From a bacterium (GTDB taxonomy: Bacteria; JAAXHH01): 64,000 nt of DNA. Numbering within the stretch: the stretch's first letter is position 1; the number at the start of each line of letters is the position of its first letter. Position numbers and translations under genes: made by a program. Shown here piece by piece: positions 1-64,000 of this stretch. The notes beneath the pieces were generated by a model. That model did no database searches, was not told the origin of the DNA, and was given only the letters and a program-made list of their open reading frames with translations. The stretch covers positions 311,072 to 375,071 of the forward strand of contig CBDEKM010000008.1 of NCBI GenBank assembly GCA_965240335.1, written 5' to 3'.

Positions 1-670
1 CCAGGATCCGAGTGCCTTCGTCGATGGAGTAGTCTTTCAGTATCACCTGTTCGATGCGCGCCTGGTCCACCTCAAGCAGGTCCTTCTCGATCCAGTCGCC
101 GAAACGGGACGACACGTCCACGTCGAACCGCGCCGCGTAGGTCCGCTTCTGACCCGGCACCCGGATATAGCGGTACTTGCCCTCGCGTCCGGGCACGTTC
201 TCACCGACAATGAGATCGGCGAGCAGGTTGTCGTTCCCGTCCTTGATCGTAACGCGCATGCCGCGACCGGCCAGGGAGGCGACGGATTCGTCCAGCGGGT
301 CCACCACACCCAGGGCCTCATGGTCCAGGGCGACCTCGGCGACCACGTCGTCCTTGCGAACCTCGATGAGTCCGGCGGCGGTACGGGCCAGCCGGTCTTT
401 GTCATCGGCGGGGTAATTGTGGTGGGAAGGGATGCGCCAGCGCGTACCGTTGAACACCACGTTGAAAGCGTCGATGCGCCCGGTTACTTCGTCGAAGTCG
501 ATGACCTCGAGGGAGACCGCGTCGTTCGGATCGGTGAATTCGGGAAAGAAAACCTCGCCGCGGTCCGAAAACGCCTCCGGCGCAGGGTCGGCCGGGGCCG
601 TCAGAAAGGCGGCGACGGTCACCATTGCCGCCGCGGCGACATAGGCCAGGGTCTTGCGCGTTTCATCCAT
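1..670 (-). CDS. DUF4340-like protein (partner of GldG-type ABC systems); 3' end cut by window edge
   Basis: Manual minus-strand translation from ATG 668-670 (MDETRKTLAYVAAAAMVTVAAFL...) stays open to position 1 with strong GC3 bias. N-terminal hydrophobic anchor. Start lies 2 nt after the stop of the upstream GldG-like gene, the usual DUF4340 position. Absent from the ORF track because it is edge-truncated. Confidence 0.45.
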   Translation of the reverse strand, partial: MDETRKTLAYVAAAAMVTVAAFLTAPADPAPEAFSDRGEVFFPEFTDPNDAVSLEVIDFDEVTGRIDAFNVVFNGTRWRIPSHHNYPADDKDRLARTAAGLIEVRKDDVVAEVALDHEALGVVDPLDESVASLAGRGMRVTIKDGNDNLLADLIVGENVPGREGKYRYIRVPGQKRTYAARFDVDVSSRFGDWIEKDLLEVDQARIEQVILKDYSIDEGTRIL

Positions 671-672
671 AG

Positions 673-3333
673 TCAACTCCTCAACCGCCGCGCGGCCGCG
701 GTCGCCTCGTTCTCCCGCCGCCTGCGCCGGACGAAGATGAAAACGCCGAGGAGGAAGACCGGCACCGGCGGAAGCAGTGCGGCCAGATTCTTGATGGAGT
801 TCTGGATCAGGCGGATCTGGCTTTCCATCATCTCCTTGCTGTCCTGGATCCTGGCTTCCTTATCGGCCTCGATGTTGGTCTTCAGCGTCTCGAACCGCCG
901 GTTCTCGACTTCCTCCAGGTTGCGTACCATGATTCCACGGGTCTGTTCGTCCAGGTCGGTCCGTTGCCGGACCTCGTCCACGCGGGCCGTGAGGCGGCGG
1001 CGGGCCTGGTCCAGGGCCGCCTGCGCTTCCTGCTCGGCATCATCCTCGTCCTTGACCCGTTGCTGCGTGTACGCCAGGGTCTGCCTTTCGACGGTCTCGA
1101 GCGTCCGGTAACGCACCCGCTTGCTGCGCAGGGCGATGAAGGACTCGTCCCCGACCAGCACGTCCATGACGTTCAGGAAGAAGGTGACGTTGTCGAAACT
1201 GAATCCCCCGGCACCCAGTCGGCGGATGTCGAAGAACTGCTGCGAAGCGAAATCCACGTCGGCCACGACGATCAGGTTCACCGCTGCGGTTTCCCCCGTG
1301 ACGTGGGCCGCCATGGTGTAGGCGTTCTGGCTCGCGCGCCGCGGTACGTTGGAAAGGGACAGTTGCCAACCGCCGAAGAAGTTTCGATGAACGATCTGGG
1401 AATAGGCGGTCAGTCCGGACACCTCCCCGCTTTGCACCAGCGGCGAAAAGGTGAAATCGCCGGATCCGCTGGGCTGCAACCGGCCCGGGAAGATGAAGAC
1501 GAGTTCCTGCAGTGACGCGGTGCTGACGGCTTCCTGGTTGAAAGTGTCCGGATTCTCATTGCCCGGTGAGGCGAAGACCACCTCCGGTGGGAGATGGGCC
1601 ATGCCCGGATGGGGATTGTAGCGATCCCATACGATCAACCCGGAATTCCATTCTACGCCGAATCCCCGCAGCATGCCCTGGATGTCGCCTTTCGGTATCG
1701 GGGGCGGTTGCTGGTTTCCCGCGAAGGGATTGGCGCCAGCGCCCGGCTGCTCTGAGGGGGCAAGGGGCAGGTTGAAGGACGGCAGCGGGTCTGTCAGGAT
1801 GAGCGAAGGGTTACCCACCGCGATATAATCCGCAAGCCGGTCCATTTCCGGCTGGGGCAGGGTGTTGGGCAGGGCGACCAGGAGTACGTCCAGGTCATCG
1901 GGGTATTCTTCCTGGGGCTGCACCTGCACCACGTCGTACTGCTTGCGCAGTTCTTCGGTCATGGCCCAGGGCTGACGGCTCTGCATCGTGTTGAAATCAA
2001 ATCCACCGAAGAGCTGCACTTTGGTGGCGAGTATGCCGAGTTTAGCCCGGTCCGCGCGGGCGGCCACCCGCAGGCTGCGCACCAGTTCGTACTCGACCGA
2101 CAGCCCGGTATCCAGAAATTCTATCACCTGTTCCTCCGGACCGCAGGTGACGGCGATCCCGGCGAAGACATTCGTGAATCCCGATCGGGCGCTACGCAGG
2201 TCCGGCAGCTGCCTCGGCGCTATGCCGAACCGCTCCCGGGCCTCCCGGGCCTCGGGAGAGTACATCTCCGTGGCCTGGATCCGAACCTGGACCCGGCTGC
2301 CTCCCACGGCGTCCAGTTCCTTGAGCACGTCGATCAGGCTCGACCGGGTCTGTATGTAGGATTCCGGGACCTCGGGACTCACGAAGGCCTGGATGAACAC
2401 GGGACGCTCCGGGTCCAGTTCCGCCAGCATCTGCACGGTCTCGTTCGAGAGCGAATGCAGCCCTTCGGCGGTCACGTCCAGGCGGACGCCCGTCCGGCCC
2501 AGGATGGCGTTCAACCCGATAATAGCCACGACCAGCGCCGCCGCCCGTACGCCATGATGGATCCCTGTGCCGAAGCCCCCGGCCCGCGCAGGCCAGTGTC
2601 GTCGGCTGATCAGCACCACGTTGAGAAACAGCATCAGGCCCGTGACGGAGACGAAATGAATCAGGCCGGAGAAACTGACGACGCCGCGTGCAAAATCGTC
2701 GAAGGCGTTGAAGAGCCCCAGGGGCGAGAGCAGGTTCCGCAGCCCCTCGCTGATGCCGCCCGTAATGGGACCGACAAGCACGAAAACGCTACAGAAAAGC
2801 GCGCCCAGGATGAAGGCGATGGTCACGTGCGAGGTCAGCAGGGACGCCAGCATGCCGACGGAGACGAGGGCGGCGCCGGCGAGCCAGTAACCCAGGTAAT
2901 TGCCCGCCATGAGACCGAGGTCGGGGCTGCCGAGAAACATGAGGACCAGCACGTGGGTCAGAGACAGCAGCAGCGAGGCCGTGTAGACACCCAGTACTGC
3001 GAGGTACTTGCCCAGGACGATTTCCAGATCGGTCGCCGGAAGTGTTAGTAGCAGTTCATCCGTTCCCTGCCGGGCTTCATCGGCCCACACGCCCATGGTC
3101 AGGGCCGGTATGAAGAAAAGCAGCAGGTAAGGGAATACGGCGTTCAACTGGTCGAGGTTCGCCAGGTTGTTCAGGAAGAACTGGACCTGCCAGAATGCGG
3201 CGGCGGCGCTGAGGAAGATGAACAGGGTGACGAAGACGTATCCCGAGGGATTGCTGAAGGCCAGGCGCATGTCCCTGCGGACGATGGCCGCGATCACCTT
3301 GCCGTTGAGCCGGTTGACGGGACCGAGGTTCAT
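673..3333 (-). CDS. ABC-2 family permease (GldF-like) fused to GldG-like ABC auxiliary component; C-terminal coiled coil plus TM anchor
   Basis: 886 aa. N-terminal ~250 aa has 6 hydrophobic segments typical of ABC-2 permeases. The remainder matches the GldG-type periplasmic domain, ending in a coiled-coil segment and a terminal TM (PVPVFLLGVFIFVRRRRR). Overlaps the ATPase gene by 4 nt. Confidence 0.7.
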   Translation of the reverse strand: MNLGPVNRLNGKVIAAIVRRDMRLAFSNPSGYVFVTLFIFLSAAAAFWQVQFFLNNLANLDQLNAVFPYLLLFFIPALTMGVWADEARQGTDELLLTLPATDLEIVLGKYLAVLGVYTASLLLSLTHVLVLMFLGSPDLGLMAGNYLGYWLAGAALVSVGMLASLLTSHVTIAFILGALFCSVFVLVGPITGGISEGLRNLLSPLGLFNAFDDFARGVVSFSGLIHFVSVTGLMLFLNVVLISRRHWPARAGGFGTGIHHGVRAAALVVAIIGLNAILGRTGVRLDVTAEGLHSLSNETVQMLAELDPERPVFIQAFVSPEVPESYIQTRSSLIDVLKELDAVGGSRVQVRIQATEMYSPEAREARERFGIAPRQLPDLRSARSGFTNVFAGIAVTCGPEEQVIEFLDTGLSVEYELVRSLRVAARADRAKLGILATKVQLFGGFDFNTMQSRQPWAMTEELRKQYDVVQVQPQEEYPDDLDVLLVALPNTLPQPEMDRLADYIAVGNPSLILTDPLPSFNLPLAPSEQPGAGANPFAGNQQPPPIPKGDIQGMLRGFGVEWNSGLIVWDRYNPHPGMAHLPPEVVFASPGNENPDTFNQEAVSTASLQELVFIFPGRLQPSGSGDFTFSPLVQSGEVSGLTAYSQIVHRNFFGGWQLSLSNVPRRASQNAYTMAAHVTGETAAVNLIVVADVDFASQQFFDIRRLGAGGFSFDNVTFFLNVMDVLVGDESFIALRSKRVRYRTLETVERQTLAYTQQRVKDEDDAEQEAQAALDQARRRLTARVDEVRQRTDLDEQTRGIMVRNLEEVENRRFETLKTNIEADKEARIQDSKEMMESQIRLIQNSIKNLAALLPPVPVFLLGVFIFVRRRRRENEATAAARRLRS

Positions 3334-4100
3334 TCGCCTGTCTCCCCGGCGGCTGCCTCCGCGTTCCCCGATTCCCCAACGTCCGCTCCCGTGCGTCCGT
3401 GCCCGGTCAACGCGTAGAACGATTCTTCCAGCGTGCCGTCCCGGCGCAGCACCTCCGGCGTGCCGTCGAAGACCAGCCTGCCTTCGTTGATCAGGAGCAC
3501 GCGGTCGGCAATTACGTCCACTTCATGCAGGATGTGCGTGGAAAGGAGTACGGTCTTGGTCTGCCCGAGCAATCGGATGTCCTGCCGGAAATCCCGTATC
3601 TGGTTGGGATCCAGGCCGGCGGTCGGTTCGTCCATGATGAGTACGTCGGGGTCGTGGAGCAGGGCCTGTGCCAGGCCGACACGCTGCTTGTTGCCCCGGG
3701 ACAGTTTATCGATGGGTTTTTCAAGGGCCTGATCCAGGCTGCACCGGTCGATGACGTAGTCCAGGCGATTCGCCAGCAGGCCGGAATCCAGTCCCCGGAC
3801 CTCACCGAAGAACCGCAGGAGTTCCAGCGGCGTCATGTTCTGGTAAAGCGGACCGTTTTCGGGCAGGTAACCCAGGTGCCGCGACATGGCGAGACGGTCC
3901 CGCCTGACATCCAACCCGGCGATGGCCGCACTTCCCGCGCTTGCGCCCAGGTAGCCACTGAGGATCTTCATCGTCGTGGACTTTCCCGCGCCGTTAGGAC
4001 CCAGGAACGCCACGATCTGGCGGTCGGGTATTTCGAAGGAGATATCTTGCACGGCGACAAAGGAGCCGTAGTACTTGCATAGCCCCTTTGCTTCGATCAT
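3330..4100 (-). CDS. ABC transporter ATP-binding protein (GldA-like)
   Basis: Walker A GPNGAGKST, ABC signature LSRGNKQRV, Walker B LIMDEPTAGLD. Start set to the conserved MIEAKGLCKYYG N-terminus (ATG at 4098-4100) rather than the longer upstream ORF extension. Confidence 0.85.
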   Translation of the reverse strand: MIEAKGLCKYYGSFVAVQDISFEIPDRQIVAFLGPNGAGKSTTMKILSGYLGASAGSAAIAGLDVRRDRLAMSRHLGYLPENGPLYQNMTPLELLRFFGEVRGLDSGLLANRLDYVIDRCSLDQALEKPIDKLSRGNKQRVGLAQALLHDPDVLIMDEPTAGLDPNQIRDFRQDIRLLGQTKTVLLSTHILHEVDVIADRVLLINEGRLVFDGTPEVLRRDGTLEESFYALTGHGRTGADVGESGNAEAAAGETGE

Positions 4101-4262
4101 TACTTTGTCGGACACCCTTTTTACCACTCCTGTTTTGGCATGAAATCCAGATGTCCGCGTCCAATGGGCGCACGTTTGGACTTTCGTTCGTTTTCGCGGG
4201 GTCGAATGATAAACAGGGCGCTGAATCGTGTCAAGTTCAGAATGCACGAAGACGCGAATCTC

Positions 4263-4312
4263 TTGACATACGGCTTGATTAATCATATCATAAATTACTG
4301 ATTAATCAATAA
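4263..4312 (+). promoter_or_regulatory. Sigma70-like promoter (TTGACA-17-TATCAT) overlapped by two copies of the palindrome TGATTAATCA in an array of GATAAT-like hexamers; Fur-box-like operator
   Basis: TTGACA at 4263-4268, 17-nt spacer, TATCAT at 4286-4291. Palindromes at 4275-4285 and 4299-4309 within tGATTAATcATATcATAAATtActGATTAATcAATAAAT, which resembles Fur-box hexamer arrays. Sits upstream of the small peptide / lipoprotein / TonB-receptor operon. Confidence 0.4.
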
Positions 4313-4365
4313 ATAACAGATATATGTCAATGAATCCATGGCGGAACTCCGGTTCAACCTTTCCC

Positions 4366-4641
4366 ATGAAATTCCTCTCGCTGTCCTGCGTGCTCGTCTA
4401 CGCCCTGCTCTCCGCCGGCCCGGCGCTTCACTGCCATGGCCTCGAGGCGAGCACCGGTCATGAAGACCACTGCCAGGGATGCCAGTATACCTTCGCATCC
4501 TCCACGGTTTCCGACAAATCGACCGCGCCGGTTCCGGCCGACGACACATTCGGTACCATAGTCGCCGGTTTCGAACGGTGTTTTTCCCGGTCCCAAACCG
4601 GAATCCTCGGCAGCCGCGCTCCTCCTCCCGAAGCATCCTGA
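4366..4641 (+). CDS. Small secreted Cys/His-rich protein (91 aa), function unknown
   Basis: MKFLSLSCVLVYALLSAGPALHC... has a signal-peptide-like N-terminus. Mature part is His/Cys-rich (HCHG, HEDHCQGCQY). Codon third positions are strongly G/C as in neighbouring genes. An in-frame upstream ATG at 4324 is an alternative start. Confidence 0.4.
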   Translation: MKFLSLSCVLVYALLSAGPALHCHGLEASTGHEDHCQGCQYTFASSTVSDKSTAPVPADDTFGTIVAGFERCFSRSQTGILGSRAPPPEAS

Positions 4642-4868
4642 TAACGCGCTTGCGCGCGCCGATCAAGAAGTATTTTCCCGGTAAACCCGGATCCGCACTC
4701 AAATTTCGGGTTCCCAACGGCCCGGGCCGTACCATTCAGATTTCTCCAAGCCTGGTGATCCCGGCCTGCATATCCTGGCCAACCCAATGCGGTCCATGCA
4801 TCATCGAACAGGTCATTCGACGATGACATGACAACGAACGTCAACAGAGAAGCCAAGGAGCCCAGATC

Positions 4869-5498
4869 ATGTCGAAGCAACGCCTGCACATATTCGCAGT
4901 TTCGCTGTGCTTCACCGCCGCACTGGCCTTCGCCTGCGCCGACGACGAAGGCAGCCCCACAGGGCCCACGGATCCCACCGATCCCACGGATCCCACCGAT
5001 CCCACGGGACCGGGAGAGGAAGAACTCATTACGACCATCGTGATCACCCTGACTCCGACTACCGGGGGAGCGCCAATCATCGCACGGTTCGCTGATCTGG
5101 ATGGCGAGGGAGGCAACCCGCCGGAGGTCGACGAGATCACGGTGTCCAAGAATACCACGTACGACGGTAGTATTGAGGTACTCGACGAATCCGTAACACC
5201 GGCGGAGGACATCACCGAAGAAGTGAAGGAAGAGGCGGAGAATCACCAGTTCTTCTACGAACCCCAGGGCGGCATATCGGACGCGGTCATCACCTACCGG
5301 GACATGGAATCCGACTACGGAACCAACATTGGCGCCGATCATCCCGTCGGGGTGAATTTCCGCATCGAGATTCTTCAGGCCGCCACGGCCGGCAAGTTAA
5401 GGGTAACCCTCAGCCACTACGACGAGCGGCCGAAGGACGGTCAGAATCCGAGCGATGAAACGGATATAGACGTGACGTTCGACGTGATCGTTGAGTAA
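4869..5498 (+). CDS. Lipoprotein with (PTD)5 linker, unknown function, co-operonic with TonB-dependent receptor
   Basis: Signal peptide plus lipobox-like LAFAC|ADD. 9-bp tandem repeat encodes PTDPTDPTDPTDPT. Acidic beta-rich C-terminal domain. Stop overlaps the receptor start. Confidence 0.6.
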   Translation: MSKQRLHIFAVSLCFTAALAFACADDEGSPTGPTDPTDPTDPTDPTGPGEEELITTIVITLTPTTGGAPIIARFADLDGEGGNPPEVDEITVSKNTTYDGSIEVLDESVTPAEDITEEVKEEAENHQFFYEPQGGISDAVITYRDMESDYGTNIGADHPVGVNFRIEILQAATAGKLRVTLSHYDERPKDGQNPSDETDIDVTFDVIVE

Positions 5499-7821
5499 GT
5501 TCACATTGCTGGCGATACTACTGGCATTCGCGGGGCCGGTCCATGGGGCCACGGTTACCGGCAAGGTACTGAACGAGGAAAGCGTTCCACTGCCGTCGGT
5601 GACCGTCCTCCTGTCAGCCCTGGAGATCGGAACATTCACCGGCGATAACGGGCTGTTTACCCTGGAAAACGTACCCCCGGGGAGACACGGGATCGAATTC
5701 CGGTTCGTAGGGTACCGAACGATCACGACCGAAGTCATCGTTTCCGAATTTCGGCCAACCGTGCTCGAAGTAAGAATGGAACCGGAACCCCTCGTCGGCG
5801 AAGAGGTCGTCGTGACCGGTGAACGGAACCTGGCGGGTGAACTCACCGGCTCGAGCCAGTCCGTTCTCGTGCTGCCGCCGTCGGCCCTGGAGGAAAGACG
5901 GGGCCAGACGCTGGGGGAGACCCTGGAATCCTTGCCCGGCGTATCCGCGCTGACCACGGGACCGGCCGTATCGAAACCCGTGCTGCGCGGGGTCCACAGT
6001 GCCCGCGTGCTGGTGCTCAACGCCGGGGTTGCGCAGGAGGGCCAGCAGTGGGGTGGTGACCACGCCCCGGAGATCGATCCCTTTTCACCGGCCAGAATCG
6101 AGGTGCTCAAAGGCGCTGCGGGCGTACAGTACGGCGTTGGCGCCATCGGCGGTGTCATTCGCATCGAACCGCCCGAACTGCCCGAGAACCCCGGAATCGG
6201 CGGCAGGATCAACACGAATATGTTTTCCAATAATCGCCAGGGGGCCGGTTCCGCCCTCGTGCAGGGCGCGTTTCGCCGTCTCCGGGGGCTCAAATGGCGC
6301 GTGCAGGGCAGCCTCCGGCGTGCGGGGGACGCCCGCGCGCCTTCCCACGTCATCCGGAATACCGGGTTCGACGAGCGGAACTATTCCGCCGCCCTGGGCC
6401 TGACGACGGACTGGATGGACACCGAAGCCTATTTCAGCCATTTCGGTACGTGGATCGGTATCTTCAAGGGTTCCCACATCGGCAACACCACGGACCTCGA
6501 ACGAACGATCGCCCGGGGCGACCCGGACATCGTGGGGTCCTTTACCTACGACATCGACAATCCGCGGCAGCGGGTGGATCACGATCTGCTTTCACTCCGA
6601 TCCAGGATAGGATTGAAAGGCACAGGCAACCTGGAATTGCGTTACGGCCAGCAGTACAACCGGAGGGAGGAGTGGGACTCCCACACCCGGGGAGGCGGCA
6701 CGCCGGCCAGGCCCGGGTTCGCCCAGGGTCTGCAGACCCACAGCGGCGATATGATCTACCATCATCCAAATCTGGGACGGTGGTACGGCAAGATCGGCGT
6801 CAGCGGCATGCGCCAACGCAACAGGCGATTCAGCACGGGGTTCCTGATCCCCGATTTCCTGGCCTATAATCTTGGCGTATTCGCCCTGGAATCCTGGACG
6901 AACGGGAAGGTTACGTTGGAAACGGGCGCCAGGTACGATTACCGCTGGATGGAAATCTACCCGAATGAAAGCACACGGGCCTCCGAGCGTGTCGTGGGCC
7001 GAACGCATACATACAGCAACGTGACCGGCGTCGTGGGGCTGATCTACCAGTTGTCGCCGACCCTGGCCGCCGCCGCGAACGTGGGCCGGGCGTGGCGCCC
7101 GCCCGGGGTGAACGAGCTTTACAGCCACGGCGTACACCACGGGACGGCGCAGTTCGAGGTAGGCGATACGGATCTGGAGACCGAGTCGAGCGTGAACACG
7201 GACCTTACCCTGCGGTACCAGGGTGAGCACGGCCGTGGTGAATTAGGGTTTTTCAGGTCGCAGTACGACAACTACATTTCACTGCTGCCGGCGGACGATC
7301 TCGTATTGACAATCCGCGGCGCGTTTCCTAAATTCACCTACATACAAACCAATGCCGTAATACAGGGTGTGGACGGCTACCTCGAGTACGATCTCGCGCG
7401 GTACCTGGACGTATACCTGTCCGCGTCCCTCGTCCGGGGTCGAGACACCTCGAAAGACCGTCCCCTTTACCAGATGCCGTCTACCCGGCTGATTGCCGGG
7501 CTGGATTTCCACCTGCCCACCGCGGGGCGTCTGCTCGAAGCGGGTGTCGGATTCGAAGGCCGCTTCGTTATGCGGCAGAACAGTTTTCCCAGGGACATCG
7601 ACTACGTGGATCCCCCGGGCGGTTACAGCCTCTTCGATGTCCACATGCACGGGGAGTTCGCCGTGGCCGACCAACCGGTGCGGATGCAGTTCGGGGTTCA
7701 CAACCTGTTCAATAACCGGTACCGTGACTACCTGAGCCGGTTCCGGTATTTCATAGACAATCCAGGACGGAATGTCACGTTCAGCCTGTCCGTTCCCTTC
7801 GGGCAGCCGATGGAGGACTAA
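5491..7821 (+). CDS. TonB-dependent outer-membrane receptor with N-terminal carboxypeptidase-regulatory-like domain
   Basis: 776 aa. Signal peptide, CarbopepD_reg-like fold (TGKVLNEE...LPSVTVLL), plug region (EEVVVTGER), 22-strand-barrel-like body, terminal aromatic ...SLSVPF. TTG start overlapping the upstream gene. Confidence 0.85.
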   Translation: MSKFTLLAILLAFAGPVHGATVTGKVLNEESVPLPSVTVLLSALEIGTFTGDNGLFTLENVPPGRHGIEFRFVGYRTITTEVIVSEFRPTVLEVRMEPEPLVGEEVVVTGERNLAGELTGSSQSVLVLPPSALEERRGQTLGETLESLPGVSALTTGPAVSKPVLRGVHSARVLVLNAGVAQEGQQWGGDHAPEIDPFSPARIEVLKGAAGVQYGVGAIGGVIRIEPPELPENPGIGGRINTNMFSNNRQGAGSALVQGAFRRLRGLKWRVQGSLRRAGDARAPSHVIRNTGFDERNYSAALGLTTDWMDTEAYFSHFGTWIGIFKGSHIGNTTDLERTIARGDPDIVGSFTYDIDNPRQRVDHDLLSLRSRIGLKGTGNLELRYGQQYNRREEWDSHTRGGGTPARPGFAQGLQTHSGDMIYHHPNLGRWYGKIGVSGMRQRNRRFSTGFLIPDFLAYNLGVFALESWTNGKVTLETGARYDYRWMEIYPNESTRASERVVGRTHTYSNVTGVVGLIYQLSPTLAAAANVGRAWRPPGVNELYSHGVHHGTAQFEVGDTDLETESSVNTDLTLRYQGEHGRGELGFFRSQYDNYISLLPADDLVLTIRGAFPKFTYIQTNAVIQGVDGYLEYDLARYLDVYLSASLVRGRDTSKDRPLYQMPSTRLIAGLDFHLPTAGRLLEAGVGFEGRFVMRQNSFPRDIDYVDPPGGYSLFDVHMHGEFAVADQPVRMQFGVHNLFNNRYRDYLSRFRYFIDNPGRNVTFSLSVPFGQPMED

Positions 7822-7826
7822 ACATA

Positions 7827-10091
7827 ATGTATAGTTGTCGCGTGATTCTGCGCGTCGTAGCCGCATGCTGTGTCACGGCTTTGCTGGCCGGCATGGCTGG
7901 CGGCACCGCTTCGGCGCAGGATCGGGAACTGGTCCCCCTGCGCATTCTGGAATCGCTGCACATGGACGGGGTGCTGGACGAGGATATTTGGCAGAACGCC
8001 CTGGCGGCCTCCGGTTTCACCCAGCAGCGTCCCGACGAGGGACAGCCGGCGTCCGAGCGGACGGAGGTGCGGGTCCTGTACAACGAACAGACCCTGTACA
8101 TCGGTTTGTGGGCCTACGATTCGGACCCCGCCCAGATCATCGCCACCCAGATGGCCCGGGACGGCGACCTGGCCGACGATGATTACTTCCAGGTCATCCT
8201 GGATACCTACCTGGACCGTCAGAACGGCATTCTCTTCGCCACCAACCCCGACGGCGCCCGCTACGATGCCCAGGTGCGTAACGAAGGCCGGTCCGAGGGC
8301 CGCTTCAATACCAACGTCCTGACGGACTGGAACGGCGTATGGGACGTGTACACCTCCCGGAACGAAGCGGGGTGGTACGCCGAGATGGCCATCCCCTGGA
8401 GCACGCTGCGATTCGAAGCCGGCGATGACGTGGACTTCGGGTTGAACCTGGAGCGCCAGGTCCGCCGCCGCAACGAGCAGTCCTTCTGGGCGCCGGTCAT
8501 CCGGCCCTTCAGCATATCCCAGGTGTCGGTGGCCGGGACCCTGTCGGGCATGAACCTTACGAAACACGCCCACCGCTACCTTCAGATCACGCCCTATTCC
8601 CTGGGCGGCGCCACGTGGACTTTCCAACCCGGCACGACCAAGCGGGACGATGATTTTGACGGCGGGGTGGACGTCAAGTACGGACTGTCCCAGAACCTGT
8701 CCCTCGACCTGACCTATAACACCGATTTCTCCCAGGTTGAAGTGGACGACGCGCAGGTCAACCTCACCCAGTTCAACCTGTTTTTCCCGGAAAAGCGCTC
8801 CTTCTTCCTGGAGAACGCCGGCCTGTTTCGCTTCGGCGTGGCCCGGGAGACGGAATTGTTCTACAGCCGCAACATCGGTCTGGCGCGCGATGGGTCCGGA
8901 ACGCTGAGACAGGTGCCGATTACCGGCGGCGGCCGTATGACGGGCAAGGCCGGGAGAACCAATCTCGGCCTGCTGCTCATGCGCACCGGCGACCAGCAAT
9001 TCGGCGACTTCAAGATCGACAACAACATCTATGCCGTGGCGCGATTAAGCCGGGACGTGGGCGAGAAATCGAATATCGGCCTCATTATGACCAACCAGCG
9101 GATCGGCGGTGGCGATTACAACCAGGCGGGCGGCGCCGATTTAAACCTGGCGATCGGTCCGAAGCTGGCCGTCAGCGGTTTCCTGGCCGGGACCAGGTAC
9201 CAGGAAGGCGAGAACAGCGAATCGGGTTTCGCGGGACGGCTTTGGTCGCGGTGGAACGGTCCGCTGTGGCAGTTCGAGGGGCTCTACATGGGCGTGTCCG
9301 AGTTCTTCAATCCCGGCATGGGTTTCTTCAGCCGACGGAGCCTGGCCCGGAATTTCGGCGGATTTCACGAGGTTTCCGCCCGCGCGTTTTTTACCCCCGA
9401 ACCCGACAACAGTATCGTTCGGAGGTATTTCCCCCACATCGTGCTGGGCGCGACTTTCGGAGACGACGGCACGCAGCTGACCCGAAGGGAACACTACCAT
9501 TTCGAGACTGTTCTTCACGGGGGGTGAACAGGCGGGGATCACCCTGGACCGCGCCTTCCGGCGAATCAGCGAGGACACGCGGCCCATCCTGGGCGTCAAG
9601 CTTCCCGCGGGCAACTACACGGACGCGTCTTCGCGCATGCATTTCACGACGAACCTGAGCAAACCCCTGTCCGCCGACTTTCGAACTCATTCGTGGGCCA
9701 GTACATAAACGGCGACCGGCGCTCGCTGAGTCTCGGGGGCGGATTACGCACCGGTTCGAAGTTCACGATCGGTCCCCGGTACGAGTTGAACGACGTGACG
9801 CTCACCGACGCCGGCCAATATGAAGCGGGAGGTCACCGCCCATCATCTTCGGGGTCAGGACGAGCTATTCCTTCTCGCCGGACCTGTCGCTCCGCGCGCT
9901 GGTGCAGTGGGACACCCAGCAGGACCGGTTCGTTTCGAACTTCCGGTTCAACTATATCATCAACCCCGGGAGCAACCTCTTCGTCGTGTACAACGAGACG
10001 GCGGGACAACGGGGAGATGACGGACACCCTGCTCGGCGATCCGCTGGACCGTACCCTGGTGGTCAAGCTGGCCTACCTGTTCGACCTGTAG
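7827..10091 (+). pseudogene. DUF5916 / CBM9-like outer-membrane protein gene, disrupted by at least 4 frameshifts in its last 600 bp
   Basis: Intact for 566 codons (7827-9527). The protein then continues in frame +1 after a G6 run at 9519-9524 (QAGITLDRAFRRISEDTRPILGVKLPAGNYTDASS...), back in frame 0 (GQYINGDRRSLSLGGGLRTGSKFTIGPRYELNDVTLTDAGQYEAGG), frame +2 (VQWDTQQDRFVSNFRFNYIINPGSNLFVVYNETAGQRGDDG), and frame 0 again (EMTDTLLGDPLDRTLVVKLAYLFDL*). Each segment is clearly protein-like. Confidence 0.55.
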
Positions 10092-10098
10092 GAGTCTC

Positions 10099-10458
10099 AT
10101 GAACGTACTCGGCGGCACACTCATGGGATGTTCGACCGATCCCCTGACCGGGTTCTACCGCGACGGCGCATGCAATACCGGGTCGGGCGACGCCGGTGTG
10201 CACGCGGTCTGTACGGTAATGACCGAAGCGTTCCTCGTCTTTTCCAAAGAAACCGGGAACGATCTCAGCACGCCCGTGCCCGCCTTCGGCTTCGAGGGAC
10301 TCAAACCCGGCGACCGCTGGTGCATCTGCGTAAACCGCTGGAAAGAGGCCTACGACGCGGGCGTGGCCCCACCGGTGGTAATGAGCGCCACCCACCTCAT
10401 GGCACTGGAATTCGTGTCGCTGGACGAACTGAAGGCCTGCGCGATGGACGAGGCGTAG
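10099..10458 (+). CDS. DUF2237 family protein
   Basis: 119 aa with the family's conserved motifs TGFYRDGxCNTG, GxHxVC, GNDLSTP, LKPGDRWCxC. Confidence 0.7.
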   Translation: MNVLGGTLMGCSTDPLTGFYRDGACNTGSGDAGVHAVCTVMTEAFLVFSKETGNDLSTPVPAFGFEGLKPGDRWCICVNRWKEAYDAGVAPPVVMSATHLMALEFVSLDELKACAMDEA

Positions 10459-10546
10459 GCAGAGTCCCGCGAACCGCTTGAGTCGGCGCGCGGGTTGTCT
10501 CGAGATTGGGCGCAGGTAATGATGTAAGTGGTTTTGATTTATTTTC

Positions 10547-10618
10547 TTGATTTTCCTGTGCGCGCACATTAGATTTCATCGCTTGATCGGCAAAAATCAT
10601 CGCCTGATCGGAAAAATC
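10547..10618 (+). promoter_or_regulatory. Promoter-like TTGATT-17-TAGATT followed by two tandem 21-bp direct repeats (ATCGCYTGATCGGNAAAAATC) in the rpmG leader
   Basis: TTGATT at 10547-10552, TAGATT at 10570-10575. Repeats at 10578-10598 and 10599-10618, about 35 nt upstream of the rpmG Shine-Dalgarno. Confidence 0.3.
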
Positions 10619-10652
10619 GGCATTCTGAAGATTCGTTCGTCGAGGAGTACAG

Positions 10653-10815
10653 CATGGCCAAGGGCAAAAACCGTGACCTGGTAAAAATGAAGAGCACGGA
10701 AAGCGCGCATTGCTACTACACCAAGAAAAACCGGCGTAACACGACCGCCCGCATCGAAATGAAGAAATACGATCCCACGCTGCGGCGGCACGTCATGTAC
10801 CGGGAGACGCGGTAG
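10653..10815 (+). CDS. rpmG: 50S ribosomal protein L33, with apparent +1 frameshift (one extra G in CTGGGT) after codon 9
   Basis: Strong SD (GAGGAG) 6 nt before ATG 10653 gives MAKGKNRDL. The rest of L33 ([44 protein letters not shown]) lies in the +1 frame and ends at 10815. Matches non-zinc L33 family members (MAKKGNRIQVILECTEH...YITTKNKKNT...LEIKKFNP). The in-frame reading instead terminates at 10737-10739. Confidence 0.7.
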
Positions 10816-10838
10816 CGGCGTTCCTGGAGGTTTACCCC

Positions 10839-11078
10839 ATGTCGAGAAAATGCAAGTTGACCGGAAAAGGACCCCTGGTCGGCTTCAACGTATCCCACGC
10901 CCATAACAAGACCAAGCGGCGTCAATATCCCAATCTCCAGCTGAAGCGTATCTACGTACCCGAACTGGGCCGCACGGTGCGCATCAAGATGTCCGTCAGC
11001 GCCCTGCGGACGGTCACGAAGATCGGGCTGATGCCTTTCCTGAAGAAACAGGGACTGCGGCTGAAGGACGTGCTGTAG
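10839..11078 (+). CDS. rpmB: 50S ribosomal protein L28
   Basis: 79 aa, [33 protein letters not shown]..., typical L28. GGAGG SD upstream. Confidence 0.85.
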
Positions 11079-11089
11079 CATCCGGTCTC

Positions 11090-11605
11090 ATGCCATCGAA
11101 GAGCGCCTCATTCCATAAATCCCGCGCCGCCGAGCGCGGACCCGTGGGAGTCGCCGTCGTAACGGTCAGCGATTCCCGCACACCGGAAACGGACGTCAAC
11201 GGCGATTACCTCCGGGCGCGCATCGAAGAAGCGGGCCACCGGGTCGCCGGCTACCGGCTGATCCGGGACGAACCGGACCAGGTTGAAGACGCCCTGGAAA
11301 GCTGCACCGGCGAAGACGTCCAGGTCGTGATTTTCAATGGGGGAACCGGCATCTCGCAGAGAGACCGGACCTTCGACGTGCTGAACCGCAGGCTGGAAAA
11401 GCCCCTGCCCGGGTTCGGCGAGATATTCCGCATGCTCAGCTACGAACAGGTCGGCGCGGCGGCCATGATGTCCCGCGCCACCGCGGGCGTTTACCGAAAT
11501 ACAGTCATTATCTCTACGCCCGGCTCCCCGGCCGCGGTGAAACTCGCATGGGAGAAACTGATCGTGACGGAAATCTCCCACATGGGCTGGGAACTTACCC
11601 GGTAA
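11090..11605 (+). CDS. Molybdenum cofactor biosynthesis protein MogA/MoaB family
   Basis: 171 aa MoCF_biosynth-like: [11 protein letters not shown]...GGTGISQRD...[11 protein letters not shown]. Confidence 0.7.
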
Positions 11606-11676
11606 TCATCCCGGGCCGGGCGGTCCGGGCGGACCGGGAACTTACCCGATCATCAACATTACCCACGGAGGTCTTC

Positions 11677-13137
11677 ATGCTGTCCCCGAATCGAGGCACC
11701 GTACACGGGGTCGCGCACCACGTGATCCTGCGTTACTCCCTGTCCCTCGCCCTGAGCCTTGCGCTGGCATGCTCGGCGGCCATGGCTTTCGATGTCCGCG
11801 CACAAACCGACGACGAGAAAACCGTCGACGCCATTTTCGACGAACGGCTGACCACCGGCGAGATGTACGACCTGCTGGGCGATCTGTGCAAGAACATCGG
11901 ACCGCGCCTGAGTGGCTCGGAAGGCGCCGAACGCGCCGTGGCATGGGCCAAAGAGGTGATGGAAGGGTACGGGTTCGACCGGGTCTACCTCCAGGAAGTC
12001 ATGGTGCCCCACTGGGAACGTGGCGGTAAGGAGCAGGTACGGATAGTCGACGTCGAGGGAGGCATGATCGAATTGCGCGCCCTGGCCATCGGCGGATCGG
12101 TACCTACGGCTCCAGAGGGGATCGCGGCGGAGGTGGTGGTGGTTCACTCCGTCGACGAGGTGAATGATCTGGGTCGCGACGTCATTGAAGGGAAAATCGT
12201 TTTCTATAACCGGCCCTTCGACCAGACGGTGATCGGCACGGGACCCGGTTACGGCGGGGCGGTCGGTCAGCGTTCCGCGGGCCCTTCCCAGGCGGCGAAG
12301 CAGGGCGCCGTGGGCGTGGTGATCCGTTCGGTCGCCTCCAACTTCGACGACGAACCCCACACCGGCGGCCTGCGTTACCTCGACGGCACGGAGCGTATAC
12401 CCGCGGCGGCGCTGGGTTTTCAGTCCGCCGACCGGCTGATCAAGGTACTGGAAGATCAACCCGACGCCAGGCTCTACATGCACCTGTCCTCCAAGTGGCA
12501 TCCCGACGCCCTTTCCCATAACGTGATCGGCGAGATCCGGGGCAGCGAACGGCCGGACGAGATCATCCTGGTGGGCGGCCACCTGGATTCGTGGGACGTG
12601 GCTGAAGGCGCTCATGACGACGGCGCGGGCAGCGTCCATGCCATCGGCGTGCTGCGTACCTTCATGGAACTTGGCATCCGGCCCCGGCACACCATCCGGG
12701 CCGTCTTGTTCATGAACGAGGAAAACGGCCTTCGCGGCGGCATAAAATACGCCGAGGTGGCGAAGGAATCCGGCGAGAAACACCTGATCGCGCTCGAAAG
12801 CGACGCGGGCGGATTCAGCCCGAGGGGATTCGGCGTGAGTGCCGACGACGAAGTCATCGAGCGGTTCCGGTCGTGGCTGCCCCTCTTTCCCCAGAACACG
12901 ATCGCATACATCAACAAGGGTGGGGGCGGCGCAGACATCGGTCCGCTCCGCAGGGAGACGGGTACCCCGACCATCGGGTTCATTCCGGATTCGCAGCGCA
13001 TGTTCGACCTCCACCATGCCCCGACCGATGTTTTCGAGACGGTGAACCGGCGGGAACTGGAACTGGGAGGCGCGTCCATCGCCTCGTTGATCTACCTGAT
13101 CGACAAGTACGGCCTGCAGGACGACAAGGCGCAATAG
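11677..13137 (+). CDS. M28 family zinc peptidase with PA domain, secreted
   Basis: Start chosen at ATG 11677 (GGAGG upstream, signal peptide MLSPNRGTVHGVAHHVILRYSLSLALSLALACSAAMA). M28 motifs HLDSW, DDGAGS, NEENGLRG. Confidence 0.8.
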   Translation: MLSPNRGTVHGVAHHVILRYSLSLALSLALACSAAMAFDVRAQTDDEKTVDAIFDERLTTGEMYDLLGDLCKNIGPRLSGSEGAERAVAWAKEVMEGYGFDRVYLQEVMVPHWERGGKEQVRIVDVEGGMIELRALAIGGSVPTAPEGIAAEVVVVHSVDEVNDLGRDVIEGKIVFYNRPFDQTVIGTGPGYGGAVGQRSAGPSQAAKQGAVGVVIRSVASNFDDEPHTGGLRYLDGTERIPAAALGFQSADRLIKVLEDQPDARLYMHLSSKWHPDALSHNVIGEIRGSERPDEIILVGGHLDSWDVAEGAHDDGAGSVHAIGVLRTFMELGIRPRHTIRAVLFMNEENGLRGGIKYAEVAKESGEKHLIALESDAGGFSPRGFGVSADDEVIERFRSWLPLFPQNTIAYINKGGGGADIGPLRRETGTPTIGFIPDSQRMFDLHHAPTDVFETVNRRELELGGASIASLIYLIDKYGLQDDKAQ

Positions 13138-13146
13138 GAGGGGGCG

Positions 13147-13731
13147 ATGACGACGCTCAGAATCCTCCTCTGCCTGACGTTCATCCCGATCGGCCTGGTC
13201 GGCCCGGTCGGCCCGGTCAGCCCGGTCAGTCCAGTCAGCCTGGGCAGTCCAGTCAGCCTGGTCTGCATGCCATCCCCGGCATCGGCCCACGAGTTCTACG
13301 TCAGCATCACCAGGGTCAAATGGCACGCGGACGAACATCGGCTCGACATAACAGTGCGGATCTTTACGGACGACCTGGAGGAGGCCATCGTGGCGGAAGG
13401 CGGCCCCCGGCTCCGGCTCTGGACCGGCCAGGCCCATGTTGACCGCGACCTGCACGTGGCGGACTACCTGGCCTCCCGGCTGGCATTCCGTATCAACGGA
13501 GCGGAGGGGAAACTTGTCTACGCCGGCATGGAGGACGCGCTTGACGCCACCGCCTGTTTGGTGCAGATTACGGATGTGGACCGCGTGGAAACGATCGAGG
13601 TCGAGAACCGGATCCTGATCGATCTGTACGACACGCAGGCCAACGTGATGCGGTTCGAAATCGGCGGCGAGAAGAAGTACGTCAACCTGAGTAAGGGGAC
13701 CGTCAAGGGGACGGTTCGTTTCGGTTCCTGA
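13147..13731 (+). CDS. Secreted protein of the family usually found between M28 peptidase and HupE/UreJ (DUF6702-like, tentative)
   Basis: 194 aa. Long signal region containing a 9-bp tandem-repeat tract (GPVGPVSPVSPVSLGSPVS). Mature HEFYVSITRVKWH... Synteny M28 - this gene - HupE/UreJ. Confidence 0.45.
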   Translation: MTTLRILLCLTFIPIGLVGPVGPVSPVSPVSLGSPVSLVCMPSPASAHEFYVSITRVKWHADEHRLDITVRIFTDDLEEAIVAEGGPRLRLWTGQAHVDRDLHVADYLASRLAFRINGAEGKLVYAGMEDALDATACLVQITDVDRVETIEVENRILIDLYDTQANVMRFEIGGEKKYVNLSKGTVKGTVRFGS

Positions 13732-13733
13732 AT

Positions 13734-14306
13734 ATGTCCGAATTCCAGGTATATCTGCAAATCGGTTTCGACCATATTTCGGACCTGCGCGCCTACGACC
13801 ACATCGTATTCATCATCGCCCTCTGCGCCGCCTACCCGCTAAAACGGTGGCGTTCGGTACTTTTGCTCGTTACGGCTTTCACGATCGGGCATTCGATCAC
13901 CCTGGCGCTGGCCACGCTCCGCATCGTGCTGGTACCTTCGGACCTGGTCGAGACGCTCATCCCCGTGACGATACTGGCGACGTGCCTGATGAACGTCTTC
14001 AGGCCATCGGAGGGAAGAACCGGACGGAAGACGAGTTACGGACTTGCCCTGTTCTTCGGCCTTATCCACGGCCTGGGATTCTCGAACTACCTGAGGGCGC
14101 TGCTGGGCATGGAAGAATCGATCATCGTGCCGCTCCTGTCCTTCAACATCGGACTGGAACTTGGTCAGTTGATGATCGTGGCGGTCTTCACGAGCGCGGC
14201 CTTCGTGTTCCTTCAGATACTGGGTACGCCGCACCGTCAGTGGAACCTCTTCGTATCGGGTGCGGCCGCAGGAGTTTCGGCCATGTTGCTGCTGGGGGCG
14301 AGCTGA
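13734..14306 (+). CDS. HupE/UreJ family membrane protein (Ni/Co transporter-like)
   Basis: 190 aa, 6 TM. N-terminal HxxxxxH-type motif (GFDHISDLRAYDHIVFIIAL), GHSITL, typical of HupE/UreJ. Confidence 0.75.
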   Translation: MSEFQVYLQIGFDHISDLRAYDHIVFIIALCAAYPLKRWRSVLLLVTAFTIGHSITLALATLRIVLVPSDLVETLIPVTILATCLMNVFRPSEGRTGRKTSYGLALFFGLIHGLGFSNYLRALLGMEESIIVPLLSFNIGLELGQLMIVAVFTSAAFVFLQILGTPHRQWNLFVSGAAAGVSAMLLLGAS

Positions 14307-14331
14307 AGGCGATCGGGGAGGATAGACCATC

Positions 14332-14760
14332 GTGACGCTTGACACGACGATAGAAGAAGTGCTGGAAGACTTCGAATACCTGGATGACTGGGAAGAACGC
14401 TACCAGGAGATCATCGACCTGGGAAAGAAGATTCCGCCCCTGGACGCGTCCTACAAAACGGAAGCGTACAAGGTCAAGGGATGCGTGAGCCAGGTCTGGT
14501 TCGTTCCCCATGTCGTCGAGACCCTGCCGCCGACCATCACCTTCGACGCGGACAGCGACGCCCACATCGTCCGCGGCCTCGTGGCCATCCTCCTCATGGT
14601 CTACTCCGGCAAGACGCCGCGGCAGATCCTGGACGCCGATATAGAGGGCATCTTCGACCGGATGGACCTGGCTTCCCATCTCAGTCCGAGCAGAAGCAAC
14701 GGATTCCGCTCCATGGTTAAGAAGATCCGCTCGATCGCAAGCGGCGCGTTGGCCAACTAG
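14332..14760 (+). CDS. sufE: SufE family cysteine desulfuration protein
   Basis: 142 aa. Conserved KVKGCVSQVW active-site region. GTG start with GGGGAGGA upstream. Confidence 0.8.
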   Translation: MTLDTTIEEVLEDFEYLDDWEERYQEIIDLGKKIPPLDASYKTEAYKVKGCVSQVWFVPHVVETLPPTITFDADSDAHIVRGLVAILLMVYSGKTPRQILDADIEGIFDRMDLASHLSPSRSNGFRSMVKKIRSIASGALAN

Positions 14761-14816
14761 ACCTTCTCAGGCCGCATCGACCGCACCGGTCCGCCTAAAT
14801 CCCGCCCTGGACCCGT

Positions 14817-15758
14817 CTATACATTCATATCAGCCACGATATCGTCGATTTGTAAACGATGTTCGTCGGATAGCTCCCAACCCACCGCGTCGATGTTCTG
14901 TTCAACGTGGGCAGGACGCGTCGCTCCGCACAGGACCGACGTGATTCCCGGCTGGCGGGCCGTCCAGTGGATGACGAGCTGGGCGATGGATTTCCCGTAT
15001 GCATCGGCGATGGGTTTCATCCGATCGAGCGTGTCGAGCGTACGCCCCATCGCTTCCCCCTTGAACCGGCCGTCGTCGTTACGGGAATCGCCTTCCGGAA
15101 ACTGGTGGCCCCGGCCATATTTCCCGGTCAGCAGTCCCTTGTACAGCGGCCAGTAAGAGATCACGCCGATGCGGTGGTGCAGGCAGTGGGGCAGGATTTC
15201 CGCCTCGATGTCGCGGATGAGCAGGTTGTAGGGCGGCTGGTCCGAGTGCAGTGGCGCATGGTCTGCGAAACTTTTCATCTGCGCCACGTCGTAATTGCTC
15301 ACGCCGATCGCCCGGATCTTGCCCTGTTCCTTCAGTTCAGCAAGCGTGATGGCCGTTTCCTCGAAGGGGGTGTCCTCGTCCGGCGCGTGCACCTGGTACA
15401 GGTCGATGTAGTCGGTATTCAAGCGGCGCAGGCTCTCCTCGATCTGCTCCAGAATGCGTTTCCGCGAACTGTCGCGCATCAGCGTGGTGCCATCCCAGTA
15501 CAGACCGCATTTCGTCGCCAGTACGATCTGGTCTCGCCTGCCGGCGATGGCCCGGCCCACCAGCCGTTCCGATTCGCCGTTCCGCCCGTACATGTACGCG
15601 GTGTCGATGAGGGTAATGCCGCCGTCCATGGCCGCCTCCAGCGCCGCCAGGGACTCGTTGTCGTCGATGCCGGTCCAGCCGACGCCGGCCATGGGCCAGC
15701 AACCCATGCCGACGGCCGATACCGTCAGGCCCGATTCACCCAGTGCTCTGTATTCCAT
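14817..15758 (-). CDS. Aldo/keto reductase
   Basis: 313 aa. MEYRALGESGLTVSAVGMGCW..., IDTAYMYG, ATK catalytic Lys, IPGATR-type C-terminal motif (LCGATRPAHVEQN). Confidence 0.85.
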   Translation of the reverse strand: MEYRALGESGLTVSAVGMGCWPMAGVGWTGIDDNESLAALEAAMDGGITLIDTAYMYGRNGESERLVGRAIAGRRDQIVLATKCGLYWDGTTLMRDSSRKRILEQIEESLRRLNTDYIDLYQVHAPDEDTPFEETAITLAELKEQGKIRAIGVSNYDVAQMKSFADHAPLHSDQPPYNLLIRDIEAEILPHCLHHRIGVISYWPLYKGLLTGKYGRGHQFPEGDSRNDDGRFKGEAMGRTLDTLDRMKPIADAYGKSIAQLVIHWTARQPGITSVLCGATRPAHVEQNIDAVGWELSDEHRLQIDDIVADMNV

Positions 15759-16067
15759 GCTTGTTTCCTTTGACAGATGATCCCGGAACGCCAGTTGCCG
15801 GATGAGGCCGGAACCGGCATAGAGGGAAACCGGTAAAGACCGATCCTGGAAAGGCCGGGATGCGTCCCGCGATCGATTCGATTTGCGATTGACTTGGATG
15901 GCAGGGAGAACATATATTGAATATACTCGGAAGTTCTCGGTAAGGTAGCTTATACCGCGTGTCTATTTCGCGTTCAATCGATAATGACCAGTTCAGGGCA
16001 GCGACCTGTCCGAAAGCGCTGACCCCCAGAACCAGATTCCAAAAATCGCAAGTCCAGGGAGGTAAAC

Positions 16068-16715
16068 ATGTTGAAAACCGGATTTTCTCTCATGGTCGCT
16101 ATAGTCCTCGCGGCATCCCCGGCGCTCGCCGGTTCGCCGTCGGTTACCGGCGATTACGTGGAAGTACGCTCCAACCACATCCTCGGCGGCGGCTGTACCT
16201 ACTCGGCCGAGGCGGGGGGCGATGCCAACCAGGCCGTGGTGGCATGGCGCATCCGTGAAGGCGCGTTGGCCGATCTGGCCGTCGTCGCCGTCATACACGG
16301 AGAAGGCAACCTGCAACTCGGCCATCACGCCCGCGAAACCGTGTTGCTGATCGACAGCCGGGCCACGCCGACACAGCGGCAAGCCCTGAAAAGCACCTTC
16401 ACGGCCCGGTACGGTGATCTTTTCGGCACGGTAAAGACGGTGAAGCCAACCGAAATTTCCTTCCGCCACGATGGCGGTGATGCTTTCGCCGTTTCGGTGG
16501 ATGGCCACGTTCGCGTTTCTACCCGAACCATGCTGGCGACCGACCACGAGCCCAACTGCGACCGCATGGTCTGGTACGATCCCTTTACCCGTGACGCTTC
16601 GGCCACGCTGGTCCAGACCGCCGCCCACGCGTACAGCGGTTCGGACCTGATCGCGACGTGGAGCATACCGAACAAGCGCAGCGCATACGTGGGGACCTTC
16701 GCCTTTACGCCGTAA
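16068..16715 (+). CDS. Secreted hypothetical protein (DUF1326-like, tentative)
   Basis: 215 aa, signal peptide (LAASPALAGS), GDYVEVRS...GGGC motif. Co-directional with the downstream DMT transporter. Confidence 0.4.
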   Translation: MLKTGFSLMVAIVLAASPALAGSPSVTGDYVEVRSNHILGGGCTYSAEAGGDANQAVVAWRIREGALADLAVVAVIHGEGNLQLGHHARETVLLIDSRATPTQRQALKSTFTARYGDLFGTVKTVKPTEISFRHDGGDAFAVSVDGHVRVSTRTMLATDHEPNCDRMVWYDPFTRDASATLVQTAAHAYSGSDLIATWSIPNKRSAYVGTFAFTP

Positions 16716-16754
16716 CCAACCGACGGAGAGCAAACCACGGCGCTCGGACTCCTT

Positions 16755-17591
16755 TTGCTGATCACGGCGACGGTTGTGACGTCGTGCTTCGGCCTGATAC
16801 TGAAATCTGCCCACCAAAACGGCCGTAACCCCCTGGCGGTGGGCAGCCTGAACTACGCCGCCGGCGCCCTGTTCTCCGGCCTGTTGATGCTTACCGATTC
16901 GGGTTGGGTCTGGCACGGGACCACCGTGTTGATCGGCGCGGCCAGCGGGGTCTGCTACTTCGTCGCCTTCTACTTTCTGATCCAGGCCCTCCTGCAAGGT
17001 GGGGTCGCCGTGACCCTGGCGATCGTCCGCCTGTCCGTCCTGATTCCCATCCTCTGTTCGATCGTCATCTGGTATGAGATCCCCAATCTACAGCAAATTG
17101 CGGGCATCGCCACCGTCTGCGTCGCATTGCCGCTCCTGACGCTAGGCCTGGGCAGGCAAACCAACCTGTCGCTGCGCGGCGTCGCATGGCTGGTCAGCGC
17201 CCTCTTCGTCACGACGGGATTCTGCCATCTATCCCCCAAAGTCTTCAGCGAACTCGCACCCCAGAGCCAGATGTCGCTCTACCTGTTCTCACTCTTCGCC
17301 GTATCCGGTGTAATGGGACTGTGCTATATCTGGTACAAGCCGATCCGCGCGAGCTTGCCCGACGTGCGGTGGAGCTTTCTGCTGGGCGCGTGCAACGTCG
17401 TGGGAACCTGGCTTCTCGTCCTCACGCTCAAGTTTCTACCGGGCACCATTGTCTTTCCCTTCGTCAGCTCGGTCGGCCTTGTCATCACCACGCTCGTAGC
17501 TATATTGTACTGGAAAGAACAGGTGCGCAGGCTCGCTTACGTCGGCATCGGCCTGACCCTGGTCGCGGTCGTCCTGGTCAACAGCGGTTGA
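16755..17591 (+). CDS. EamA/DMT superfamily transporter (10 TM)
   Basis: 278 aa, 10 hydrophobic segments in two 5-TM halves. TTG start. Confidence 0.6.
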   Translation: MLITATVVTSCFGLILKSAHQNGRNPLAVGSLNYAAGALFSGLLMLTDSGWVWHGTTVLIGAASGVCYFVAFYFLIQALLQGGVAVTLAIVRLSVLIPILCSIVIWYEIPNLQQIAGIATVCVALPLLTLGLGRQTNLSLRGVAWLVSALFVTTGFCHLSPKVFSELAPQSQMSLYLFSLFAVSGVMGLCYIWYKPIRASLPDVRWSFLLGACNVVGTWLLVLTLKFLPGTIVFPFVSSVGLVITTLVAILYWKEQVRRLAYVGIGLTLVAVVLVNSG

Positions 17592-17665
17592 GACCTGTTT
17601 ACGATCCGCCATATACTGTTCCTTCCGTCCAGTGGACGTTCGTGCAACCAGCGAGGTAGTATATC

Positions 17666-19351
17666 GTGCTAAAGGAGACTGATCCGACCCGGCGAGTCGT
17701 AGGCGTCGGAAGCAACGTCATGGACGTGATCTACCGGGTGAACCGGATCGCGGGACCTGAGGAAAAAACCTATATCGTGCCGGACGAAGCAGGCGAGGTC
17801 GTGACCGAGGTGGTGGGTGGCGCGACGCTGAACCACCTGGCATGGACGGCTCTTCTGGGCGTCCCGGCCGGTCTCTTCGGTTTCCAGGGCGACGACCGGT
17901 ATGGAACGATGATCCGGGACGAGATGGACCGCCATGGAATCGACCGATCGGCCATCCGGGTTCGTGAGGGTTGCCCTTCCTCCTTTTCGGTTATCAATGT
18001 GGCGGACGACGCGGAACGGGCGATCTACATGGCCCGTGCATTGACGGCGGAGACCACGGCCACGGACGTGGAAACGCATTTCGCCGATTACATACGTACC
18101 GCCGCCATGGTGACGACCGAGATATCCCAGCTCCCGCTGGAAACCGTCATTGCCGTGCTGCGCATCGCCCGCGAGGCCGGCATTCTCACCGTACTGGACG
18201 TGGATGTCCCACCGGATTTCGCCATCGATGTGGCGGGGCTCGGTTCCGTGGACGATTTCGATACGGCCCTGCACCTGGCCGACATCGTCAAACCCGCCAA
18301 GGCCGCCGCGCAGCAGATGGTGGAAGCCGACAGTTCAGAAGCACGGGCCGAGGCCATTTTCGAACGGTATGGTGCCCGGTTGGTGGCCGTCACGGAAGGC
18401 GCGCAAGGCGCGGTTGTCACCGATGGGAACCAGACGACACGCACACCGGCGAAACCGGTCAGCGCCCGGGATACGACGGGTGCCGGAGACGCCTTTCTGG
18501 GTGGGCTGATCGCGGGGCTCTACCACGAACTCTCACTGCGGGATACCGCCAATCTGGCCAACGCCTGCGGCGCCGTATGTTGTCGCATCCCAGGGGCTTT
18601 CCCCCATCTCGGTGCGAGTCGCGATGAAGTGTTTGCGCTTTACGAAGGCGATCCGGTCCCGGGTCAAAACGTACCGGAAGCCGTTGCCGGAACGATGCCG
18701 GTGTCCGTGGAAACCGGCCGGGACGGTTCGAAGGTATCGACCGCTGGAGCAATCGGATTGAACGCCGTACGGAGGACCGCCGAAGCACTGGCACAACTGC
18801 ACGAAGGCCTGACAGACACCTACTTCGACGATACCATTTCGATCATACGAAAAGCGGAAGCATCGGGCGGGCGCGTACACGTCACCGGCGTGGGGAAATC
18901 CCGCCATATCGGCCTCAAGTTGGCAGCCACGCTAAAGAGTACGGGAACGAAGGCGTATTTCCTCGATCCGGCCGACTGCAACCACGGCGACAGTGGCCAG
19001 GTGGCGGAGGGAGACGTGGTCGTCGCCCTGTCCCACAGCGGGGAGACGGACGAACTCATGGCTGCCGTGCGTACCCTCGCGGCAAACGGCGCGACGCTCA
19101 TCGCGATCACCGGGAACGCTTCATCCAGCCTGGCCCGTTCGAGCGCGGCGACCCTGCACGTACCCGCGGACGGCGAGGCCGGACCCCTGGGTCTCGCGCC
19201 GACCGTGAGCACTTCCTGTCAATTGGCCGTGGCCGACGGTCTGGCTATGGCCCTGAAGGCCGACCGCGGGTTTACCCGGGAAGACTTTGCCCGGTACCAT
19301 CCCGGCGGCAGCATCGGAAAGAAACTGAAGGATAAGGAAGGAATGCCATGA
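17666..19351 (+). CDS. Fusion protein: PfkB-family carbohydrate kinase (N) + SIS-domain sugar-phosphate isomerase (C, KdsD/GutQ-like)
   Basis: N-terminal ribokinase-like fold with the DTTGAGDAF anion hole. C-terminal 180 aa matches the arabinose-5-phosphate isomerase SIS domain (GRVHVTGVGKSRHIGLKLAATLKSTGT...ALSHSGET...GLAPTVSTS...YHPGGSIGKKL) and lacks CBS domains. Confidence 0.7.
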   Translation: MLKETDPTRRVVGVGSNVMDVIYRVNRIAGPEEKTYIVPDEAGEVVTEVVGGATLNHLAWTALLGVPAGLFGFQGDDRYGTMIRDEMDRHGIDRSAIRVREGCPSSFSVINVADDAERAIYMARALTAETTATDVETHFADYIRTAAMVTTEISQLPLETVIAVLRIAREAGILTVLDVDVPPDFAIDVAGLGSVDDFDTALHLADIVKPAKAAAQQMVEADSSEARAEAIFERYGARLVAVTEGAQGAVVTDGNQTTRTPAKPVSARDTTGAGDAFLGGLIAGLYHELSLRDTANLANACGAVCCRIPGAFPHLGASRDEVFALYEGDPVPGQNVPEAVAGTMPVSVETGRDGSKVSTAGAIGLNAVRRTAEALAQLHEGLTDTYFDDTISIIRKAEASGGRVHVTGVGKSRHIGLKLAATLKSTGTKAYFLDPADCNHGDSGQVAEGDVVVALSHSGETDELMAAVRTLAANGATLIAITGNASSSLARSSAATLHVPADGEAGPLGLAPTVSTSCQLAVADGLAMALKADRGFTREDFARYHPGGSIGKKLKDKEGMP

Positions 19352-20256
19352 CGGTCGACACACCAGTGACCAACATCGAAACACCTGTAATCAAGCTGAT
19401 CGCCTTCGACCAGGACGACACGGCCCTGCTGCCAGACGGGAAACCCTCTCAAGAGGGGCTGCGCGCCATAGAAGCCGCACTGGACCGCGGGTTGATCGTG
19501 AGCTCAGTGAGCGGCCGGAACATCGACCGCAGCATCGAACCCTTCAGCAATGAACGCCCGCTGTTCGACCGGCTCTATCTGATTGCCAACAACGGTGGAA
19601 TCATACTCGGGCCGGTACACCAGGGTCAAAGGCCCTTGTTGTTCGAGAAGCGCATGCAGCGGAGCACTTTCCTGGACCTGCTTGATTTCATCGATGAGAA
19701 CGGTTTCAACTTCGTTTACAGCTGGCTGCGCGTAACGGAGACCGGCCCCCTGGACAGCGTGATCGCCAATCGGCATACCCCGTCTATTGCATCCATTGAG
19801 GAGCAGAGCCGCGCCGCCGTCGACTGTGACGACGACCTCCTGGCGAAACTGAGACAGGGCGACTACCCACCGCCGCCCAAGATGCTGATTCTGCCAGGTC
19901 TGGAAAGGCGGGAAGCGGTCCTGGCGGAACTGAAAGCCCGTTTCGATTCGCGCCTTTATCTCGTCAAAACGAACCCGGATCGCATCGAAGCCATGCATGC
20001 CGACGTCAATAAGAAAGTCGCCGTCGAGTTCATCGCCCGCGAACACGGGATATCCATGGATCACGTGATGGCGGTCGGGGACGGCGACAACGATCTGCCC
20101 ATGCTCTTCAACGCGGGCCTCGGCGTGATCATGGAAAACGCCCAGGACGCCGTCAAGGAGGCGGGCAGGGCGCAGGGCCTGGTCATTGCCCCGCCGAACC
20201 ACGAGAACGGCTTTGCCTGGGCGATTCGTCGATACGCGCTCAACGACGGCCATTGA
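19348..20256 (+). CDS. HAD-IIB (Cof-like) sugar-phosphate phosphatase
   Basis: 302 aa. Motif I FDQDDT, motif IV GDGDNDLPM. Start overlaps the stop of the kinase-SIS gene by 4 nt. Confidence 0.75.
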   Translation: MTVDTPVTNIETPVIKLIAFDQDDTALLPDGKPSQEGLRAIEAALDRGLIVSSVSGRNIDRSIEPFSNERPLFDRLYLIANNGGIILGPVHQGQRPLLFEKRMQRSTFLDLLDFIDENGFNFVYSWLRVTETGPLDSVIANRHTPSIASIEEQSRAAVDCDDDLLAKLRQGDYPPPPKMLILPGLERREAVLAELKARFDSRLYLVKTNPDRIEAMHADVNKKVAVEFIAREHGISMDHVMAVGDGDNDLPMLFNAGLGVIMENAQDAVKEAGRAQGLVIAPPNHENGFAWAIRRYALNDGH

Positions 20257-22130
20257 ACGGTTTTCCCCTCATGAGCCCATCCCTCCTCGATCATCTCCGG
20301 TCTTCCATGCTGGTGGCGGATGGCGCCATCGGAACCATGCTGTACGCCCGCGGTGTGCCGATGGAAGTCTGCTTCGACGAGATCAATCAAAGCCAGCCCG
20401 ACCTGGTCCGCCGGATCCACGAGGATTACGTGGACGCGGGCGCCGGGTTGATTGAAACAAATACCTTTGGCGCCAATGCCCTGTCGCTGTCCAAGTACAA
20501 CCTGGAGTTACAGACGGAAGTGTTGAACGCCCGGGGTGTCGAGATCGCACGGCAGGCGGCGGGGTCCCGGGCTTTCGTGGCGGGTGCCGTGGGGCCGGCG
20601 CGCGGTCTCCCCCAACAGGAATATACCGATACCGACTACGCGCGGGCCTATCGGGAGCAGATCACGGCCCTGGCAAATGGCGGGACGGACGCGGTTATCA
20701 TGGAGACTTTTCTCAGGCTCGATGAGCTCAAAGGGGCGCTGGAGATCTGCAAGGAAGTCTGCGACCTGCCGGTGATCTGTCAACTCGCGGTGGACCAGTA
20801 CGGCCAGACCGACGACGGGTTCGGAGTAGCGGAGGCTTTCGTTCAACTACGAGCGGGTGGCGCCGATGTAGTAGGGGTCAACTGCCGAAGCGGTCCCAAG
20901 GGCCTGCTGGACGCACTCGCTCCTGTCCCCCTTGCCGAAGGGCTGATGCTCTCCGCCTTCCCAAACGCCGGTTCCCCCGTCTACGTGGACGGGCGCTTCA
21001 TCTACGAGGCGACACCGGAGTACTTCGCAACGAGCGCCCTGCGTCTGAGGGACCAGGGCGTGCGGCTGATCGGTGGATGCTGTGGGACGATGCCTGAGCA
21101 CGTTCGGGCCATGGCCCGGGTGCTCGAAGGCAGTGAAATCGTAACGCGCAAGAAGGTCGTCCCGGTAGAAGTCCGGGTCGCGCCACGACCGGCCCGGCTG
21201 GTTCCCTCGCCTCCGGCGGTCGAACCGACGATCGTGGATCTGGTCAAAAAACGGGTGACTGTCATCGTCGAACTCGATCCGCCGCGGGACCTGGATCACG
21301 AACCCATCGTTCGTGGCGCCAGGGCCCTGAAGTCGGCGGGCGCCGACGCCCTTACCATGGCCGACAACTCCCTGGCCGTAACGCGGATCAGCAACATGGC
21401 CGTGGGGCAGATCGTCAAGGAGCAGGCCGGTATTCGCCCGCTGTTGCACATCGCCTGCCGGGACCGGAATCTGGCAAGCCTGCAGTCCCAGGTGCTCGGC
21501 ATGCACGCACTGGGCATCGATCACGTCCTCGCCGTCACGGGCGATCCCGTGAAATTCGGCGATCAGCCGGGGGCGAGCAACGTTTACGACGTTTCATCAT
21601 TCGAATTGATCCGGTTGATCAAGCAGATGAACGAGGGGGTGGGTTTTTCGGGTCGACCCCTGAACGGAAACACCGGTTTTATCGTCGCGGCGGCGTTCGA
21701 TCCCAACGGACCCAACCTGGAAAGAAGGATCAGGAGACTGGAAAGGAAGGTCGAGGCTGGCGCCGACATGATTATGACGCAGCCCCTCTTCGACCGCAGG
21801 CAGGCCAAAGAACTCTTCACGGCGACCCGGGATTCCGGCGTTCCCATATTTCCGGGCGTCATGCCCCTGGTCAGCGACGGCAACACGGAGTTCCTTCACA
21901 ACGAGGTGCCCGGATTCGTAGTTACCGACGAAGTTCGTGCACGCATGGCCCGGGCAGGCCGTGGACGAAAAGCCCGGAAAGAGGGCATCGCGATCGCGCG
22001 GGAGATCATCGAATCTGTCCTGACGTACTTCAACGGCCTCTACCTGATCACACCGTTCAACCGTTATCCCATGACGGTTGAACTGACGGAGTTTGCCCTG
22101 AAGACGACGTCTCGCGAGGAGACTGGATAG
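20253..22130 (+). CDS. Bifunctional homocysteine S-methyltransferase / 5,10-methylenetetrahydrofolate reductase
   Basis: 625 aa. N-terminal Hcy-MT (zinc site GGCCGT). C-terminal MetF-like TIM barrel (VELDPPR...HIACRDRN...MTQPLFD). A later ATG at 20271 is an alternative start. Confidence 0.8.
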   Translation: MNGFPLMSPSLLDHLRSSMLVADGAIGTMLYARGVPMEVCFDEINQSQPDLVRRIHEDYVDAGAGLIETNTFGANALSLSKYNLELQTEVLNARGVEIARQAAGSRAFVAGAVGPARGLPQQEYTDTDYARAYREQITALANGGTDAVIMETFLRLDELKGALEICKEVCDLPVICQLAVDQYGQTDDGFGVAEAFVQLRAGGADVVGVNCRSGPKGLLDALAPVPLAEGLMLSAFPNAGSPVYVDGRFIYEATPEYFATSALRLRDQGVRLIGGCCGTMPEHVRAMARVLEGSEIVTRKKVVPVEVRVAPRPARLVPSPPAVEPTIVDLVKKRVTVIVELDPPRDLDHEPIVRGARALKSAGADALTMADNSLAVTRISNMAVGQIVKEQAGIRPLLHIACRDRNLASLQSQVLGMHALGIDHVLAVTGDPVKFGDQPGASNVYDVSSFELIRLIKQMNEGVGFSGRPLNGNTGFIVAAAFDPNGPNLERRIRRLERKVEAGADMIMTQPLFDRRQAKELFTATRDSGVPIFPGVMPLVSDGNTEFLHNEVPGFVVTDEVRARMARAGRGRKARKEGIAIAREIIESVLTYFNGLYLITPFNRYPMTVELTEFALKTTSREETG

Positions 22131-22172
22131 ATTCTGTTCTCGCTCCGGATCTACCGAGCAAGAACGATCCAG

Positions 22173-22670
22173 CTATCCAGCATATAGCAGGCTTGCGATG
22201 ATCGAGCCGGCAATCACGAGCATCATTATCATCAGTTTGTTGGCCGCCGATGTCACGCTTTGCGCTATTTTAAGATCCTGTGAGGATATCTTTTCTTCAA
22301 GGAGATCGAATCGGCCTTCGTTCCCGGTAACCCATACCACCATATCTTTTTTTAAGGCCATGAATCTGCCTTCGAACTTGGCGTCCAGCGTCGCGATCTT
22401 TTCTACGACAGCCTCGAATCGTCTATCGTTCCTGGCATCCAGCGTCGCGATCTTTTCTCCCATGGCCGTTATCTTTTCTTCGACAGCTTCGAATCGGCTG
22501 TCGTTCCTGGCATCCAGCGTCGCGATCTTTTCTCCCATGGCCGTTATCTTTTCCTCGACAGCCTCGAATCTTACACCTAGCACGTCCTCCAGTGAATGAA
22601 AGGCGGAGTTCACGTCTGCCACCGTTGCATAGACCTCGCTGGGCGATTCCTTAACCTTGCTCTCTTCCAT
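22173..22670 (-). CDS. Tail-anchored coiled-coil repeat protein (C-terminal TM), unknown function
   Basis: 165 aa. Contains an exact tandem duplication RFEAVEEKITAMGEKIATLDARND x2 plus degenerate copies. C-terminal LMIMMLVIAGSIIASLLYAG. Lower GC than flanks. Confidence 0.5.
   Translation of the reverse strand: MEESKVKESPSEVYATVADVNSAFHSLEDVLGVRFEAVEEKITAMGEKIATLDARNDSRFEAVEEKITAMGEKIATLDARNDRRFEAVVEKIATLDAKFEGRFMALKKDMVVWVTGNEGRFDLLEEKISSQDLKIAQSVTSAANKLMIMMLVIAGSIIASLLYAG
22380..22580 (-). repeat. 72-bp near-perfect tandem duplication (about 2.7 units) inside the tail-anchored repeat gene
   Basis: Plus-strand units beginning GGCATCCAGCGTCGCGATCTTTTCTCCCATGGCCGTTATCTTTTC... at about 22434 and 22509, preceded by a shorter degenerate copy. 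Confidence 0.7.
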
Positions 22671-22761
22671 GATTTCCTCCGGGGATTCCAGTGGACTGGC
22701 TTCTATTCTTCTATATCAGTCGGAGAACGTCACAAGTTCTCGAAACAGAAATCCGTTGTGA

Positions 22762-24702
22762 TCAGGAAACCGGGCGGTTCCGGTAGTACAGGTAGGATAC
22801 GGCGATGAGGATGGCGCTCAGCCCCAGGAATGCGATGATCCGGTACAGCGTGTCCAGGAACATGAGGTCGAAGACGAACACCTTTACCACGGTGCAACCC
22901 AGGTAGACGATGGCCGCGGCACGTAGCGCACGGGTGTCCAGCACCCTTCCCATGATCATGACGAAGGACGCACCGATCAGCCACACACCGGAGACAGCCA
23001 GTTGCCGGAGGTTTTCCAGCTGTTCCGGCGAACCTTCTTCAAGCGTGATAATCCGGTATTTGAAATATGTCAGGACTTCCACCGTACCCCAGGCCAGGAG
23101 GAGAAACGTCCAGGCGACGTGAAATACTATTCCCAGCACGTGGTCGCCCTTCGATTCAGTATGGCCCCGCATCAAACCGGTACAGGCAAGCATCAAGCCA
23201 CCCACGACCCAGTAAGCGCCGGTTCGCAACGACAGGAACGGTACGTAAGCGGAAACGAGGTTGGAAATGATGTATCCACCAAAGAGAAAGATCCCAACGA
23301 ACGAAAGCGCGAAAAGGGCTGTTCCCGCGTGACGGACGGCACGACGGCCGTAATGCACGCCAAATCCGAAGAGGGCGAAGGCTTCAAGCGCCCAGATGAT
23401 CATGATTTCGTAGCTGGTGTAGAAGCTCGGGGGTGCGAGCACAGCCAGTATTACGGCCACCGTCGCGCAGCTTGCGGCCGCGGTTCGATCATCTGTTCGC
23501 CGCACGATCCACGCCGTAAGTGCGATGTACACCAGTGAAAGGACCACTGCAACGACGCCCGCGGAGTAGGCCTCGGCGTTCTGCAGGTTAATATCCTGGA
23601 TTCCGAAGAAGTTCCATATGTCTTCCGTGTACCGGGTAAGACGCATGAGCATGGTGTAGAAACCAATGACGTTTACCGATACGGCCATCCACCGCCACCA
23701 GCGGTTTCCCTGGTCGCCCGTAGCGGAACGGTAGAGGTTCATCCCGACGAAAAGCGCCCACCACAGGGTCAGAAAGAACAGGGCGGTTCCGAATCCTTCG
23801 GGCAGGTCGGCCCGGAAGGACCAAAACAGGTACGTAGTAAAGGTTGCCGCGATGGCCAGCGGTTCCAGTATTCTCCATTGACGCCGTTTCAGCAGGATGG
23901 CGATCAGGCCGGCGTCGAGCAGCGTGATATAAACGAAGAGCCCGATGGTGTTCAGTTCGGCCGTGACGAGCAGGAGGGGGGTGAGGAATCCGCCTGCCCA
24001 TCCGAGCAGGGCAATGGCCCGGGCGTCATAGTGCAGGGAAAGCAGGAAGACCGCGGCGGTCACCACGGCCATAAGGAAGAAGGCGGCTGGCTGTGGAACG
24101 AGATGGTAGAAGTCGTATGCGGCGTAAATCGTAAGGTACAGGATCGCCACGCCCGCGCCGGTCAGCCCCTGGGAGAAAATGGCCAGGTTTCTCTGGTGGA
24201 AACGATACCCGCCGGCGATCAGCAGCAGTCCGGCCGCTCCGCCCATGAGCACGCGCGCCGTTTCGTTGAGCCAGTCGTTGTCGAAGGCGTATTTCAGGAA
24301 GAATCCCACGCCGAGTATGAGGGCGAGGGCGCCCACCCGGTTGAGCAGCTTGCCGCCGATCAGGATTTCCCATTCTTCCCGGGTTCGGGGCCGCAGCACC
24401 CTGGAAATGCCGGTCGGCCGCGGCTGCGAGACGCGTTCCGCCTGGATGGGGACACCTTCAGTCTGCGCTGGAGTCGTTGAAGTGGCAGCAGGCACGTCTT
24501 CCTGCGAAGTCCCGGTTTCTGATTGATCGGCCTCGCTGATTCGCGGTTTCCCCGAGATCGAAGCATCCGTCTCCAAGTCCTGGCTTTCCCGGTGCCAGCG
24601 CCTGACGGCCTCTTCCAGATTCCTGACGCGTCCTGAAAGCGACAGGTACGTCCCGATGAGGAAGAGGAGCAGCAGGATATTGAGGACGATCAGCATTTCC
24701 AT
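22762..24702 (-). CDS. DUF2339-like polytopic membrane protein
   Basis: Start set to MEMLIVLNILLLLF (ATG 24700-24702). About 20 predicted TM segments after a polar N-terminal linker. The ORF-track upstream extension is not protein-like. Confidence 0.55.
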   Translation of the reverse strand: MEMLIVLNILLLLFLIGTYLSLSGRVRNLEEAVRRWHRESQDLETDASISGKPRISEADQSETGTSQEDVPAATSTTPAQTEGVPIQAERVSQPRPTGISRVLRPRTREEWEILIGGKLLNRVGALALILGVGFFLKYAFDNDWLNETARVLMGGAAGLLLIAGGYRFHQRNLAIFSQGLTGAGVAILYLTIYAAYDFYHLVPQPAAFFLMAVVTAAVFLLSLHYDARAIALLGWAGGFLTPLLLVTAELNTIGLFVYITLLDAGLIAILLKRRQWRILEPLAIAATFTTYLFWSFRADLPEGFGTALFFLTLWWALFVGMNLYRSATGDQGNRWWRWMAVSVNVIGFYTMLMRLTRYTEDIWNFFGIQDINLQNAEAYSAGVVAVVLSLVYIALTAWIVRRTDDRTAAASCATVAVILAVLAPPSFYTSYEIMIIWALEAFALFGFGVHYGRRAVRHAGTALFALSFVGIFLFGGYIISNLVSAYVPFLSLRTGAYWVVGGLMLACTGLMRGHTESKGDHVLGIVFHVAWTFLLLAWGTVEVLTYFKYRIITLEEGSPEQLENLRQLAVSGVWLIGASFVMIMGRVLDTRALRAAAIVYLGCTVVKVFVFDLMFLDTLYRIIAFLGLSAILIAVSYLYYRNRPVS

Positions 24703-24840
24703 GGTATCGCATACTAAGCACGCTATGGGGTATGTGTCAAGTTCGTCCCACAGGCAGTTCCTTTTGTACACGCCGCGACAGGTTCGCTGCCAGTGCTGCG
24801 CCAGGTTCGCAGGCAACGCGCAGGACCACGGTTGGCATCG

Positions 24841-24869
24841 TTGACACGACCAGGGCAGCCGCCTATATT
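24841..24869 (+). promoter_or_regulatory. Near-consensus sigma70 promoter TTGACA-17-TATATT
   Basis: TTGACA at 24841-24846, 17-nt spacer, TATATT at 24864-24869. Lies 49 nt upstream of the oxidoreductase start. Confidence 0.45.
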
Positions 24870-24917
24870 CCGTTATTCGATTTACCAATCCAAACCGAAT
24901 ACAGGGAGGAGTACTTG

Positions 24918-26006
24918 ATGTCCACGGTCTATCGTGTCGGCATTATTGGCTGCGGCAGCATCTCGAATCTACACATGCAGGGATACCTCGGCGAACCCCG
25001 GTTCAAGGTCGTCGCGCTTGCGGACCCGGTGCCCGGAGCCAGGCAGGATTTCGGCGATCGCTACGGGATCGAAAATCGCTACGCCGACGTCCGCGAGATG
25101 ATGGACGAGGAGCACCTGGACGTTGTCAGCATCTGTACCTGGCACAAGCTGCACGCCCCCATGACCATCGCCGCCTGTGCACGCCGCCCGAAGGCCATCC
25201 TCTGCGAAAAGCCCATGGCCATCAACATGGGCGAATGTGACGAGATGATGATCGCCGCCCGGCGGAATGACGTCAAACTTGCCATCGCTCACCAGCGGCG
25301 GTTCAACCCGGTGTGGACCGACGCCCGAAACCTGATCGCGGAAGGGGCGATCGGCGCGGTGCGCCACGTGACGTGCAGCGGGAGCCAGGGCTTGCTCAAC
25401 GACTGTTCCCACATGTTCGATTTCATGCGTTACGTCCTGGGTGACCCGGCGCCCGAGTGGGTAATCGGGAACATTGAACGTAAGACGGACCGATACGAGC
25501 GGGACATCCGGATCGAGGACCGCAGCGCGGGCATCGTCGGATTCGACAACGGCGCCGTGGGCATGCTCCTCCAGGAGCTGCATCCCGAGCGTCGCCAGGG
25601 CGGGTACGTTTACGGTACGGACGGCATGATGGACATAAACGAGCAGCGGGTACTCCTCATCAACTCGAAAACCGGAGGATGGGAAGAGCGGCCGTCCACG
25701 GGCGAGGACCCGAGCGTGGGCCAGGCCGTGGAATTGGCGGACTGGATTGAAGGCAAGTCCGGCCACCGCGGCGAGGCCTCCAACGGCCGGGCCGCCGTGG
25801 AGATCATCATGGGAATCTACGAGTCGGCGCGGCTCCACGAAGTCGTGCAGATGCCCGTACGTACCCACAGTTCTCCCATCGAAGAAATGATCGAAAGCGG
25901 CGACCTGCCCGTGGAACGCCCCGGCCGTTACGATATCCGGGCTTTCCTGCTGCGCGGAGAGTCCATGCAGGGTGAAATGCCAGGCGAAACAGATGAAGAA
26001 GGCTGA
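24918..26006 (+). CDS. Gfo/Idh/MocA family NAD(P)-dependent oxidoreductase
   Basis: Start at ATG 24918 with AGGGAGGAG SD. GIIGCGSISNLH Rossmann motif, EKP motif (LCEKPMA). Confidence 0.8.
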   Translation: MSTVYRVGIIGCGSISNLHMQGYLGEPRFKVVALADPVPGARQDFGDRYGIENRYADVREMMDEEHLDVVSICTWHKLHAPMTIAACARRPKAILCEKPMAINMGECDEMMIAARRNDVKLAIAHQRRFNPVWTDARNLIAEGAIGAVRHVTCSGSQGLLNDCSHMFDFMRYVLGDPAPEWVIGNIERKTDRYERDIRIEDRSAGIVGFDNGAVGMLLQELHPERRQGGYVYGTDGMMDINEQRVLLINSKTGGWEERPSTGEDPSVGQAVELADWIEGKSGHRGEASNGRAAVEIIMGIYESARLHEVVQMPVRTHSSPIEEMIESGDLPVERPGRYDIRAFLLRGESMQGEMPGETDEEG

Positions 26007-27027
26007 CCGCGCGGAAATCGGCCGGACGGGGTTGAAGATCAGTCGCCTGGGACTCGGCGGAGCCCCGTTGGCCGGCCTGTACCGGGGCGTTTCCGACGAG
26101 CAGTCCGCCCAGGTCGTAAATACCTATCTCGATCACGGCCTGGGCTTCTTCGACACGGCACCACTTTATGGCAGCGGCGTGAGCGAGACCCGTCTGGGCG
26201 CCGTACTGTCAGGGCACAGTCGCGACCGCGGAATCGACCTTGACAGCGACCTTGACCGCGGCATTGACCGCGATTCCTTCGTGCTCGCTACGTAGGTTGG
26301 CCGCCTCCTGGTGCCCGATCCGGCACGAGACCAGGACGTCTGGTCCGAAGATCTCCCACCCATCGGGCCGGTTTTCGACTACAGCTACGACGGCACGCTG
26401 CGATCCCTGGAGGAAAGTCTCGCGCGTCTGGGCCTGGATCGCGTGGATATCCTGCACATCCACGATCCGGACAACCACTACGACGAGGCGATGAAGGGCA
26501 GTTACAGGGCCCTGGTCCGACTTCGCGACGAAGGCGTGATCCGCGCCGTGGGCGCCGGTATGAACCAGGCGAAGATGCTCTCCCGTTTCGCCCAAGAGGG
26601 CGATTTTGATTGCTTCCTGTGTGCGGGCCGTTACACCCTGGTGGACCATAATGCATTAAAACAACTACTGCCCCTTTGCGTCGAACGAAATATCAGCCTC
26701 ATCATCGGCGGTCCCTACAACAGCGGCATCCTGGCCCAGGGCGCTGTGGAAGGCGCGAAATTCGATTACCGGAAGGCGCCGTCGCAGATCGTGGAAAAAG
26801 TTCGCCAAATTGAAGCGGTATGCGGCCGCCACGGCACGCCCCTCAAGGCAGCGGCGCTGCAGTTTCCCCTGGCCCATCCCGCGGTGGCCGCCGTCATTCC
26901 TGGCGCCCGTTCCTCGGAGGAAGTGAACGAAAACGTAAAGATGTTCGAGTTCGTGATTCCCGCGGACTTCTGGGCCGAACTGCGGGAGGAGGGACTGGTT
27001 CCCGACAAGGCGCCGACGCCGGCGTGA
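25993..27027 (+). pseudogene. Aldo/keto reductase gene interrupted by an in-frame TAG exactly at the catalytic-lysine codon, preceded by a 42-nt in-frame insertion of imperfect tandem repeats
   Basis: Same reading frame before and after the stop. ...SGHSRD[RGIDLDSDLDRGID]RDSFVLAT* (TAG 26293-26295) VGRLLVPD... The canonical AKR motif is RDxxVIATK. Downstream part carries IPGARS and the rest of the fold. Confidence 0.6.
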
Positions 27028-27127
27028 CGGGTCGCGGCTGGCGCTGAAGGTCGTCCCATTCCGGAAGCCGGGGCCGTCTCCTGCGGTCGCCCGCATCTCA
27101 ACAGCAATACTCGCAAGGAGTCCACAT

Positions 27128-27460
27128 ATGAGCAACCCCCAACGCTACGGCATGGTCCTGAAGGTCAAGCCGGAACGGCTCGAGGAATACAAGGAATACC
27201 ACAAGGAAATCTGGCCTGGCGTGGCAAAAATGATCACGGAGTGCAACATCACGAATTACTCCATCTACCTGAAGGACGGTTACCTCTTTTCCTATTTTGA
27301 ATACGTCGGTGATGACTTCAAGGCGGACATGGACAAAATGGCCGGCGATCCGGTCACACAGCAATGGTGGGACGTGATGATGCCCATGCAGGATCCCCTA
27401 CCGACCCGGAAAGAGGGCGAGTGGTGGGCGGAGATGGAGGAAGTCTTCCACCAGGATTGA
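27128..27460 (+). CDS. rhaM: L-rhamnose mutarotase
   Basis: 110 aa. MVLKVKPERLEEYKEYHKEIWPGV...YSIYLKDGYLFSYFEY, characteristic of RhaM. Confidence 0.8.
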   Translation: MSNPQRYGMVLKVKPERLEEYKEYHKEIWPGVAKMITECNITNYSIYLKDGYLFSYFEYVGDDFKADMDKMAGDPVTQQWWDVMMPMQDPLPTRKEGEWWAEMEEVFHQD

Positions 27461-27505
27461 GCATTGAGCCACGATAAGGATTCTACGCGACCAGGACTCC
27501 ACAAT

Positions 27506-37544: not shown

Positions 37545-38264
37545 ATGAAGAAAGTCCTGTTGCTCGGTGCGTCCGGACTCATCGCGCCGCACATCATCCC
37601 GTCGCTGGAGAAGGACTACGACCTGAAACTGGCCGACATCAAGGAACATCCGGACGGTAAACCCATTCTCAACGTGGATGTCCGTGATTACGGCCAGGTC
37701 CGCGAAGCCGTGGAGGGTGTGGACGCCGTGATGAACTTCACGGTGCTGCGCCACGACGACGTCCTCAGCTTCCAGGTGAACACCATCGGAGCCTGGAACG
37801 TCATGAGGGCGGCGGCCGACGCGGGGATCAAGAAAGTAATCCACTCCGGTCCCGCCCAGACCCTTGAGTGGTATACCCACGATACGGACATCCCCGTCGA
37901 CGCGCCCGACGCTCCGTCCACCGACTACTATTTCATCACCAAGCACATGAGCAACGAGATCGTCAGGAGCTTCGCCCGGCGCCATGAGATCCACACGGTC
38001 TGCTACCTGTTCCAGGGCCTGGCGCCCCGGCCGACCCAGCCCGCCAGAAAGACGTCGACCCGGGATTTCCTCATCATATACGACGATCTTGCCGTGGCCT
38101 GCCGCCAGGGACTCGAGCTCTCCTCGGTGCCTGGCTTCTACCAGGTCTTCAACCTCCACAGCCATTACGGACCGGGAAAGTACAGCCTCGAGAAGGCGGA
38201 GCGCATCCTGGGGTATGCTCCGCAGGAGAAGTGGTGGGACTGGAAACGTAGGCCGGCAGGCTAA
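37545..38264 (+). CDS. NAD-dependent epimerase/dehydratase family protein (atypical SDR)
   Basis: 239 aa. MKKVLLLGASGLIAPHII..., YxxxK-like YYFITKHMSNE. Confidence 0.6.
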   Translation: MKKVLLLGASGLIAPHIIPSLEKDYDLKLADIKEHPDGKPILNVDVRDYGQVREAVEGVDAVMNFTVLRHDDVLSFQVNTIGAWNVMRAAADAGIKKVIHSGPAQTLEWYTHDTDIPVDAPDAPSTDYYFITKHMSNEIVRSFARRHEIHTVCYLFQGLAPRPTQPARKTSTRDFLIIYDDLAVACRQGLELSSVPGFYQVFNLHSHYGPGKYSLEKAERILGYAPQEKWWDWKRRPAG

Positions 38265-38293
38265 CGATGGGCTAGCGACAGTATCAAGGGAGG

Positions 38294-38497
38294 TCAGTCG
38301 ACTTGGGGAGGTGGTCTGTTGGAGGGTCTTGGATGCTTCCAGCCGCGCCAGATCTTGTCCCGATAGCCGCTGGCGAGCTTAACATCGATCTCGATGCCCA
38401 GGGTTAGGATCTCTTCGTCATTCAATGATTCTAACAGCGTGTTTTTGATGGATTCAACGACCTCGGGGGTCAGAATCCGGCCTTTCTTCGTCGACAT
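38294..38497 (-). CDS. Small hypothetical protein (67 aa)
   Basis: Preceded by GGAGG SD. Co-operonic with the upstream 84-aa gene (16-nt spacer). Lies in a low-GC (~42%) islet. Confidence 0.35.
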   Translation of the reverse strand: MSTKKGRILTPEVVESIKNTLLESLNDEEILTLGIEIDVKLASGYRDKIWRGWKHPRPSNRPPPQVD

Positions 38498-38513
38498 GGC
38501 CGTCTCCTTCCGA

Positions 38514-38768
38514 TCAGTCCAGAAGTAGTTTGAGCGTAATGGTGACCAGGAGACCGAGAATTGCTAGTAAAATGGAAAGCATGAAGTTTCTCCACCACCG
38601 AGCATCGCTTTCCGTGTTCTTCAACCGTTCTACGTTGTATTCTATGAGTTCCCGCATGTTGTCGTCCGATGTTTCAAGGCCGGACAGACGGCTTTTGACG
38701 TTCTGGTCCTTGAAATACACTTCCTCCATTAGTTCTTCCGTGTCTCTTAGGGGTTTGTGATTGTTCAT
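38514..38768 (-). CDS. Small tail-anchored coiled-coil protein (84 aa), XhlA-like architecture
   Basis: Charged helical N-terminus and a single C-terminal TM (FMLSILLAILGLLVTITLKLLLD). Low-GC islet. Confidence 0.4.
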   Translation of the reverse strand: MNNHKPLRDTEELMEEVYFKDQNVKSRLSGLETSDDNMRELIEYNVERLKNTESDARWWRNFMLSILLAILGLLVTITLKLLLD

Positions 38769-38993
38769 GTTTGGGTTCTGTTCTTATCGGTGTATGCATG
38801 GCCCCACGAAGGAGACATGTTTTTTAATGAGGAATGTCGTATTCTCTGTCGCACGCTCGGTCGTATTTTCAATAGTCGGAAAAACGTCAAAAACCTCGGC
38901 GCTGTTTTGATAAGTAATCGGACTGTAATCGATTGCAAAAGAGATAACAAACTTATAACAGGTACATTTCAGCCAATCAAGGAGAATCACTAA

Positions 38994-40055
38994 ATGTCCA
39001 GAACCGTACGCGTATTCGTCGGCACCTACACCCAGACCACCAGTAAGGGCATCTACGTTTACGACGTCGACACCGATACGGGCGTCATGGATTACGTCAG
39101 CCACGTGGGCGGCATCGTGAACCCGTCCTTCCTGGCCCTCACGCCCGACGCCCGCTTCCTATACGCCGTCGGCGAGACGGGCGACCCCCACGGAGGCGTC
39201 TTCGCCTATTCCGTGGACGCGTCCGGCACGCTCACACCCCTGAACAACCAGTCGACCCACGGCTCCGGTCCCTGTTCCATCGACGTGCACCGCGGCGGCA
39301 AGGCCGTCCTCGTGGCCAACTACGGCGGCGGGTCCGTGTCGTCCTTCCCCGTAAACGGCGACGGTTCCCTGGGCGAGGCGGCCTCTGTGATCCAGCATAC
39401 CGGGTCGAGCGTCGACCAGGGCCGGCAGAAGGAACCCCACGCCCACATGATCCGCCACGACCTGGACTACAACTACGTCTTTTCGCCGGACCTTGGCACC
39501 GACAAGGTCATGATCTACGCGCTTGATCCAGATACGGCGGTCCTGACTCCCCACGGCGAGGCGTCCGTGCCGCTCGGTTCCGGACCGCGCCACATCGAGT
39601 TCCACCCCAACCGCAGGTTCGCCTACGTGATCAACGAGATGGGCAACACGATCACCGCCTTCGCCTACAACGCCGCGGCCGGTACGCTCGCCGAGATGGA
39701 GTCCGCGCCGACGCTCCCCGACGGTTACGACGAGGTCAGCCACACGGCGGACATCCACATCACCGACGACGGGAAGTATCTCTACGGGTCCAACCGCGGC
39801 CACGACAGTCTCGCCATGTATTCGGTGGATGGGGACTCGGGCCGTCTGACGCTCCTCGGCATCGTGCCCACGGGCGGCGAGAACCCGCGGAACTTCGGCA
39901 TCGACCCGACGAGCAGTTTCGTCCTCGTCGGCAACCAGAGCTCGGACACGGTCACGTACCACCGTCTCGACCCGGACACGGGCCGGCTCCATCTCTCGGG
40001 TGTCGTCGCCGACATCCCCATGGCGGTGTGCCTGAAGATGATCCTGGTAGACTGA
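38994..40055 (+). CDS. 7-bladed beta-propeller lactonase (6-phosphogluconolactonase Pgl/YbhE family)
   Basis: 353 aa. MSRTVRVFVGTYT...GIYVYDVD...NPSFLAL...FLYAV typical of YbhE-type lactonases. Confidence 0.8.
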   Translation: MSRTVRVFVGTYTQTTSKGIYVYDVDTDTGVMDYVSHVGGIVNPSFLALTPDARFLYAVGETGDPHGGVFAYSVDASGTLTPLNNQSTHGSGPCSIDVHRGGKAVLVANYGGGSVSSFPVNGDGSLGEAASVIQHTGSSVDQGRQKEPHAHMIRHDLDYNYVFSPDLGTDKVMIYALDPDTAVLTPHGEASVPLGSGPRHIEFHPNRRFAYVINEMGNTITAFAYNAAAGTLAEMESAPTLPDGYDEVSHTADIHITDDGKYLYGSNRGHDSLAMYSVDGDSGRLTLLGIVPTGGENPRNFGIDPTSSFVLVGNQSSDTVTYHRLDPDTGRLHLSGVVADIPMAVCLKMILVD

Positions 40056-42128
40056 GTGCAGACTGAGCGGCCGCCCTCTTCTTATCCAGAACCGGGGTCC
40101 GGACCGGACGATCGTTCGGATCCCTCCCAGCAGGATCGCGTCTGGCAGAAGTTCGTCGCCCGGTCCCGCCGCGAGCCCCTGCCCTTCGAGGACCACCTGG
40201 AGGCGTACCACCGCATCTTCGACGGCCGCCGGCCGGAAGACGGACCACCCGCCATCTGGTCGCCCGACGCGGAAACGATCCGTCGATCGAATCTCCAGGC
40301 CAGCATGGAAGCGCTGGGAATCGACCGCTACGAAGATTTCCACGCCTGGTCCGTGCGCGACCGCTCCGGCTTCTGGACCCAAACCCTCGAGCGGCTTGGT
40401 ATCGTATTAACGAAACCGCCGAACGCCATCCTCGACCTGGCCGGGGACGTTCGACAGCCCTGCTGGTTGCCCGGCGCGGAACTGAACATCGTCGACAGTT
40501 GCTTCACCACCGAACCCGGCCGTCCCGCAATCATCACCCCCGCGCCGGACGACCGATCGCTCTCCGTCACGACCTATGGCGAGCTGGAGCGCCTTGTAAA
40601 CCGCCTCGCCAACGGTCTGCGCGAACGGGGCCTGGCGCCCGATCGGGCCATTGCCCTCTACATACCTCTGAATCTGGAATGCGTGATCGCCTACCTGGCC
40701 ATCATCCGCGCGGGATCACGGGTGGTATCCATCGCCGACAGCTTTCCGGTAGCTGAAGTACGGCGCCGCATGGCCATCGCCGGCGCAAACTGCGTCGTCA
40801 CTATGGACCGTTACGTCCGCGCGGGAAAGACCATACCACTGTATGAGACGGTGATGGAGGCGGGCGCGTCCACGGTAATCGTCGTGCCATCGGGTGACGA
40901 AGCGCCGAAAGATTCCGCTGCAACCGCGGGAGTATCGAAAACCCGCGTTCGCGCCTGCGACATTTCCTGGCACGACCTCTTCTCCACCGACGACACCTTC
41001 GAATCCGTGACCGGCGACCCCAACCGAATGACCAACATCCTGTTCTCGTCGGGTACCACCGGTGAACCGAAAGCCATACCCTGGACCCATCTGACGCCCA
41101 TCAAGAGCGCCATGGACGGCTACTACCACCAGGACATCCACGGGGACGACGTGACGGCCTGGCCGACCAACATCGGATGGATGATGGGGCCGTGGCTCAT
41201 CTACTCCACCCTGGTCAACGGCGCGTCCATGGCCCTGTATCCCGACGCAACCAGCGGAGCCGACTATCCCAGTTTCATCCAGCGAGCGGGTGTTACCATG
41301 CTGGGCGTCATCCCATCCCTGGTACGGATCTGGAGACACAGCGGCGCGACCGACGGCGTCGACTGGCCGTCTATCCGCGTCTTCAGCTCCACGGGCGAAC
41401 CCGCCAGCCGTAACGACTATCTGTGGCTCATGAGCCGCACCGGTTATAGGGCACCCGTGATCGAATACCTGGGCGGTACGGAGATCGGCGGCGGTCACCT
41501 GGCCTGCACGGTCCTGCAGCCCTGCTCGCCTGCGGCATTCACCACGGCAAACCTGGGCGTGGACTTTGTCATTCTCGATGAAGCGGGGAGGGAGGTCGAA
41601 GAGGGTGGGACCGGAGAGCTATTCCTGTTGCCCCCGGCCCTCGGCATGTCAAAGCGCCTGTTAAACGGAGATCATGACGAAGTCTATTACGAAGGCTGCC
41701 CAACCGGACCCCGGGGCGAGATCCTGCGCCGGCATGGCGACAACACCCAGTTGCTTCACCGAGGCTATTACCGGGCCCAGGGCAGGGCCGACGACGGGAT
41801 GAACCTGGGCGGCATCAAGGTCAGTCCCCTGGAACTGGAGCGGATCGTAGATGGGCATCCCGCCATCTACGAAAGCGCGGCCGTGGCCGTGCAGCCCGAG
41901 GGTGAGGGCGCCGAACGGCTGGTGGTCTTCGTCGTCCTCGAAACCGTTACCGTCCGCTCGGACATCGACCCCTCCGCAATGAAAGAGGAACTCCAGGCCA
42001 TGATCTCCACAGGGCTGAACCCGCTCTTCAGGATTTACAATGTAGTCCTCTCGTCCGAACTGCCCCATACGGCTTCCGGCAAAATCGTCCGCCGCACGTT
42101 GCGGGAGAAGATGAACAGAGTACAGTGA
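40056..42128 (+). CDS. AMP-forming acyl-CoA synthetase (acetyl/propionyl-CoA synthetase-like, with ACAS_N region)
   Basis: 690 aa. YEDFHAWSVRDRSGFW (ACS N-domain), AMP-binding box ILFSSGTTGEPKAI, YRAQGRADD, C-terminal SGKIVRR. GTG start directly after the upstream stop, so the true start may be internal. Confidence 0.8.
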   Translation: MQTERPPSSYPEPGSGPDDRSDPSQQDRVWQKFVARSRREPLPFEDHLEAYHRIFDGRRPEDGPPAIWSPDAETIRRSNLQASMEALGIDRYEDFHAWSVRDRSGFWTQTLERLGIVLTKPPNAILDLAGDVRQPCWLPGAELNIVDSCFTTEPGRPAIITPAPDDRSLSVTTYGELERLVNRLANGLRERGLAPDRAIALYIPLNLECVIAYLAIIRAGSRVVSIADSFPVAEVRRRMAIAGANCVVTMDRYVRAGKTIPLYETVMEAGASTVIVVPSGDEAPKDSAATAGVSKTRVRACDISWHDLFSTDDTFESVTGDPNRMTNILFSSGTTGEPKAIPWTHLTPIKSAMDGYYHQDIHGDDVTAWPTNIGWMMGPWLIYSTLVNGASMALYPDATSGADYPSFIQRAGVTMLGVIPSLVRIWRHSGATDGVDWPSIRVFSSTGEPASRNDYLWLMSRTGYRAPVIEYLGGTEIGGGHLACTVLQPCSPAAFTTANLGVDFVILDEAGREVEEGGTGELFLLPPALGMSKRLLNGDHDEVYYEGCPTGPRGEILRRHGDNTQLLHRGYYRAQGRADDGMNLGGIKVSPLELERIVDGHPAIYESAAVAVQPEGEGAERLVVFVVLETVTVRSDIDPSAMKEELQAMISTGLNPLFRIYNVVLSSELPHTASGKIVRRTLREKMNRVQ

Positions 42129-42158
42129 ACCGACGACGAGGGGTTGGGATTGCCTCGA

Positions 42159-42452
42159 TCAAGTGAGATCACCCTGCCTTTCGCGAAACACGCTTTCCAG
42201 CAAGCCTTCAATTCGGGATACCCTGCTGTCGATATTCGAAACCCTACCGCTCAACTCCCGTATTTCAGATCTCAGTTCACCGGTTTCTTTGTTCATTTCG
42301 GATCGCAGGCTGCCGATCTCAATTCGCATATCGGATCGCAGGCCGCCGATCTCGTTGCGCATTTCTCTCGAATCCGCCTTGAGATCACGAAGCACGTAGA
42401 CGAGTACGGCAATCGTAACGGCCGGTGGAAGCCAGACTGCCAATGCATCCAT
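42159..42452 (-). CDS. N-terminally TM-anchored protein made of 11-residue repeats (xEIGxLRSxMx)
   Basis: 97 aa. TM residues 5-21, then about 6 consecutive 11-mers (ADSREMRNEIG GLRSDMRIEIG SLRSEMNKETG ELRSEIRELSG ...). Confidence 0.5.
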   Translation of the reverse strand: MDALAVWLPPAVTIAVLVYVLRDLKADSREMRNEIGGLRSDMRIEIGSLRSEMNKETGELRSEIRELSGRVSNIDSRVSRIEGLLESVFRERQGDLT

Positions 42453-42456
42453 GTGC

Positions 42457-42999
42457 TCACTCCTGTTTTCGGATCAGCATCCTCAACTCGCCTTCGACGC
42501 GTCCCAACCTGCCGTTCAATTCGTGGATGTCGGATCTGATCGCACGGTGCTCACTCTGCATATCATTCCTGATCGTACGGTGCTCACTCGTCATATCATT
42601 CCTGATTGCTTCAATTTGGTCCTTCAACTCAGTTCTGATCGCCTTGTGTTCACTGCGCATTTCTACCCTGATGGCGTTGAACCCGTCGTGCATTTCCGAT
42701 CTGAGAGTTTCGATCTGGTCCTTCATGTCACTTCTAATATCGCTGTGGTCGCTTTGTATTTCATTTCTGATCGCCTTGTGTTCACTGTGCATTTCTATTC
42801 TGATGGTGTTGAACCCGTCGTGCATTTCCGATCTTAGCGATTCAGTTTGGTCATTCATATCGGTCCTGATCGCCTCGAAACCATCTCTCATTTCGGCACG
42901 TAGCACGTTTGTAGATTCGTCCTGCCAGGTGACTACTGCGACGACAAGCAAGCCGGCTGCTGCCACGGCCTGGATGACGATAATGAGTTTCTGATACAT
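42457..42999 (-). CDS. N-terminally TM-anchored, His-rich protein made of 13 near-perfect 11-residue repeats (x[ED]MxxxxxxIR)
   Basis: 180 aa. TM residues 5-25, then AEMRDGFEAIR TDMNDQTESLR SEMHDGFNTIR IEMHSEHKAIR NEIQSDHSDIR SDMKDQIETLR SEMHDGFNAIR VEMRSEHKAIR TELKDQIEAIR NDMTSEHRTIR NDMQSEHRAIR ... The DNA shows about 120-bp internal near-identical repeats. Confidence 0.55.
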   Translation of the reverse strand: MYQKLIIVIQAVAAAGLLVVAVVTWQDESTNVLRAEMRDGFEAIRTDMNDQTESLRSEMHDGFNTIRIEMHSEHKAIRNEIQSDHSDIRSDMKDQIETLRSEMHDGFNAIRVEMRSEHKAIRTELKDQIEAIRNDMTSEHRTIRNDMQSEHRAIRSDIHELNGRLGRVEGELRMLIRKQE

Positions 43000-43216
43000 G
43001 TTACCCCACGAACTGAAACAAGTGCTGTAAACACGCTTCCTGCTTAGATCAGTCGAAATACGCGGTGGAATCTCGTAAGCTGTCTACTCAGCCCATCATC
43101 ACACGCCCACTGTAACCTGGGTATTGTTCTCTAGAGTCTTGGTCCCACTCCAACCACATATACGTCCCAACCTTCCCATGCATCCGAAGTCGGATAAAGA
43201 GAGGTCTCTTCTCGGC

Positions 43217-43302
43217 GGACCGCGGCGAATCCGAGCAAGGACTGATCGAGGTGCGCAGCCGACCGCAACGAATCCAGGCTAAGACTGATCGCAGTGCTCA
43301 TC
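43217..43302. repeat. Imperfect 43-bp tandem direct repeat x2 (GACCGCNNCGAATCCNNGCNAGGACTGATCGNNGTGC...) in a divergent intergenic region
   Basis: Units at 43217-43259 and 43260-43302, about 70% identical, with a further partial CGAATCC/GAAATCC motif downstream. Confidence 0.4.
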
Positions 43303-43580
43303 GAACCCGGCGGCAAATCCGGACAGCGAAATCCCGCACCTAAACTTAATGCTTATTTTTGAGTGAGTAAAAACTGTTAAACAGGTCTTGACTTACGCTA
43401 TTACTACTCAACACTATTTAGTAAACATATCTTGACTTAATCTACATTTAGTATAGTAATTCATTTATAATTACAAATACACCGCACGGCGCGGCAGAAA
43501 CAGTCACATCAATACGGTAAGACCGGCCGACAACAATGTGGTATGACCGTTCGCCAGACTACCGGGGAAAGATCTTTGAA

Positions 43581-44702
43581 ATGAGCCGTAAACGCGTCGC
43601 CATCGTCGCAGGCGGCCGCACGCCCTTCGTCAAGTCGGGGAAGGCCTTTGCGGAAATCGATTCCCTGGGCATGGCCGTACACGCCACGCGCGGCATGCTC
43701 GACCGGAGCGGGATCGACCCGGGGCTGATCGAATCCGTGGTCTTCGGCACGATGACGCCCGATCCCCTGAAGCCCAACCTAGCCCGGGAGCTCGTCTTCG
43801 AGGCGGGGTTGCCGATCGGTGCCGAGGCCCAAACCGTGGCCTCCTACTGCATCACCGGGCTGCGGGCGACTACGGTCGTGGCCGACGCCATCGCCGGCGG
43901 CCGTATCGAAGTGGGTCTGGCCGGCGGGGTCGATTCACTGACCCGGGCATCCATGGACCTCTTTAGAGAACCATCAACGGGCCTGACCATGGGTGAGCAC
44001 ATGGAGCTGACCGTCAAGGAGTGGGACATTCCGCGCGAGAGGCAGGACGAGGTAGCCCTGGCGAGCCACCAGAACGCGGTAGCTGCACGCGACAAGCTGG
44101 CAGGTGAAATCCACCCGCTGCTGGGCGAGGAGGCCGACTCGGGCCCGCGGGCCGAAACGTCGTTGGAAGCGCTGTCCGCGCTGAAGCCCGTATTCGACCC
44201 GGAGCACGGCACCCTGACGGCGGGCAACTCGTCGCCGGTGACCGACGGCGCAGCGGCGGTGCTGATGATGAGCGAAGAGAAGGCAGAAGCCGAACAGCTG
44301 GAACCCCTGGCCTTCATCGGCGGCATGGCCTACGCCGCCCACGACCCGGCCGAAGGGTTGCTCATGGCACCGGCCATCTCAGTGCCGCGGCTCCTGGAAG
44401 GAAGGAACCTGACGATGGAAGACATGGACCTGGTAGAGATCCACGAGGCCTTCGCGGCCCAGGCATTGGCCAGCGCGGCCGCCTGGGAACAGGGCTGGAA
44501 AGGCGCGCCCACGGGCGAGGTCGACTGGGACCGGGTGAACGTCAACGGCAGTTCCATCGCCGTGGGCCACCCCTGGGCGGCCACCGGGACGCGCATCCTC
44601 ACGACCCTGGCCAACGAGATGGCTAGGCGCGACGTTCGTTACGGCCTGGTCAGTATCTGTGCCGCCGGCGCCATGGCCGGAGCGTTCCTGCTTGAGCGGT
44701 AG
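43581..44702 (+). CDS. Acetyl-CoA C-acetyltransferase (thiolase II family)
   Basis: Start at MSRKRVAIVAGGRTPF (ATG 43581). Catalytic Cys context VASYCITGLRA. C-terminal GHPWAATGTRIL and CAAGAMAGAFLLER, typical of thiolases. Confidence 0.85.
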   Translation: MSRKRVAIVAGGRTPFVKSGKAFAEIDSLGMAVHATRGMLDRSGIDPGLIESVVFGTMTPDPLKPNLARELVFEAGLPIGAEAQTVASYCITGLRATTVVADAIAGGRIEVGLAGGVDSLTRASMDLFREPSTGLTMGEHMELTVKEWDIPRERQDEVALASHQNAVAARDKLAGEIHPLLGEEADSGPRAETSLEALSALKPVFDPEHGTLTAGNSSPVTDGAAAVLMMSEEKAEAEQLEPLAFIGGMAYAAHDPAEGLLMAPAISVPRLLEGRNLTMEDMDLVEIHEAFAAQALASAAAWEQGWKGAPTGEVDWDRVNVNGSSIAVGHPWAATGTRILTTLANEMARRDVRYGLVSICAAGAMAGAFLLER

Positions 44703-45326
44703 ATTGAAAGGAGGGAGGAATCTGAAATCACGAAAAGAGCCATATTTGTCTATACATCGGGAAAACGATCAAATAAGAGAAGAATCATAAAAAAGTTTTT
44801 GACTGAAGCATATTTACGGTAATAAATACTTGATTTAACAATGGGGAGCTGGTAAACTATCCCATGATTAATCCCACACTTGACAAAAATACAAAAAAGT
44901 TATTGACTTTGGCGCAGTTACGGGATTATTTACTTGATTTTGTAGCACGGTCCATATATACTAAGTCTTGTTTTCCGAAGAGGTTTCAGTCACGGAAAGC
45001 AAAATTGACACACGGTGAAGTAAGCGATACCCTTGCACCTCTTGGAGAGGTTGCAGGATAACGGGTAACGGTTTTCGTATGTTTGCAGTTGCGGTAATGA
45101 CCTTAAGATCATTCAGGTGTAAGAGCGTTTTACTCCACAACGCGCACGTCATTCTAAGGAGAATCAATATATGTGTGTTAGTCCGGTGCGGCCTGAAGCT
45201 AAACACGGTTCTCATGTTGCATTCTCCCGACGGGAATCCCGGTCTGATCATGCCGGCTTTTCCGCAAAGCGTATAGAAATGTGTGATCATCCATCCTTTC
45301 TTATAAGGTTTAAGGAGAATTTACAT

Positions 45327-48300
45327 ATGCGGTACATTTCCAGGTTCAAGAACTCTATACGTGCTTCGAGCGTTTACAGCCTGGCGTTCATGTTTGTGTT
45401 CGCCTTAGCTGCGAACCTGACGACGTACGAAGAAGCCCACGCACAGCGTTCGATTCAGCTGATTGTGGATGCGCCGGACCCTGCGGAATTGATGGAGACC
45501 GGTACTGCGACTACCGTTACGCTGTCAGCTGAGCATGTTGTAATAGATGAGGATTTAGCACTACCGACCGAAGCGATCACTATTACAGTAAAGTTACCCG
45601 TGCTCGAGGGAATGAATCCGGATTATGCCATCACAGACACTGATGGTACCGATGACGGAATGGTGGAGTTAACGCTCACTGGGGCTAGTTCCAATACGGT
45701 TAACTTCACCATAACCCCCCGTGACGATTCTGTCTTTGAAGCGGATAGGACAATTTCATTAACTGGTGAGGCCTCGGGATATGTCGTGCTTGCCGCCAAA
45801 ATCAAACTGCTGGATGACGATCATCAGCTGGAATTGTCAGTCGAACCATCTACGGTAAATGAGGATAAGGGCGAGCAGACGGTGATCGTGACCGCAAACC
45901 TCACTGAAGACGCGCCGTTAGCTACCACTGTGCCGTTGACGATATCTCCTGCGTCGACGTCGTTTTATACTCTTAGCGCTACCGCGCTGTCGATTCAGAT
46001 ATCGGCAGGTTCGAGTTCAGGTACGGCTAAGTTTAACATCACGCCTGTCGACAACGACACTTACGATGGTAACCAGAAGATCAAGGTTGATCTTAATGAT
46101 GCTCAGAGCAATCTGGCACTTAGAGAAGCGAAAGAGATCGTGCTGGCGGACGACGAAAGCCCACCCGCCTTGGATCTCTCCGTATCTCCTTCCAGTATTA
46201 AAGAGGCCAATGGCGCTCAGACAGTGACGGTGACCGCGAAGTTGACAGATGGCGTGCTGTTGTCGTCATCTACAGTGGTCACAGTCAATATCGCTGCCAA
46301 TGACGATCAGTATACTCTGAGCACCAAAGTACTTGCAATAACGATCAGGGCCAAACGTGATTCGGGGAGTGCTAGGCTTACTATTACTCCTGAGCCGGAT
46401 GGAACTTACGAAAGGCACATGGCCATTGGTCTGACCGGTAGAGCGACCATATTGGATGACGTAAACATCAGCGATACTGCGACGGTAACGTTGTTGGATG
46501 ATGATCAGGAAGTTACACTGTCGGTGTCGCCTGCGACGGTAAAAGGCGCAGCGGCGGAGGTAGTCATCACGGCCTTGTTGGATCGGCCAGCCAGGGATGC
46601 CAGTGGTTTCGACGTACCCATAACCATCGGTGAAGCAAATCCCTCCGCATATTCTTTGTCAGCTGAAACTGATGTCGGGCTATCCGGTAATGGATTGACG
46701 ATCACGGTTCCGACTGGATCCTCGATGCGATCAGTGACGGTGACTGTTACACCGGTTGATGTATATGCCGCCGGTAACGCGCAATACAATCGCGATGTAG
46801 AGATTGGCGTTGATGTCGCTGACGCTGGCCCGCTGGGGAGATCAGCCAAGATCACGCTGAAGGACTCGATCGACCGGCCGAAGCTGGAACTGGCGGTGAC
46901 GCCGGAAACTGTGATGGAAGAGCCGGCGATGGACGACGATGCCAATACTGATGGCGTTCAAACTGAATTAACCATCACGGCTACGCTGGACGGCGGGACT
47001 TTTCAAGGCGATTTTGGTGTAGTTGTAGAAATCTCCGAGGATGATGATTTCTATACCGTGTCTTCTAAAGAAGTAACCTTGACTCCCGCCGGTTCTTCGT
47101 CTGGACCATGGACGGGAACAGTGATGGTCACGCCTGATCCGGACAGCAAGTTCGAGGCGTACCAGACCATCTCCTTCTCGGCCAAAGCGACCGAAGCGAG
47201 TCCACCTGACGGAAGTGACGCGATCGAGTTAACGGCAAGCGATACGGTTCAGTTGCAGGACAACGATCATCACGTGACCTTGGCTGTAGAGCCTTCGTCA
47301 GTGACCGAAGAAGGCGGAGAACAGACGGTGATCGTGACCGCAGAACTGACCGCTCCTGCACCGATAGCGACCACAGTGCCGGTGACCTTGTCGCCCACGA
47401 CCTCATCGTTCTACAGTCTGGACGCTCATGTACTGTCAATCCAGATTGGAGCCGGTGCGAGTTCCGGTACGGCGAAGCTGAACGTCACGCCAGTCGACAA
47501 CAACACCTACAATGGTACACAGAAGATCAAGGTTGACATTGCAGACTCGAGTCCGCTGGTACTTCGCGCTACTAAAGAGATCGCGGTGACCGACGACGAG
47601 AATCTACCGGTGATGTCATTGTCGGTGGATCCGGATGAGATCACCGAGGCCGGTGGCGCGCAGACGGTGAGCGTAACGGCTAAGCTGATGGACGGCGTGA
47701 TACTGTCGACGCCCACGGTGGTGACGGTGAAGGTAGTCGACGATGACGAGCAGTATGCGCTGAGCTCGAAAGAGTTCGCGATCACGATTCCTGCCAACCA
47801 GGCAACCATGTCGGCGAACCTGCTCATTACACCTGAACCCGATGGGACCTACGAATCCCACCTGGGTATCGGTCTGTCGGCCGAAGCGACCATCAAGGAC
47901 GGCGATGATGACGTCAAGCTCAGCGCTGCCACGACGGTAACGCTGCTGGACGATGATCAGGAGGTTACGCTGTCAGTGTCGCCTGCGACGGTGAAGGGCG
48001 AAGCGACAGATGTAGTCATCACGGCCACACTGGACCGGCCAGCACGAGGCGTTAACGGTCTCACGGTTCCCGTAATGATCGCGACGGGTGGTAGCCATAG
48101 CTTGACAGATGAAGATGGAAATGCCATAGCTAATGGCCTCGTGAACATCGTGGTCCCAACGAGTGCTTCCGCACAGTCGATTACGGTTACGGTGACACCT
48201 GCCGGTGATTACGCCACCGGAACCGGCTACAATCGGGACGTGGGAATTGACGTTACGGTCACCAGTGCCAGCAACCTGCTGGGCCGGGAGGCGACGATCA

Positions 48301-51300
48301 CGTTGAAGGACTCGATCGACCTGCCGAAGTTGGAACTGGCGGTGACGCCGGAAACTGTGATGGAAGAGCCGGCGATGGACGACGATGCCAATACTGATGG
48401 CGTTCAAACTGAATTGACCATCACCGCCACACTGGAAGGCGGAACCTTTGGGACTGATTTCGAGGTAGTCGTAGAAATCTCCGAGAATGAGGATTTCTAT
48501 ACCTTATCCGCAAACGAGGTGACCTTTACGATTAGCGCGAATGGCACGTCTGGAACCGGAACGGTGAACATCACGCCTGACCCGGACAGCAAGTTCGAGG
48601 CGTACCAGACGATCTCGTTCTCGGCCAAGGCGACTGAAGATGTTACTGAAGATGCGATCGAGTTGACGGCAAGCGATACGGTTCAGTTGCAGGACAACGA
48701 TCATCACGTGACCCTGTCCGTAGAGCCTTCGTCAGTGACCGAGGATGGCGGAGAGCAGACGGTGATCGTGACTGCGGAACTGACCGCTCCTGCGCCGATA
48801 GCGACCACGGTGCCGGTGACCTTGTCGCCCACGACTTCGTCGTTCTACAGTCTGGACGCTCATGCGTTGGCGATTCAGATTGGAGCCGGTTCGAGTTCCG
48901 GTACGGCGAAGCTGAACGTCACGCCAGTCGACAACGACACCTACAATGGCACCCAGAAGATCAAGGTTGACATTGCAGACTCGAGTCCGCTGGTACTTCG
49001 CGCATCTAAAGAGATCGTGGTGACCGACGACGAGAATCTGCCGGTGATGTCTTTGTCGGTGGATCCGGAGGAGATCACCGAGGCCGATGGCGCGCAGACG
49101 GTGAGCGTGACGGCGAAGCTGATGGACGGCGTGCTGCTGTCGACGCCCACGGTTGTGACGGTGAAGGTGGCCGACGATGACGAGCAGTACGCACTGAGTT
49201 CGAAAGAGTTCGCGATCACGATTCCTGCCAACCAGGCAACCATGTCGGCGAACCTGGTCATTACACCTGAGCCCGATGGGACCTACGAATCCCACATGGG
49301 TATCGGTCTATCGGCCGAAGCGACCATCAAGGACGGCGATGATGACGTCAAGCTCAGCGCTGCCGCGACGGTAACGTTGCTGGACGATGATCAGGAGGTC
49401 ACGCTGTCGGTGACTCCAGGTACTGTGAAGGGCGACGCGACAGAGGTTATCATCACGGCCACGCTGGACCGGCCGGCTCGGGGCAACAACGGTCTCACCG
49501 TACCCGTAATGATCGGGGCTTCAGGTGACAGCGGTTATAGTTGGTCAGCTGAAGGTGTAACCAGCCCAAGTCCTGGCGATGTGGTGAACATCGTGGTCCC
49601 AACGAGTGCCTCTGAGCAATCCATGGCGGTGACGATTACTCCTACTGGTGATTACGCCACCGGAACCGGCTACAATCGGGACGTGGGAATTGACGTTACG
49701 GTCACCAGTGCCAGCAACCTGCTGGGCCGGGAGGCGACGATCACGTTGAAGGACTCGATCGACCTGCCGAAGTTGGAACTGGCGGTGACGCCGGAAACTG
49801 TGATGGAAGAGCCGGCGATGGACGACGATGCCAATACTGATGGCGTTCAAACTGAATTGACCATCACCGCCACACTGGAAGGCGGAACCTTTGGGACTGA
49901 TTTCGAGGTAGTCGTAGAAATCTCCGAGAATGAGGATTTCTATACCTTATCCGCAAACGAGGTGACCTTTACGATTAGCGCGAATGGCACGTCTGGAACC
50001 GGAACGGTGAACATCACGCCTGACCCGGACAGCAAGTTCGAGGCGTACCAGACGATCTCGTTCTCGGCCAAGGCGACTGAAGATGTTACTGAAGATGCGA
50101 TCGAGTTGACGGCAAGCGATACGGTTCAGTTGCAGGACAACGATCATCACGTGACCCTGTCCGTAGAGCCTTCGTCAGTGACCGAGGATGGCGGAGAGCA
50201 GACGGTGATCGTGACTGCGGAACTGACCGCTCCTGCGCCGATAGCGACCACGGTGCCATTGACCTTGTCGCCCACGACTTCGTCGTTCTACAGTCTGGAC
50301 GCTCATGCGCTGGCGATTCAGATTGGAGCCGGATCGAGTACCGGCACGGCGAAGCTGAACGTCACGCCGGTCGACAACGACACCTACAATGGCACCCAGA
50401 AGATCAAGGTTGACATTGCAGACTCGAGTCCGCTGGTACTTCGCGCTTCTAAAGAGATCGCGGTGACCGACGACGAGAATCTGCCTGTGATGTCTTTGTC
50501 AGTGGATCCGGAAGAGATCAACGAGGCCGATGGCGCTCAGTCGGTGAGCGTAACGGCTAAGCTGATGGACGGCGTGCTGCTGCAGACGCCCACGGTTGTG
50601 ACGGTGAAGGTGGCCGACGATGACGAGCAGTACGCACTGAGCTCGAAAGAGTTCGCGATCACGATTCCTGCCAATCAGGAATCCATGTCTGCGAACCTGG
50701 TCATTACGCCGATACCGGATGGAGCGTACGAAGCTCACATGGGTATCGGTCTGTCGGCCGAAGCAACCATCAAGGACGGCGATGATGACGTCAAGCTCAG
50801 CGCTACCGCGACGGTAAAGCTGCTGGACGATGATCAGGAGATCACGCTGGCGGTGTCGACCGCGACGGTGAAGGGCAAGGCGACGGACGTAGCCATCACG
50901 GCTATGCTGGACCGGCCGGCCCGCGGTACTAACGGTCTCACCGTACCCGTAATGATCGGTGCCGACGGCGATGATCAGTATACTTTGTCGTCTGAAGGTA
51001 CCCCCAGTCTCGCACCAGGTGGCACGGTGAACATCGTGGTCGCCACAGGTACATCCGCGAAATCGGTAACTGTAACGGTGACGCCAGCCGAGACCTATGT
51101 CGCAACTGACATGAATTACGATCGTGATGTAGGGATCGATGTTACGATCGCTGATGGCACAGCTTTGCTGGGCCGGTCGACGAAGATCACGCTGAACGAC
51201 TCGATTGATCTGCCGAAGCTGGAACTGGCGGTGACGCCGGATACTGTGATGGAAGAGCCAGCAGTGGATGCTGATAATGATGCAGCTAATGGCGTTCAAA

Positions 51301-54300
51301 CGCGGCTGACCATCATGGCCACGCTGGACGGTGGAACCTTTACGAACAATTTCGATATTGTCGTAGAAGTTTCACAGGATACTGATTTCTACAGCGTGTC
51401 CTTGGAAGAGGTAACATTAACTGGTTCTGCTAACGGACCCTGGACCGGAACGGTGGATATCACGCCTGATCCGGACAGCAAGTTCGAGGCGTACCAGACA
51501 ATATCGTTCTCTGCCGAAGCGACCGAGCAGAATCCTCCTGCGGGAAGCGATGCGATCGAGTTGACGGCAAGCGATAAAGTGCAGTTACGTGACAATGATC
51601 ATCACGTGACGCTGGCTGTAGATCCAGCTTCAGTAAATGAAGAAGACGGAGTACAAACGGTAGAGGTGACGGCGATGTTGACCGCACCTGCGCCTGTAGC
51701 TACCACGGTGCCGGTGACGTTGTCGCCTGCGACCTCGTCGTACTACAGTCTGGACGCTCATGCACTGGCAATAGAGATCGGGGCCGGTTCGAGTGAAGGC
51801 ACGAAGGAACTTAACATCACACCGGTCGACAACGACACCTACAATGGCACCCAGAAGATCAAGGTTGACATTGCAGATTCAAGTCCCCTGGTACTTCGCG
51901 GTTCGAAAGAGATCTCGGTAATTGACGACGAAAGCCTGCCGGTGCTCGCACTGACAGTGGATCCGTCCGAAGTTAACGAGGGTGGTGGCGCTCAGTCAGT
52001 AAGCGTGACTGCTGAACTGGTCGACGGTGTCGTGTTGCAGACGCCTACAATCGTAACCGTGAAGGTGGACGCCGATGACGATCAGTATGCGTTGAGTTCA
52101 AAAGAGTTTGCGATTACGATTCCAGCCAATCGGGATTCGAGATCCGCGGACTTGATTATTACTCCTAAGTCTGATGGATTGTTCGAAGCTCACATGGCAA
52201 TAGGTCTGTCGGCAGAAACAACCATCAAAGACGGCGATGATGACGTAGATCTCAGCGCTGCAGCGACGGTAACGCTGTTGGACGATGATCATGAAGTCAC
52301 GCTATCGGTTTCACCTGGTGAGGTGTCGGAAGTTGGCGGAAGCTTTCCTGTGACTGTAAAGGCAAGATTGAATAGTCCCGCAAAGAGTGACCTCACGATA
52401 CCGGTTGAGATCGAAACATATGATGAGAATGCGAATTCTCATCCTATCGGGTTTACCGTGACGGATACTGACAACACACCGAATGACGGTATGGTTGATA
52501 TTTCCATTGCCGCTGGAAAGTCAGAGGCGTCAACTACGGTGATGATCGCCGCGACATACAATGCCGATCATACCGAAAACGCTGTCATTAACGTAACAGG
52601 AGGAGATATCGCATTATCGGTTAGACCAACAACAATCTTGATCAGAGACTACGAACAGGTCTCTATACAGTTATTGGCTAGCCATCCCAGTATCACTGAA
52701 GCCGGAGGTTTACAGACTGTTGAGATCACGGCTGAAATAACACCCAATGCAATCGGTGATGATGTAGCTATCAGTCTAGCAGTCGGTGGACAGGCGACAC
52801 TGAATGAAGATTTCGGCGTTAGTGGTTTGCTGGAAATCGAAATCGGTGCCGGTAGTACCGAGGGATCGACGGAACTTACCTTCATACCGGTTGACGATTT
52901 TGTGAATGAGTTCAACGAGACGATTACGGTTTCTGGTTCAACAGTTGGCGGACATAGTGTTAGCTCGGTATCCATTGTGTTGGCTGATAACAATGAGATA
53001 CCACTGGCTAGTATCTCGGCGCCTTCAGTTGAACTTAGCGAAGCTGATGATGCCGTAACCGAGATCGCAGTAACTGCTACGCTGGCTGGAACGAGTGGTG
53101 AACCTATTAATGTAGTGCTTGATATTAATGGTTCGGCCACGGCCGGTGTTGACTATGAGGTTAGTGGAGATCTCAGGTTCTCGATAAATCCCGGAGACAG
53201 CAGTTACACGGCTAATGTCGCAATCACGGTCTTGGATGATGCGCTCTATGAGGGTAATGAGACCGTTGTGATCGAAGCCAGCGCGTCCTTGGGAGATCTT
53301 GAACTACCCAATAGATCTCAACCATTGAGATATATGATTATTGACAACGATTCGGCACCGATGATTGCCCTCTCAGTGGATGTAGAAACAATAAATGAGG
53401 GTGACGAAGCGACGGATGTGACCATCACTGCCACCGCATCCAGTGCTAGTGCCGTCAACATTCCAATCACGTTGGCCAAGCCTGGTACGGCCGTAATTGG
53501 TGAAGACTTCATGGTCTCGTCCGAACAGGAAGATTTCATCATAATCGCAGGCGAAACTACAGCAACGAAGGTAGTGACGATCACGCCGATCGATGATGAA
53601 ATCTATGAAGGTGACGAGCACTTCATGGTCAACGGTACGGTACCGGGTTCCGACGGTGAAATAGACGTCGACGGCACGATGATCACGCTGACTGACAACG
53701 ATGATGTGCCGACGGTTGCACTGACCGTGGAACCCGATATGATTGCTGAGGGTAGTGAAGTCGAATTCACGATCACGGCCACGCCGTCTCACATGAGTTC
53801 CATGCCGATTACAATCGTACTGGACAAGTCGGGTGGATCGGCTACGCTTGGCGAGGATTTCGAGATTGTAGCGGCTACCGAAGGCGAGTACGTGATCGAA
53901 GCGATGGATTCGTCCGCTACGAAGATGGTCACGCTTTCGGCTATAGCCGATATGCTCTACGAGCAGGAAGAGATCATCGTTGTGGGTGGAATGTCAATGG
54001 CAGGTGATTCGGAAGGCATAGCGGTTATGACTGACGAGATCACGCTGACCGACGGCGATCCGATGCCGATGGTCACGCTGATGGCGGACATGGAGTCGAT
54101 CAATGAGAACGGCGAGGCCGTGGACGTAACGGTTACGGCCATGCTTTCCGGTTTGAGTTCCATGCCCATCACAGTGGAACTGGCCAAGTCCGGTTCGGCC
54201 ACGAAGGGCGAGGACTACACCGTAACCGGCGAAGGTGCAATCACGGTTGCTGCCGGCGATGAAATGGGTATGACGATACTGACGATCGTTCCGGTAGATG

Positions 54301-57300
54301 ACGATGTCTACGAACGCGATGAGATGATTGTCATAGGCGGTACGGCCGGCGATGAAATAGCCCAAGCCGCGTCGATCACCTTGGTGGACGACGATCCGAT
54401 GCCGATGGTGGTACTGATGACGGACGTGGTGTCTATCACCGAGAACGGTGGAGCCCAGGAAGTGACGGTAACGGCAACGCTGTCCGGCTTGAGTTCTTTG
54501 CCCATCACGGTTGAACTGGCCAAGTCCGGTTCGGCCACGAAGGACGAGGACTACACCGTAACCGGCGAAGGTTCCATCACGGTTGCTGCCGGCGATGAAA
54601 TGGGTATGACGATACTGACGATCGCCCCGGTAGATGATGATGTCTACGAACGCGATGAGATGATTGTCATAGGCGGTACGGCCGGCGATGAAATAGCCCA
54701 GGCCGCGTCGATCACCCTGGTAGACGACGAAACGAAGCCGATAGTGGAACTGATGACGGACGTGGTGTCTATCACCGAAGACAGTGGAGCCCAGGAAGTG
54801 ACGGTAACGGCAACGCTGTCCGGCTTGAGTTCTATGCCCATCACGGTTGAACTGGCCAAGTCCGGTTCGGCCACGAAGGGCGAGGACTACACCGTGACCG
54901 GCGAAGGTTCAATCACGGTTGCTGCCGGCGAAGAAATGGGTATGACAATTCTGACGATCGCCCCGGTAGATGATGTTGTCTACGAACGCGATGAGATGAT
55001 TGTCATAGGCGGTACGGCGGCCGGTGACGAAGTGGCTACGACAGCATCGATCACGCTGGTCGACGACGAAACCATGCCTACGATTGCCCTTTCAGTAGAC
55101 ACTGATTCCGTGATGGAGGATGGCGGCGATCAGGAGGTCGTGGTTACCGCGACGGCATCCGGCTTGAGTTCCATGCCCATCGATGTTGTACTGGCGAAGT
55201 CCGGTACGGCCATTAAGGGCGAGGATTACACTGTGACCGGCGATGGTACGATCACGGTCGCGGCTCTTGCGATCGACGGCGTTACGACGCTGACAATCAC
55301 ACCTGTAGACGACGACGTCTATGAGAATGATGAGACGATCGTGGTTGGCGGTGAAGGTGTGTTGGAATCGGCAACGGTGACGCTGGTTGATGACGAAACC
55401 ATGCCTATGTTCACGCTGATGGCGGATCCGTCGGCGGTCATGGAGAATGCCGGTCCTACGCCTGTCGTAGTGACGGCGACCGCTTCGGGACTTAGTTCGA
55501 TGCCCATGACCCTGACGCTCCTTCCGTTACCGGATCAAGGCACCATTACGATTGGTGAAGACGCGGGCGTGACGGGTGATCTGTTCATCACAGTTGTCCC
55601 CGGTGCGCTGGAAGGCAGCACGACACTGACGGCATTGGTTATTGACGACGATATCTACGAGGGCGACGAGTACGTTGTGATCGTTGGAAATATAGGTGAT
55701 ATGGTCACGCCATCCATTACACTGACCATCATCGATGACGAAATGCAGCCGACGGTCACGCTGTCGCTGGATCCCGAGGCCGTGGAAGAAGGTGGCGGAG
55801 CGCAGCCCTTCACCGTATCGGGTGAAGCTTCCGGCAGAAGTTCAATGGACATGACAGTCATGCTCGGTCCGTTGCCGACGAGTACGGTAACGCTGGGTGA
55901 AGACGGCATAGTCGATGGAACCATGTCGTTCGTCATATCCGCGCTGGAGACCGAAGGCAGCACGACGCTGACGGCCGTGCCAGCGGATGACGATCTCTAC
56001 GAGACGACGGAGTACCTGGTCGTCGGCGGTAGTGTGAACGGTGTACCTACTGCCAACGCGGTGACGCTGGCGATCATGGACAACGACTCGCCGGACGTAG
56101 CGTTGAGCGTGAGTCCGACAGCTATTCGTGAAGACGGCGGCGCCCAGACGGTCACCGTGGAAGTGGTGATGTCAGGTATACCAGTACCCGTACCGACAGA
56201 TATTTCGCTGGCCCTGTCGGGTACGGCCGGTAACGCCGATTACACCATGTCCGGTACGCCGACTCTGCAGATTGCCGCCGGTGAAACGACAGCGTCGACG
56301 CAGTTGACTTTCGCGGTTGTTCCCGACGATATCTACGAGCCAAGTAACGAGACCATCGTACTAACGGCGAATTGGAACGCCACGAATATCGGTTCAGCTA
56401 CAATTAACGTGATCGACGATTACGCTCCGCCTTCGGTAATTAGCGCGCTTCCCGCGATATCATTGGAAGCCGGTGATTCGAGGCAAATGGATGTGGCTGG
56501 TACTTTCAGCGGCCGGGTTCTGGTGTTCGCGGCAACATCTTCGGATGTCGGCATAGCCACTGCAACGCTTTCTGGATCGGCACTGACGATCGAGGGAGTG
56601 CGCAAGGGTGCGGCGCGGGTCACGGTCACGGCGACTAATGACGCGTCGTCCGCGAGTTACGATATAGATGTAACCGTCACGGCAATTGCTGCAGAGCGGG
56701 AAGTCTATACCGACATCCTGGCGGCTATGGCACGGAGCATCATGTCGAGCGTCTCGCAGACGATCGGCGGTCGGTTCTCCGTTGGCGCAGCGGAACGTCA
56801 GATCGCGCTGGCCAACAGGCGTGTGGACGGAATGGCGGCCGGTTTGGAAGCCATGATCAGCCTGTCCGGTGCTCAGTCGACAAGAAAGTACGGTATCACA
56901 GATGATACCACGAATCGGCTTAGCAGGCAGCCGGTCTCCACCCGTGAACTGATGCGCGGTACGTCCTTCTACTACGCCCTCGACGATGCACCTCAGGGCG
57001 GTACGAACGGCGGATTGAGCTTCACGATCTGGGGAGCTGGTGACTGGAATGCCTTCGAAGGTGCGCATGATGTGGGCACCAGTTACGACGGAACGGTGAC
57101 CTCCGGCTATCTCGGTATCGATGTATCGAAGACCGCCAGCTGGATCGCCGGTGTGGCTGTCGGACGTACCATGGGTACTTCGGACTACGATGTAACCGTC
57201 ACTGACGGAACGTTGGAAGCCACCCTGAACAGTGTGTATCCTTACGTACACTGGACGGGTCCCGGTTGCTGCATCGAAATCTGGGCTATCGGTGGTTTCG

Positions 57301-58121
57301 GTACGGGTGAAGCCGAAGTAAGCGACGGTACGAGCGACCTGTCCATGAGTCTGGGTATGGTCGGTGTGCGCGCCCAGTTGGTCGGCGCTGCATCGGGCGG
57401 TCTGGACCTCGACCTGATCGGTGACGCAGGAATGACCAAGCTGTCGACGGCTGACAGCGAGTCCGCTTCCCTGAGCGACCTGGAAGCCAGCGTACAGCGC
57501 GTACGCGTGGGTCTCGAAGCTTCACGTACCTCCGACATGGGCAACGGCATGCTGGTAACGCCTTTCGCCCAGGTAGCCGGTCGGTATGACGCAGGTGACG
57601 GTGATACGGGTAACGGTCTTGAAGTTGCCGGTGGTCTTCGGATTGCCGGTGGCAGGGCTGGTCTCGAAGCCCGCGGTCGCCTGCTTGCCATGCATACTGG
57701 CGAAGAAGTCAAGGAGCACGGCGTGTCGGTGGTTGCTTACGTGAGGCCGATGGGCGCCGGCGGACAGGGTCTGTCGATGGCTATCGCTCCTCGTCTCGGC
57801 GCTGATACCGAAATGTCCAGTAACATCTGGCGCGAAGAACCGATGAACGACGTTAGAAGTTCGTCTCGGTCAGGCGTCGGTATGAAAGCTGAAATCGGTT
57901 ACGGTCTCCTGACTCCGATGATGAGCAGCATCGTGGTGACTCCGTTCGGTACGATGGACATGGCCGGTGATGACCAGCGCCGCATGCGTCTTGGCGCACG
58001 GTTCGGTTCCATCGGCGACACGACTACCGTACTGAGATTCGAGCTCGTTGGCGAGCGCATCGACGGCAACGGCCGTGCGACGGATCATCGCATCGGCCTG
58101 CTCGGTAGGATGAGCTTCTAA
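45327..58121 (+). CDS. Giant (4264 aa) surface protein: signal peptide, >35 Calx-beta/Ig-like repeat domains, Big_2-like domain, C-terminal autotransporter-like beta-barrel
   Basis: AAGGAG SD 9 nt before ATG 45327. Signal peptide MRYISRFKNSIRASSVYSLAFMFVFALAANL. Recurrent Calx-beta signatures (GEDYTVTGEG..ITVAAGDEMGMTILTIVPVDDDVYERDEMIVIGG). Penultimate Big_2-like unit. Final ~430 aa show alternating-hydrophobic beta-strand patterns and end in ...LLGRMSF. GC about 52% versus about 63% in flanks. Confidence 0.75.
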   Translation: MRYISRFKNSIRASSVYSLAFMFVFALAANLTTYEEAHAQRSIQLIVDAPDPAELMETGTATTVTLSAEHVVIDEDLALPTEAITITVKLPVLEGMNPDYAITDTDGTDDGMVELTLTGASSNTVNFTITPRDDSVFEADRTISLTGEASGYVVLAAKIKLLDDDHQLELSVEPSTVNEDKGEQTVIVTANLTEDAPLATTVPLTISPASTSFYTLSATALSIQISAGSSSGTAKFNITPVDNDTYDGNQKIKVDLNDAQSNLALREAKEIVLADDESPPALDLSVSPSSIKEANGAQTVTVTAKLTDGVLLSSSTVVTVNIAANDDQYTLSTKVLAITIRAKRDSGSARLTITPEPDGTYERHMAIGLTGRATILDDVNISDTATVTLLDDDQEVTLSVSPATVKGAAAEVVITALLDRPARDASGFDVPITIGEANPSAYSLSAETDVGLSGNGLTITVPTGSSMRSVTVTVTPVDVYAAGNAQYNRDVEIGVDVADAGPLGRSAKITLKDSIDRPKLELAVTPETVMEEPAMDDDANTDGVQTELTITATLDGGTFQGDFGVVVEISEDDDFYTVSSKEVTLTPAGSSSGPWTGTVMVTPDPDSKFEAYQTISFSAKATEASPPDGSDAIELTASDTVQLQDNDHHVTLAVEPSSVTEEGGEQTVIVTAELTAPAPIATTVPVTLSPTTSSFYSLDAHVLSIQIGAGASSGTAKLNVTPVDNNTYNGTQKIKVDIADSSPLVLRATKEIAVTDDENLPVMSLSVDPDEITEAGGAQTVSVTAKLMDGVILSTPTVVTVKVVDDDEQYALSSKEFAITIPANQATMSANLLITPEPDGTYESHLGIGLSAEATIKDGDDDVKLSAATTVTLLDDDQEVTLSVSPATVKGEATDVVITATLDRPARGVNGLTVPVMIATGGSHSLTDEDGNAIANGLVNIVVPTSASAQSITVTVTPAGDYATGTGYNRDVGIDVTVTSASNLLGREATITLKDSIDLPKLELAVTPETVMEEPAMDDDANTDGVQTELTITATLEGGTFGTDFEVVVEISENEDFYTLSANEVTFTISANGTSGTGTVNITPDPDSKFEAYQTISFSAKATEDVTEDAIELTASDTVQLQDNDHHVTLSVEPSSVTEDGGEQTVIVTAELTAPAPIATTVPVTLSPTTSSFYSLDAHALAIQIGAGSSSGTAKLNVTPVDNDTYNGTQKIKVDIADSSPLVLRASKEIVVTDDENLPVMSLSVDPEEITEADGAQTVSVTAKLMDGVLLSTPTVVTVKVADDDEQYALSSKEFAITIPANQATMSANLVITPEPDGTYESHMGIGLSAEATIKDGDDDVKLSAAATVTLLDDDQEVTLSVTPGTVKGDATEVIITATLDRPARGNNGLTVPVMIGASGDSGYSWSAEGVTSPSPGDVVNIVVPTSASEQSMAVTITPTGDYATGTGYNRDVGIDVTVTSASNLLGREATITLKDSIDLPKLELAVTPETVMEEPAMDDDANTDGVQTELTITATLEGGTFGTDFEVVVEISENEDFYTLSANEVTFTISANGTSGTGTVNITPDPDSKFEAYQTISFSAKATEDVTEDAIELTASDTVQLQDNDHHVTLSVEPSSVTEDGGEQTVIVTAELTAPAPIATTVPLTLSPTTSSFYSLDAHALAIQIGAGSSTGTAKLNVTPVDNDTYNGTQKIKVDIADSSPLVLRASKEIAVTDDENLPVMSLSVDPEEINEADGAQSVSVTAKLMDGVLLQTPTVVTVKVADDDEQYALSSKEFAITIPANQESMSANLVITPIPDGAYEAHMGIGLSAEATIKDGDDDVKLSATATVKLLDDDQEITLAVSTATVKGKATDVAITAMLDRPARGTNGLTVPVMIGADGDDQYTLSSEGTPSLAPGGTVNIVVATGTSAKSVTVTVTPAETYVATDMNYDRDVGIDVTIADGTALLGRSTKITLNDSIDLPKLELAVTPDTVMEEPAVDADNDAANGVQTRLTIMATLDGGTFTNNFDIVVEVSQDTDFYSVSLEEVTLTGSANGPWTGTVDITPDPDSKFEAYQTISFSAEATEQNPPAGSDAIELTASDKVQLRDNDHHVTLAVDPASVNEEDGVQTVEVTAMLTAPAPVATTVPVTLSPATSSYYSLDAHALAIEIGAGSSEGTKELNITPVDNDTYNGTQKIKVDIADSSPLVLRGSKEISVIDDESLPVLALTVDPSEVNEGGGAQSVSVTAELVDGVVLQTPTIVTVKVDADDDQYALSSKEFAITIPANRDSRSADLIITPKSDGLFEAHMAIGLSAETTIKDGDDDVDLSAAATVTLLDDDHEVTLSVSPGEVSEVGGSFPVTVKARLNSPAKSDLTIPVEIETYDENANSHPIGFTVTDTDNTPNDGMVDISIAAGKSEASTTVMIAATYNADHTENAVINVTGGDIALSVRPTTILIRDYEQVSIQLLASHPSITEAGGLQTVEITAEITPNAIGDDVAISLAVGGQATLNEDFGVSGLLEIEIGAGSTEGSTELTFIPVDDFVNEFNETITVSGSTVGGHSVSSVSIVLADNNEIPLASISAPSVELSEADDAVTEIAVTATLAGTSGEPINVVLDINGSATAGVDYEVSGDLRFSINPGDSSYTANVAITVLDDALYEGNETVVIEASASLGDLELPNRSQPLRYMIIDNDSAPMIALSVDVETINEGDEATDVTITATASSASAVNIPITLAKPGTAVIGEDFMVSSEQEDFIIIAGETTATKVVTITPIDDEIYEGDEHFMVNGTVPGSDGEIDVDGTMITLTDNDDVPTVALTVEPDMIAEGSEVEFTITATPSHMSSMPITIVLDKSGGSATLGEDFEIVAATEGEYVIEAMDSSATKMVTLSAIADMLYEQEEIIVVGGMSMAGDSEGIAVMTDEITLTDGDPMPMVTLMADMESINENGEAVDVTVTAMLSGLSSMPITVELAKSGSATKGEDYTVTGEGAITVAAGDEMGMTILTIVPVDDDVYERDEMIVIGGTAGDEIAQAASITLVDDDPMPMVVLMTDVVSITENGGAQEVTVTATLSGLSSLPITVELAKSGSATKDEDYTVTGEGSITVAAGDEMGMTILTIAPVDDDVYERDEMIVIGGTAGDEIAQAASITLVDDETKPIVELMTDVVSITEDSGAQEVTVTATLSGLSSMPITVELAKSGSATKGEDYTVTGEGSITVAAGEEMGMTILTIAPVDDVVYERDEMIVIGGTAAGDEVATTASITLVDDETMPTIALSVDTDSVMEDGGDQEVVVTATASGLSSMPIDVVLAKSGTAIKGEDYTVTGDGTITVAALAIDGVTTLTITPVDDDVYENDETIVVGGEGVLESATVTLVDDETMPMFTLMADPSAVMENAGPTPVVVTATASGLSSMPMTLTLLPLPDQGTITIGEDAGVTGDLFITVVPGALEGSTTLTALVIDDDIYEGDEYVVIVGNIGDMVTPSITLTIIDDEMQPTVTLSLDPEAVEEGGGAQPFTVSGEASGRSSMDMTVMLGPLPTSTVTLGEDGIVDGTMSFVISALETEGSTTLTAVPADDDLYETTEYLVVGGSVNGVPTANAVTLAIMDNDSPDVALSVSPTAIREDGGAQTVTVEVVMSGIPVPVPTDISLALSGTAGNADYTMSGTPTLQIAAGETTASTQLTFAVVPDDIYEPSNETIVLTANWNATNIGSATINVIDDYAPPSVISALPAISLEAGDSRQMDVAGTFSGRVLVFAATSSDVGIATATLSGSALTIEGVRKGAARVTVTATNDASSASYDIDVTVTAIAAEREVYTDILAAMARSIMSSVSQTIGGRFSVGAAERQIALANRRVDGMAAGLEAMISLSGAQSTRKYGITDDTTNRLSRQPVSTRELMRGTSFYYALDDAPQGGTNGGLSFTIWGAGDWNAFEGAHDVGTSYDGTVTSGYLGIDVSKTASWIAGVAVGRTMGTSDYDVTVTDGTLEATLNSVYPYVHWTGPGCCIEIWAIGGFGTGEAEVSDGTSDLSMSLGMVGVRAQLVGAASGGLDLDLIGDAGMTKLSTADSESASLSDLEASVQRVRVGLEASRTSDMGNGMLVTPFAQVAGRYDAGDGDTGNGLEVAGGLRIAGGRAGLEARGRLLAMHTGEEVKEHGVSVVAYVRPMGAGGQGLSMAIAPRLGADTEMSSNIWREEPMNDVRSSSRSGVGMKAEIGYGLLTPMMSSIVVTPFGTMDMAGDDQRRMRLGARFGSIGDTTTVLRFELVGERIDGNGRATDHRIGLLGRMSF
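46491..52263 (+). repeat. Four tandem 1443-bp (481-aa) super-repeats inside the giant gene; copies 2 and 3 include >550 bp of 100% identity
   Basis: Units start with LLDDDQEVTLSVSPATVKG... at about 46491, 47934, 49377 and 50820. Identical spurious antisense ORFs at 48504-48707 and 49947-50150 (offset exactly 1443) confirm the period. Flanking repeat sequence is about 97% identical. Confidence 0.85.
54056..55060 (+). repeat. Three near-identical tandem 330-bp (110-aa Calx-beta) repeats, within a longer array of diverged copies (about 53340-56100)
   Basis: PMVTLMADMESINENGEAVDVTVTAMLSGLSSMPITVELAKSGSATKGEDYTVTGEG...ASITLVDDD repeated with only a few substitutions. Antisense ORFs 54308-54538 and 54644-54874 are near-identical. 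Confidence 0.8.
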
Positions 58122-58201
58122 GGACCGAAACAAAAATACCTGTTCGGGGTCAGCCTTAAGCGCCGACCCCGAAGGGCGTTTCTCGAAACGCCTGGAACAT
58201 G

Positions 58202-58260
58202 AAAGGGCGTTTGCAGGATCCGGTAAAAGACCAACCGGAAAATGCAGACGCCCTTTTCTT
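58202..58260 (+). terminator. Candidate intrinsic terminator of the giant gene: 14-bp stem (AAAGGGCGTTTGCA / TGCAGACGCCCTTT, one G-U), structured 26-nt loop, U-tract
   Basis: Arms at 58202-58215 and 58243-58256 followed by TTTTCTTT. Two shorter GC hairpins sit upstream (58145-58171, 58175-58192) without U-tracts. Confidence 0.4.
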
Positions 58261-58437
58261 TGGTATCTGTTCTTCAGTAACTTGGCCGTTTAACTGCGGA
58301 AAATGTAATGCGGGACCTGAGGCAGGAATGGGGCTCACCAAACGGGAGGAATTGAAGAAAATCGGTTTAAGGAAACCCAACGCTGTGGTCAATACACAGA
58401 GGTTGACTGTTTAATCTTCAATCGATATTTCGTTTTG

Positions 58438-60348
58438 TTAAAGGAACTTTACTGCCGTGTTTTTCGGATGAGGGTATACGTCTCGAGATATTCGATAGGA
58501 TCTTAATGCCCCGATCATATCACCCTTCTTCTGTAGAAACTCTCCATTAAGGTTGTATAGCCAGGCCTGCATCGGTTTGGACGTCGCTTCGCGCTTTCTG
58601 TATTCGGCTAGCGATATCCAATCGGAGACCTGTTCCCAGTAGGTTTGATTGCCGTATCGAAGCAGGGATGTTGCCATACCGATCAGACCGGAGTATTGCT
58701 CCGCCGCAAGGTCTATCAAGCCGCCCATCGAATCGAGGTACAGCGGATTTCCAGAATAGGTGACTATGCCCAAATACCGGCCGTATTCAAACATCAACTG
58801 ATTTCGAAGGTGTCGTTCCCAACGATCGACCGGTTGACTGTGGACAAGGCGCGTGAAGAATTCCTGTCCGCCGTCGTGGGGGTATAGTTCTATCGTTCCG
58901 GATTCAATCTCCCTTATGGCTTCACACAGAAAGCCGTAGTACCTGACACAACGGATGGGAAACAAACTCGTGTCTCCAATCACGAAAAGTCTGCGGTCGT
59001 TACTGTCGATGTACCGTTGTAGAATTTCCTTCCGTATTGGGATTTTCTCGAATGGACCGTAGAGGCGGTTGCTGTATATGAGACCGTCCAATGCATAGAA
59101 ATCGACATCCGGGCGGAGGTTTTCCACGTACTTGAAATACCCGATCGGCAGGACATTGTCGCCGTTTACGAACAACGCCGTGTTTTCTGGCAGAAAATCC
59201 AGGATAGTCTTTACGTATTATTCGGCGAAGTCACTCTCCGAACGGTCATTTGATTCCAGATTTCGATGCACCGACCAGCCGGCCATCGTAGTGAGGAAAA
59301 CCGCCGATAGATCTGCAATCAACAGTGACCTTTGGACGGTCTGAAAATCGCTATTCTGAAAAAATCGAAATCGTACCTGATGAGGGTGATCAATACGATA
59401 CTGTTGCCGAGTAAAACGAGTAGTCCCGACACAACGTGATAAACCCGCCGATTTTTCAAGAGGACTACAAGACCGATCACGGCGAGTGCGAAACCTGGAA
59501 GTGTCAGTTGCCAGACCAGCTCGTTGCCCAGCCACTGCAAGTATTCCAACCTGTCGTGCCACCCCGCGCTTGGGCTTGCGTCAGCGTAAGCGTATCCCCT
59601 TCGACTTACGTAGATCCAGAACTTCCTGAGTGAATTGATCGGACCGTAAAAGCTGATGGGTGTAATCTGGTTCGAGCGCCATACCATCCAGATGTACGGC
59701 ACGATGGTGGACAGCAGCAAAGCGCCGATATGCCGGGTCAGATTCCGATATAGGAAACGCCTTACTGGTACGGCCGGAAAAACCAATCCAGGCGTGGACA
59801 GTATCATCAGCGGCCAGTGATTGGCGAGGCTGAACCCGTAACATATGGCGCCCATGGTCCAGACCCAGGTTCGGTTTGGTTGGCGGACGCCGTACAGCAC
59901 CAGCCCTATACAGTCCGAATAAAAACAGCGCGTTTAACGTGTAGACCTCGGTGATAATCGCCTGGGACCAGAAGTGCTCGGAGGCTGCGAACAGCCAGGA
60001 CGAGGCGAGGGACGGAACCATGGATACACTCATCAGACGGGCGCACAGGTAAACACATCAGCATGCCAATGTGCCCAGCACCGCGCTGGACAGATGTCCC
60101 AGGAAAGCTGGACTCCCGAACGGAAGCTGAGTAAAGAGATAGACGATGAGATTATGAACAGGGTATTCGGGTGGGTGGGCTACACCGAGATGCGCGCCGG
60201 CCATGAGAAACAGCCCGTCGTCTTCCAACACCACCGTCAGGGGCATCGTAAAAACATATAAGTCCAAAGGTCCAAAAACTGATGCGGCGAGCGCCGGTCC
60301 ATCGTTATTGGCGTCGAACCACTTCGAACCGTCACGGTTTCGATTCAT
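58438..60348 (-). pseudogene. DUF2723 (GT117/TMEM260-like putative protein O-mannosyltransferase) gene, fragmented by 2 in-frame stops and 2 frameshifts
   Basis: N-terminal fragment with the family signature GAHLGVAHPPEYP (60058-60348). In-frame TGA at 60058-60060 (...GTLAC*CVYLCARLMSVSMVPSL...). Frameshift near 59890. Frameshift at an A7/T7 run near 59350. In-frame TAA at 59218-59220 (...SDFAE*YVKTILDFLPENTALFVNGDNVLPIGYF...). Lower GC (~48%). Confidence 0.55.
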
Positions 60349-60506
60349 GGGGTGGTATCCTTAGATATCTTCCCTTTGCTGTTGACACTTATCTTAACTT
60401 ATTACAATATATGTAGGTTAAATGCTCTGAAAAGGCGGAATATCCGGCTATCCTGATGGTGGCCCTTCATATCTTGATGTCAGATGTAGTCCTAAGGGAG
60501 AAGACC

Positions 60507-60968
60507 ATGAAAACGCTAAAACGCGTATTAGCGGTAATCGCTGTGTCGACGGGCGTTGCGTGCGCACAAGCACCGCCTCCCCCTGAAGCAGTCTATCTGA
60601 ACTCGGAAAAAGCGGCTGACAGGAACCTCCCCTTTTCCGAGGCGGTACGCGTAGGACAAGTTTTGTATCTTTCAGGACAGATTGGCACGCAGCAAGGCTC
60701 ATTGGAAGTGGTTCCCGGCGGCATTCAGGCCGAAGCCGCTCAGACCATGGAGAACATAAAAGCGGTCCTGGAAGCAAATGGATCTTCCCTGGACCGGGTG
60801 GTCAAGGCAACGGTCATGCTGGCGGATATCGCGGAATGGCCAGCCTTTAATGAAGTGTACGTAACGTACTTTCCTGGTCCGAAACCAGCCCGCAGTGCAT
60901 TCGCGGGAAGTGGTCTGGCTCTAGGAGCCCGGTGCGAGGTCGAGGTGATTGCCCTGGTGGGAGAGTAG
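60507..60968 (+). CDS. RidA/YjgF family protein with signal peptide (periplasmic)
   Basis: Start ATG 60507 with AAGGGAGAAG upstream. Signal peptide MKTLKRVLAVIAVSTGVACAQA. RidA fold motifs (VRVGQVLYLSGQIG..., PARSAFAGSGLALGARCEVEVIA). Confidence 0.75.
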   Translation: MKTLKRVLAVIAVSTGVACAQAPPPPEAVYLNSEKAADRNLPFSEAVRVGQVLYLSGQIGTQQGSLEVVPGGIQAEAAQTMENIKAVLEANGSSLDRVVKATVMLADIAEWPAFNEVYVTYFPGPKPARSAFAGSGLALGARCEVEVIALVGE

Positions 60969-60996
60969 TGTTCTGAATAGACGCGAGGACGAAGAC

Positions 60997-61440
60997 ATGT
61001 CGAAAGGCAAGTTCTGGCACGATGGCGTGAAGTTCAGTTGTCAGCAATGTGGGCACTGCTGCACCTTTCCGGGCGGGTTCGTGTACGGCAGCGAAAAGGA
61101 ATTCCGGCGCATCGCCGAATACCTGAACCTACCCTTCGAGACCTTTCTGGAACGTTACACGGAGGAGATCGACGGGAAAGTCTCGTTGGTATCGCCGGAC
61201 AACGGACCGTGCGTTTTCTATGACAACGGATGTTCGATCTATCCGGTGCGGCCGTCCCAGTGCAGCAGCTATCCCTTCTGGCAGGACATTCTTAAATCCC
61301 GGAGACGATGGGAACGGGAAGCAGAGATGTGCCGGGGCATGGACCGCGGTAAGCAGTGGACTCGAAAGGAGATCGAGTCCCAGGTCAACGCGAGGGCAAC
61401 GAATCTCATGAACGCTGAATCGAGGGAGGACGAATCATGA
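60997..61440 (+). CDS. YkgJ family (UPF0153) cysteine-cluster protein
   Basis: Start at MSKGKFWHDG. CQQCGHCC ... CVFYDNGCSIYPVRPSQCSSYP cysteine pattern typical of YkgJ/Fe-S-or-zinc cluster proteins. Confidence 0.65.
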   Translation: MSKGKFWHDGVKFSCQQCGHCCTFPGGFVYGSEKEFRRIAEYLNLPFETFLERYTEEIDGKVSLVSPDNGPCVFYDNGCSIYPVRPSQCSSYPFWQDILKSRRRWEREAEMCRGMDRGKQWTRKEIESQVNARATNLMNAESREDES

Positions 61441-62795
61441 AAGAGGACATCACGGTCGACGAAGATCGTATCGACGAGGATCTTATAGACGAAGAAACCC
61501 GTTCTCCGCGGCTGAATCGGCGTGGCTTTCTAAGGATCGGCGCACTGGCCGGAGTCGCGGGCGTGGCAGCTGCGAGTTGCGCAGGGATGGATGGTGCGGG
61601 AGAAGGTGGAGGCGGCGCGGTCGAAGCGGTAAAGAGTCCGGAGGACGTCGCGGCCGATCTGCAGGATAACGTCTATACACGGATGCTCGGCGTACGGCCC
61701 CATGTCGGCGCCCATTCGCATCTGTCCAGTATGGGTGGTTCCCGCATGCCGCCGGAGGTCATGGAGGCGATGACCGAGGCCAATCGTTTCTTCGTGGATA
61801 TGCAGGACCTCCACGAAGCAGCCGGGCGCCGTCTCGCGGAAATCGCAGGCTCCGAGGACGCGCTGGTCTCGTCCGGCGCCTTCGCCGCGTTGCTCGTTGG
61901 CGCGGCCGGGGTCCTTACCGGGACCGATACGGAGCGCATGGCGGAACTGCCCCGTCCGACCTGGCCAAAGGTCGAATGCCTTTTTCAAACGCCGCACCGG
62001 TTCTTCTACGACATGGTCTTTCAGTACGCGGGCATGACGCTGGTGGAAGCAGATACGAGGGAAGCCTACGAGGCGGCGATCACGGACCGTACGGCCCTGC
62101 TCGTGGGGCTGTCCTTCATCGAGCATCAGAACACAGGGAGGCCGCCGTTTCCCGCGAAGTACCGCGAGCCGACCCCGGCGGAAACGCTCCTGCCGGAGGA
62201 GATCATCGAAATCGGCAAACGGAAAGGCGTGCCGGTCATGATCGACATGGCTTCCGACGTGCGCCCCATCAAAAACCTGAAGCGCTATATCGAAATGGGG
62301 GCAGACCTGGTCATCGTCAGCGGCGGCAAGGCGCTGCGGGGCCCCAATTCGTCGGGCATCCTGGCGGGTCGCGGGGATATCATCGAAGCCGCGCGGATGC
62401 AGAACGCGCCGAACAACGGGATCGGCCGGGGACTCAAGGTGGGCAAGGAAGAGATCGTCGGTCTCATCGCCGCGGTGGAGCAGTTCATCGCTATCGACGA
62501 AGACGAAATGATCGCGGAATGGAACCGGAAGGCCCAGTGGGTTGCGGATCAGCTCCAGGACATACCCGGTCTCGAGGCCAGTTACGAGATCAATACGGCC
62601 GGTTACGCCGACGTGGAACTGATCTGGGACCAGGAAATCATCTCCCTTTCCCGGGACGACGTCAACAAGGCGCTTAAGGAGGGCTCTCCGAGCATCATCT
62701 ACTACGGGGAAGGTATCTGCACCAAGCAGTTCGAGAACGGCGAGGAGGTCCTCGTCGCCAACCGGCTGCGTGAGTTATTTACAGCAGGAAGCTGA
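61437..62795 (+). CDS. SelA-like fold-type I PLP-dependent enzyme with twin-arginine (Tat) signal peptide
   Basis: Tat motif SPRLNRRGFLRIGALAGVAGVAAA. SelA-family blocks EDALVSSGAFAALLVGAAGVLTG and VIVSGGKALRGPNSSGILAGR (PLP lysine) align with E. coli SelA (EDALVVNNNAAAVLL..., [20 protein letters not shown]). Confidence 0.5.
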   Translation: MKEDITVDEDRIDEDLIDEETRSPRLNRRGFLRIGALAGVAGVAAASCAGMDGAGEGGGGAVEAVKSPEDVAADLQDNVYTRMLGVRPHVGAHSHLSSMGGSRMPPEVMEAMTEANRFFVDMQDLHEAAGRRLAEIAGSEDALVSSGAFAALLVGAAGVLTGTDTERMAELPRPTWPKVECLFQTPHRFFYDMVFQYAGMTLVEADTREAYEAAITDRTALLVGLSFIEHQNTGRPPFPAKYREPTPAETLLPEEIIEIGKRKGVPVMIDMASDVRPIKNLKRYIEMGADLVIVSGGKALRGPNSSGILAGRGDIIEAARMQNAPNNGIGRGLKVGKEEIVGLIAAVEQFIAIDEDEMIAEWNRKAQWVADQLQDIPGLEASYEINTAGYADVELIWDQEIISLSRDDVNKALKEGSPSIIYYGEGICTKQFENGEEVLVANRLRELFTAGS

Positions 62796-62886
62796 TAGAA
62801 TTTAGGTACGGTGTGGGCGTGATCGGCGGATGACCGATGGCCTGATTGACCGATGCTTTTCCTGTGACGGAGCGAACGAAGAACAA

Positions 62887-63996
62887 ATGACCGATGATCG
62901 GCTGACCTACGAAGATTCCGGCGTGGATTACGACCGGATCGATCCGCTGAAGGTCCTGGCCCAGCGGGCGGCACGGACCACGGGGATCAATCTGGAAGGC
63001 GCCGGCGTGCGCGAGGTGGCCGCCAGCCGTGGGGAATCGGCCTACGTCGTGGACATCGGCGACGCGTACCTGGCCTCCATCACCGAATGCCTGGGCACCA
63101 AGGCCCTTGTGGCCGACGCGGTGCGTGGGCCGTCGGGACGGACCTGGTACGACCATATTGCGCAGGACACCATCGCTACGGCCGTCAACGACATCATAAC
63201 CGTCGGAGCCCGGCCCCTGAGCATACATGCCTACTGGGCCGCGGGATCTTCTGACTGGTTCGACGACGAAGCGCGCATGAACGACCTGGTATCGGGTTGG
63301 AAGGCGGCCTGCGACGTGCTGGGCGTGACCTGGGGCGGCGGCGAGACCCCATGCCTGACGGGCGTGGTGGTAGAAAGCGCCATCGACCTGGCCGCTTCCT
63401 GCGTGGGGATCATACGCCCTAAATTGCGTCTCACCCTGGGGGAGGACCTGGCGCCCGGGGACGCGATCATCCTCCTGGAGAGCAGCGGTATCCACGCCAA
63501 TGGCCTCACCCTGGCCCGCAAGCTGGCGGAAAGGCTCCCGGATGGGTACGCCACGGCCATGGCCGATGGCCGGATGTACGGCGAGGCGTTGCTGGACCCC
63601 ACCGTGCTCTATCCTCCCGTGACCGAGGCGGCTTTCGAGGCCGGAATCGACCTGCATTACATCGCCAACATTACCGGCCACGGATGGCGTAAGATCATGC
63701 GCCATCCCGGAAGCTTCACCTACCGAATCACCGAAGTGCCGCCCGTGCCCGAGGTCTTGCGGTTTATGGCGGATGAGTCCCGGCAGACGCCGGAAGAAGC
63801 CTACGGCAGCCTGAACATGGGCGCGGGGTTCGCCCTCTTCGTCCCTCCCGGGGACGTGGGGAAGGCGGTGGCCTGTGCCGATAGGTGCGGCGTGCGGGCT
63901 TGGCATGCCGGCGTAGTGGAGGATGGCCCCCGCCAGGTGGTCATCGAACCGCTGGGGGTGACTTTGGCCGGCGAAAGCCTGGCTTTACGGGGTTGA
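62887..63996 (+). CDS. AIR synthase (PurM)-family protein, likely phosphoribosylformylglycinamidine cyclo-ligase
   Basis: N-terminus LTYEDSGVDYDRIDPLK is PurM-like (SYKDAGVDIDAGN). Blocks ECLGTKALVA, NDIITVGARPLSIHAYWA, ITGHGWRKI, LNMGAGFALFV match PurM. An upstream in-frame ATG at 62830 would add a 19-aa extension. Confidence 0.6.
   Translation: MTDDRLTYEDSGVDYDRIDPLKVLAQRAARTTGINLEGAGVREVAASRGESAYVVDIGDAYLASITECLGTKALVADAVRGPSGRTWYDHIAQDTIATAVNDIITVGARPLSIHAYWAAGSSDWFDDEARMNDLVSGWKAACDVLGVTWGGGETPCLTGVVVESAIDLAASCVGIIRPKLRLTLGEDLAPGDAIILLESSGIHANGLTLARKLAERLPDGYATAMADGRMYGEALLDPTVLYPPVTEAAFEAGIDLHYIANITGHGWRKIMRHPGSFTYRITEVPPVPEVLRFMADESRQTPEEAYGSLNMGAGFALFVPPGDVGKAVACADRCGVRAWHAGVVEDGPRQVVIEPLGVTLAGESLALRG

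Positions 63997-64000: not shown

What the first reader, a model, noticed from the sequence alone, without database searches (positions are those of the whole stretch)
46491..52263. Near-identical 1443-bp tandem super-repeats (>550 bp at 100% identity) inside the giant gene
Four units of 481 aa. Units 2 and 3 are identical over at least 550 bp and about 97% identical over the next ~400 bp, which implies very recent duplication or gene conversion. Such arrays drive copy-number variation in surface proteins. They are also classic sites of assembly collapse, so the true copy number may be higher.
Basis: seen in the sequence. Interest (0 to 1): 0.55.

Follow-up and report, generated by a model that had tools for sequence, protein, structure and literature searches.

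The report
Gene-converted four-domain repeats in adhesin
A giant bacterial surface protein carries four copies of a 1.4-kb block of four small beta-sandwich domains, and two copies share a 611-base identical stretch because one recently overwrote part of the other, which is a familiar behaviour of repetitive surface proteins.

Summary
The gene at 45327-58121 (+) holds four in-frame tandem units of 1452, 1434, 1443 and 1455 nt (46455-52238), plus a degenerate partial unit upstream. Units 2 and 3 are identical over 611 nt (48204-48814 = 49647-50257). They are 95% identical over the next 400 nt, only 50-85% over the first ~300 nt, and 92.7% overall.

Each unit encodes four divergent Calx-beta-like beta-sandwich domains (A-B-C-D). 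These sit in a chain of 31 such domains, between a signal peptide and an autotransporter-type outer-membrane barrel.

The identity is a gene-conversion tract, not a recent duplication. Synonymous divergence between units 2 and 3 is 0.35, 0, 0.07 and 0.28 in domains A, B, C and D. Two related lineages at the syntenic locus (L008, L004) have the same (ABCD)x4 architecture. In each lineage, paralogous units resemble each other more than their positional orthologues, and the converted tracts differ between lineages.

The copy number therefore looks old and stable, which argues against assembly collapse. Length does vary elsewhere in the gene and family, with orthologues of 559 to 4316 aa.

This is a new member of a known kind: a repetitive fibrillar, "Periscope"-like adhesin evolving in concert. 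Interest is modest.

The parts
45327..58121 (+). Giant gene. It encodes 4264 aa from ATG 45327, or 4316 aa if the upstream in-frame ATG at 45171 is used. Architecture: signal peptide, 31 tandem Calx-beta-like domains, a Big_2-like domain and a C-terminal outer-membrane barrel.
   Evidence: ORF 45171..58121. AAGGAG lies 7-8 nt before both ATGs. The start of the gene called on relative L008 maps to 45327. Domain HMM. Pfam Calx-beta and Autotransporter hits.
45327..45446 (+). Predicted N-terminal signal peptide (MRYISRFKNSIRASSVYSLAFMFVFALAANLTTYEEAHAQ).
   Evidence: Read from the translation: a basic N-region, a hydrophobic core and AHA-Q. This is an inference; no signal-peptide tool was available.
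45822..46505 (+). Partial, diverged unit 0. It holds only C-type and D-type domains (d02, d03), which are 62-70% aa identical to the C and D domains of the full units.
46455..47906 (+). Super-repeat unit 1 (1452 nt, 484 aa; domains A-B-C-D = d04-d07).
47907..49340 (+). Super-repeat unit 2 (1434 nt, 478 aa; d08-d11).
49341..50783 (+). Super-repeat unit 3 (1443 nt, 481 aa; d12-d15).
   Evidence: The AlphaFold2 model of this unit shows four beta-sandwich domains, mean pLDDT 79.7.
50784..52238 (+). Super-repeat unit 4 (1455 nt, 485 aa; d16-d19). It is the most diverged full unit, 73-76% DNA identity to the others.
48204..48814 (+). Gene-conversion tract, copy in unit 2. It is 611 nt, 100% identical to 49647-50257, and covers the last third of domain A, all of domain B and the first third of domain C.
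   Evidence: dS = 0 in domain B. Permutation test.
49647..50257 (+). Gene-conversion tract, copy in unit 3.
46885..46969 (+). An 85-nt stretch identical in units 1, 2 and 3 (= 48331-48415 = 49774-49858). It may be the remnant of an older conversion event.
   Evidence: offsets 1446 and 2889; no shuffle reached 85 nt (longest 76 and 82).
47958..48203 (+). Position-specific variable part of domain A in unit 2. The unit 3 counterpart is 49392-49646. It is 50-85% identical with indels and ends abruptly at the left edge of the identical tract.
   Evidence: Orthology signal is retained here against L008 (W2-E2 81%, W4-E4 81%, W1-E1 76%).
52290..52655 (+). Degenerate A'-type domain (d20) that closes the array. 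It is 29-34% aa identical to the A domains and has a counterpart in L004 (37%) and L008 (76%).
54038..55397 (+). Second, independent array: four tandem single-domain Calx-beta repeats of 336-339 nt (d25-d28). DNA identity to the reference copy is 85-87% for two copies and 68% for the fourth.
   Evidence: The arrangement differs in L008 and there is a single copy in L004.
56556..56771 (+). Big_2-like Ig domain between the Calx-beta chain and the barrel.
   Evidence: Weak domain-HMM hit. A profile of the C-terminal family matches the Big_2-type C-terminal domain of phage lambda tail tube protein V at E 0.003.
57030..58118 (+). C-terminal outer-membrane beta-barrel of the autotransporter type.
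58143..58173 (-). GC-rich 12-bp hairpin 22 nt after the stop codon, scored as a terminator on the minus strand. It is a plausible end of the transcription unit.
   Evidence: This is a consensus scan only, and the number of hits was not above the shuffled expectation.

Best explanation
The array is an old, copy-number-stable block of four 'super-repeats'. Each encodes four mutually divergent Calx-beta-like beta-sandwich domains (A-B-C-D). They form the outer part of a rod-like passenger of 31 domains in a giant surface protein, which has a signal peptide at the N-terminus and an autotransporter-type beta-barrel at the C-terminus.

The units evolve in concert. Intragenic homologous recombination (non-reciprocal gene conversion, or the equivalent paired unequal exchanges) repeatedly copies stretches from one unit into a neighbour. 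The 611-nt identical stretch shared by units 2 and 3 is the footprint of the latest such event. Its left edge is sharp, at the diverged variable part of domain A, and its right edge decays gradually.

The protein remains under purifying selection, so the units are functional.

Shown here: the repeat anatomy, the mosaic synonymous divergence, the domain homology and fold, synteny, and the conserved unit count in relatives with lineage-specific homogenisation.

Inferred: surface localisation, a stalk or adhesin role, and the recombination pathway. Also inferred is the idea that a four-domain period keeps identical domains about 480 residues apart, so that adjacent domains stay at or below 33% identity.
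For: Anatomy:
- Four in-frame units and one exact 611-nt tract.
- The tract is non-random, P~1e-25.

Conversion rather than duplication:
- dS between U2 and U3 is 0.35 (A), 0 (B), 0.07 (C) and 0.28 (D). The same domain B has dS 0.45-0.82 in the other unit pairs.
- Omega is 0.15-0.41 in every pair with measurable divergence, for whole units and each of domains A-D. This indicates purifying selection.

Domains:
- An HMM seeded from the four unit domains finds 31 consecutive domains at aa 95-3751, including the Pfam-positive Calx-beta domains.
- hhalign of unit domains against Pfam-positive domains gives probability 99% and E 7e-18.
- The AlphaFold2 unit is four beta-sandwiches, pLDDT 79.7. Its Foldseek matches include tandem adhesin repeats 4p99 and 6xi3.
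- Adjacent domains within the array are only 22-33% identical.

Relatives:
- Syntenic orthologous loci have thiolase upstream and L-PSP, CxxCxxCC and SelA-like genes downstream.
- L008 aligns colinearly to window 46704-55324 at 80.8% with no unit-sized indel. It has the same domain order from the tail of d04 through d24.
- Its called gene start (a 1551-aa product ending at L008:3279) maps to window 45327, so there are no extra units upstream.
- L004 has the same d01-C-D-(ABCD)x4-A' order, with units only 45-71% aa identical.

Concerted evolution:
- For units 2 and 3, paralogues are closer than positional orthologues: W2-W3 93% and E2-E3 96%, against W-E 83-86%. Between the window and L004, orthologous domains are 28-52% identical while paralogues reach 55-100%. 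The edge units W1-E1p (84%) and W4-E4 (82%) keep their orthology signal.
- The converted segments differ by lineage. Domain B is 100% in the window against 95% in L008. Domain A is 82% in the window against 99% in L008.
- Central units are more alike than edge units.
- L001, a chromosome-level MAG, has an independent 1308-nt four-domain super-repeat with exact runs up to 716 nt.

Anchor:
Against: - No reads are available, so collapse or a polishing artefact that homogenised part of U2 and U3 cannot be formally excluded.
- L008 is a low-coverage contig (its name carries '6x') with frameshifts. Its 5' end was not retrievable, so its unit count rests on colinearity plus the length of the called product.
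- Gene conversion and a duplication-plus-deletion cycle by unequal crossing-over cannot be told apart from one sequence.
- No same-species genome was found, so strain-level copy-number variation is untested.
- The unit domains fail Pfam's Calx-beta threshold on their own: 1 of 18 matched, at E 0.005.
- The barrel model has about 18 strands at pLDDT 69, and the Pfam match covers only profile positions 2-76 of 255. Strict type Va membership is therefore not settled.
- The adhesin or stalk function is an inference from architecture only.
Confidence: 0.78

Rival explanations
1. Very recent whole-unit tandem duplication: unit 3 is a new copy of unit 2 and has since begun to diverge.
For: U2 and U3 are the most similar pair (92.7%), are adjacent, and sit at an exact 1443-nt offset with a 611-nt identical core.
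Against: - dS within the same pair ranges from 0 to 0.35 by domain.
- The first ~300 nt differ by indels and are 50-85% identical.
- Domain A of U3 differs from U2 (82%) and from every L008 unit (72-73%), so it is an old lineage.
- L008 and L004 have the same four units at the same positions.
Confidence: 0.07
2. Assembly artefact. Either the array is collapsed and the true copy number is higher, or consensus polishing with multi-mapping reads artificially homogenised part of U2 and U3.
For: Near-identical repeats longer than short-read inserts are classic problem sites. The source reads are not available. The window's own records could not be retrieved.
Against: - The array is perfectly in frame, with four complete units flanked by diverged edge units.
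- The same unit count appears in two independent assemblies of related lineages. One of them (L004) has units too diverged to collapse.
- A chromosome-level relative (L001) shows even longer exact intragenic repeats, up to 716 nt, so the phenomenon is a property of the gene family.
- The window comes from a 405-kb contig.
Confidence: 0.1
3. The identical tract is kept identical by selection on the nucleotide or protein sequence of domain B, not by recombination.
For: Domains B-D are more conserved among units than domain A.
Against: There are zero synonymous differences at about 88 synonymous sites in domain B of U2/U3, while the same domain has dS 0.45-0.82 between the other unit pairs. L008 shows 95%, not 100%, in that domain and instead has 99% identity in domain A. 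No RNA family or structured element was detected in the window.
Confidence: 0.03

Closest known systems
Periscope Proteins and fibrillar adhesins with high-identity tandem domain repeats (SasG/Aap, Rib, Sgo_0707 SHIRT, Esp, CdrA; Whelan et al. 2021, PMC8201768)
   Same: A surface-anchored protein whose stalk is a tandem array of folded domains. The domains are encoded by long, highly similar DNA repeats, which are substrates for intragenic recombination. The family shows large length differences between orthologues (559 to 4316 aa).
   Different: - The repeat unit is a four-domain block (about 481 aa), not a single domain. Adjacent domains are therefore only 22-33% identical.
- The count of these units is conserved in the three comparable lineages rather than variable.
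- Unit identity is 73-93% overall, lower than in classic examples.
- No distinct distal ligand-binding head domain was detected.
- Strain-level variation is untested.
Giant Ca2+-stabilised repetitive adhesins exported by type I secretion (MpIBP of Marinomonas primoryensis, LapA/LapF, SiiE, BapA)
   Same: A multi-thousand-residue rod of tandem Ig-like or Calx-like beta-sandwich domains with acidic interdomain linkers (the DDD/DDE motif at every junction). Structural matches include the tetra-tandem repeats 4p99 (MpIBP RII) and 6xi3. Weak Pfam LapA-domain hits were found.
   Different: There are no RTX nonapeptide repeats or type I secretion signal. Instead there is an N-terminal signal peptide and a C-terminal outer-membrane barrel. 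MpIBP has about 120 near-identical single-domain repeats rather than a four-domain period.
Classical (type Va) autotransporters such as AIDA-I, NalP, Hbp and EstA
   Different: The passenger is a chain of Calx-beta/Ig-like domains rather than a beta-helix. The barrel region is about 365 aa with about 18 predicted strands, against 12 in solved autotransporters (moderate confidence). The Pfam alignment covers only the first third of the profile.
Concerted evolution of intragenic repeats by gene conversion or unequal crossing-over (for example streptococcal alpha C/Rib repeats and yeast FLO adhesins, PMC3512402)
   Same: Paralogous repeats within one genome are more alike than positional orthologues between lineages. 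Identity is mosaic, and central repeats are more homogenised than edge repeats.
   Different: Here homogenisation proceeds without a detectable change in unit number, and it spares a position-specific segment of domain A.

Membership tests
Periscope Protein / variable-length fibrillar adhesin | Cell-surface anchoring | tested here: met
   Computational evidence only. The signal-peptide-like N-terminus was read. The C-terminal barrel has a PF03797 hit and an autotransporter-like fold.
Periscope Protein / variable-length fibrillar adhesin | Long, highly similar DNA tandem repeats that each encode whole folded domains forming a rod | tested here: met
   Units of 1434-1455 nt at 73-93% identity, with a 611-nt exact tract. 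Each unit is four beta-sandwich domains.
Periscope Protein / variable-length fibrillar adhesin | Repeat-number variation between strains or close relatives | tested here: inconclusive
   No same-species sequence was found. Across related lineages the 1443-nt array count is conserved. The single-domain array and overall orthologue length do vary.
Periscope Protein / variable-length fibrillar adhesin | Distal functional (ligand-binding) domain projected by the stalk | tested here: not met
   The N-terminal 428 aa give no Pfam family above threshold. The first domain (d01, aa 95-217) is another Calx-beta-like domain. A novel head domain cannot be excluded.
Calx-beta domain (Pfam PF03160) | Match to the Pfam model at its gathering score | tested here: not met
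   For the super-repeat domains, only 1 of 18 matched Calx-beta, at E 0.005, and the whole unit gave no hit. Domains d21-d31 do better: 6 of 11 matched, best E 3.6e-8, and the protein as a whole scores 104.8 bits.
Calx-beta domain (Pfam PF03160) | Homology to bona fide Calx-beta domains by profile comparison | tested here: met
   hhalign of 18 unit domains against 11 C-proximal Calx-beta domains gives probability 99%, E 7.4e-18 and 107 aligned columns. The domain HMM seeded from the unit scores the Pfam-positive domains at E 1e-24 to 1e-35.
Calx-beta domain (Pfam PF03160) | Seven-stranded beta-sandwich fold | tested here: met
   The AlphaFold2 unit has four all-beta domains of 7-9 strands each, pLDDT 79.7. 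Foldseek matches are Ig-like tandem chains.
Calx-beta domain (Pfam PF03160) | Ca2+ binding by acidic loop and linker residues | not testable with these tools
   The acidic DDD/DDE/DND linkers are conserved at every junction. The 'G.A..G.DY' and 'YE.DE' motifs of the C-proximal domains are largely lost in the unit domains (consensus lines).
Type Va (classical) autotransporter | C-terminal PF03797 beta-domain | tested here: met
   34.1 bits against a cut-off of 26 on the C-terminal 473 aa, though only profile positions 2-76 of 255 are in the best stretch. On the whole protein the score is 22.5 bits, below the cut-off. Homologues carry PF03797.
Type Va (classical) autotransporter | 12-stranded barrel with an alpha-helical linker through the pore | tested here: inconclusive
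   [not shown]
RTX / type I-secreted giant adhesin (LapA, MpIBP, SiiE) | C-terminal RTX nonapeptide repeats and a type I secretion signal, and no N-terminal signal peptide | tested here: not met
   There is no RTX (HemolysinCabind) or related Pfam or NCBIfam hit. The C-terminus is a beta-barrel and the N-terminus looks like a Sec signal peptide.

The most novel reading that the evidence does not exclude
The four-domain super-repeat may be a functional design rather than a by-product of recombination.

Domains B, C and D would act as a homogenised scaffold. Each unit keeps its own position-specific variable segment in domain A (47958-48203 in U2 and its counterparts). That segment resists conversion and retains orthology between lineages (W1-E1, W2-E2, W4-E4). 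The protein would then display a fixed set of four or five distinct binding loops at defined heights on a stalk.

In this reading, selection holds the unit number constant and bounds the conversion tracts. The period of four domains keeps identical domains non-adjacent, which avoids interdomain misfolding.

A side possibility is that the unusually large barrel (about 365 aa and about 18 predicted strands) is a distinct variant of the autotransporter translocator, adapted to pre-folded Ig-like passengers.
Probability: 0.15. Interest if true: 0.5.

Novelty: new member of a known kind. Interest (0 to 1): 0.3.

Why it matters
The finding documents ongoing intragenic gene conversion, with independent tracts in two sister lineages. 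It occurs in a giant Calx-beta surface protein of an uncultivated bacterial lineage. The neighbouring lactonase falls in a 90%-identity cluster whose named members are Gemmatimonadota MAGs.

It also shows that near-identity of repeats does not by itself imply recent duplication or unstable copy number. Here the unit count is conserved while the sequence is homogenised.

For annotation, it flags a family in which orthologues at one syntenic locus range from 559 to 4316 aa, and in which low-coverage long-read contigs break the gene into fragments.

None of this changes current understanding of repetitive adhesins. It is a well-resolved example, not a new principle.

Tried and rejected
- Tandem Repeats Finder cannot see the array because its longest period is 500.
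- Exact-sequence look-ups of the giant protein from either start, and of two neighbouring proteins, found no record. The window's own contig, sample and coverage could therefore not be retrieved.
- A protein search with one unit returned only 11 hits at or below 33% identity. It missed the L008 relative, which has about 81% DNA identity and was found later through the C-terminal domain. The word-index search is clearly incomplete for this repetitive query.
- A protein search with the N-terminal 376 aa gave at most 46% identity and no same-species hit.
- The upstream 9 kb of the L008 contig could not be fetched, because its 1551-aa product was not among the returned proteins.
- Rfam and tRNA scans of the window found nothing.
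- Promoter and terminator scans were not above the shuffled expectation.
- A PDB sequence search with the unit-domain profile found nothing.
- NCBIfam found nothing for the whole protein.
- Positive selection in the variable part of domain A was considered and not supported. Omega is 0.28-0.41 there, higher than in C and D (0.15-0.26) but well below 1.
- Minus-strand ORFs inside the array (100-266 aa) were dismissed. They are the usual antisense ORFs of GC-rich coding sequence and are repeated only because the array is.

Full report
OBSERVATION.
The window holds a 12.9-kb ORF at 45171-58121 on the + strand. Comparing the sequence with itself at fixed offsets gives one exact 611-nt match at offset 1443: 48204-48814 = 49647-50257.

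A conserved 79-nt motif anchors the repeat at 46455, 47907, 49341, 50784 and 52239 (family D12). The array is therefore four complete in-frame units of 1452, 1434, 1443 and 1455 nt.

Whole-unit DNA identities are 92.7% for U2-U3, 82-83% for U1 against U2 or U3, and 73-76% for U4 against the rest. A fifth, partial and diverged copy lies upstream at about 45771-46505.

After the identical tract, the next 400 nt are 95.0% identical. The first ~300 nt of the two units are only 50-85% identical and carry indels.

U2 and U3 differ at 113 positions elsewhere. Given that, 20,000 permutations never produced an identical run longer than 166 nt, and the analytic bound is P~1e-25.

WHAT THE GENE IS.
The likely start is ATG 45327. 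AAGGAG lies 7-8 nt upstream, and the codon opens a signal-peptide-like sequence, MRYISRF...AHAQ. The start of the gene called on the closest relative maps exactly to this codon.

Pfam sees Calx-beta only in the C-proximal half, plus a partial Autotransporter beta-domain. A single unit gets no Pfam hit.

I built an HMM from the four domains of unit 3 and iterated it on the protein and its orthologues. It finds 31 consecutive domains of 107-130 aa from residue 95 to 3751, including all the Pfam-positive ones. A profile-profile comparison of the 18 super-repeat domains against the 11 C-proximal Calx-beta domains gives 99% probability and E 7e-18.

An AlphaFold2 model of unit 3 (pLDDT 79.7) is four beta-sandwich domains in a row. 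Its Foldseek matches are chains of Ig-like domains. They include the Ca2+-stabilised tetra-tandem repeats of the MpIBP adhesin (4p99) and of a LapA-like adhesin (6xi3).

The barrel has more predicted strands (about 18) than the 12 of solved autotransporters, and Foldseek ranks TonB-dependent receptors first. Strict type Va membership is therefore left open.

The overall architecture is: signal peptide, d01, C-D, (A-B-C-D)x4, A', eleven further Calx-beta domains, a Big_2-like domain, and the barrel. The eleven further domains include a second array of four 336-nt single-domain repeats at 54038-55397.

Within the super-repeat, adjacent domains are only 22-33% identical. In the 336-nt array, adjacent domains are 65-90% identical.

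DUPLICATION OR CONVERSION?
Nei-Gojobori estimates on codon alignments of the units give, for U2 against U3, dS = 0.35 in domain A, 0.00 in B, 0.07 in C and 0.28 in D. Domain B has dS 0.45-0.82 in the other unit pairs.

A recent duplication of the whole unit cannot produce this mosaic. A conversion tract that overwrote the end of A, all of B and the start of C can. Omega is 0.15-0.41 in every pair with measurable divergence, for whole units and for each of domains A-D, so the units are under purifying selection. An 85-nt stretch identical in U1, U2 and U3 (46885-46969 and its counterparts) may be the remnant of an older event.

RELATIVES.
A scan of species-representative genomes with the C-terminal 617 aa found five loci. 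In L001, L003 and L004 the gene lies between the same neighbours as in the window. These are thiolase upstream and the L-PSP, CxxCxxCC and SelA-like genes downstream. They are therefore orthologous loci.

Product lengths differ greatly:
- Window: 4316 aa.
- L004: 3036 + 1104 aa, split by a frameshift.
- L001: 2960 aa.
- L002: 1498 aa.
- L003: 559 aa, which is the signal peptide plus the C-terminal region only.

L004 has exactly the window's domain order, d01-C-D-(ABCD)x4-A'. Its units are only 45-71% aa identical to each other and 28-52% to the window's. There is no positional signal. For example, window d05 is 28% identical to L004 d05 but 39% to L004 d09. By contrast, the C-proximal domains d23, d24 and d29-d31 are clear one-to-one orthologues at 76-88%.

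L001 has its own four-domain super-repeat of 1308-1311 nt in four copies, with exact runs up to 716 nt, in a chromosome-level assembly. L002 has four single-domain repeats at 73-85%.

The most informative relative came through the barrel search. It is contig ERZ25067264:ctg783774_6x_l (L008). It aligns colinearly with window 46704-55324 at 80.8% DNA identity, with no unit-sized indel. Frame-independent domain mapping shows the same order from the tail of d04 through d24.

Its first called product (1551 aa, ending at L008:3279) begins about 1.4 kb before the locus start. That maps to window 45327, so there are no extra units upstream.

In an eight-unit alignment, the edge units keep their orthology: W1-E1 84% and W4-E4 82%. 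In both lineages, units 2 and 3 are closer to each other (W2-W3 93%, E2-E3 96%) than to their orthologues (83-86%).

The homogenised segments also differ between lineages. Domain B is 100% in the window and 95% in L008. Domain A is 82% in the window and 99% in L008. These are independent conversion events in two lineages on an array whose number was already fixed, which is concerted evolution.

Gene conversion is supported and recent duplication is not.

The specific array is not a site of observed copy-number change among the window, L008 and L004. Variation does occur in the adjacent single-domain region. The window has d24-d25-d26-d27-d28. L008 has a d24-d25-like pair duplicated at a 696-nt spacing. 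L004 has a single domain where the window has four. Variation is also drastic across the wider family.

Assembly collapse cannot be excluded without reads. However, an identical unit count in independent assemblies argues against it, especially in L004, whose units are too different to collapse.

MECHANISM (INFERRED).
The protein is most likely a long, Ca2+-stiffened stalk or adhesin displayed on the outer membrane. Every domain junction carries an acidic DDD, DDE or DND motif.

Long stretches of high identity between units 1.4 kb apart are substrates for RecA-type intragenic recombination. Conversion tracts stop where identity drops, and the left edge of the 611-nt tract abuts the diverged part of domain A.

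Because the repeat period is four domains, neighbouring domains stay below about 35% identity. This fits the idea, cited in the Periscope Protein paper (PMC8201768), that divergence between adjacent domains limits interdomain misfolding. That link is my inference.

COMPARISON WITH KNOWN SYSTEMS.
The closest concept is the Periscope Protein or fibrillar adhesin class (PMC8201768). In that class, high DNA identity between tandem domain repeats allows recombination and length variation.

This protein shares the anchoring, the rod of folded domains and the long similar DNA repeats. It differs in three ways. It has a four-domain unit. It shows no detected variation in the number of those units. It has no recognisable distal head domain.

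It resembles MpIBP- and LapA-type adhesins in fold and acidic linkers. It lacks RTX repeats and has an autotransporter-type anchor instead.

VERDICT.
This is a real feature with an ordinary explanation. It is a new member of a known kind, and interest is 0.3.

The most novel reading still open has a probability of about 0.15. In it, the array is a fixed-number scaffold that presents position-specific variable A-domain segments which are protected from conversion.

Noticed in passing
[not shown]
   Followed up: partly
window 54038-55397: A second, independent tandem array of four 336-339-nt single-domain Calx-beta repeats, with 65-90% aa identity between neighbours. The closest relative L008 has a different arrangement (a 696-nt two-domain duplication) and L004 has one copy. 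Copy number really does vary here.
   Followed up: partly
L003 9860-11539: The syntenic orthologue is only 559 aa. It has a signal peptide and the C-terminal region but no Calx-beta passenger at all, and about 8 kb of other genes lie between thiolase and it.
   Followed up: no
L004 9195-9228; L008 3279-3463, 8223-10001: The orthologous giant genes are interrupted by frameshifts. L004, from a chromosome-level MAG, is split into 3036 + 1104 aa. L008, a contig whose name carries '6x', is split into five ORFs. These could be sequencing errors, pseudogenisation or slippage.
   Followed up: no
L008 whole locus: L008 has mosaic relatedness. The super-repeat region is about 81% identical to the window but unalignable to L004. 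The C-terminal 3 kb is 89.6% identical to L004, against 77% to the window. The downstream genes are 89-92% identical to L003. This suggests recombination between related lineages at this locus.
   Followed up: no
window 27464-33526 (+): A second giant ORF of 2020 aa with six Big_2 domains, many leucine-rich repeats and a weak Peptidase_M66 hit. It is a eukaryote-like-repeat surface protein, consistent with a host-associated lifestyle.
   Followed up: no
window 42294-42999: Tandem repeats of 33 and 132 nt lie inside a minus-strand 180-aa ORF (42457-42999). The ORF has apolipoprotein-like or coiled-coil Pfam hits below the cut-off, and a weak counterpart exists in L001.
   Followed up: no
window 44001-60000: The giant gene and its immediate flanks have lower GC (0.50-0.59) than the rest of the window (0.60-0.64), with a strongly positive GC skew (+0.06 to +0.13). 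The upstream intergenic region 44703-45326 is AT-rich.
   Followed up: no
window 45171 and 45327: There are two in-frame ATG codons 156 nt apart, each preceded by AAGGAGAAT. The upstream one would add a 52-aa extension that does not look like a signal peptide. The L008 gene call supports the downstream start.
   Followed up: partly
window 61437-62795; L001 13178-15973; L004 13979-16798; L008 13944-18142: The downstream SelA-like aminotransferase gene is single in the window and L003, duplicated in L001 and L004, and present three times in L008.
   Followed up: no
window 38994-40055: The lactonase is in the public collection on a 405,297-bp contig. Its 90%-identity cluster has 145 members, and those that carry a name are Gemmatimonadota MAGs. 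One relative of the giant gene (L005) is labelled Candidatus Latescibacterota. The taxon of the window is therefore probably Gemmatimonadota, but this is unconfirmed.
   Followed up: partly

Follow-up and report, generated by a model that had tools for sequence, protein, structure and literature searches.

A Tat-signal PLP enzyme of the DgaE/Cap15 branch and a lipoprotein-like RidA encoded at one locus: a possible extracytoplasmic deamination pair

In the 64,000-nucleotide stretch of bacterial DNA that we analysed (the window), a RidA protein and a fold-type I PLP enzyme are encoded close together and both carry export and lipid-anchor signals, so that deamination of an amino compound outside the cytoplasm is probable. 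We give about even chances to the fuller reading, in which the two exported proteins carry out this deamination jointly on the periplasmic side and the YkgJ-family and PurM-like proteins encoded beside them are cytoplasmic neighbours. The ridA, YkgJ and PLP enzyme genes reported by the first-pass annotation were all found, co-directional on the + strand, at the coordinates given in Table 1. That annotation had described their products as a periplasm-targeted trio; the description fits RidA and the PLP enzyme and fails for YkgJ, since neither the window protein nor any orthologue examined carries a signal peptide.

Table 1. Features of the locus, with positions counted from the first nucleotide of the window
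Feature	Position	Strand	Basis
RidA-subfamily enamine/imine deaminase, 153 aa, predicted exported lipoprotein	60507..60968	+	Pfam PF01042, TIGR00004
YkgJ-family CxxCxxCC cysteine-cluster protein, 147 aa, without signal peptide (cytoplasmic)	60997..61440	+	PF03692
Fold-type I PLP enzyme, DgaE/Cap15/SelA-like superfamily, 452 aa, predicted Tat-exported lipoprotein	61437..62795	+	NCBIfam and Pfam matches, PDB matches, AF2/Foldseek
Predicted Tat signal of the PLP enzyme: acidic n-region aa 1-27, R28-R29 (61518-61523), h-region, lipobox Cys48 (61578-61580)	61437..61580	+	Sequence, homologue alignment
Family-specific His triad H89, H93, H95 of the PLP enzyme	61701..61721	+	Motif P-H-x-G-A-H-(E/S)-H, alignment
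Lys298 codon, predicted PLP Schiff-base lysine, motif SGGK	62328..62330	+	Alignment to Lys213 of DgaE and to the SGPK lysine of Cap15
PurM-like AIR-synthase-family protein, 388 aa, cytoplasmic	62830..63996	+	AIRS, AIRS_C domains
Promoter-like element: TTGACA, 15-nt spacer, TACAAT, ~100 nt 5' of ridA	60382..60408	+	Read from sequence; weak

The sequence GGGAG lies 8 nt 5' of the ridA ATG, the YkgJ gene has the ribosome-binding site GAGGA, and a strong GGGAGGA stands ahead of the PLP gene ATG at 61437. The promoter-like element was not called by a consensus promoter scan because the scan wants a spacer of 16-18 nt, and an Rfam scan of 57500-64000 gave no riboswitch or sRNA at E ≤ 1. The YkgJ stop and the PLP gene start share 4 nt (ATGA) in the window, whereas the RidA and YkgJ genes are separated by 28 nt without overlap; the translational coupling proposed earlier for YkgJ therefore holds towards the PLP gene in this window and not towards RidA.

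RidA matches Pfam Ribonuc_L-PSP (PF01042) at 1.3e-29 and passes TIGR00004 (109.5 bits, cutoff 106.25). It matches solved RidA/UK114 structures over the full length, with the Rid domain at aa 33-152, and keeps the equivalent of the catalytic Arg105, the arginine of PARSAF aligning with that of PARAAY in rat PSP. Its N-terminus, MKTLKRVLAVIAVSTGVAC|AQAPPPP, fits a PROSITE-type lipobox at Cys19. The signal and lipobox (AVIAVSTGVAC; mean Kyte-Doolittle of the h-region 2.4) occupy aa 1-19 (60507-60563) and are followed by a PPPP linker and then the Rid domain. With the pattern [LIVMFWSTAG]2-[LIVMFYSTAGCQ]-[AGS]-C after an uncharged stretch, both RidA (Cys19) and the PLP enzyme (Cys48) are predicted to be lipidated. 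A lipobox is present in 111 of the 120 RidA homologues, and the orthologues carry signals ending in ..AGC or ..VGC, followed by Pro/Glu/Ala-rich linkers, which bears out the Sec-type signal that had been claimed for RidA and specifies it as a conserved Sec/lipoprotein signal. The homologue searches with RidA and YkgJ yielded almost solely close-clade sequences and therefore say little on wider distribution.

The PLP enzyme starts with a 48-aa Tat/lipobox signal and a Gly-rich linker, and homology to its solved relatives begins at residues 78-82. The twin-arginine motif, N-R28-R29-G-F-L-R, is followed by IGALAGVAGVAAAS; a 27-aa acidic n-region precedes it, and a Gly/Ala-rich h-region (mean Kyte-Doolittle 1.8) and the lipobox AAASC48 complete the signal. 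This agrees with the Tat criterion that we applied, namely (S/T/N)-R-R-x-F-L-(K/R) with an uncharged h-region of at least 12 residues, kept among orthologues. Among 33 diverse homologues that we aligned, none deviates at R28 or R29, and F31 is conserved in at least 90%. Of the 120 closest database homologues, 116 carry the RR motif, at identities down to ~50% and in several phyla, and 76 of 118 have the lipobox. Across all six frames of the 64-kb window, this enzyme is the sole segment of at least 150 aa that fits a strict Tat-like pattern. In the AF2 model (pLDDT 83, confident for residues 63-452), residues 1-62 have low pLDDT, that is, they are disordered, as a signal and linker would be. 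In one orthologous locus (L094), tatC lies directly upstream of the PLP gene. The Tat signal that had been read on this enzyme is thereby supported; judged from these motifs, its export would depend on Tat. The n-region is unusually long and acidic, which we counted against the export reading, as we did the sub-cutoff scores of the Tat-signal HMMs given below.

We consider it very improbable that the N-terminal extensions are start-codon artefacts and that both proteins are cytoplasmic. The Tat HMMs fall on the correct residues but stay below cutoff (TIGR01409 at 9.4 bits against 16.7, with weak matches of two further Tat-signal models), and the n-region is atypically acidic. However, no other ATG, GTG or TTG lies between 61437 and the RR codons, the strong ribosome-binding site stands ahead of that ATG, and conservation across phyla covers the RR motif, the h-region and the lipobox but not the flanking sequence; in RidA, the Rid domain starts only at residue 33. 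The miscalled start that the first-pass annotation had raised as a check is therefore very unlikely.

Within the SelA-like superfamily, the PLP enzyme falls into the DgaE/Cap15 branch. Its best models are the DgaE-family TIGR01437 and NF047797 (163.2 and 130.6 bits; cutoffs 385.3 and 600), and its sequence matches in the PDB are 8T7J (5.9e-42) and 7LC0 (1.3e-25). Foldseek gave target-normalised TM-scores of 0.86 to Cap15 and 0.84 to DgaE, and of ~0.5-0.6 to SelA, with an rmsd above 5 Å. With SelA the enzyme shares the broad superfamily, the SGxK PLP-lysine motif and a weak Pfam SelA match; the SelA model TIGR00474 reaches only 29.0 bits against a cutoff of 267.9, in a match limited to residues 209-352. 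The "SelA-family" assignment made earlier is therefore imprecise, holding for the broad superfamily and not for SelA itself. Identity as SelA, and with it the selenium reading, was rejected because of the HMM score, the missing N-terminal tRNA-binding domain and the structural distance, and a selenium or sulfur role finds no support; furthermore, SelA needs cytoplasmic tRNA and selenophosphate, whereas the window enzyme is predicted to be exported. Orthology to DgaE was likewise rejected, as both curated cutoffs are unmet and the His-His pair of DgaE is absent. Such proteins are widely mislabelled "L-seryl-tRNA(Ser) seleniumtransferase", an annotation that should go.

Lys298 is invariant in the enzyme's family and in 64 other superfamily members. 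K298, D270 and R312 are all invariant and align with K213, the DAA aspartate and R226 of DgaE, and the set H187, D270, K298, R312, R331, K334 and K337 is common to the window enzyme, DgaE and Cap15, which speaks for catalytic competence. The DgaE residues His162/His163 align to Tyr-Arg in a HMMER pairwise alignment, and in the family alignment (columns 229-237) this region holds a Pro-rich insertion and no conserved His. The family has instead a His triad of its own, with H89 and H93 in 30/30 and H95 in 29/30 sequences; the same columns are V/I, A/S and T in other Tat and cytoplasmic relatives, V-C-K in DgaE and V-Q-N in Cap15. With this invariant triad and the Pro-rich insertion, the chemistry may differ from that of DgaE, which was counted against the lyase reading.

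The three genes lie in a ~20-kb region that forms one syntenic block, together with acs, a thiolase gene and the purM-like gene. The order acs/thiolase, RidA, YkgJ, PLP gene, PurM-like, RDD, MR_MLE and M14 is collinear in the window, in L085-87 and in L098, a sister lineage. The RidA and PLP genes of the window clade and of L098 lie within ~3 kb of each other despite rearrangement between them, which we counted for a partnership; in the close loci the RidA-YkgJ spacing ranges from abutting to ~800 nt, with inserted small ORFs. The PurM-like gene starts 34 nt 3' of the PLP gene and adjoins it in 20/20 close loci and in L098; its product (TIGR00878 162 bits, cutoff 236; PDB PurM matches at 2e-36) is probably a housekeeping protein encoded here through synteny. 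The RidA-PLP adjacency, too, is inseparable from general synteny as far as the close clade is concerned. We searched the neighbours of 59 more distant loci of the PLP enzyme family by tblastn, HMMs and all-against-all clustering, with a Pfam scan of 75 immediate neighbours, and found YkgJ nearby in none and RidA in two. These loci have no uniform conserved neighbour and are heterogeneous, with BNR/sortilin in 6-7, Aminotran_5 in five, peptidase M20 in four and amidohydrolase in two. Co-conservation of the three genes, which the first-pass annotation had named as its own check, is thus largely absent outside one lineage. The 57 distant loci without RidA nearby were counted against the pairing. 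In L034, a different exported RidA adjoins a homologue of the PLP enzyme, which was counted for it.

YkgJ is a clear member of its family (PF03692 at 46 bits and 8.8e-12, above the Pfam gathering score of 23), with the motif SCQQCGHCC and a downstream GPC...GC...QC cluster, and it has no match among solved structures. Its role as a partner of the SelA-like enzyme, in a three-protein extracytoplasmic unit for selenium/sulfur or amino-acid processing, was the earlier proposal, which is now largely refuted and which we hold to be barely credible. The overlap of the YkgJ stop with the PLP start also occurs in L001 and L004, and the remaining close loci have gaps no longer than 150 nt; together with the weak Pfam SelA match, this speaks for such a unit. 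The SelA results given above (29 bits, no N-terminal domain, TM-score ~0.55) and the sight of no sel genes speak against it, as do the signal-free YkgJ, its absence near all 59 distant loci and its homologues at 53-62% identity, which are stand-alone genes. Furthermore, in L098 the YkgJ stop overlaps a KefF-like gene and two genes lie between YkgJ and the PLP gene; coupling to the KefF-like gene, at a distance of two or three genes from the PLP gene, is seen in L098 and L094. The 4-nt overlap also suggested that YkgJ might serve the enzyme as a Tat chaperone or partner; we rejected this as the main reading, given the stand-alone distant homologues and the gene order in the sister lineage. YkgJ is probably, from these sequence comparisons, a cytoplasmic bystander and not part of the exported pair.

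It is somewhat unlikely, in our estimate, that RidA and the PLP enzyme are coincidental neighbours, both exported and independent, with RidA serving some other periplasmic imine source or acting as a stress holdase and the synteny devoid of meaning. The collinear acs-to-M14 region, the variable RidA-YkgJ spacing with its small ORFs, the heterogeneous immediate neighbours of the distant homologues and the occurrence of RidA near two of 59 distant loci, roughly the chance level, are consistent with coincidence. However, the two are predicted lipoproteins of one compartment, RidA makes chemical sense beside eliminating PLP enzymes (PMC9529869), and a sister Tat subfamily shows a strong, independent and non-syntenic Rid-PLP linkage. 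In this second Tat-signal DgaE-like subfamily, a Rid gene stands directly upstream of the PLP gene in 21/64 loci, and 20 of those 21 Rid genes carry an RR signal of their own; some Rid gene occurs in 37/80 loci, compared with 2/59 control loci (Fisher p = 3e-9). At the Rid-adjacent loci, the PLP enzymes share a median pairwise identity of 54%. We regard this linkage as support, independent of synteny, for an extracytoplasmic RidA-PLP pairing. Joint action outside the cytoplasm, as first suggested, is therefore plausible for the RidA and PLP proteins, both of whose signals are conserved, and not for YkgJ. In the wider superfamily, a profile search gave ~1,160 cluster representatives at E ≤ 1e-30, and RR signals occur in a sizeable fraction of these.

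Encoded beside the second subfamily are an amidohydrolase, a sugar dehydrogenase (GSDH), a lactonase, SGL and an RraA-like aldolase, and an exported amidohydrolase is usually present at the Rid-PLP loci too. Such genes would suit a non-phosphorylative pathway in the periplasm that leads from amino sugars via N-acetyl- and amino-aldonates to 2-keto-3-deoxy acids and ammonium. The amidohydrolase, GSDH, lactonase, SGL and RraA-like genes are absent from the loci of the window enzyme's family, so that an amino-sugar-acid substrate is not transferable to it.

In the joint reading, the PLP enzyme would fold and bind PLP in the cytoplasm, leave folded via Tat and be lipid-anchored at Cys48. Outside, it would most likely catalyse an α,β-elimination (ammonia-lyase/dehydratase) of an α-amino acid with a β-hydroxy or similar leaving group; an amino-sugar acid and a hydroxy-amino acid are candidate substrates. 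The three characterised relatives of the enzyme all act on β-hydroxy-α-amino acid moieties. Because the proton-donor histidines of DgaE are absent, the product would be released as an enamine/imine, which the co-expressed RidA, Sec-exported and anchored at Cys19, would hydrolyse to a 2-oxo acid and ammonium. Both would then be taken up, which would give the pair a role in nutrient or nitrogen scavenging, and YkgJ and the PurM-like protein would sit at the locus through inherited gene order.

The closest structural relative of the enzyme, Cap15, is an O2-dependent monooxygenase-decarboxylase, which was counted against the lyase reading. An O2-dependent PLP oxidase or decarboxylase resembling Cap15 or PvdN, tailoring or degrading an extracytoplasmic metabolite that contains an amino acid and leaving to RidA, if involved at all, the hydrolysis of an imine product, is improbable. 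Cap15 is the best match by both sequence (5.9e-42, 32% identity) and structure, an aerobe has O2 in its periplasm, PvdN is a decarboxylating PLP enzyme exported by Tat (PMC6206403, PMC7497351), and the His triad could serve new chemistry. Nevertheless, reaction specificity is not transferable at 32% identity, the PLP gene does not lie in a biosynthetic gene cluster, and the carboxamide product of Cap15 does not require RidA.

Nearly all that has been established about RidA concerns the cytoplasm, in which PLP enzymes are damaged by free 2-aminoacrylate. On the joint reading, enamine/imine stress would be managed in the periplasm too, or RidA would speed the release of ammonium and oxo acid there, and a third, large and environmentally abundant family would join the short list of Tat-exported PLP enzymes (PvdN, PtaA). 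It would also reveal a so far unrecognised extracytoplasmic step of nitrogen or amino-sugar scavenging in Gemmatimonadota, Acidobacteriota and sponge- and coral-associated lineages. More tentatively, exported Rid proteins (with a Tat or lipoprotein signal) and Tat-exported DgaE-like lyases may form a widespread periplasmic deamination system, the first bacterial use of RidA outside the cytoplasm, in which the window subfamily, with its P-H-x-G-A-H-E-H triad, would be a mechanistically distinct, possibly metal-assisted member with another substrate.

Compared with DgaE, the window enzyme shows the same fold-type I SelA-like branch, with a full-length alignment (1.3e-25), and shares the PLP lysine, the PLP aspartate, the carboxylate arginine and the H187/R331/K334/K337 scaffold, but identity is ~26%. 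DgaE is an ammonia-lyase in which His162/His163 are strictly conserved; His163 protonates C3 of the product, and the H163A mutant releases the enamine (PMC9529869). The β-elimination by DgaE passes through an enamine (PMC9529869), and such a route in DgaE-like enzymes provides the rationale for RidA. DgaE is cytoplasmic, whereas the window enzyme is predicted to be exported, and genes for a PTS or a DgaF aldolase are missing from its surroundings; in the periplasm, a 6-phosphate substrate appears unlikely. In the case of Cap15 (PDB 8T7J, for which we found no literature match), the closest solved relative at 30-32% identity, the O2- and PLP-dependent reaction belongs to capuramycin biosynthesis and the substrate is a β-hydroxy-α-amino acid (PMC7497351). 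Unlike the window enzyme, Cap15 is cytoplasmic, lies in a Streptomyces antibiotic gene cluster and has neither signal peptide nor RidA partner.

Other systems, too, pair a Rid protein with a deaminating enzyme that generates an imine or enamine, and Gluconacetobacter diazotrophicus reportedly has a Tat-LAAO/RidA cluster. In Chlamydomonas, a periplasmic L-amino-acid oxidase consisting of M-alpha and the RidA-type M-beta scavenges ammonium outside the plasma membrane (PMC5053998), and OngD, the RidA of the ong cluster, is essential there beside a PLP glucosaminate deaminase (PMC9537276). None of the generating enzymes in these systems is DgaE-like, each being either a flavin oxidase or a PLP enzyme of fold-type III, and OngC/OngD are cytoplasmic. 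We found no description of a bacterial exported or lipoprotein RidA in the literature. PvdN and PtaA are Tat-exported periplasmic PLP enzymes that leave with PLP bound (PMC6206403), so that calling this an unusual location for PLP chemistry, as the first-pass annotation did, was an overstatement. These enzymes of Pseudomonas pyoverdine tailoring follow the same logistics, namely cofactor loading in the cytoplasm, folded export via Tat and action in the periplasm, but they come from different PLP subfamilies, one being a class-V-like decarboxylating oxygenase and the other a transaminase. Their target is a siderophore precursor, they lack a RidA partner, and neither has been described as a lipoprotein. 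With PvdN, PtaA and the Chlamydomonas RidA already known, the locus is therefore a fresh version of a known theme.

The window ends in four co-directional genes, ridA, ykgJ, the PLP-enzyme gene and a purM-like gene (Table); no plus-strand terminator is predicted between them, and the Rfam scan found no element. The low-GC stretch directly upstream of ridA is probably a frameshifted pseudogene. The purM-like protein scores 162 bits against a purM equivalog cutoff of 236, carries an N-terminal extension with a Cys (MTDGLIDRCFSCDG...), shares about 72-87% identity with its counterparts in the clade, and in every case comes after the PLP gene. Further upstream, the 2020-aa eukaryote-like repeat protein is consistent with the sponge- and coral-associated names of the closest metagenome-assembled genomes, and two gene fusions were also observed.

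Table. Features of the window and of homologous loci
Feature	Sequence	Position	Strand	Remarks
PfkB sugar kinase-SIS domain fusion	window	17666-19351	+	
Homocysteine S-methyltransferase domain-MTHFR fusion	window	20253-22130	+	
Eukaryote-like repeat protein	window	27464-33526	+	2020 aa; many leucine-rich repeats, Big_2 Ig-like domains
acs	window	40056-42128		
Thiolase	window	43536-44702		
Repeat protein	window	45171-58121	+	4316 aa; long near-identical repeat modules, Calx-beta domains, C-terminal autotransporter beta-domain
Four consecutive ORF fragments	window	58438-60348	-	2 match the TMEM260-like protein O-mannosyltransferase family; GC 0.47-0.52 vs 0.56-0.66 in surroundings
Promoter-like TTGACA-15 nt-TACAAT	window	60382-60408		AT-rich spacer upstream of ridA; weak promoter evidence
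ridA	window	60507-60968	+	153 aa; GGGAG 8 nt before start
ykgJ	window	60997-61440	+	147 aa; GAGGA site; 28 nt past ridA stop
PLP-enzyme gene	window	61437-62795	+	452 aa; GGGAGGA site; ATG overlaps ykgJ TGA
Acidic n-region (aa 1-27)	window	61437-61517		12 Asp/Glu vs 4 Lys/Arg before R28
His triad H89, H93, H95	window	61701-61721		P-H-x-G-A-H-(E/S)-H, invariant in window Tat family
purM-like gene	window	62830-63996	+	34-nt gap after PLP gene
Tandem PLP-gene duplicates	L008	8001-9284, 9612-10742		between ykgJ and purM-like gene
Tandem PLP-gene duplicates	L009	8052-9338, 9693-10823		between ykgJ and purM-like gene
tatC, housekeeping type	L094	3164-4333		long acidic C-terminal tail; 37 nt upstream of PLP gene
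Tat-signal PLP orthologue	L094	4371-5699		
Tat-Rid gene	L109	5504-5983		example locus, second subfamily
PLP gene	L109	6001-7212		example locus, second subfamily
Second-subfamily example region	L111	3256-4521		example locus

Both RidA and the PLP enzyme carry conserved export signals. The PLP enzyme begins with a 27-residue acidic n-region; then come the stretch N-R28-R29-G-F-L-R, an h-region rich in Gly and Ala, and a lipobox, AAAS-C48. Across 33 aligned, diverse homologues, neither R28 nor R29 varies, and conservation of F31 is at least 90%. Of the 120 closest homologues, 116 have an RR motif, including sequences only about 50% identical; they come from Gemmatimonadota, 'Latescibacterota', Acidobacteriota/Vicinamibacteria, Zixibacteria and Longimicrobiales. 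In 76 of 118 homologues a lipobox follows the motif. No other six-frame segment of 150 aa or longer in the window has a strict Tat-like motif, and Tat-signal HMMs match exactly these residues with scores below threshold. In RidA, MKTLKRVLAVIAVSTGVA-C19 fits the lipobox pattern; all orthologues have ..AGC or ..VGC signals followed by Pro/Glu/Ala-rich linkers, with a lipobox in 111 of 120 homologues. These N-termini make export of both proteins highly probable. A longer ridA ORF does open at 60456, but it has no ribosome-binding site, and the database protein P0281, 93% identical to the window RidA, is 153 aa as well; in the PLP gene, the stretch from the ATG to the RR codons offers no second start codon. 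That the signals arise from mis-called start codons is thus very improbable. YkgJ has no signal in any orthologue. The first-pass annotation had described a periplasm-targeted trio; what we find are two predicted exported lipoproteins around a cytoplasmic protein.

The n-region of the PLP enzyme is unusually long and strongly acidic. Its orthologues in the clade of at least 63% identity (P0001-P0058) share a MDEDIRE-like start and have a net charge of -2 to -13 over 22-58 residues. Such a region might slow export or serve as a chaperone-binding site.

The window RidA is an archetypal RidA (109.5 bits against TIGR00004, cutoff 106.25), with a full Rid domain at residues 33-152 and the catalytic arginine in PARSAF. 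YkgJ is a PF03692 CxxCxxCC protein for which no solved relative was found. The PLP enzyme, previously labeled SelA-like, is not a SelA, since it scores only 29 bits against TIGR00474 (cutoff 267.9); its best models are those of the DgaE family (TIGR01437, 163/385; NF047797, 131/600), both under cutoff. In the AF2 model, confidence is high from residue 63 to residue 452, and residues 1-62 come out disordered. The best solved match is Cap15, an O2- and PLP-dependent monooxygenase-decarboxylase (PDB 8T7J; 5.9e-42, about 32% identity, target-normalised TM-score 0.86), followed by DgaE (PDB 7LC0; 1.3e-25, 26%, 0.84), with true SelA at several PDB entries (2e-4, 17-20%, about 0.55-0.6). Databases mis-annotate proteins of the window family as selenium transferase; set beside these scores and the signal-less YkgJ, a selenium-processing trio with YkgJ is most improbable. 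When 1.84 billion representatives were searched with a profile, 5,389 homologues passed E <= 1e-3, and 1,164 passed E <= 1e-30. The best matches beyond the tight family are mostly cytoplasmic, yet 40 of 147 show a permissive RR pattern, which 24 near-full-length sequences keep within the first 45 residues; these RR-bearing relatives represent other putative Tat subfamilies.

The residues H187, D270, K298 (SGGK), R312 (R226 in DgaE), R331, K334 and K337 are common to the window enzyme, DgaE, Cap15 and 64 other superfamily members, so its DgaE/Cap15-type active-site scaffold for PLP is intact. In DgaE, His162 and His163 are strictly conserved, and His163 makes the enzyme release an imine instead of an enamine (PMC9529869). 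The window enzyme, in contrast, is without this pair. Its large family is instead distinguished by the invariant His triad, together with R103, F189, E229 and a Pro-rich insertion. The triad motif takes the place of the V/I-N-A-x-G-T loop that all other relatives have, DgaE and Cap15 included, and is possibly a metal site or a substitute acid/base group.

We surveyed 80 genome loci with the PLP family. In the close clade (n = 20; PLP identity 63% or more, pairwise median 72%), YkgJ neighbors the PLP gene in 19, RidA in 17 and the purM-like gene in all 20, whereas among distant loci (46-56% identical) YkgJ is near in 0/59 and RidA in 2/59. Co-conservation of the three genes is therefore largely confined to the close clade. 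The two distant cases are L034, with a different, lipoprotein-type RidA adjacent and convergent to the PLP gene, and L044, with RidA 5 kb away; immediate neighbors of the PLP gene are otherwise heterogeneous in the distant loci, and YkgJ homologues at 53-62% identity stand alone with no PLP enzyme nearby. Close-clade genomes differ in RidA-YkgJ spacing: the two genes may abut or stand as much as about 800 nt apart, and some genomes have two small ORFs inserted. The suggested translational coupling of ykgJ to the PLP gene is seen as an overlap in the window, L001 and L004, but the genes are 13-150 nt apart in other close loci and separated by two genes in L098, a sister lineage (PLP 68% identical). 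There the order is acs, thiolase, aminotransferase, methyltransferase, radical-SAM, ridA (lipoprotein), ykgJ, kefF-like, Na+/H+ exchanger, PLP gene and an AIRS-family gene, with MR_MLE, RDD and M14 further on, and ykgJ overlaps the kefF-like gene by 4 nt. The junction in the window clade looks like an outcome of kefF/exchanger loss rather than selected coupling. Since acs and thiolase occur in both the window and L098, and the downstream genes of the window also in L085-87, the whole region is one inherited syntenic block. The gene for the 4316-aa repeat protein lies between thiolase and ridA, where L098 has the aminotransferase, methyltransferase and radical-SAM genes, which suggests an insertion or replacement specific to the lineage.

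Inherited gene order, with RidA and the PLP enzyme serving independent functions, would account for this block and for the sparse linkage in distant loci; the second Tat-signal subfamily bears on it from the other side. In 80 metagenome loci of this subfamily (L102-L181; RR in 75/80 PLP enzymes), a same-strand Rid-family gene lies directly upstream, 8-163 nt off, in 21 of the 64 loci whose upstream sequence reaches 500 nt or more, and 20 of these 21 Rid proteins have their own RR signal. The Rid genes belong to PF01042, below the RidA-subfamily cutoff; in other loci they are lipoprotein-type or downstream. Any Rid gene occurs in 37/80 loci, against 2/59 in the control, the distant loci of the window family (Fisher p = 3e-9). 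Rid-adjacent loci are diverse (median pairwise PLP identity 54%, minimum 43%), so the linkage is not frozen synteny. Independent functions in the window thus seem a less likely, though not negligible, explanation.

Recurrent partners in the second subfamily are exported or envelope proteins: a signal-peptide amidohydrolase/deacetylase (39/80 loci; NF006689, 448 bits vs 371), glucose/sorbosone dehydrogenase fused to cytochrome c (14), lactonases (6-9), SGL-type gluconolactonases (6), an RraA-like aldolase (8-9) and TonB-dependent receptors. A recurrent module runs Tat-Rid, Tat-PLP enzyme, amidohydrolase. Gene content would fit a periplasmic route from amino sugar via lactone, N-acetyl-aldonate and amino-aldonate to a 2-keto-3-deoxy acid and NH4+. 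The amidohydrolase, sugar dehydrogenase, lactonase, SGL and RraA-like partners were found in none of the window-family loci, and an amino-sugar-acid substrate is therefore not transferred to the window enzyme.

We propose that the window enzyme would be loaded with PLP in the cytoplasm and Tat-exported in the folded state, as demonstrated for PvdN and PtaA (PMC6206403). Its reaction there would most likely be an alpha,beta-elimination, with an alpha-amino acid substituted at the beta position as substrate; the three characterized relatives all act on beta-hydroxy-alpha-amino acid moieties. With Cap15 as its best match, an O2-dependent chemistry like that of Cap15 or PvdN also comes into question, and we hold it improbable beside elimination. 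With the proton-donor histidines of DgaE missing, the eliminating enzyme would release an enamine/imine, which the neighboring membrane-anchored RidA would hydrolyze to an oxo-acid and ammonium. For this model as a whole, the chances appear about even. The first-pass observation is confirmed in part, and its interpretation partly supported.

We found no description in the literature of a bacterial exported RidA, of a Tat-exported DgaE-like enzyme, or of the two paired. The concept is not categorically new, as there are precedents both for PLP enzymes exported by Tat and for a RidA partner outside the cytoplasm. Comparable arrangements exist in Chlamydomonas, where a periplasmic amino-acid oxidase has a RidA subunit (PMC5053998), and in the OngC/OngD pair (PMC9537276).
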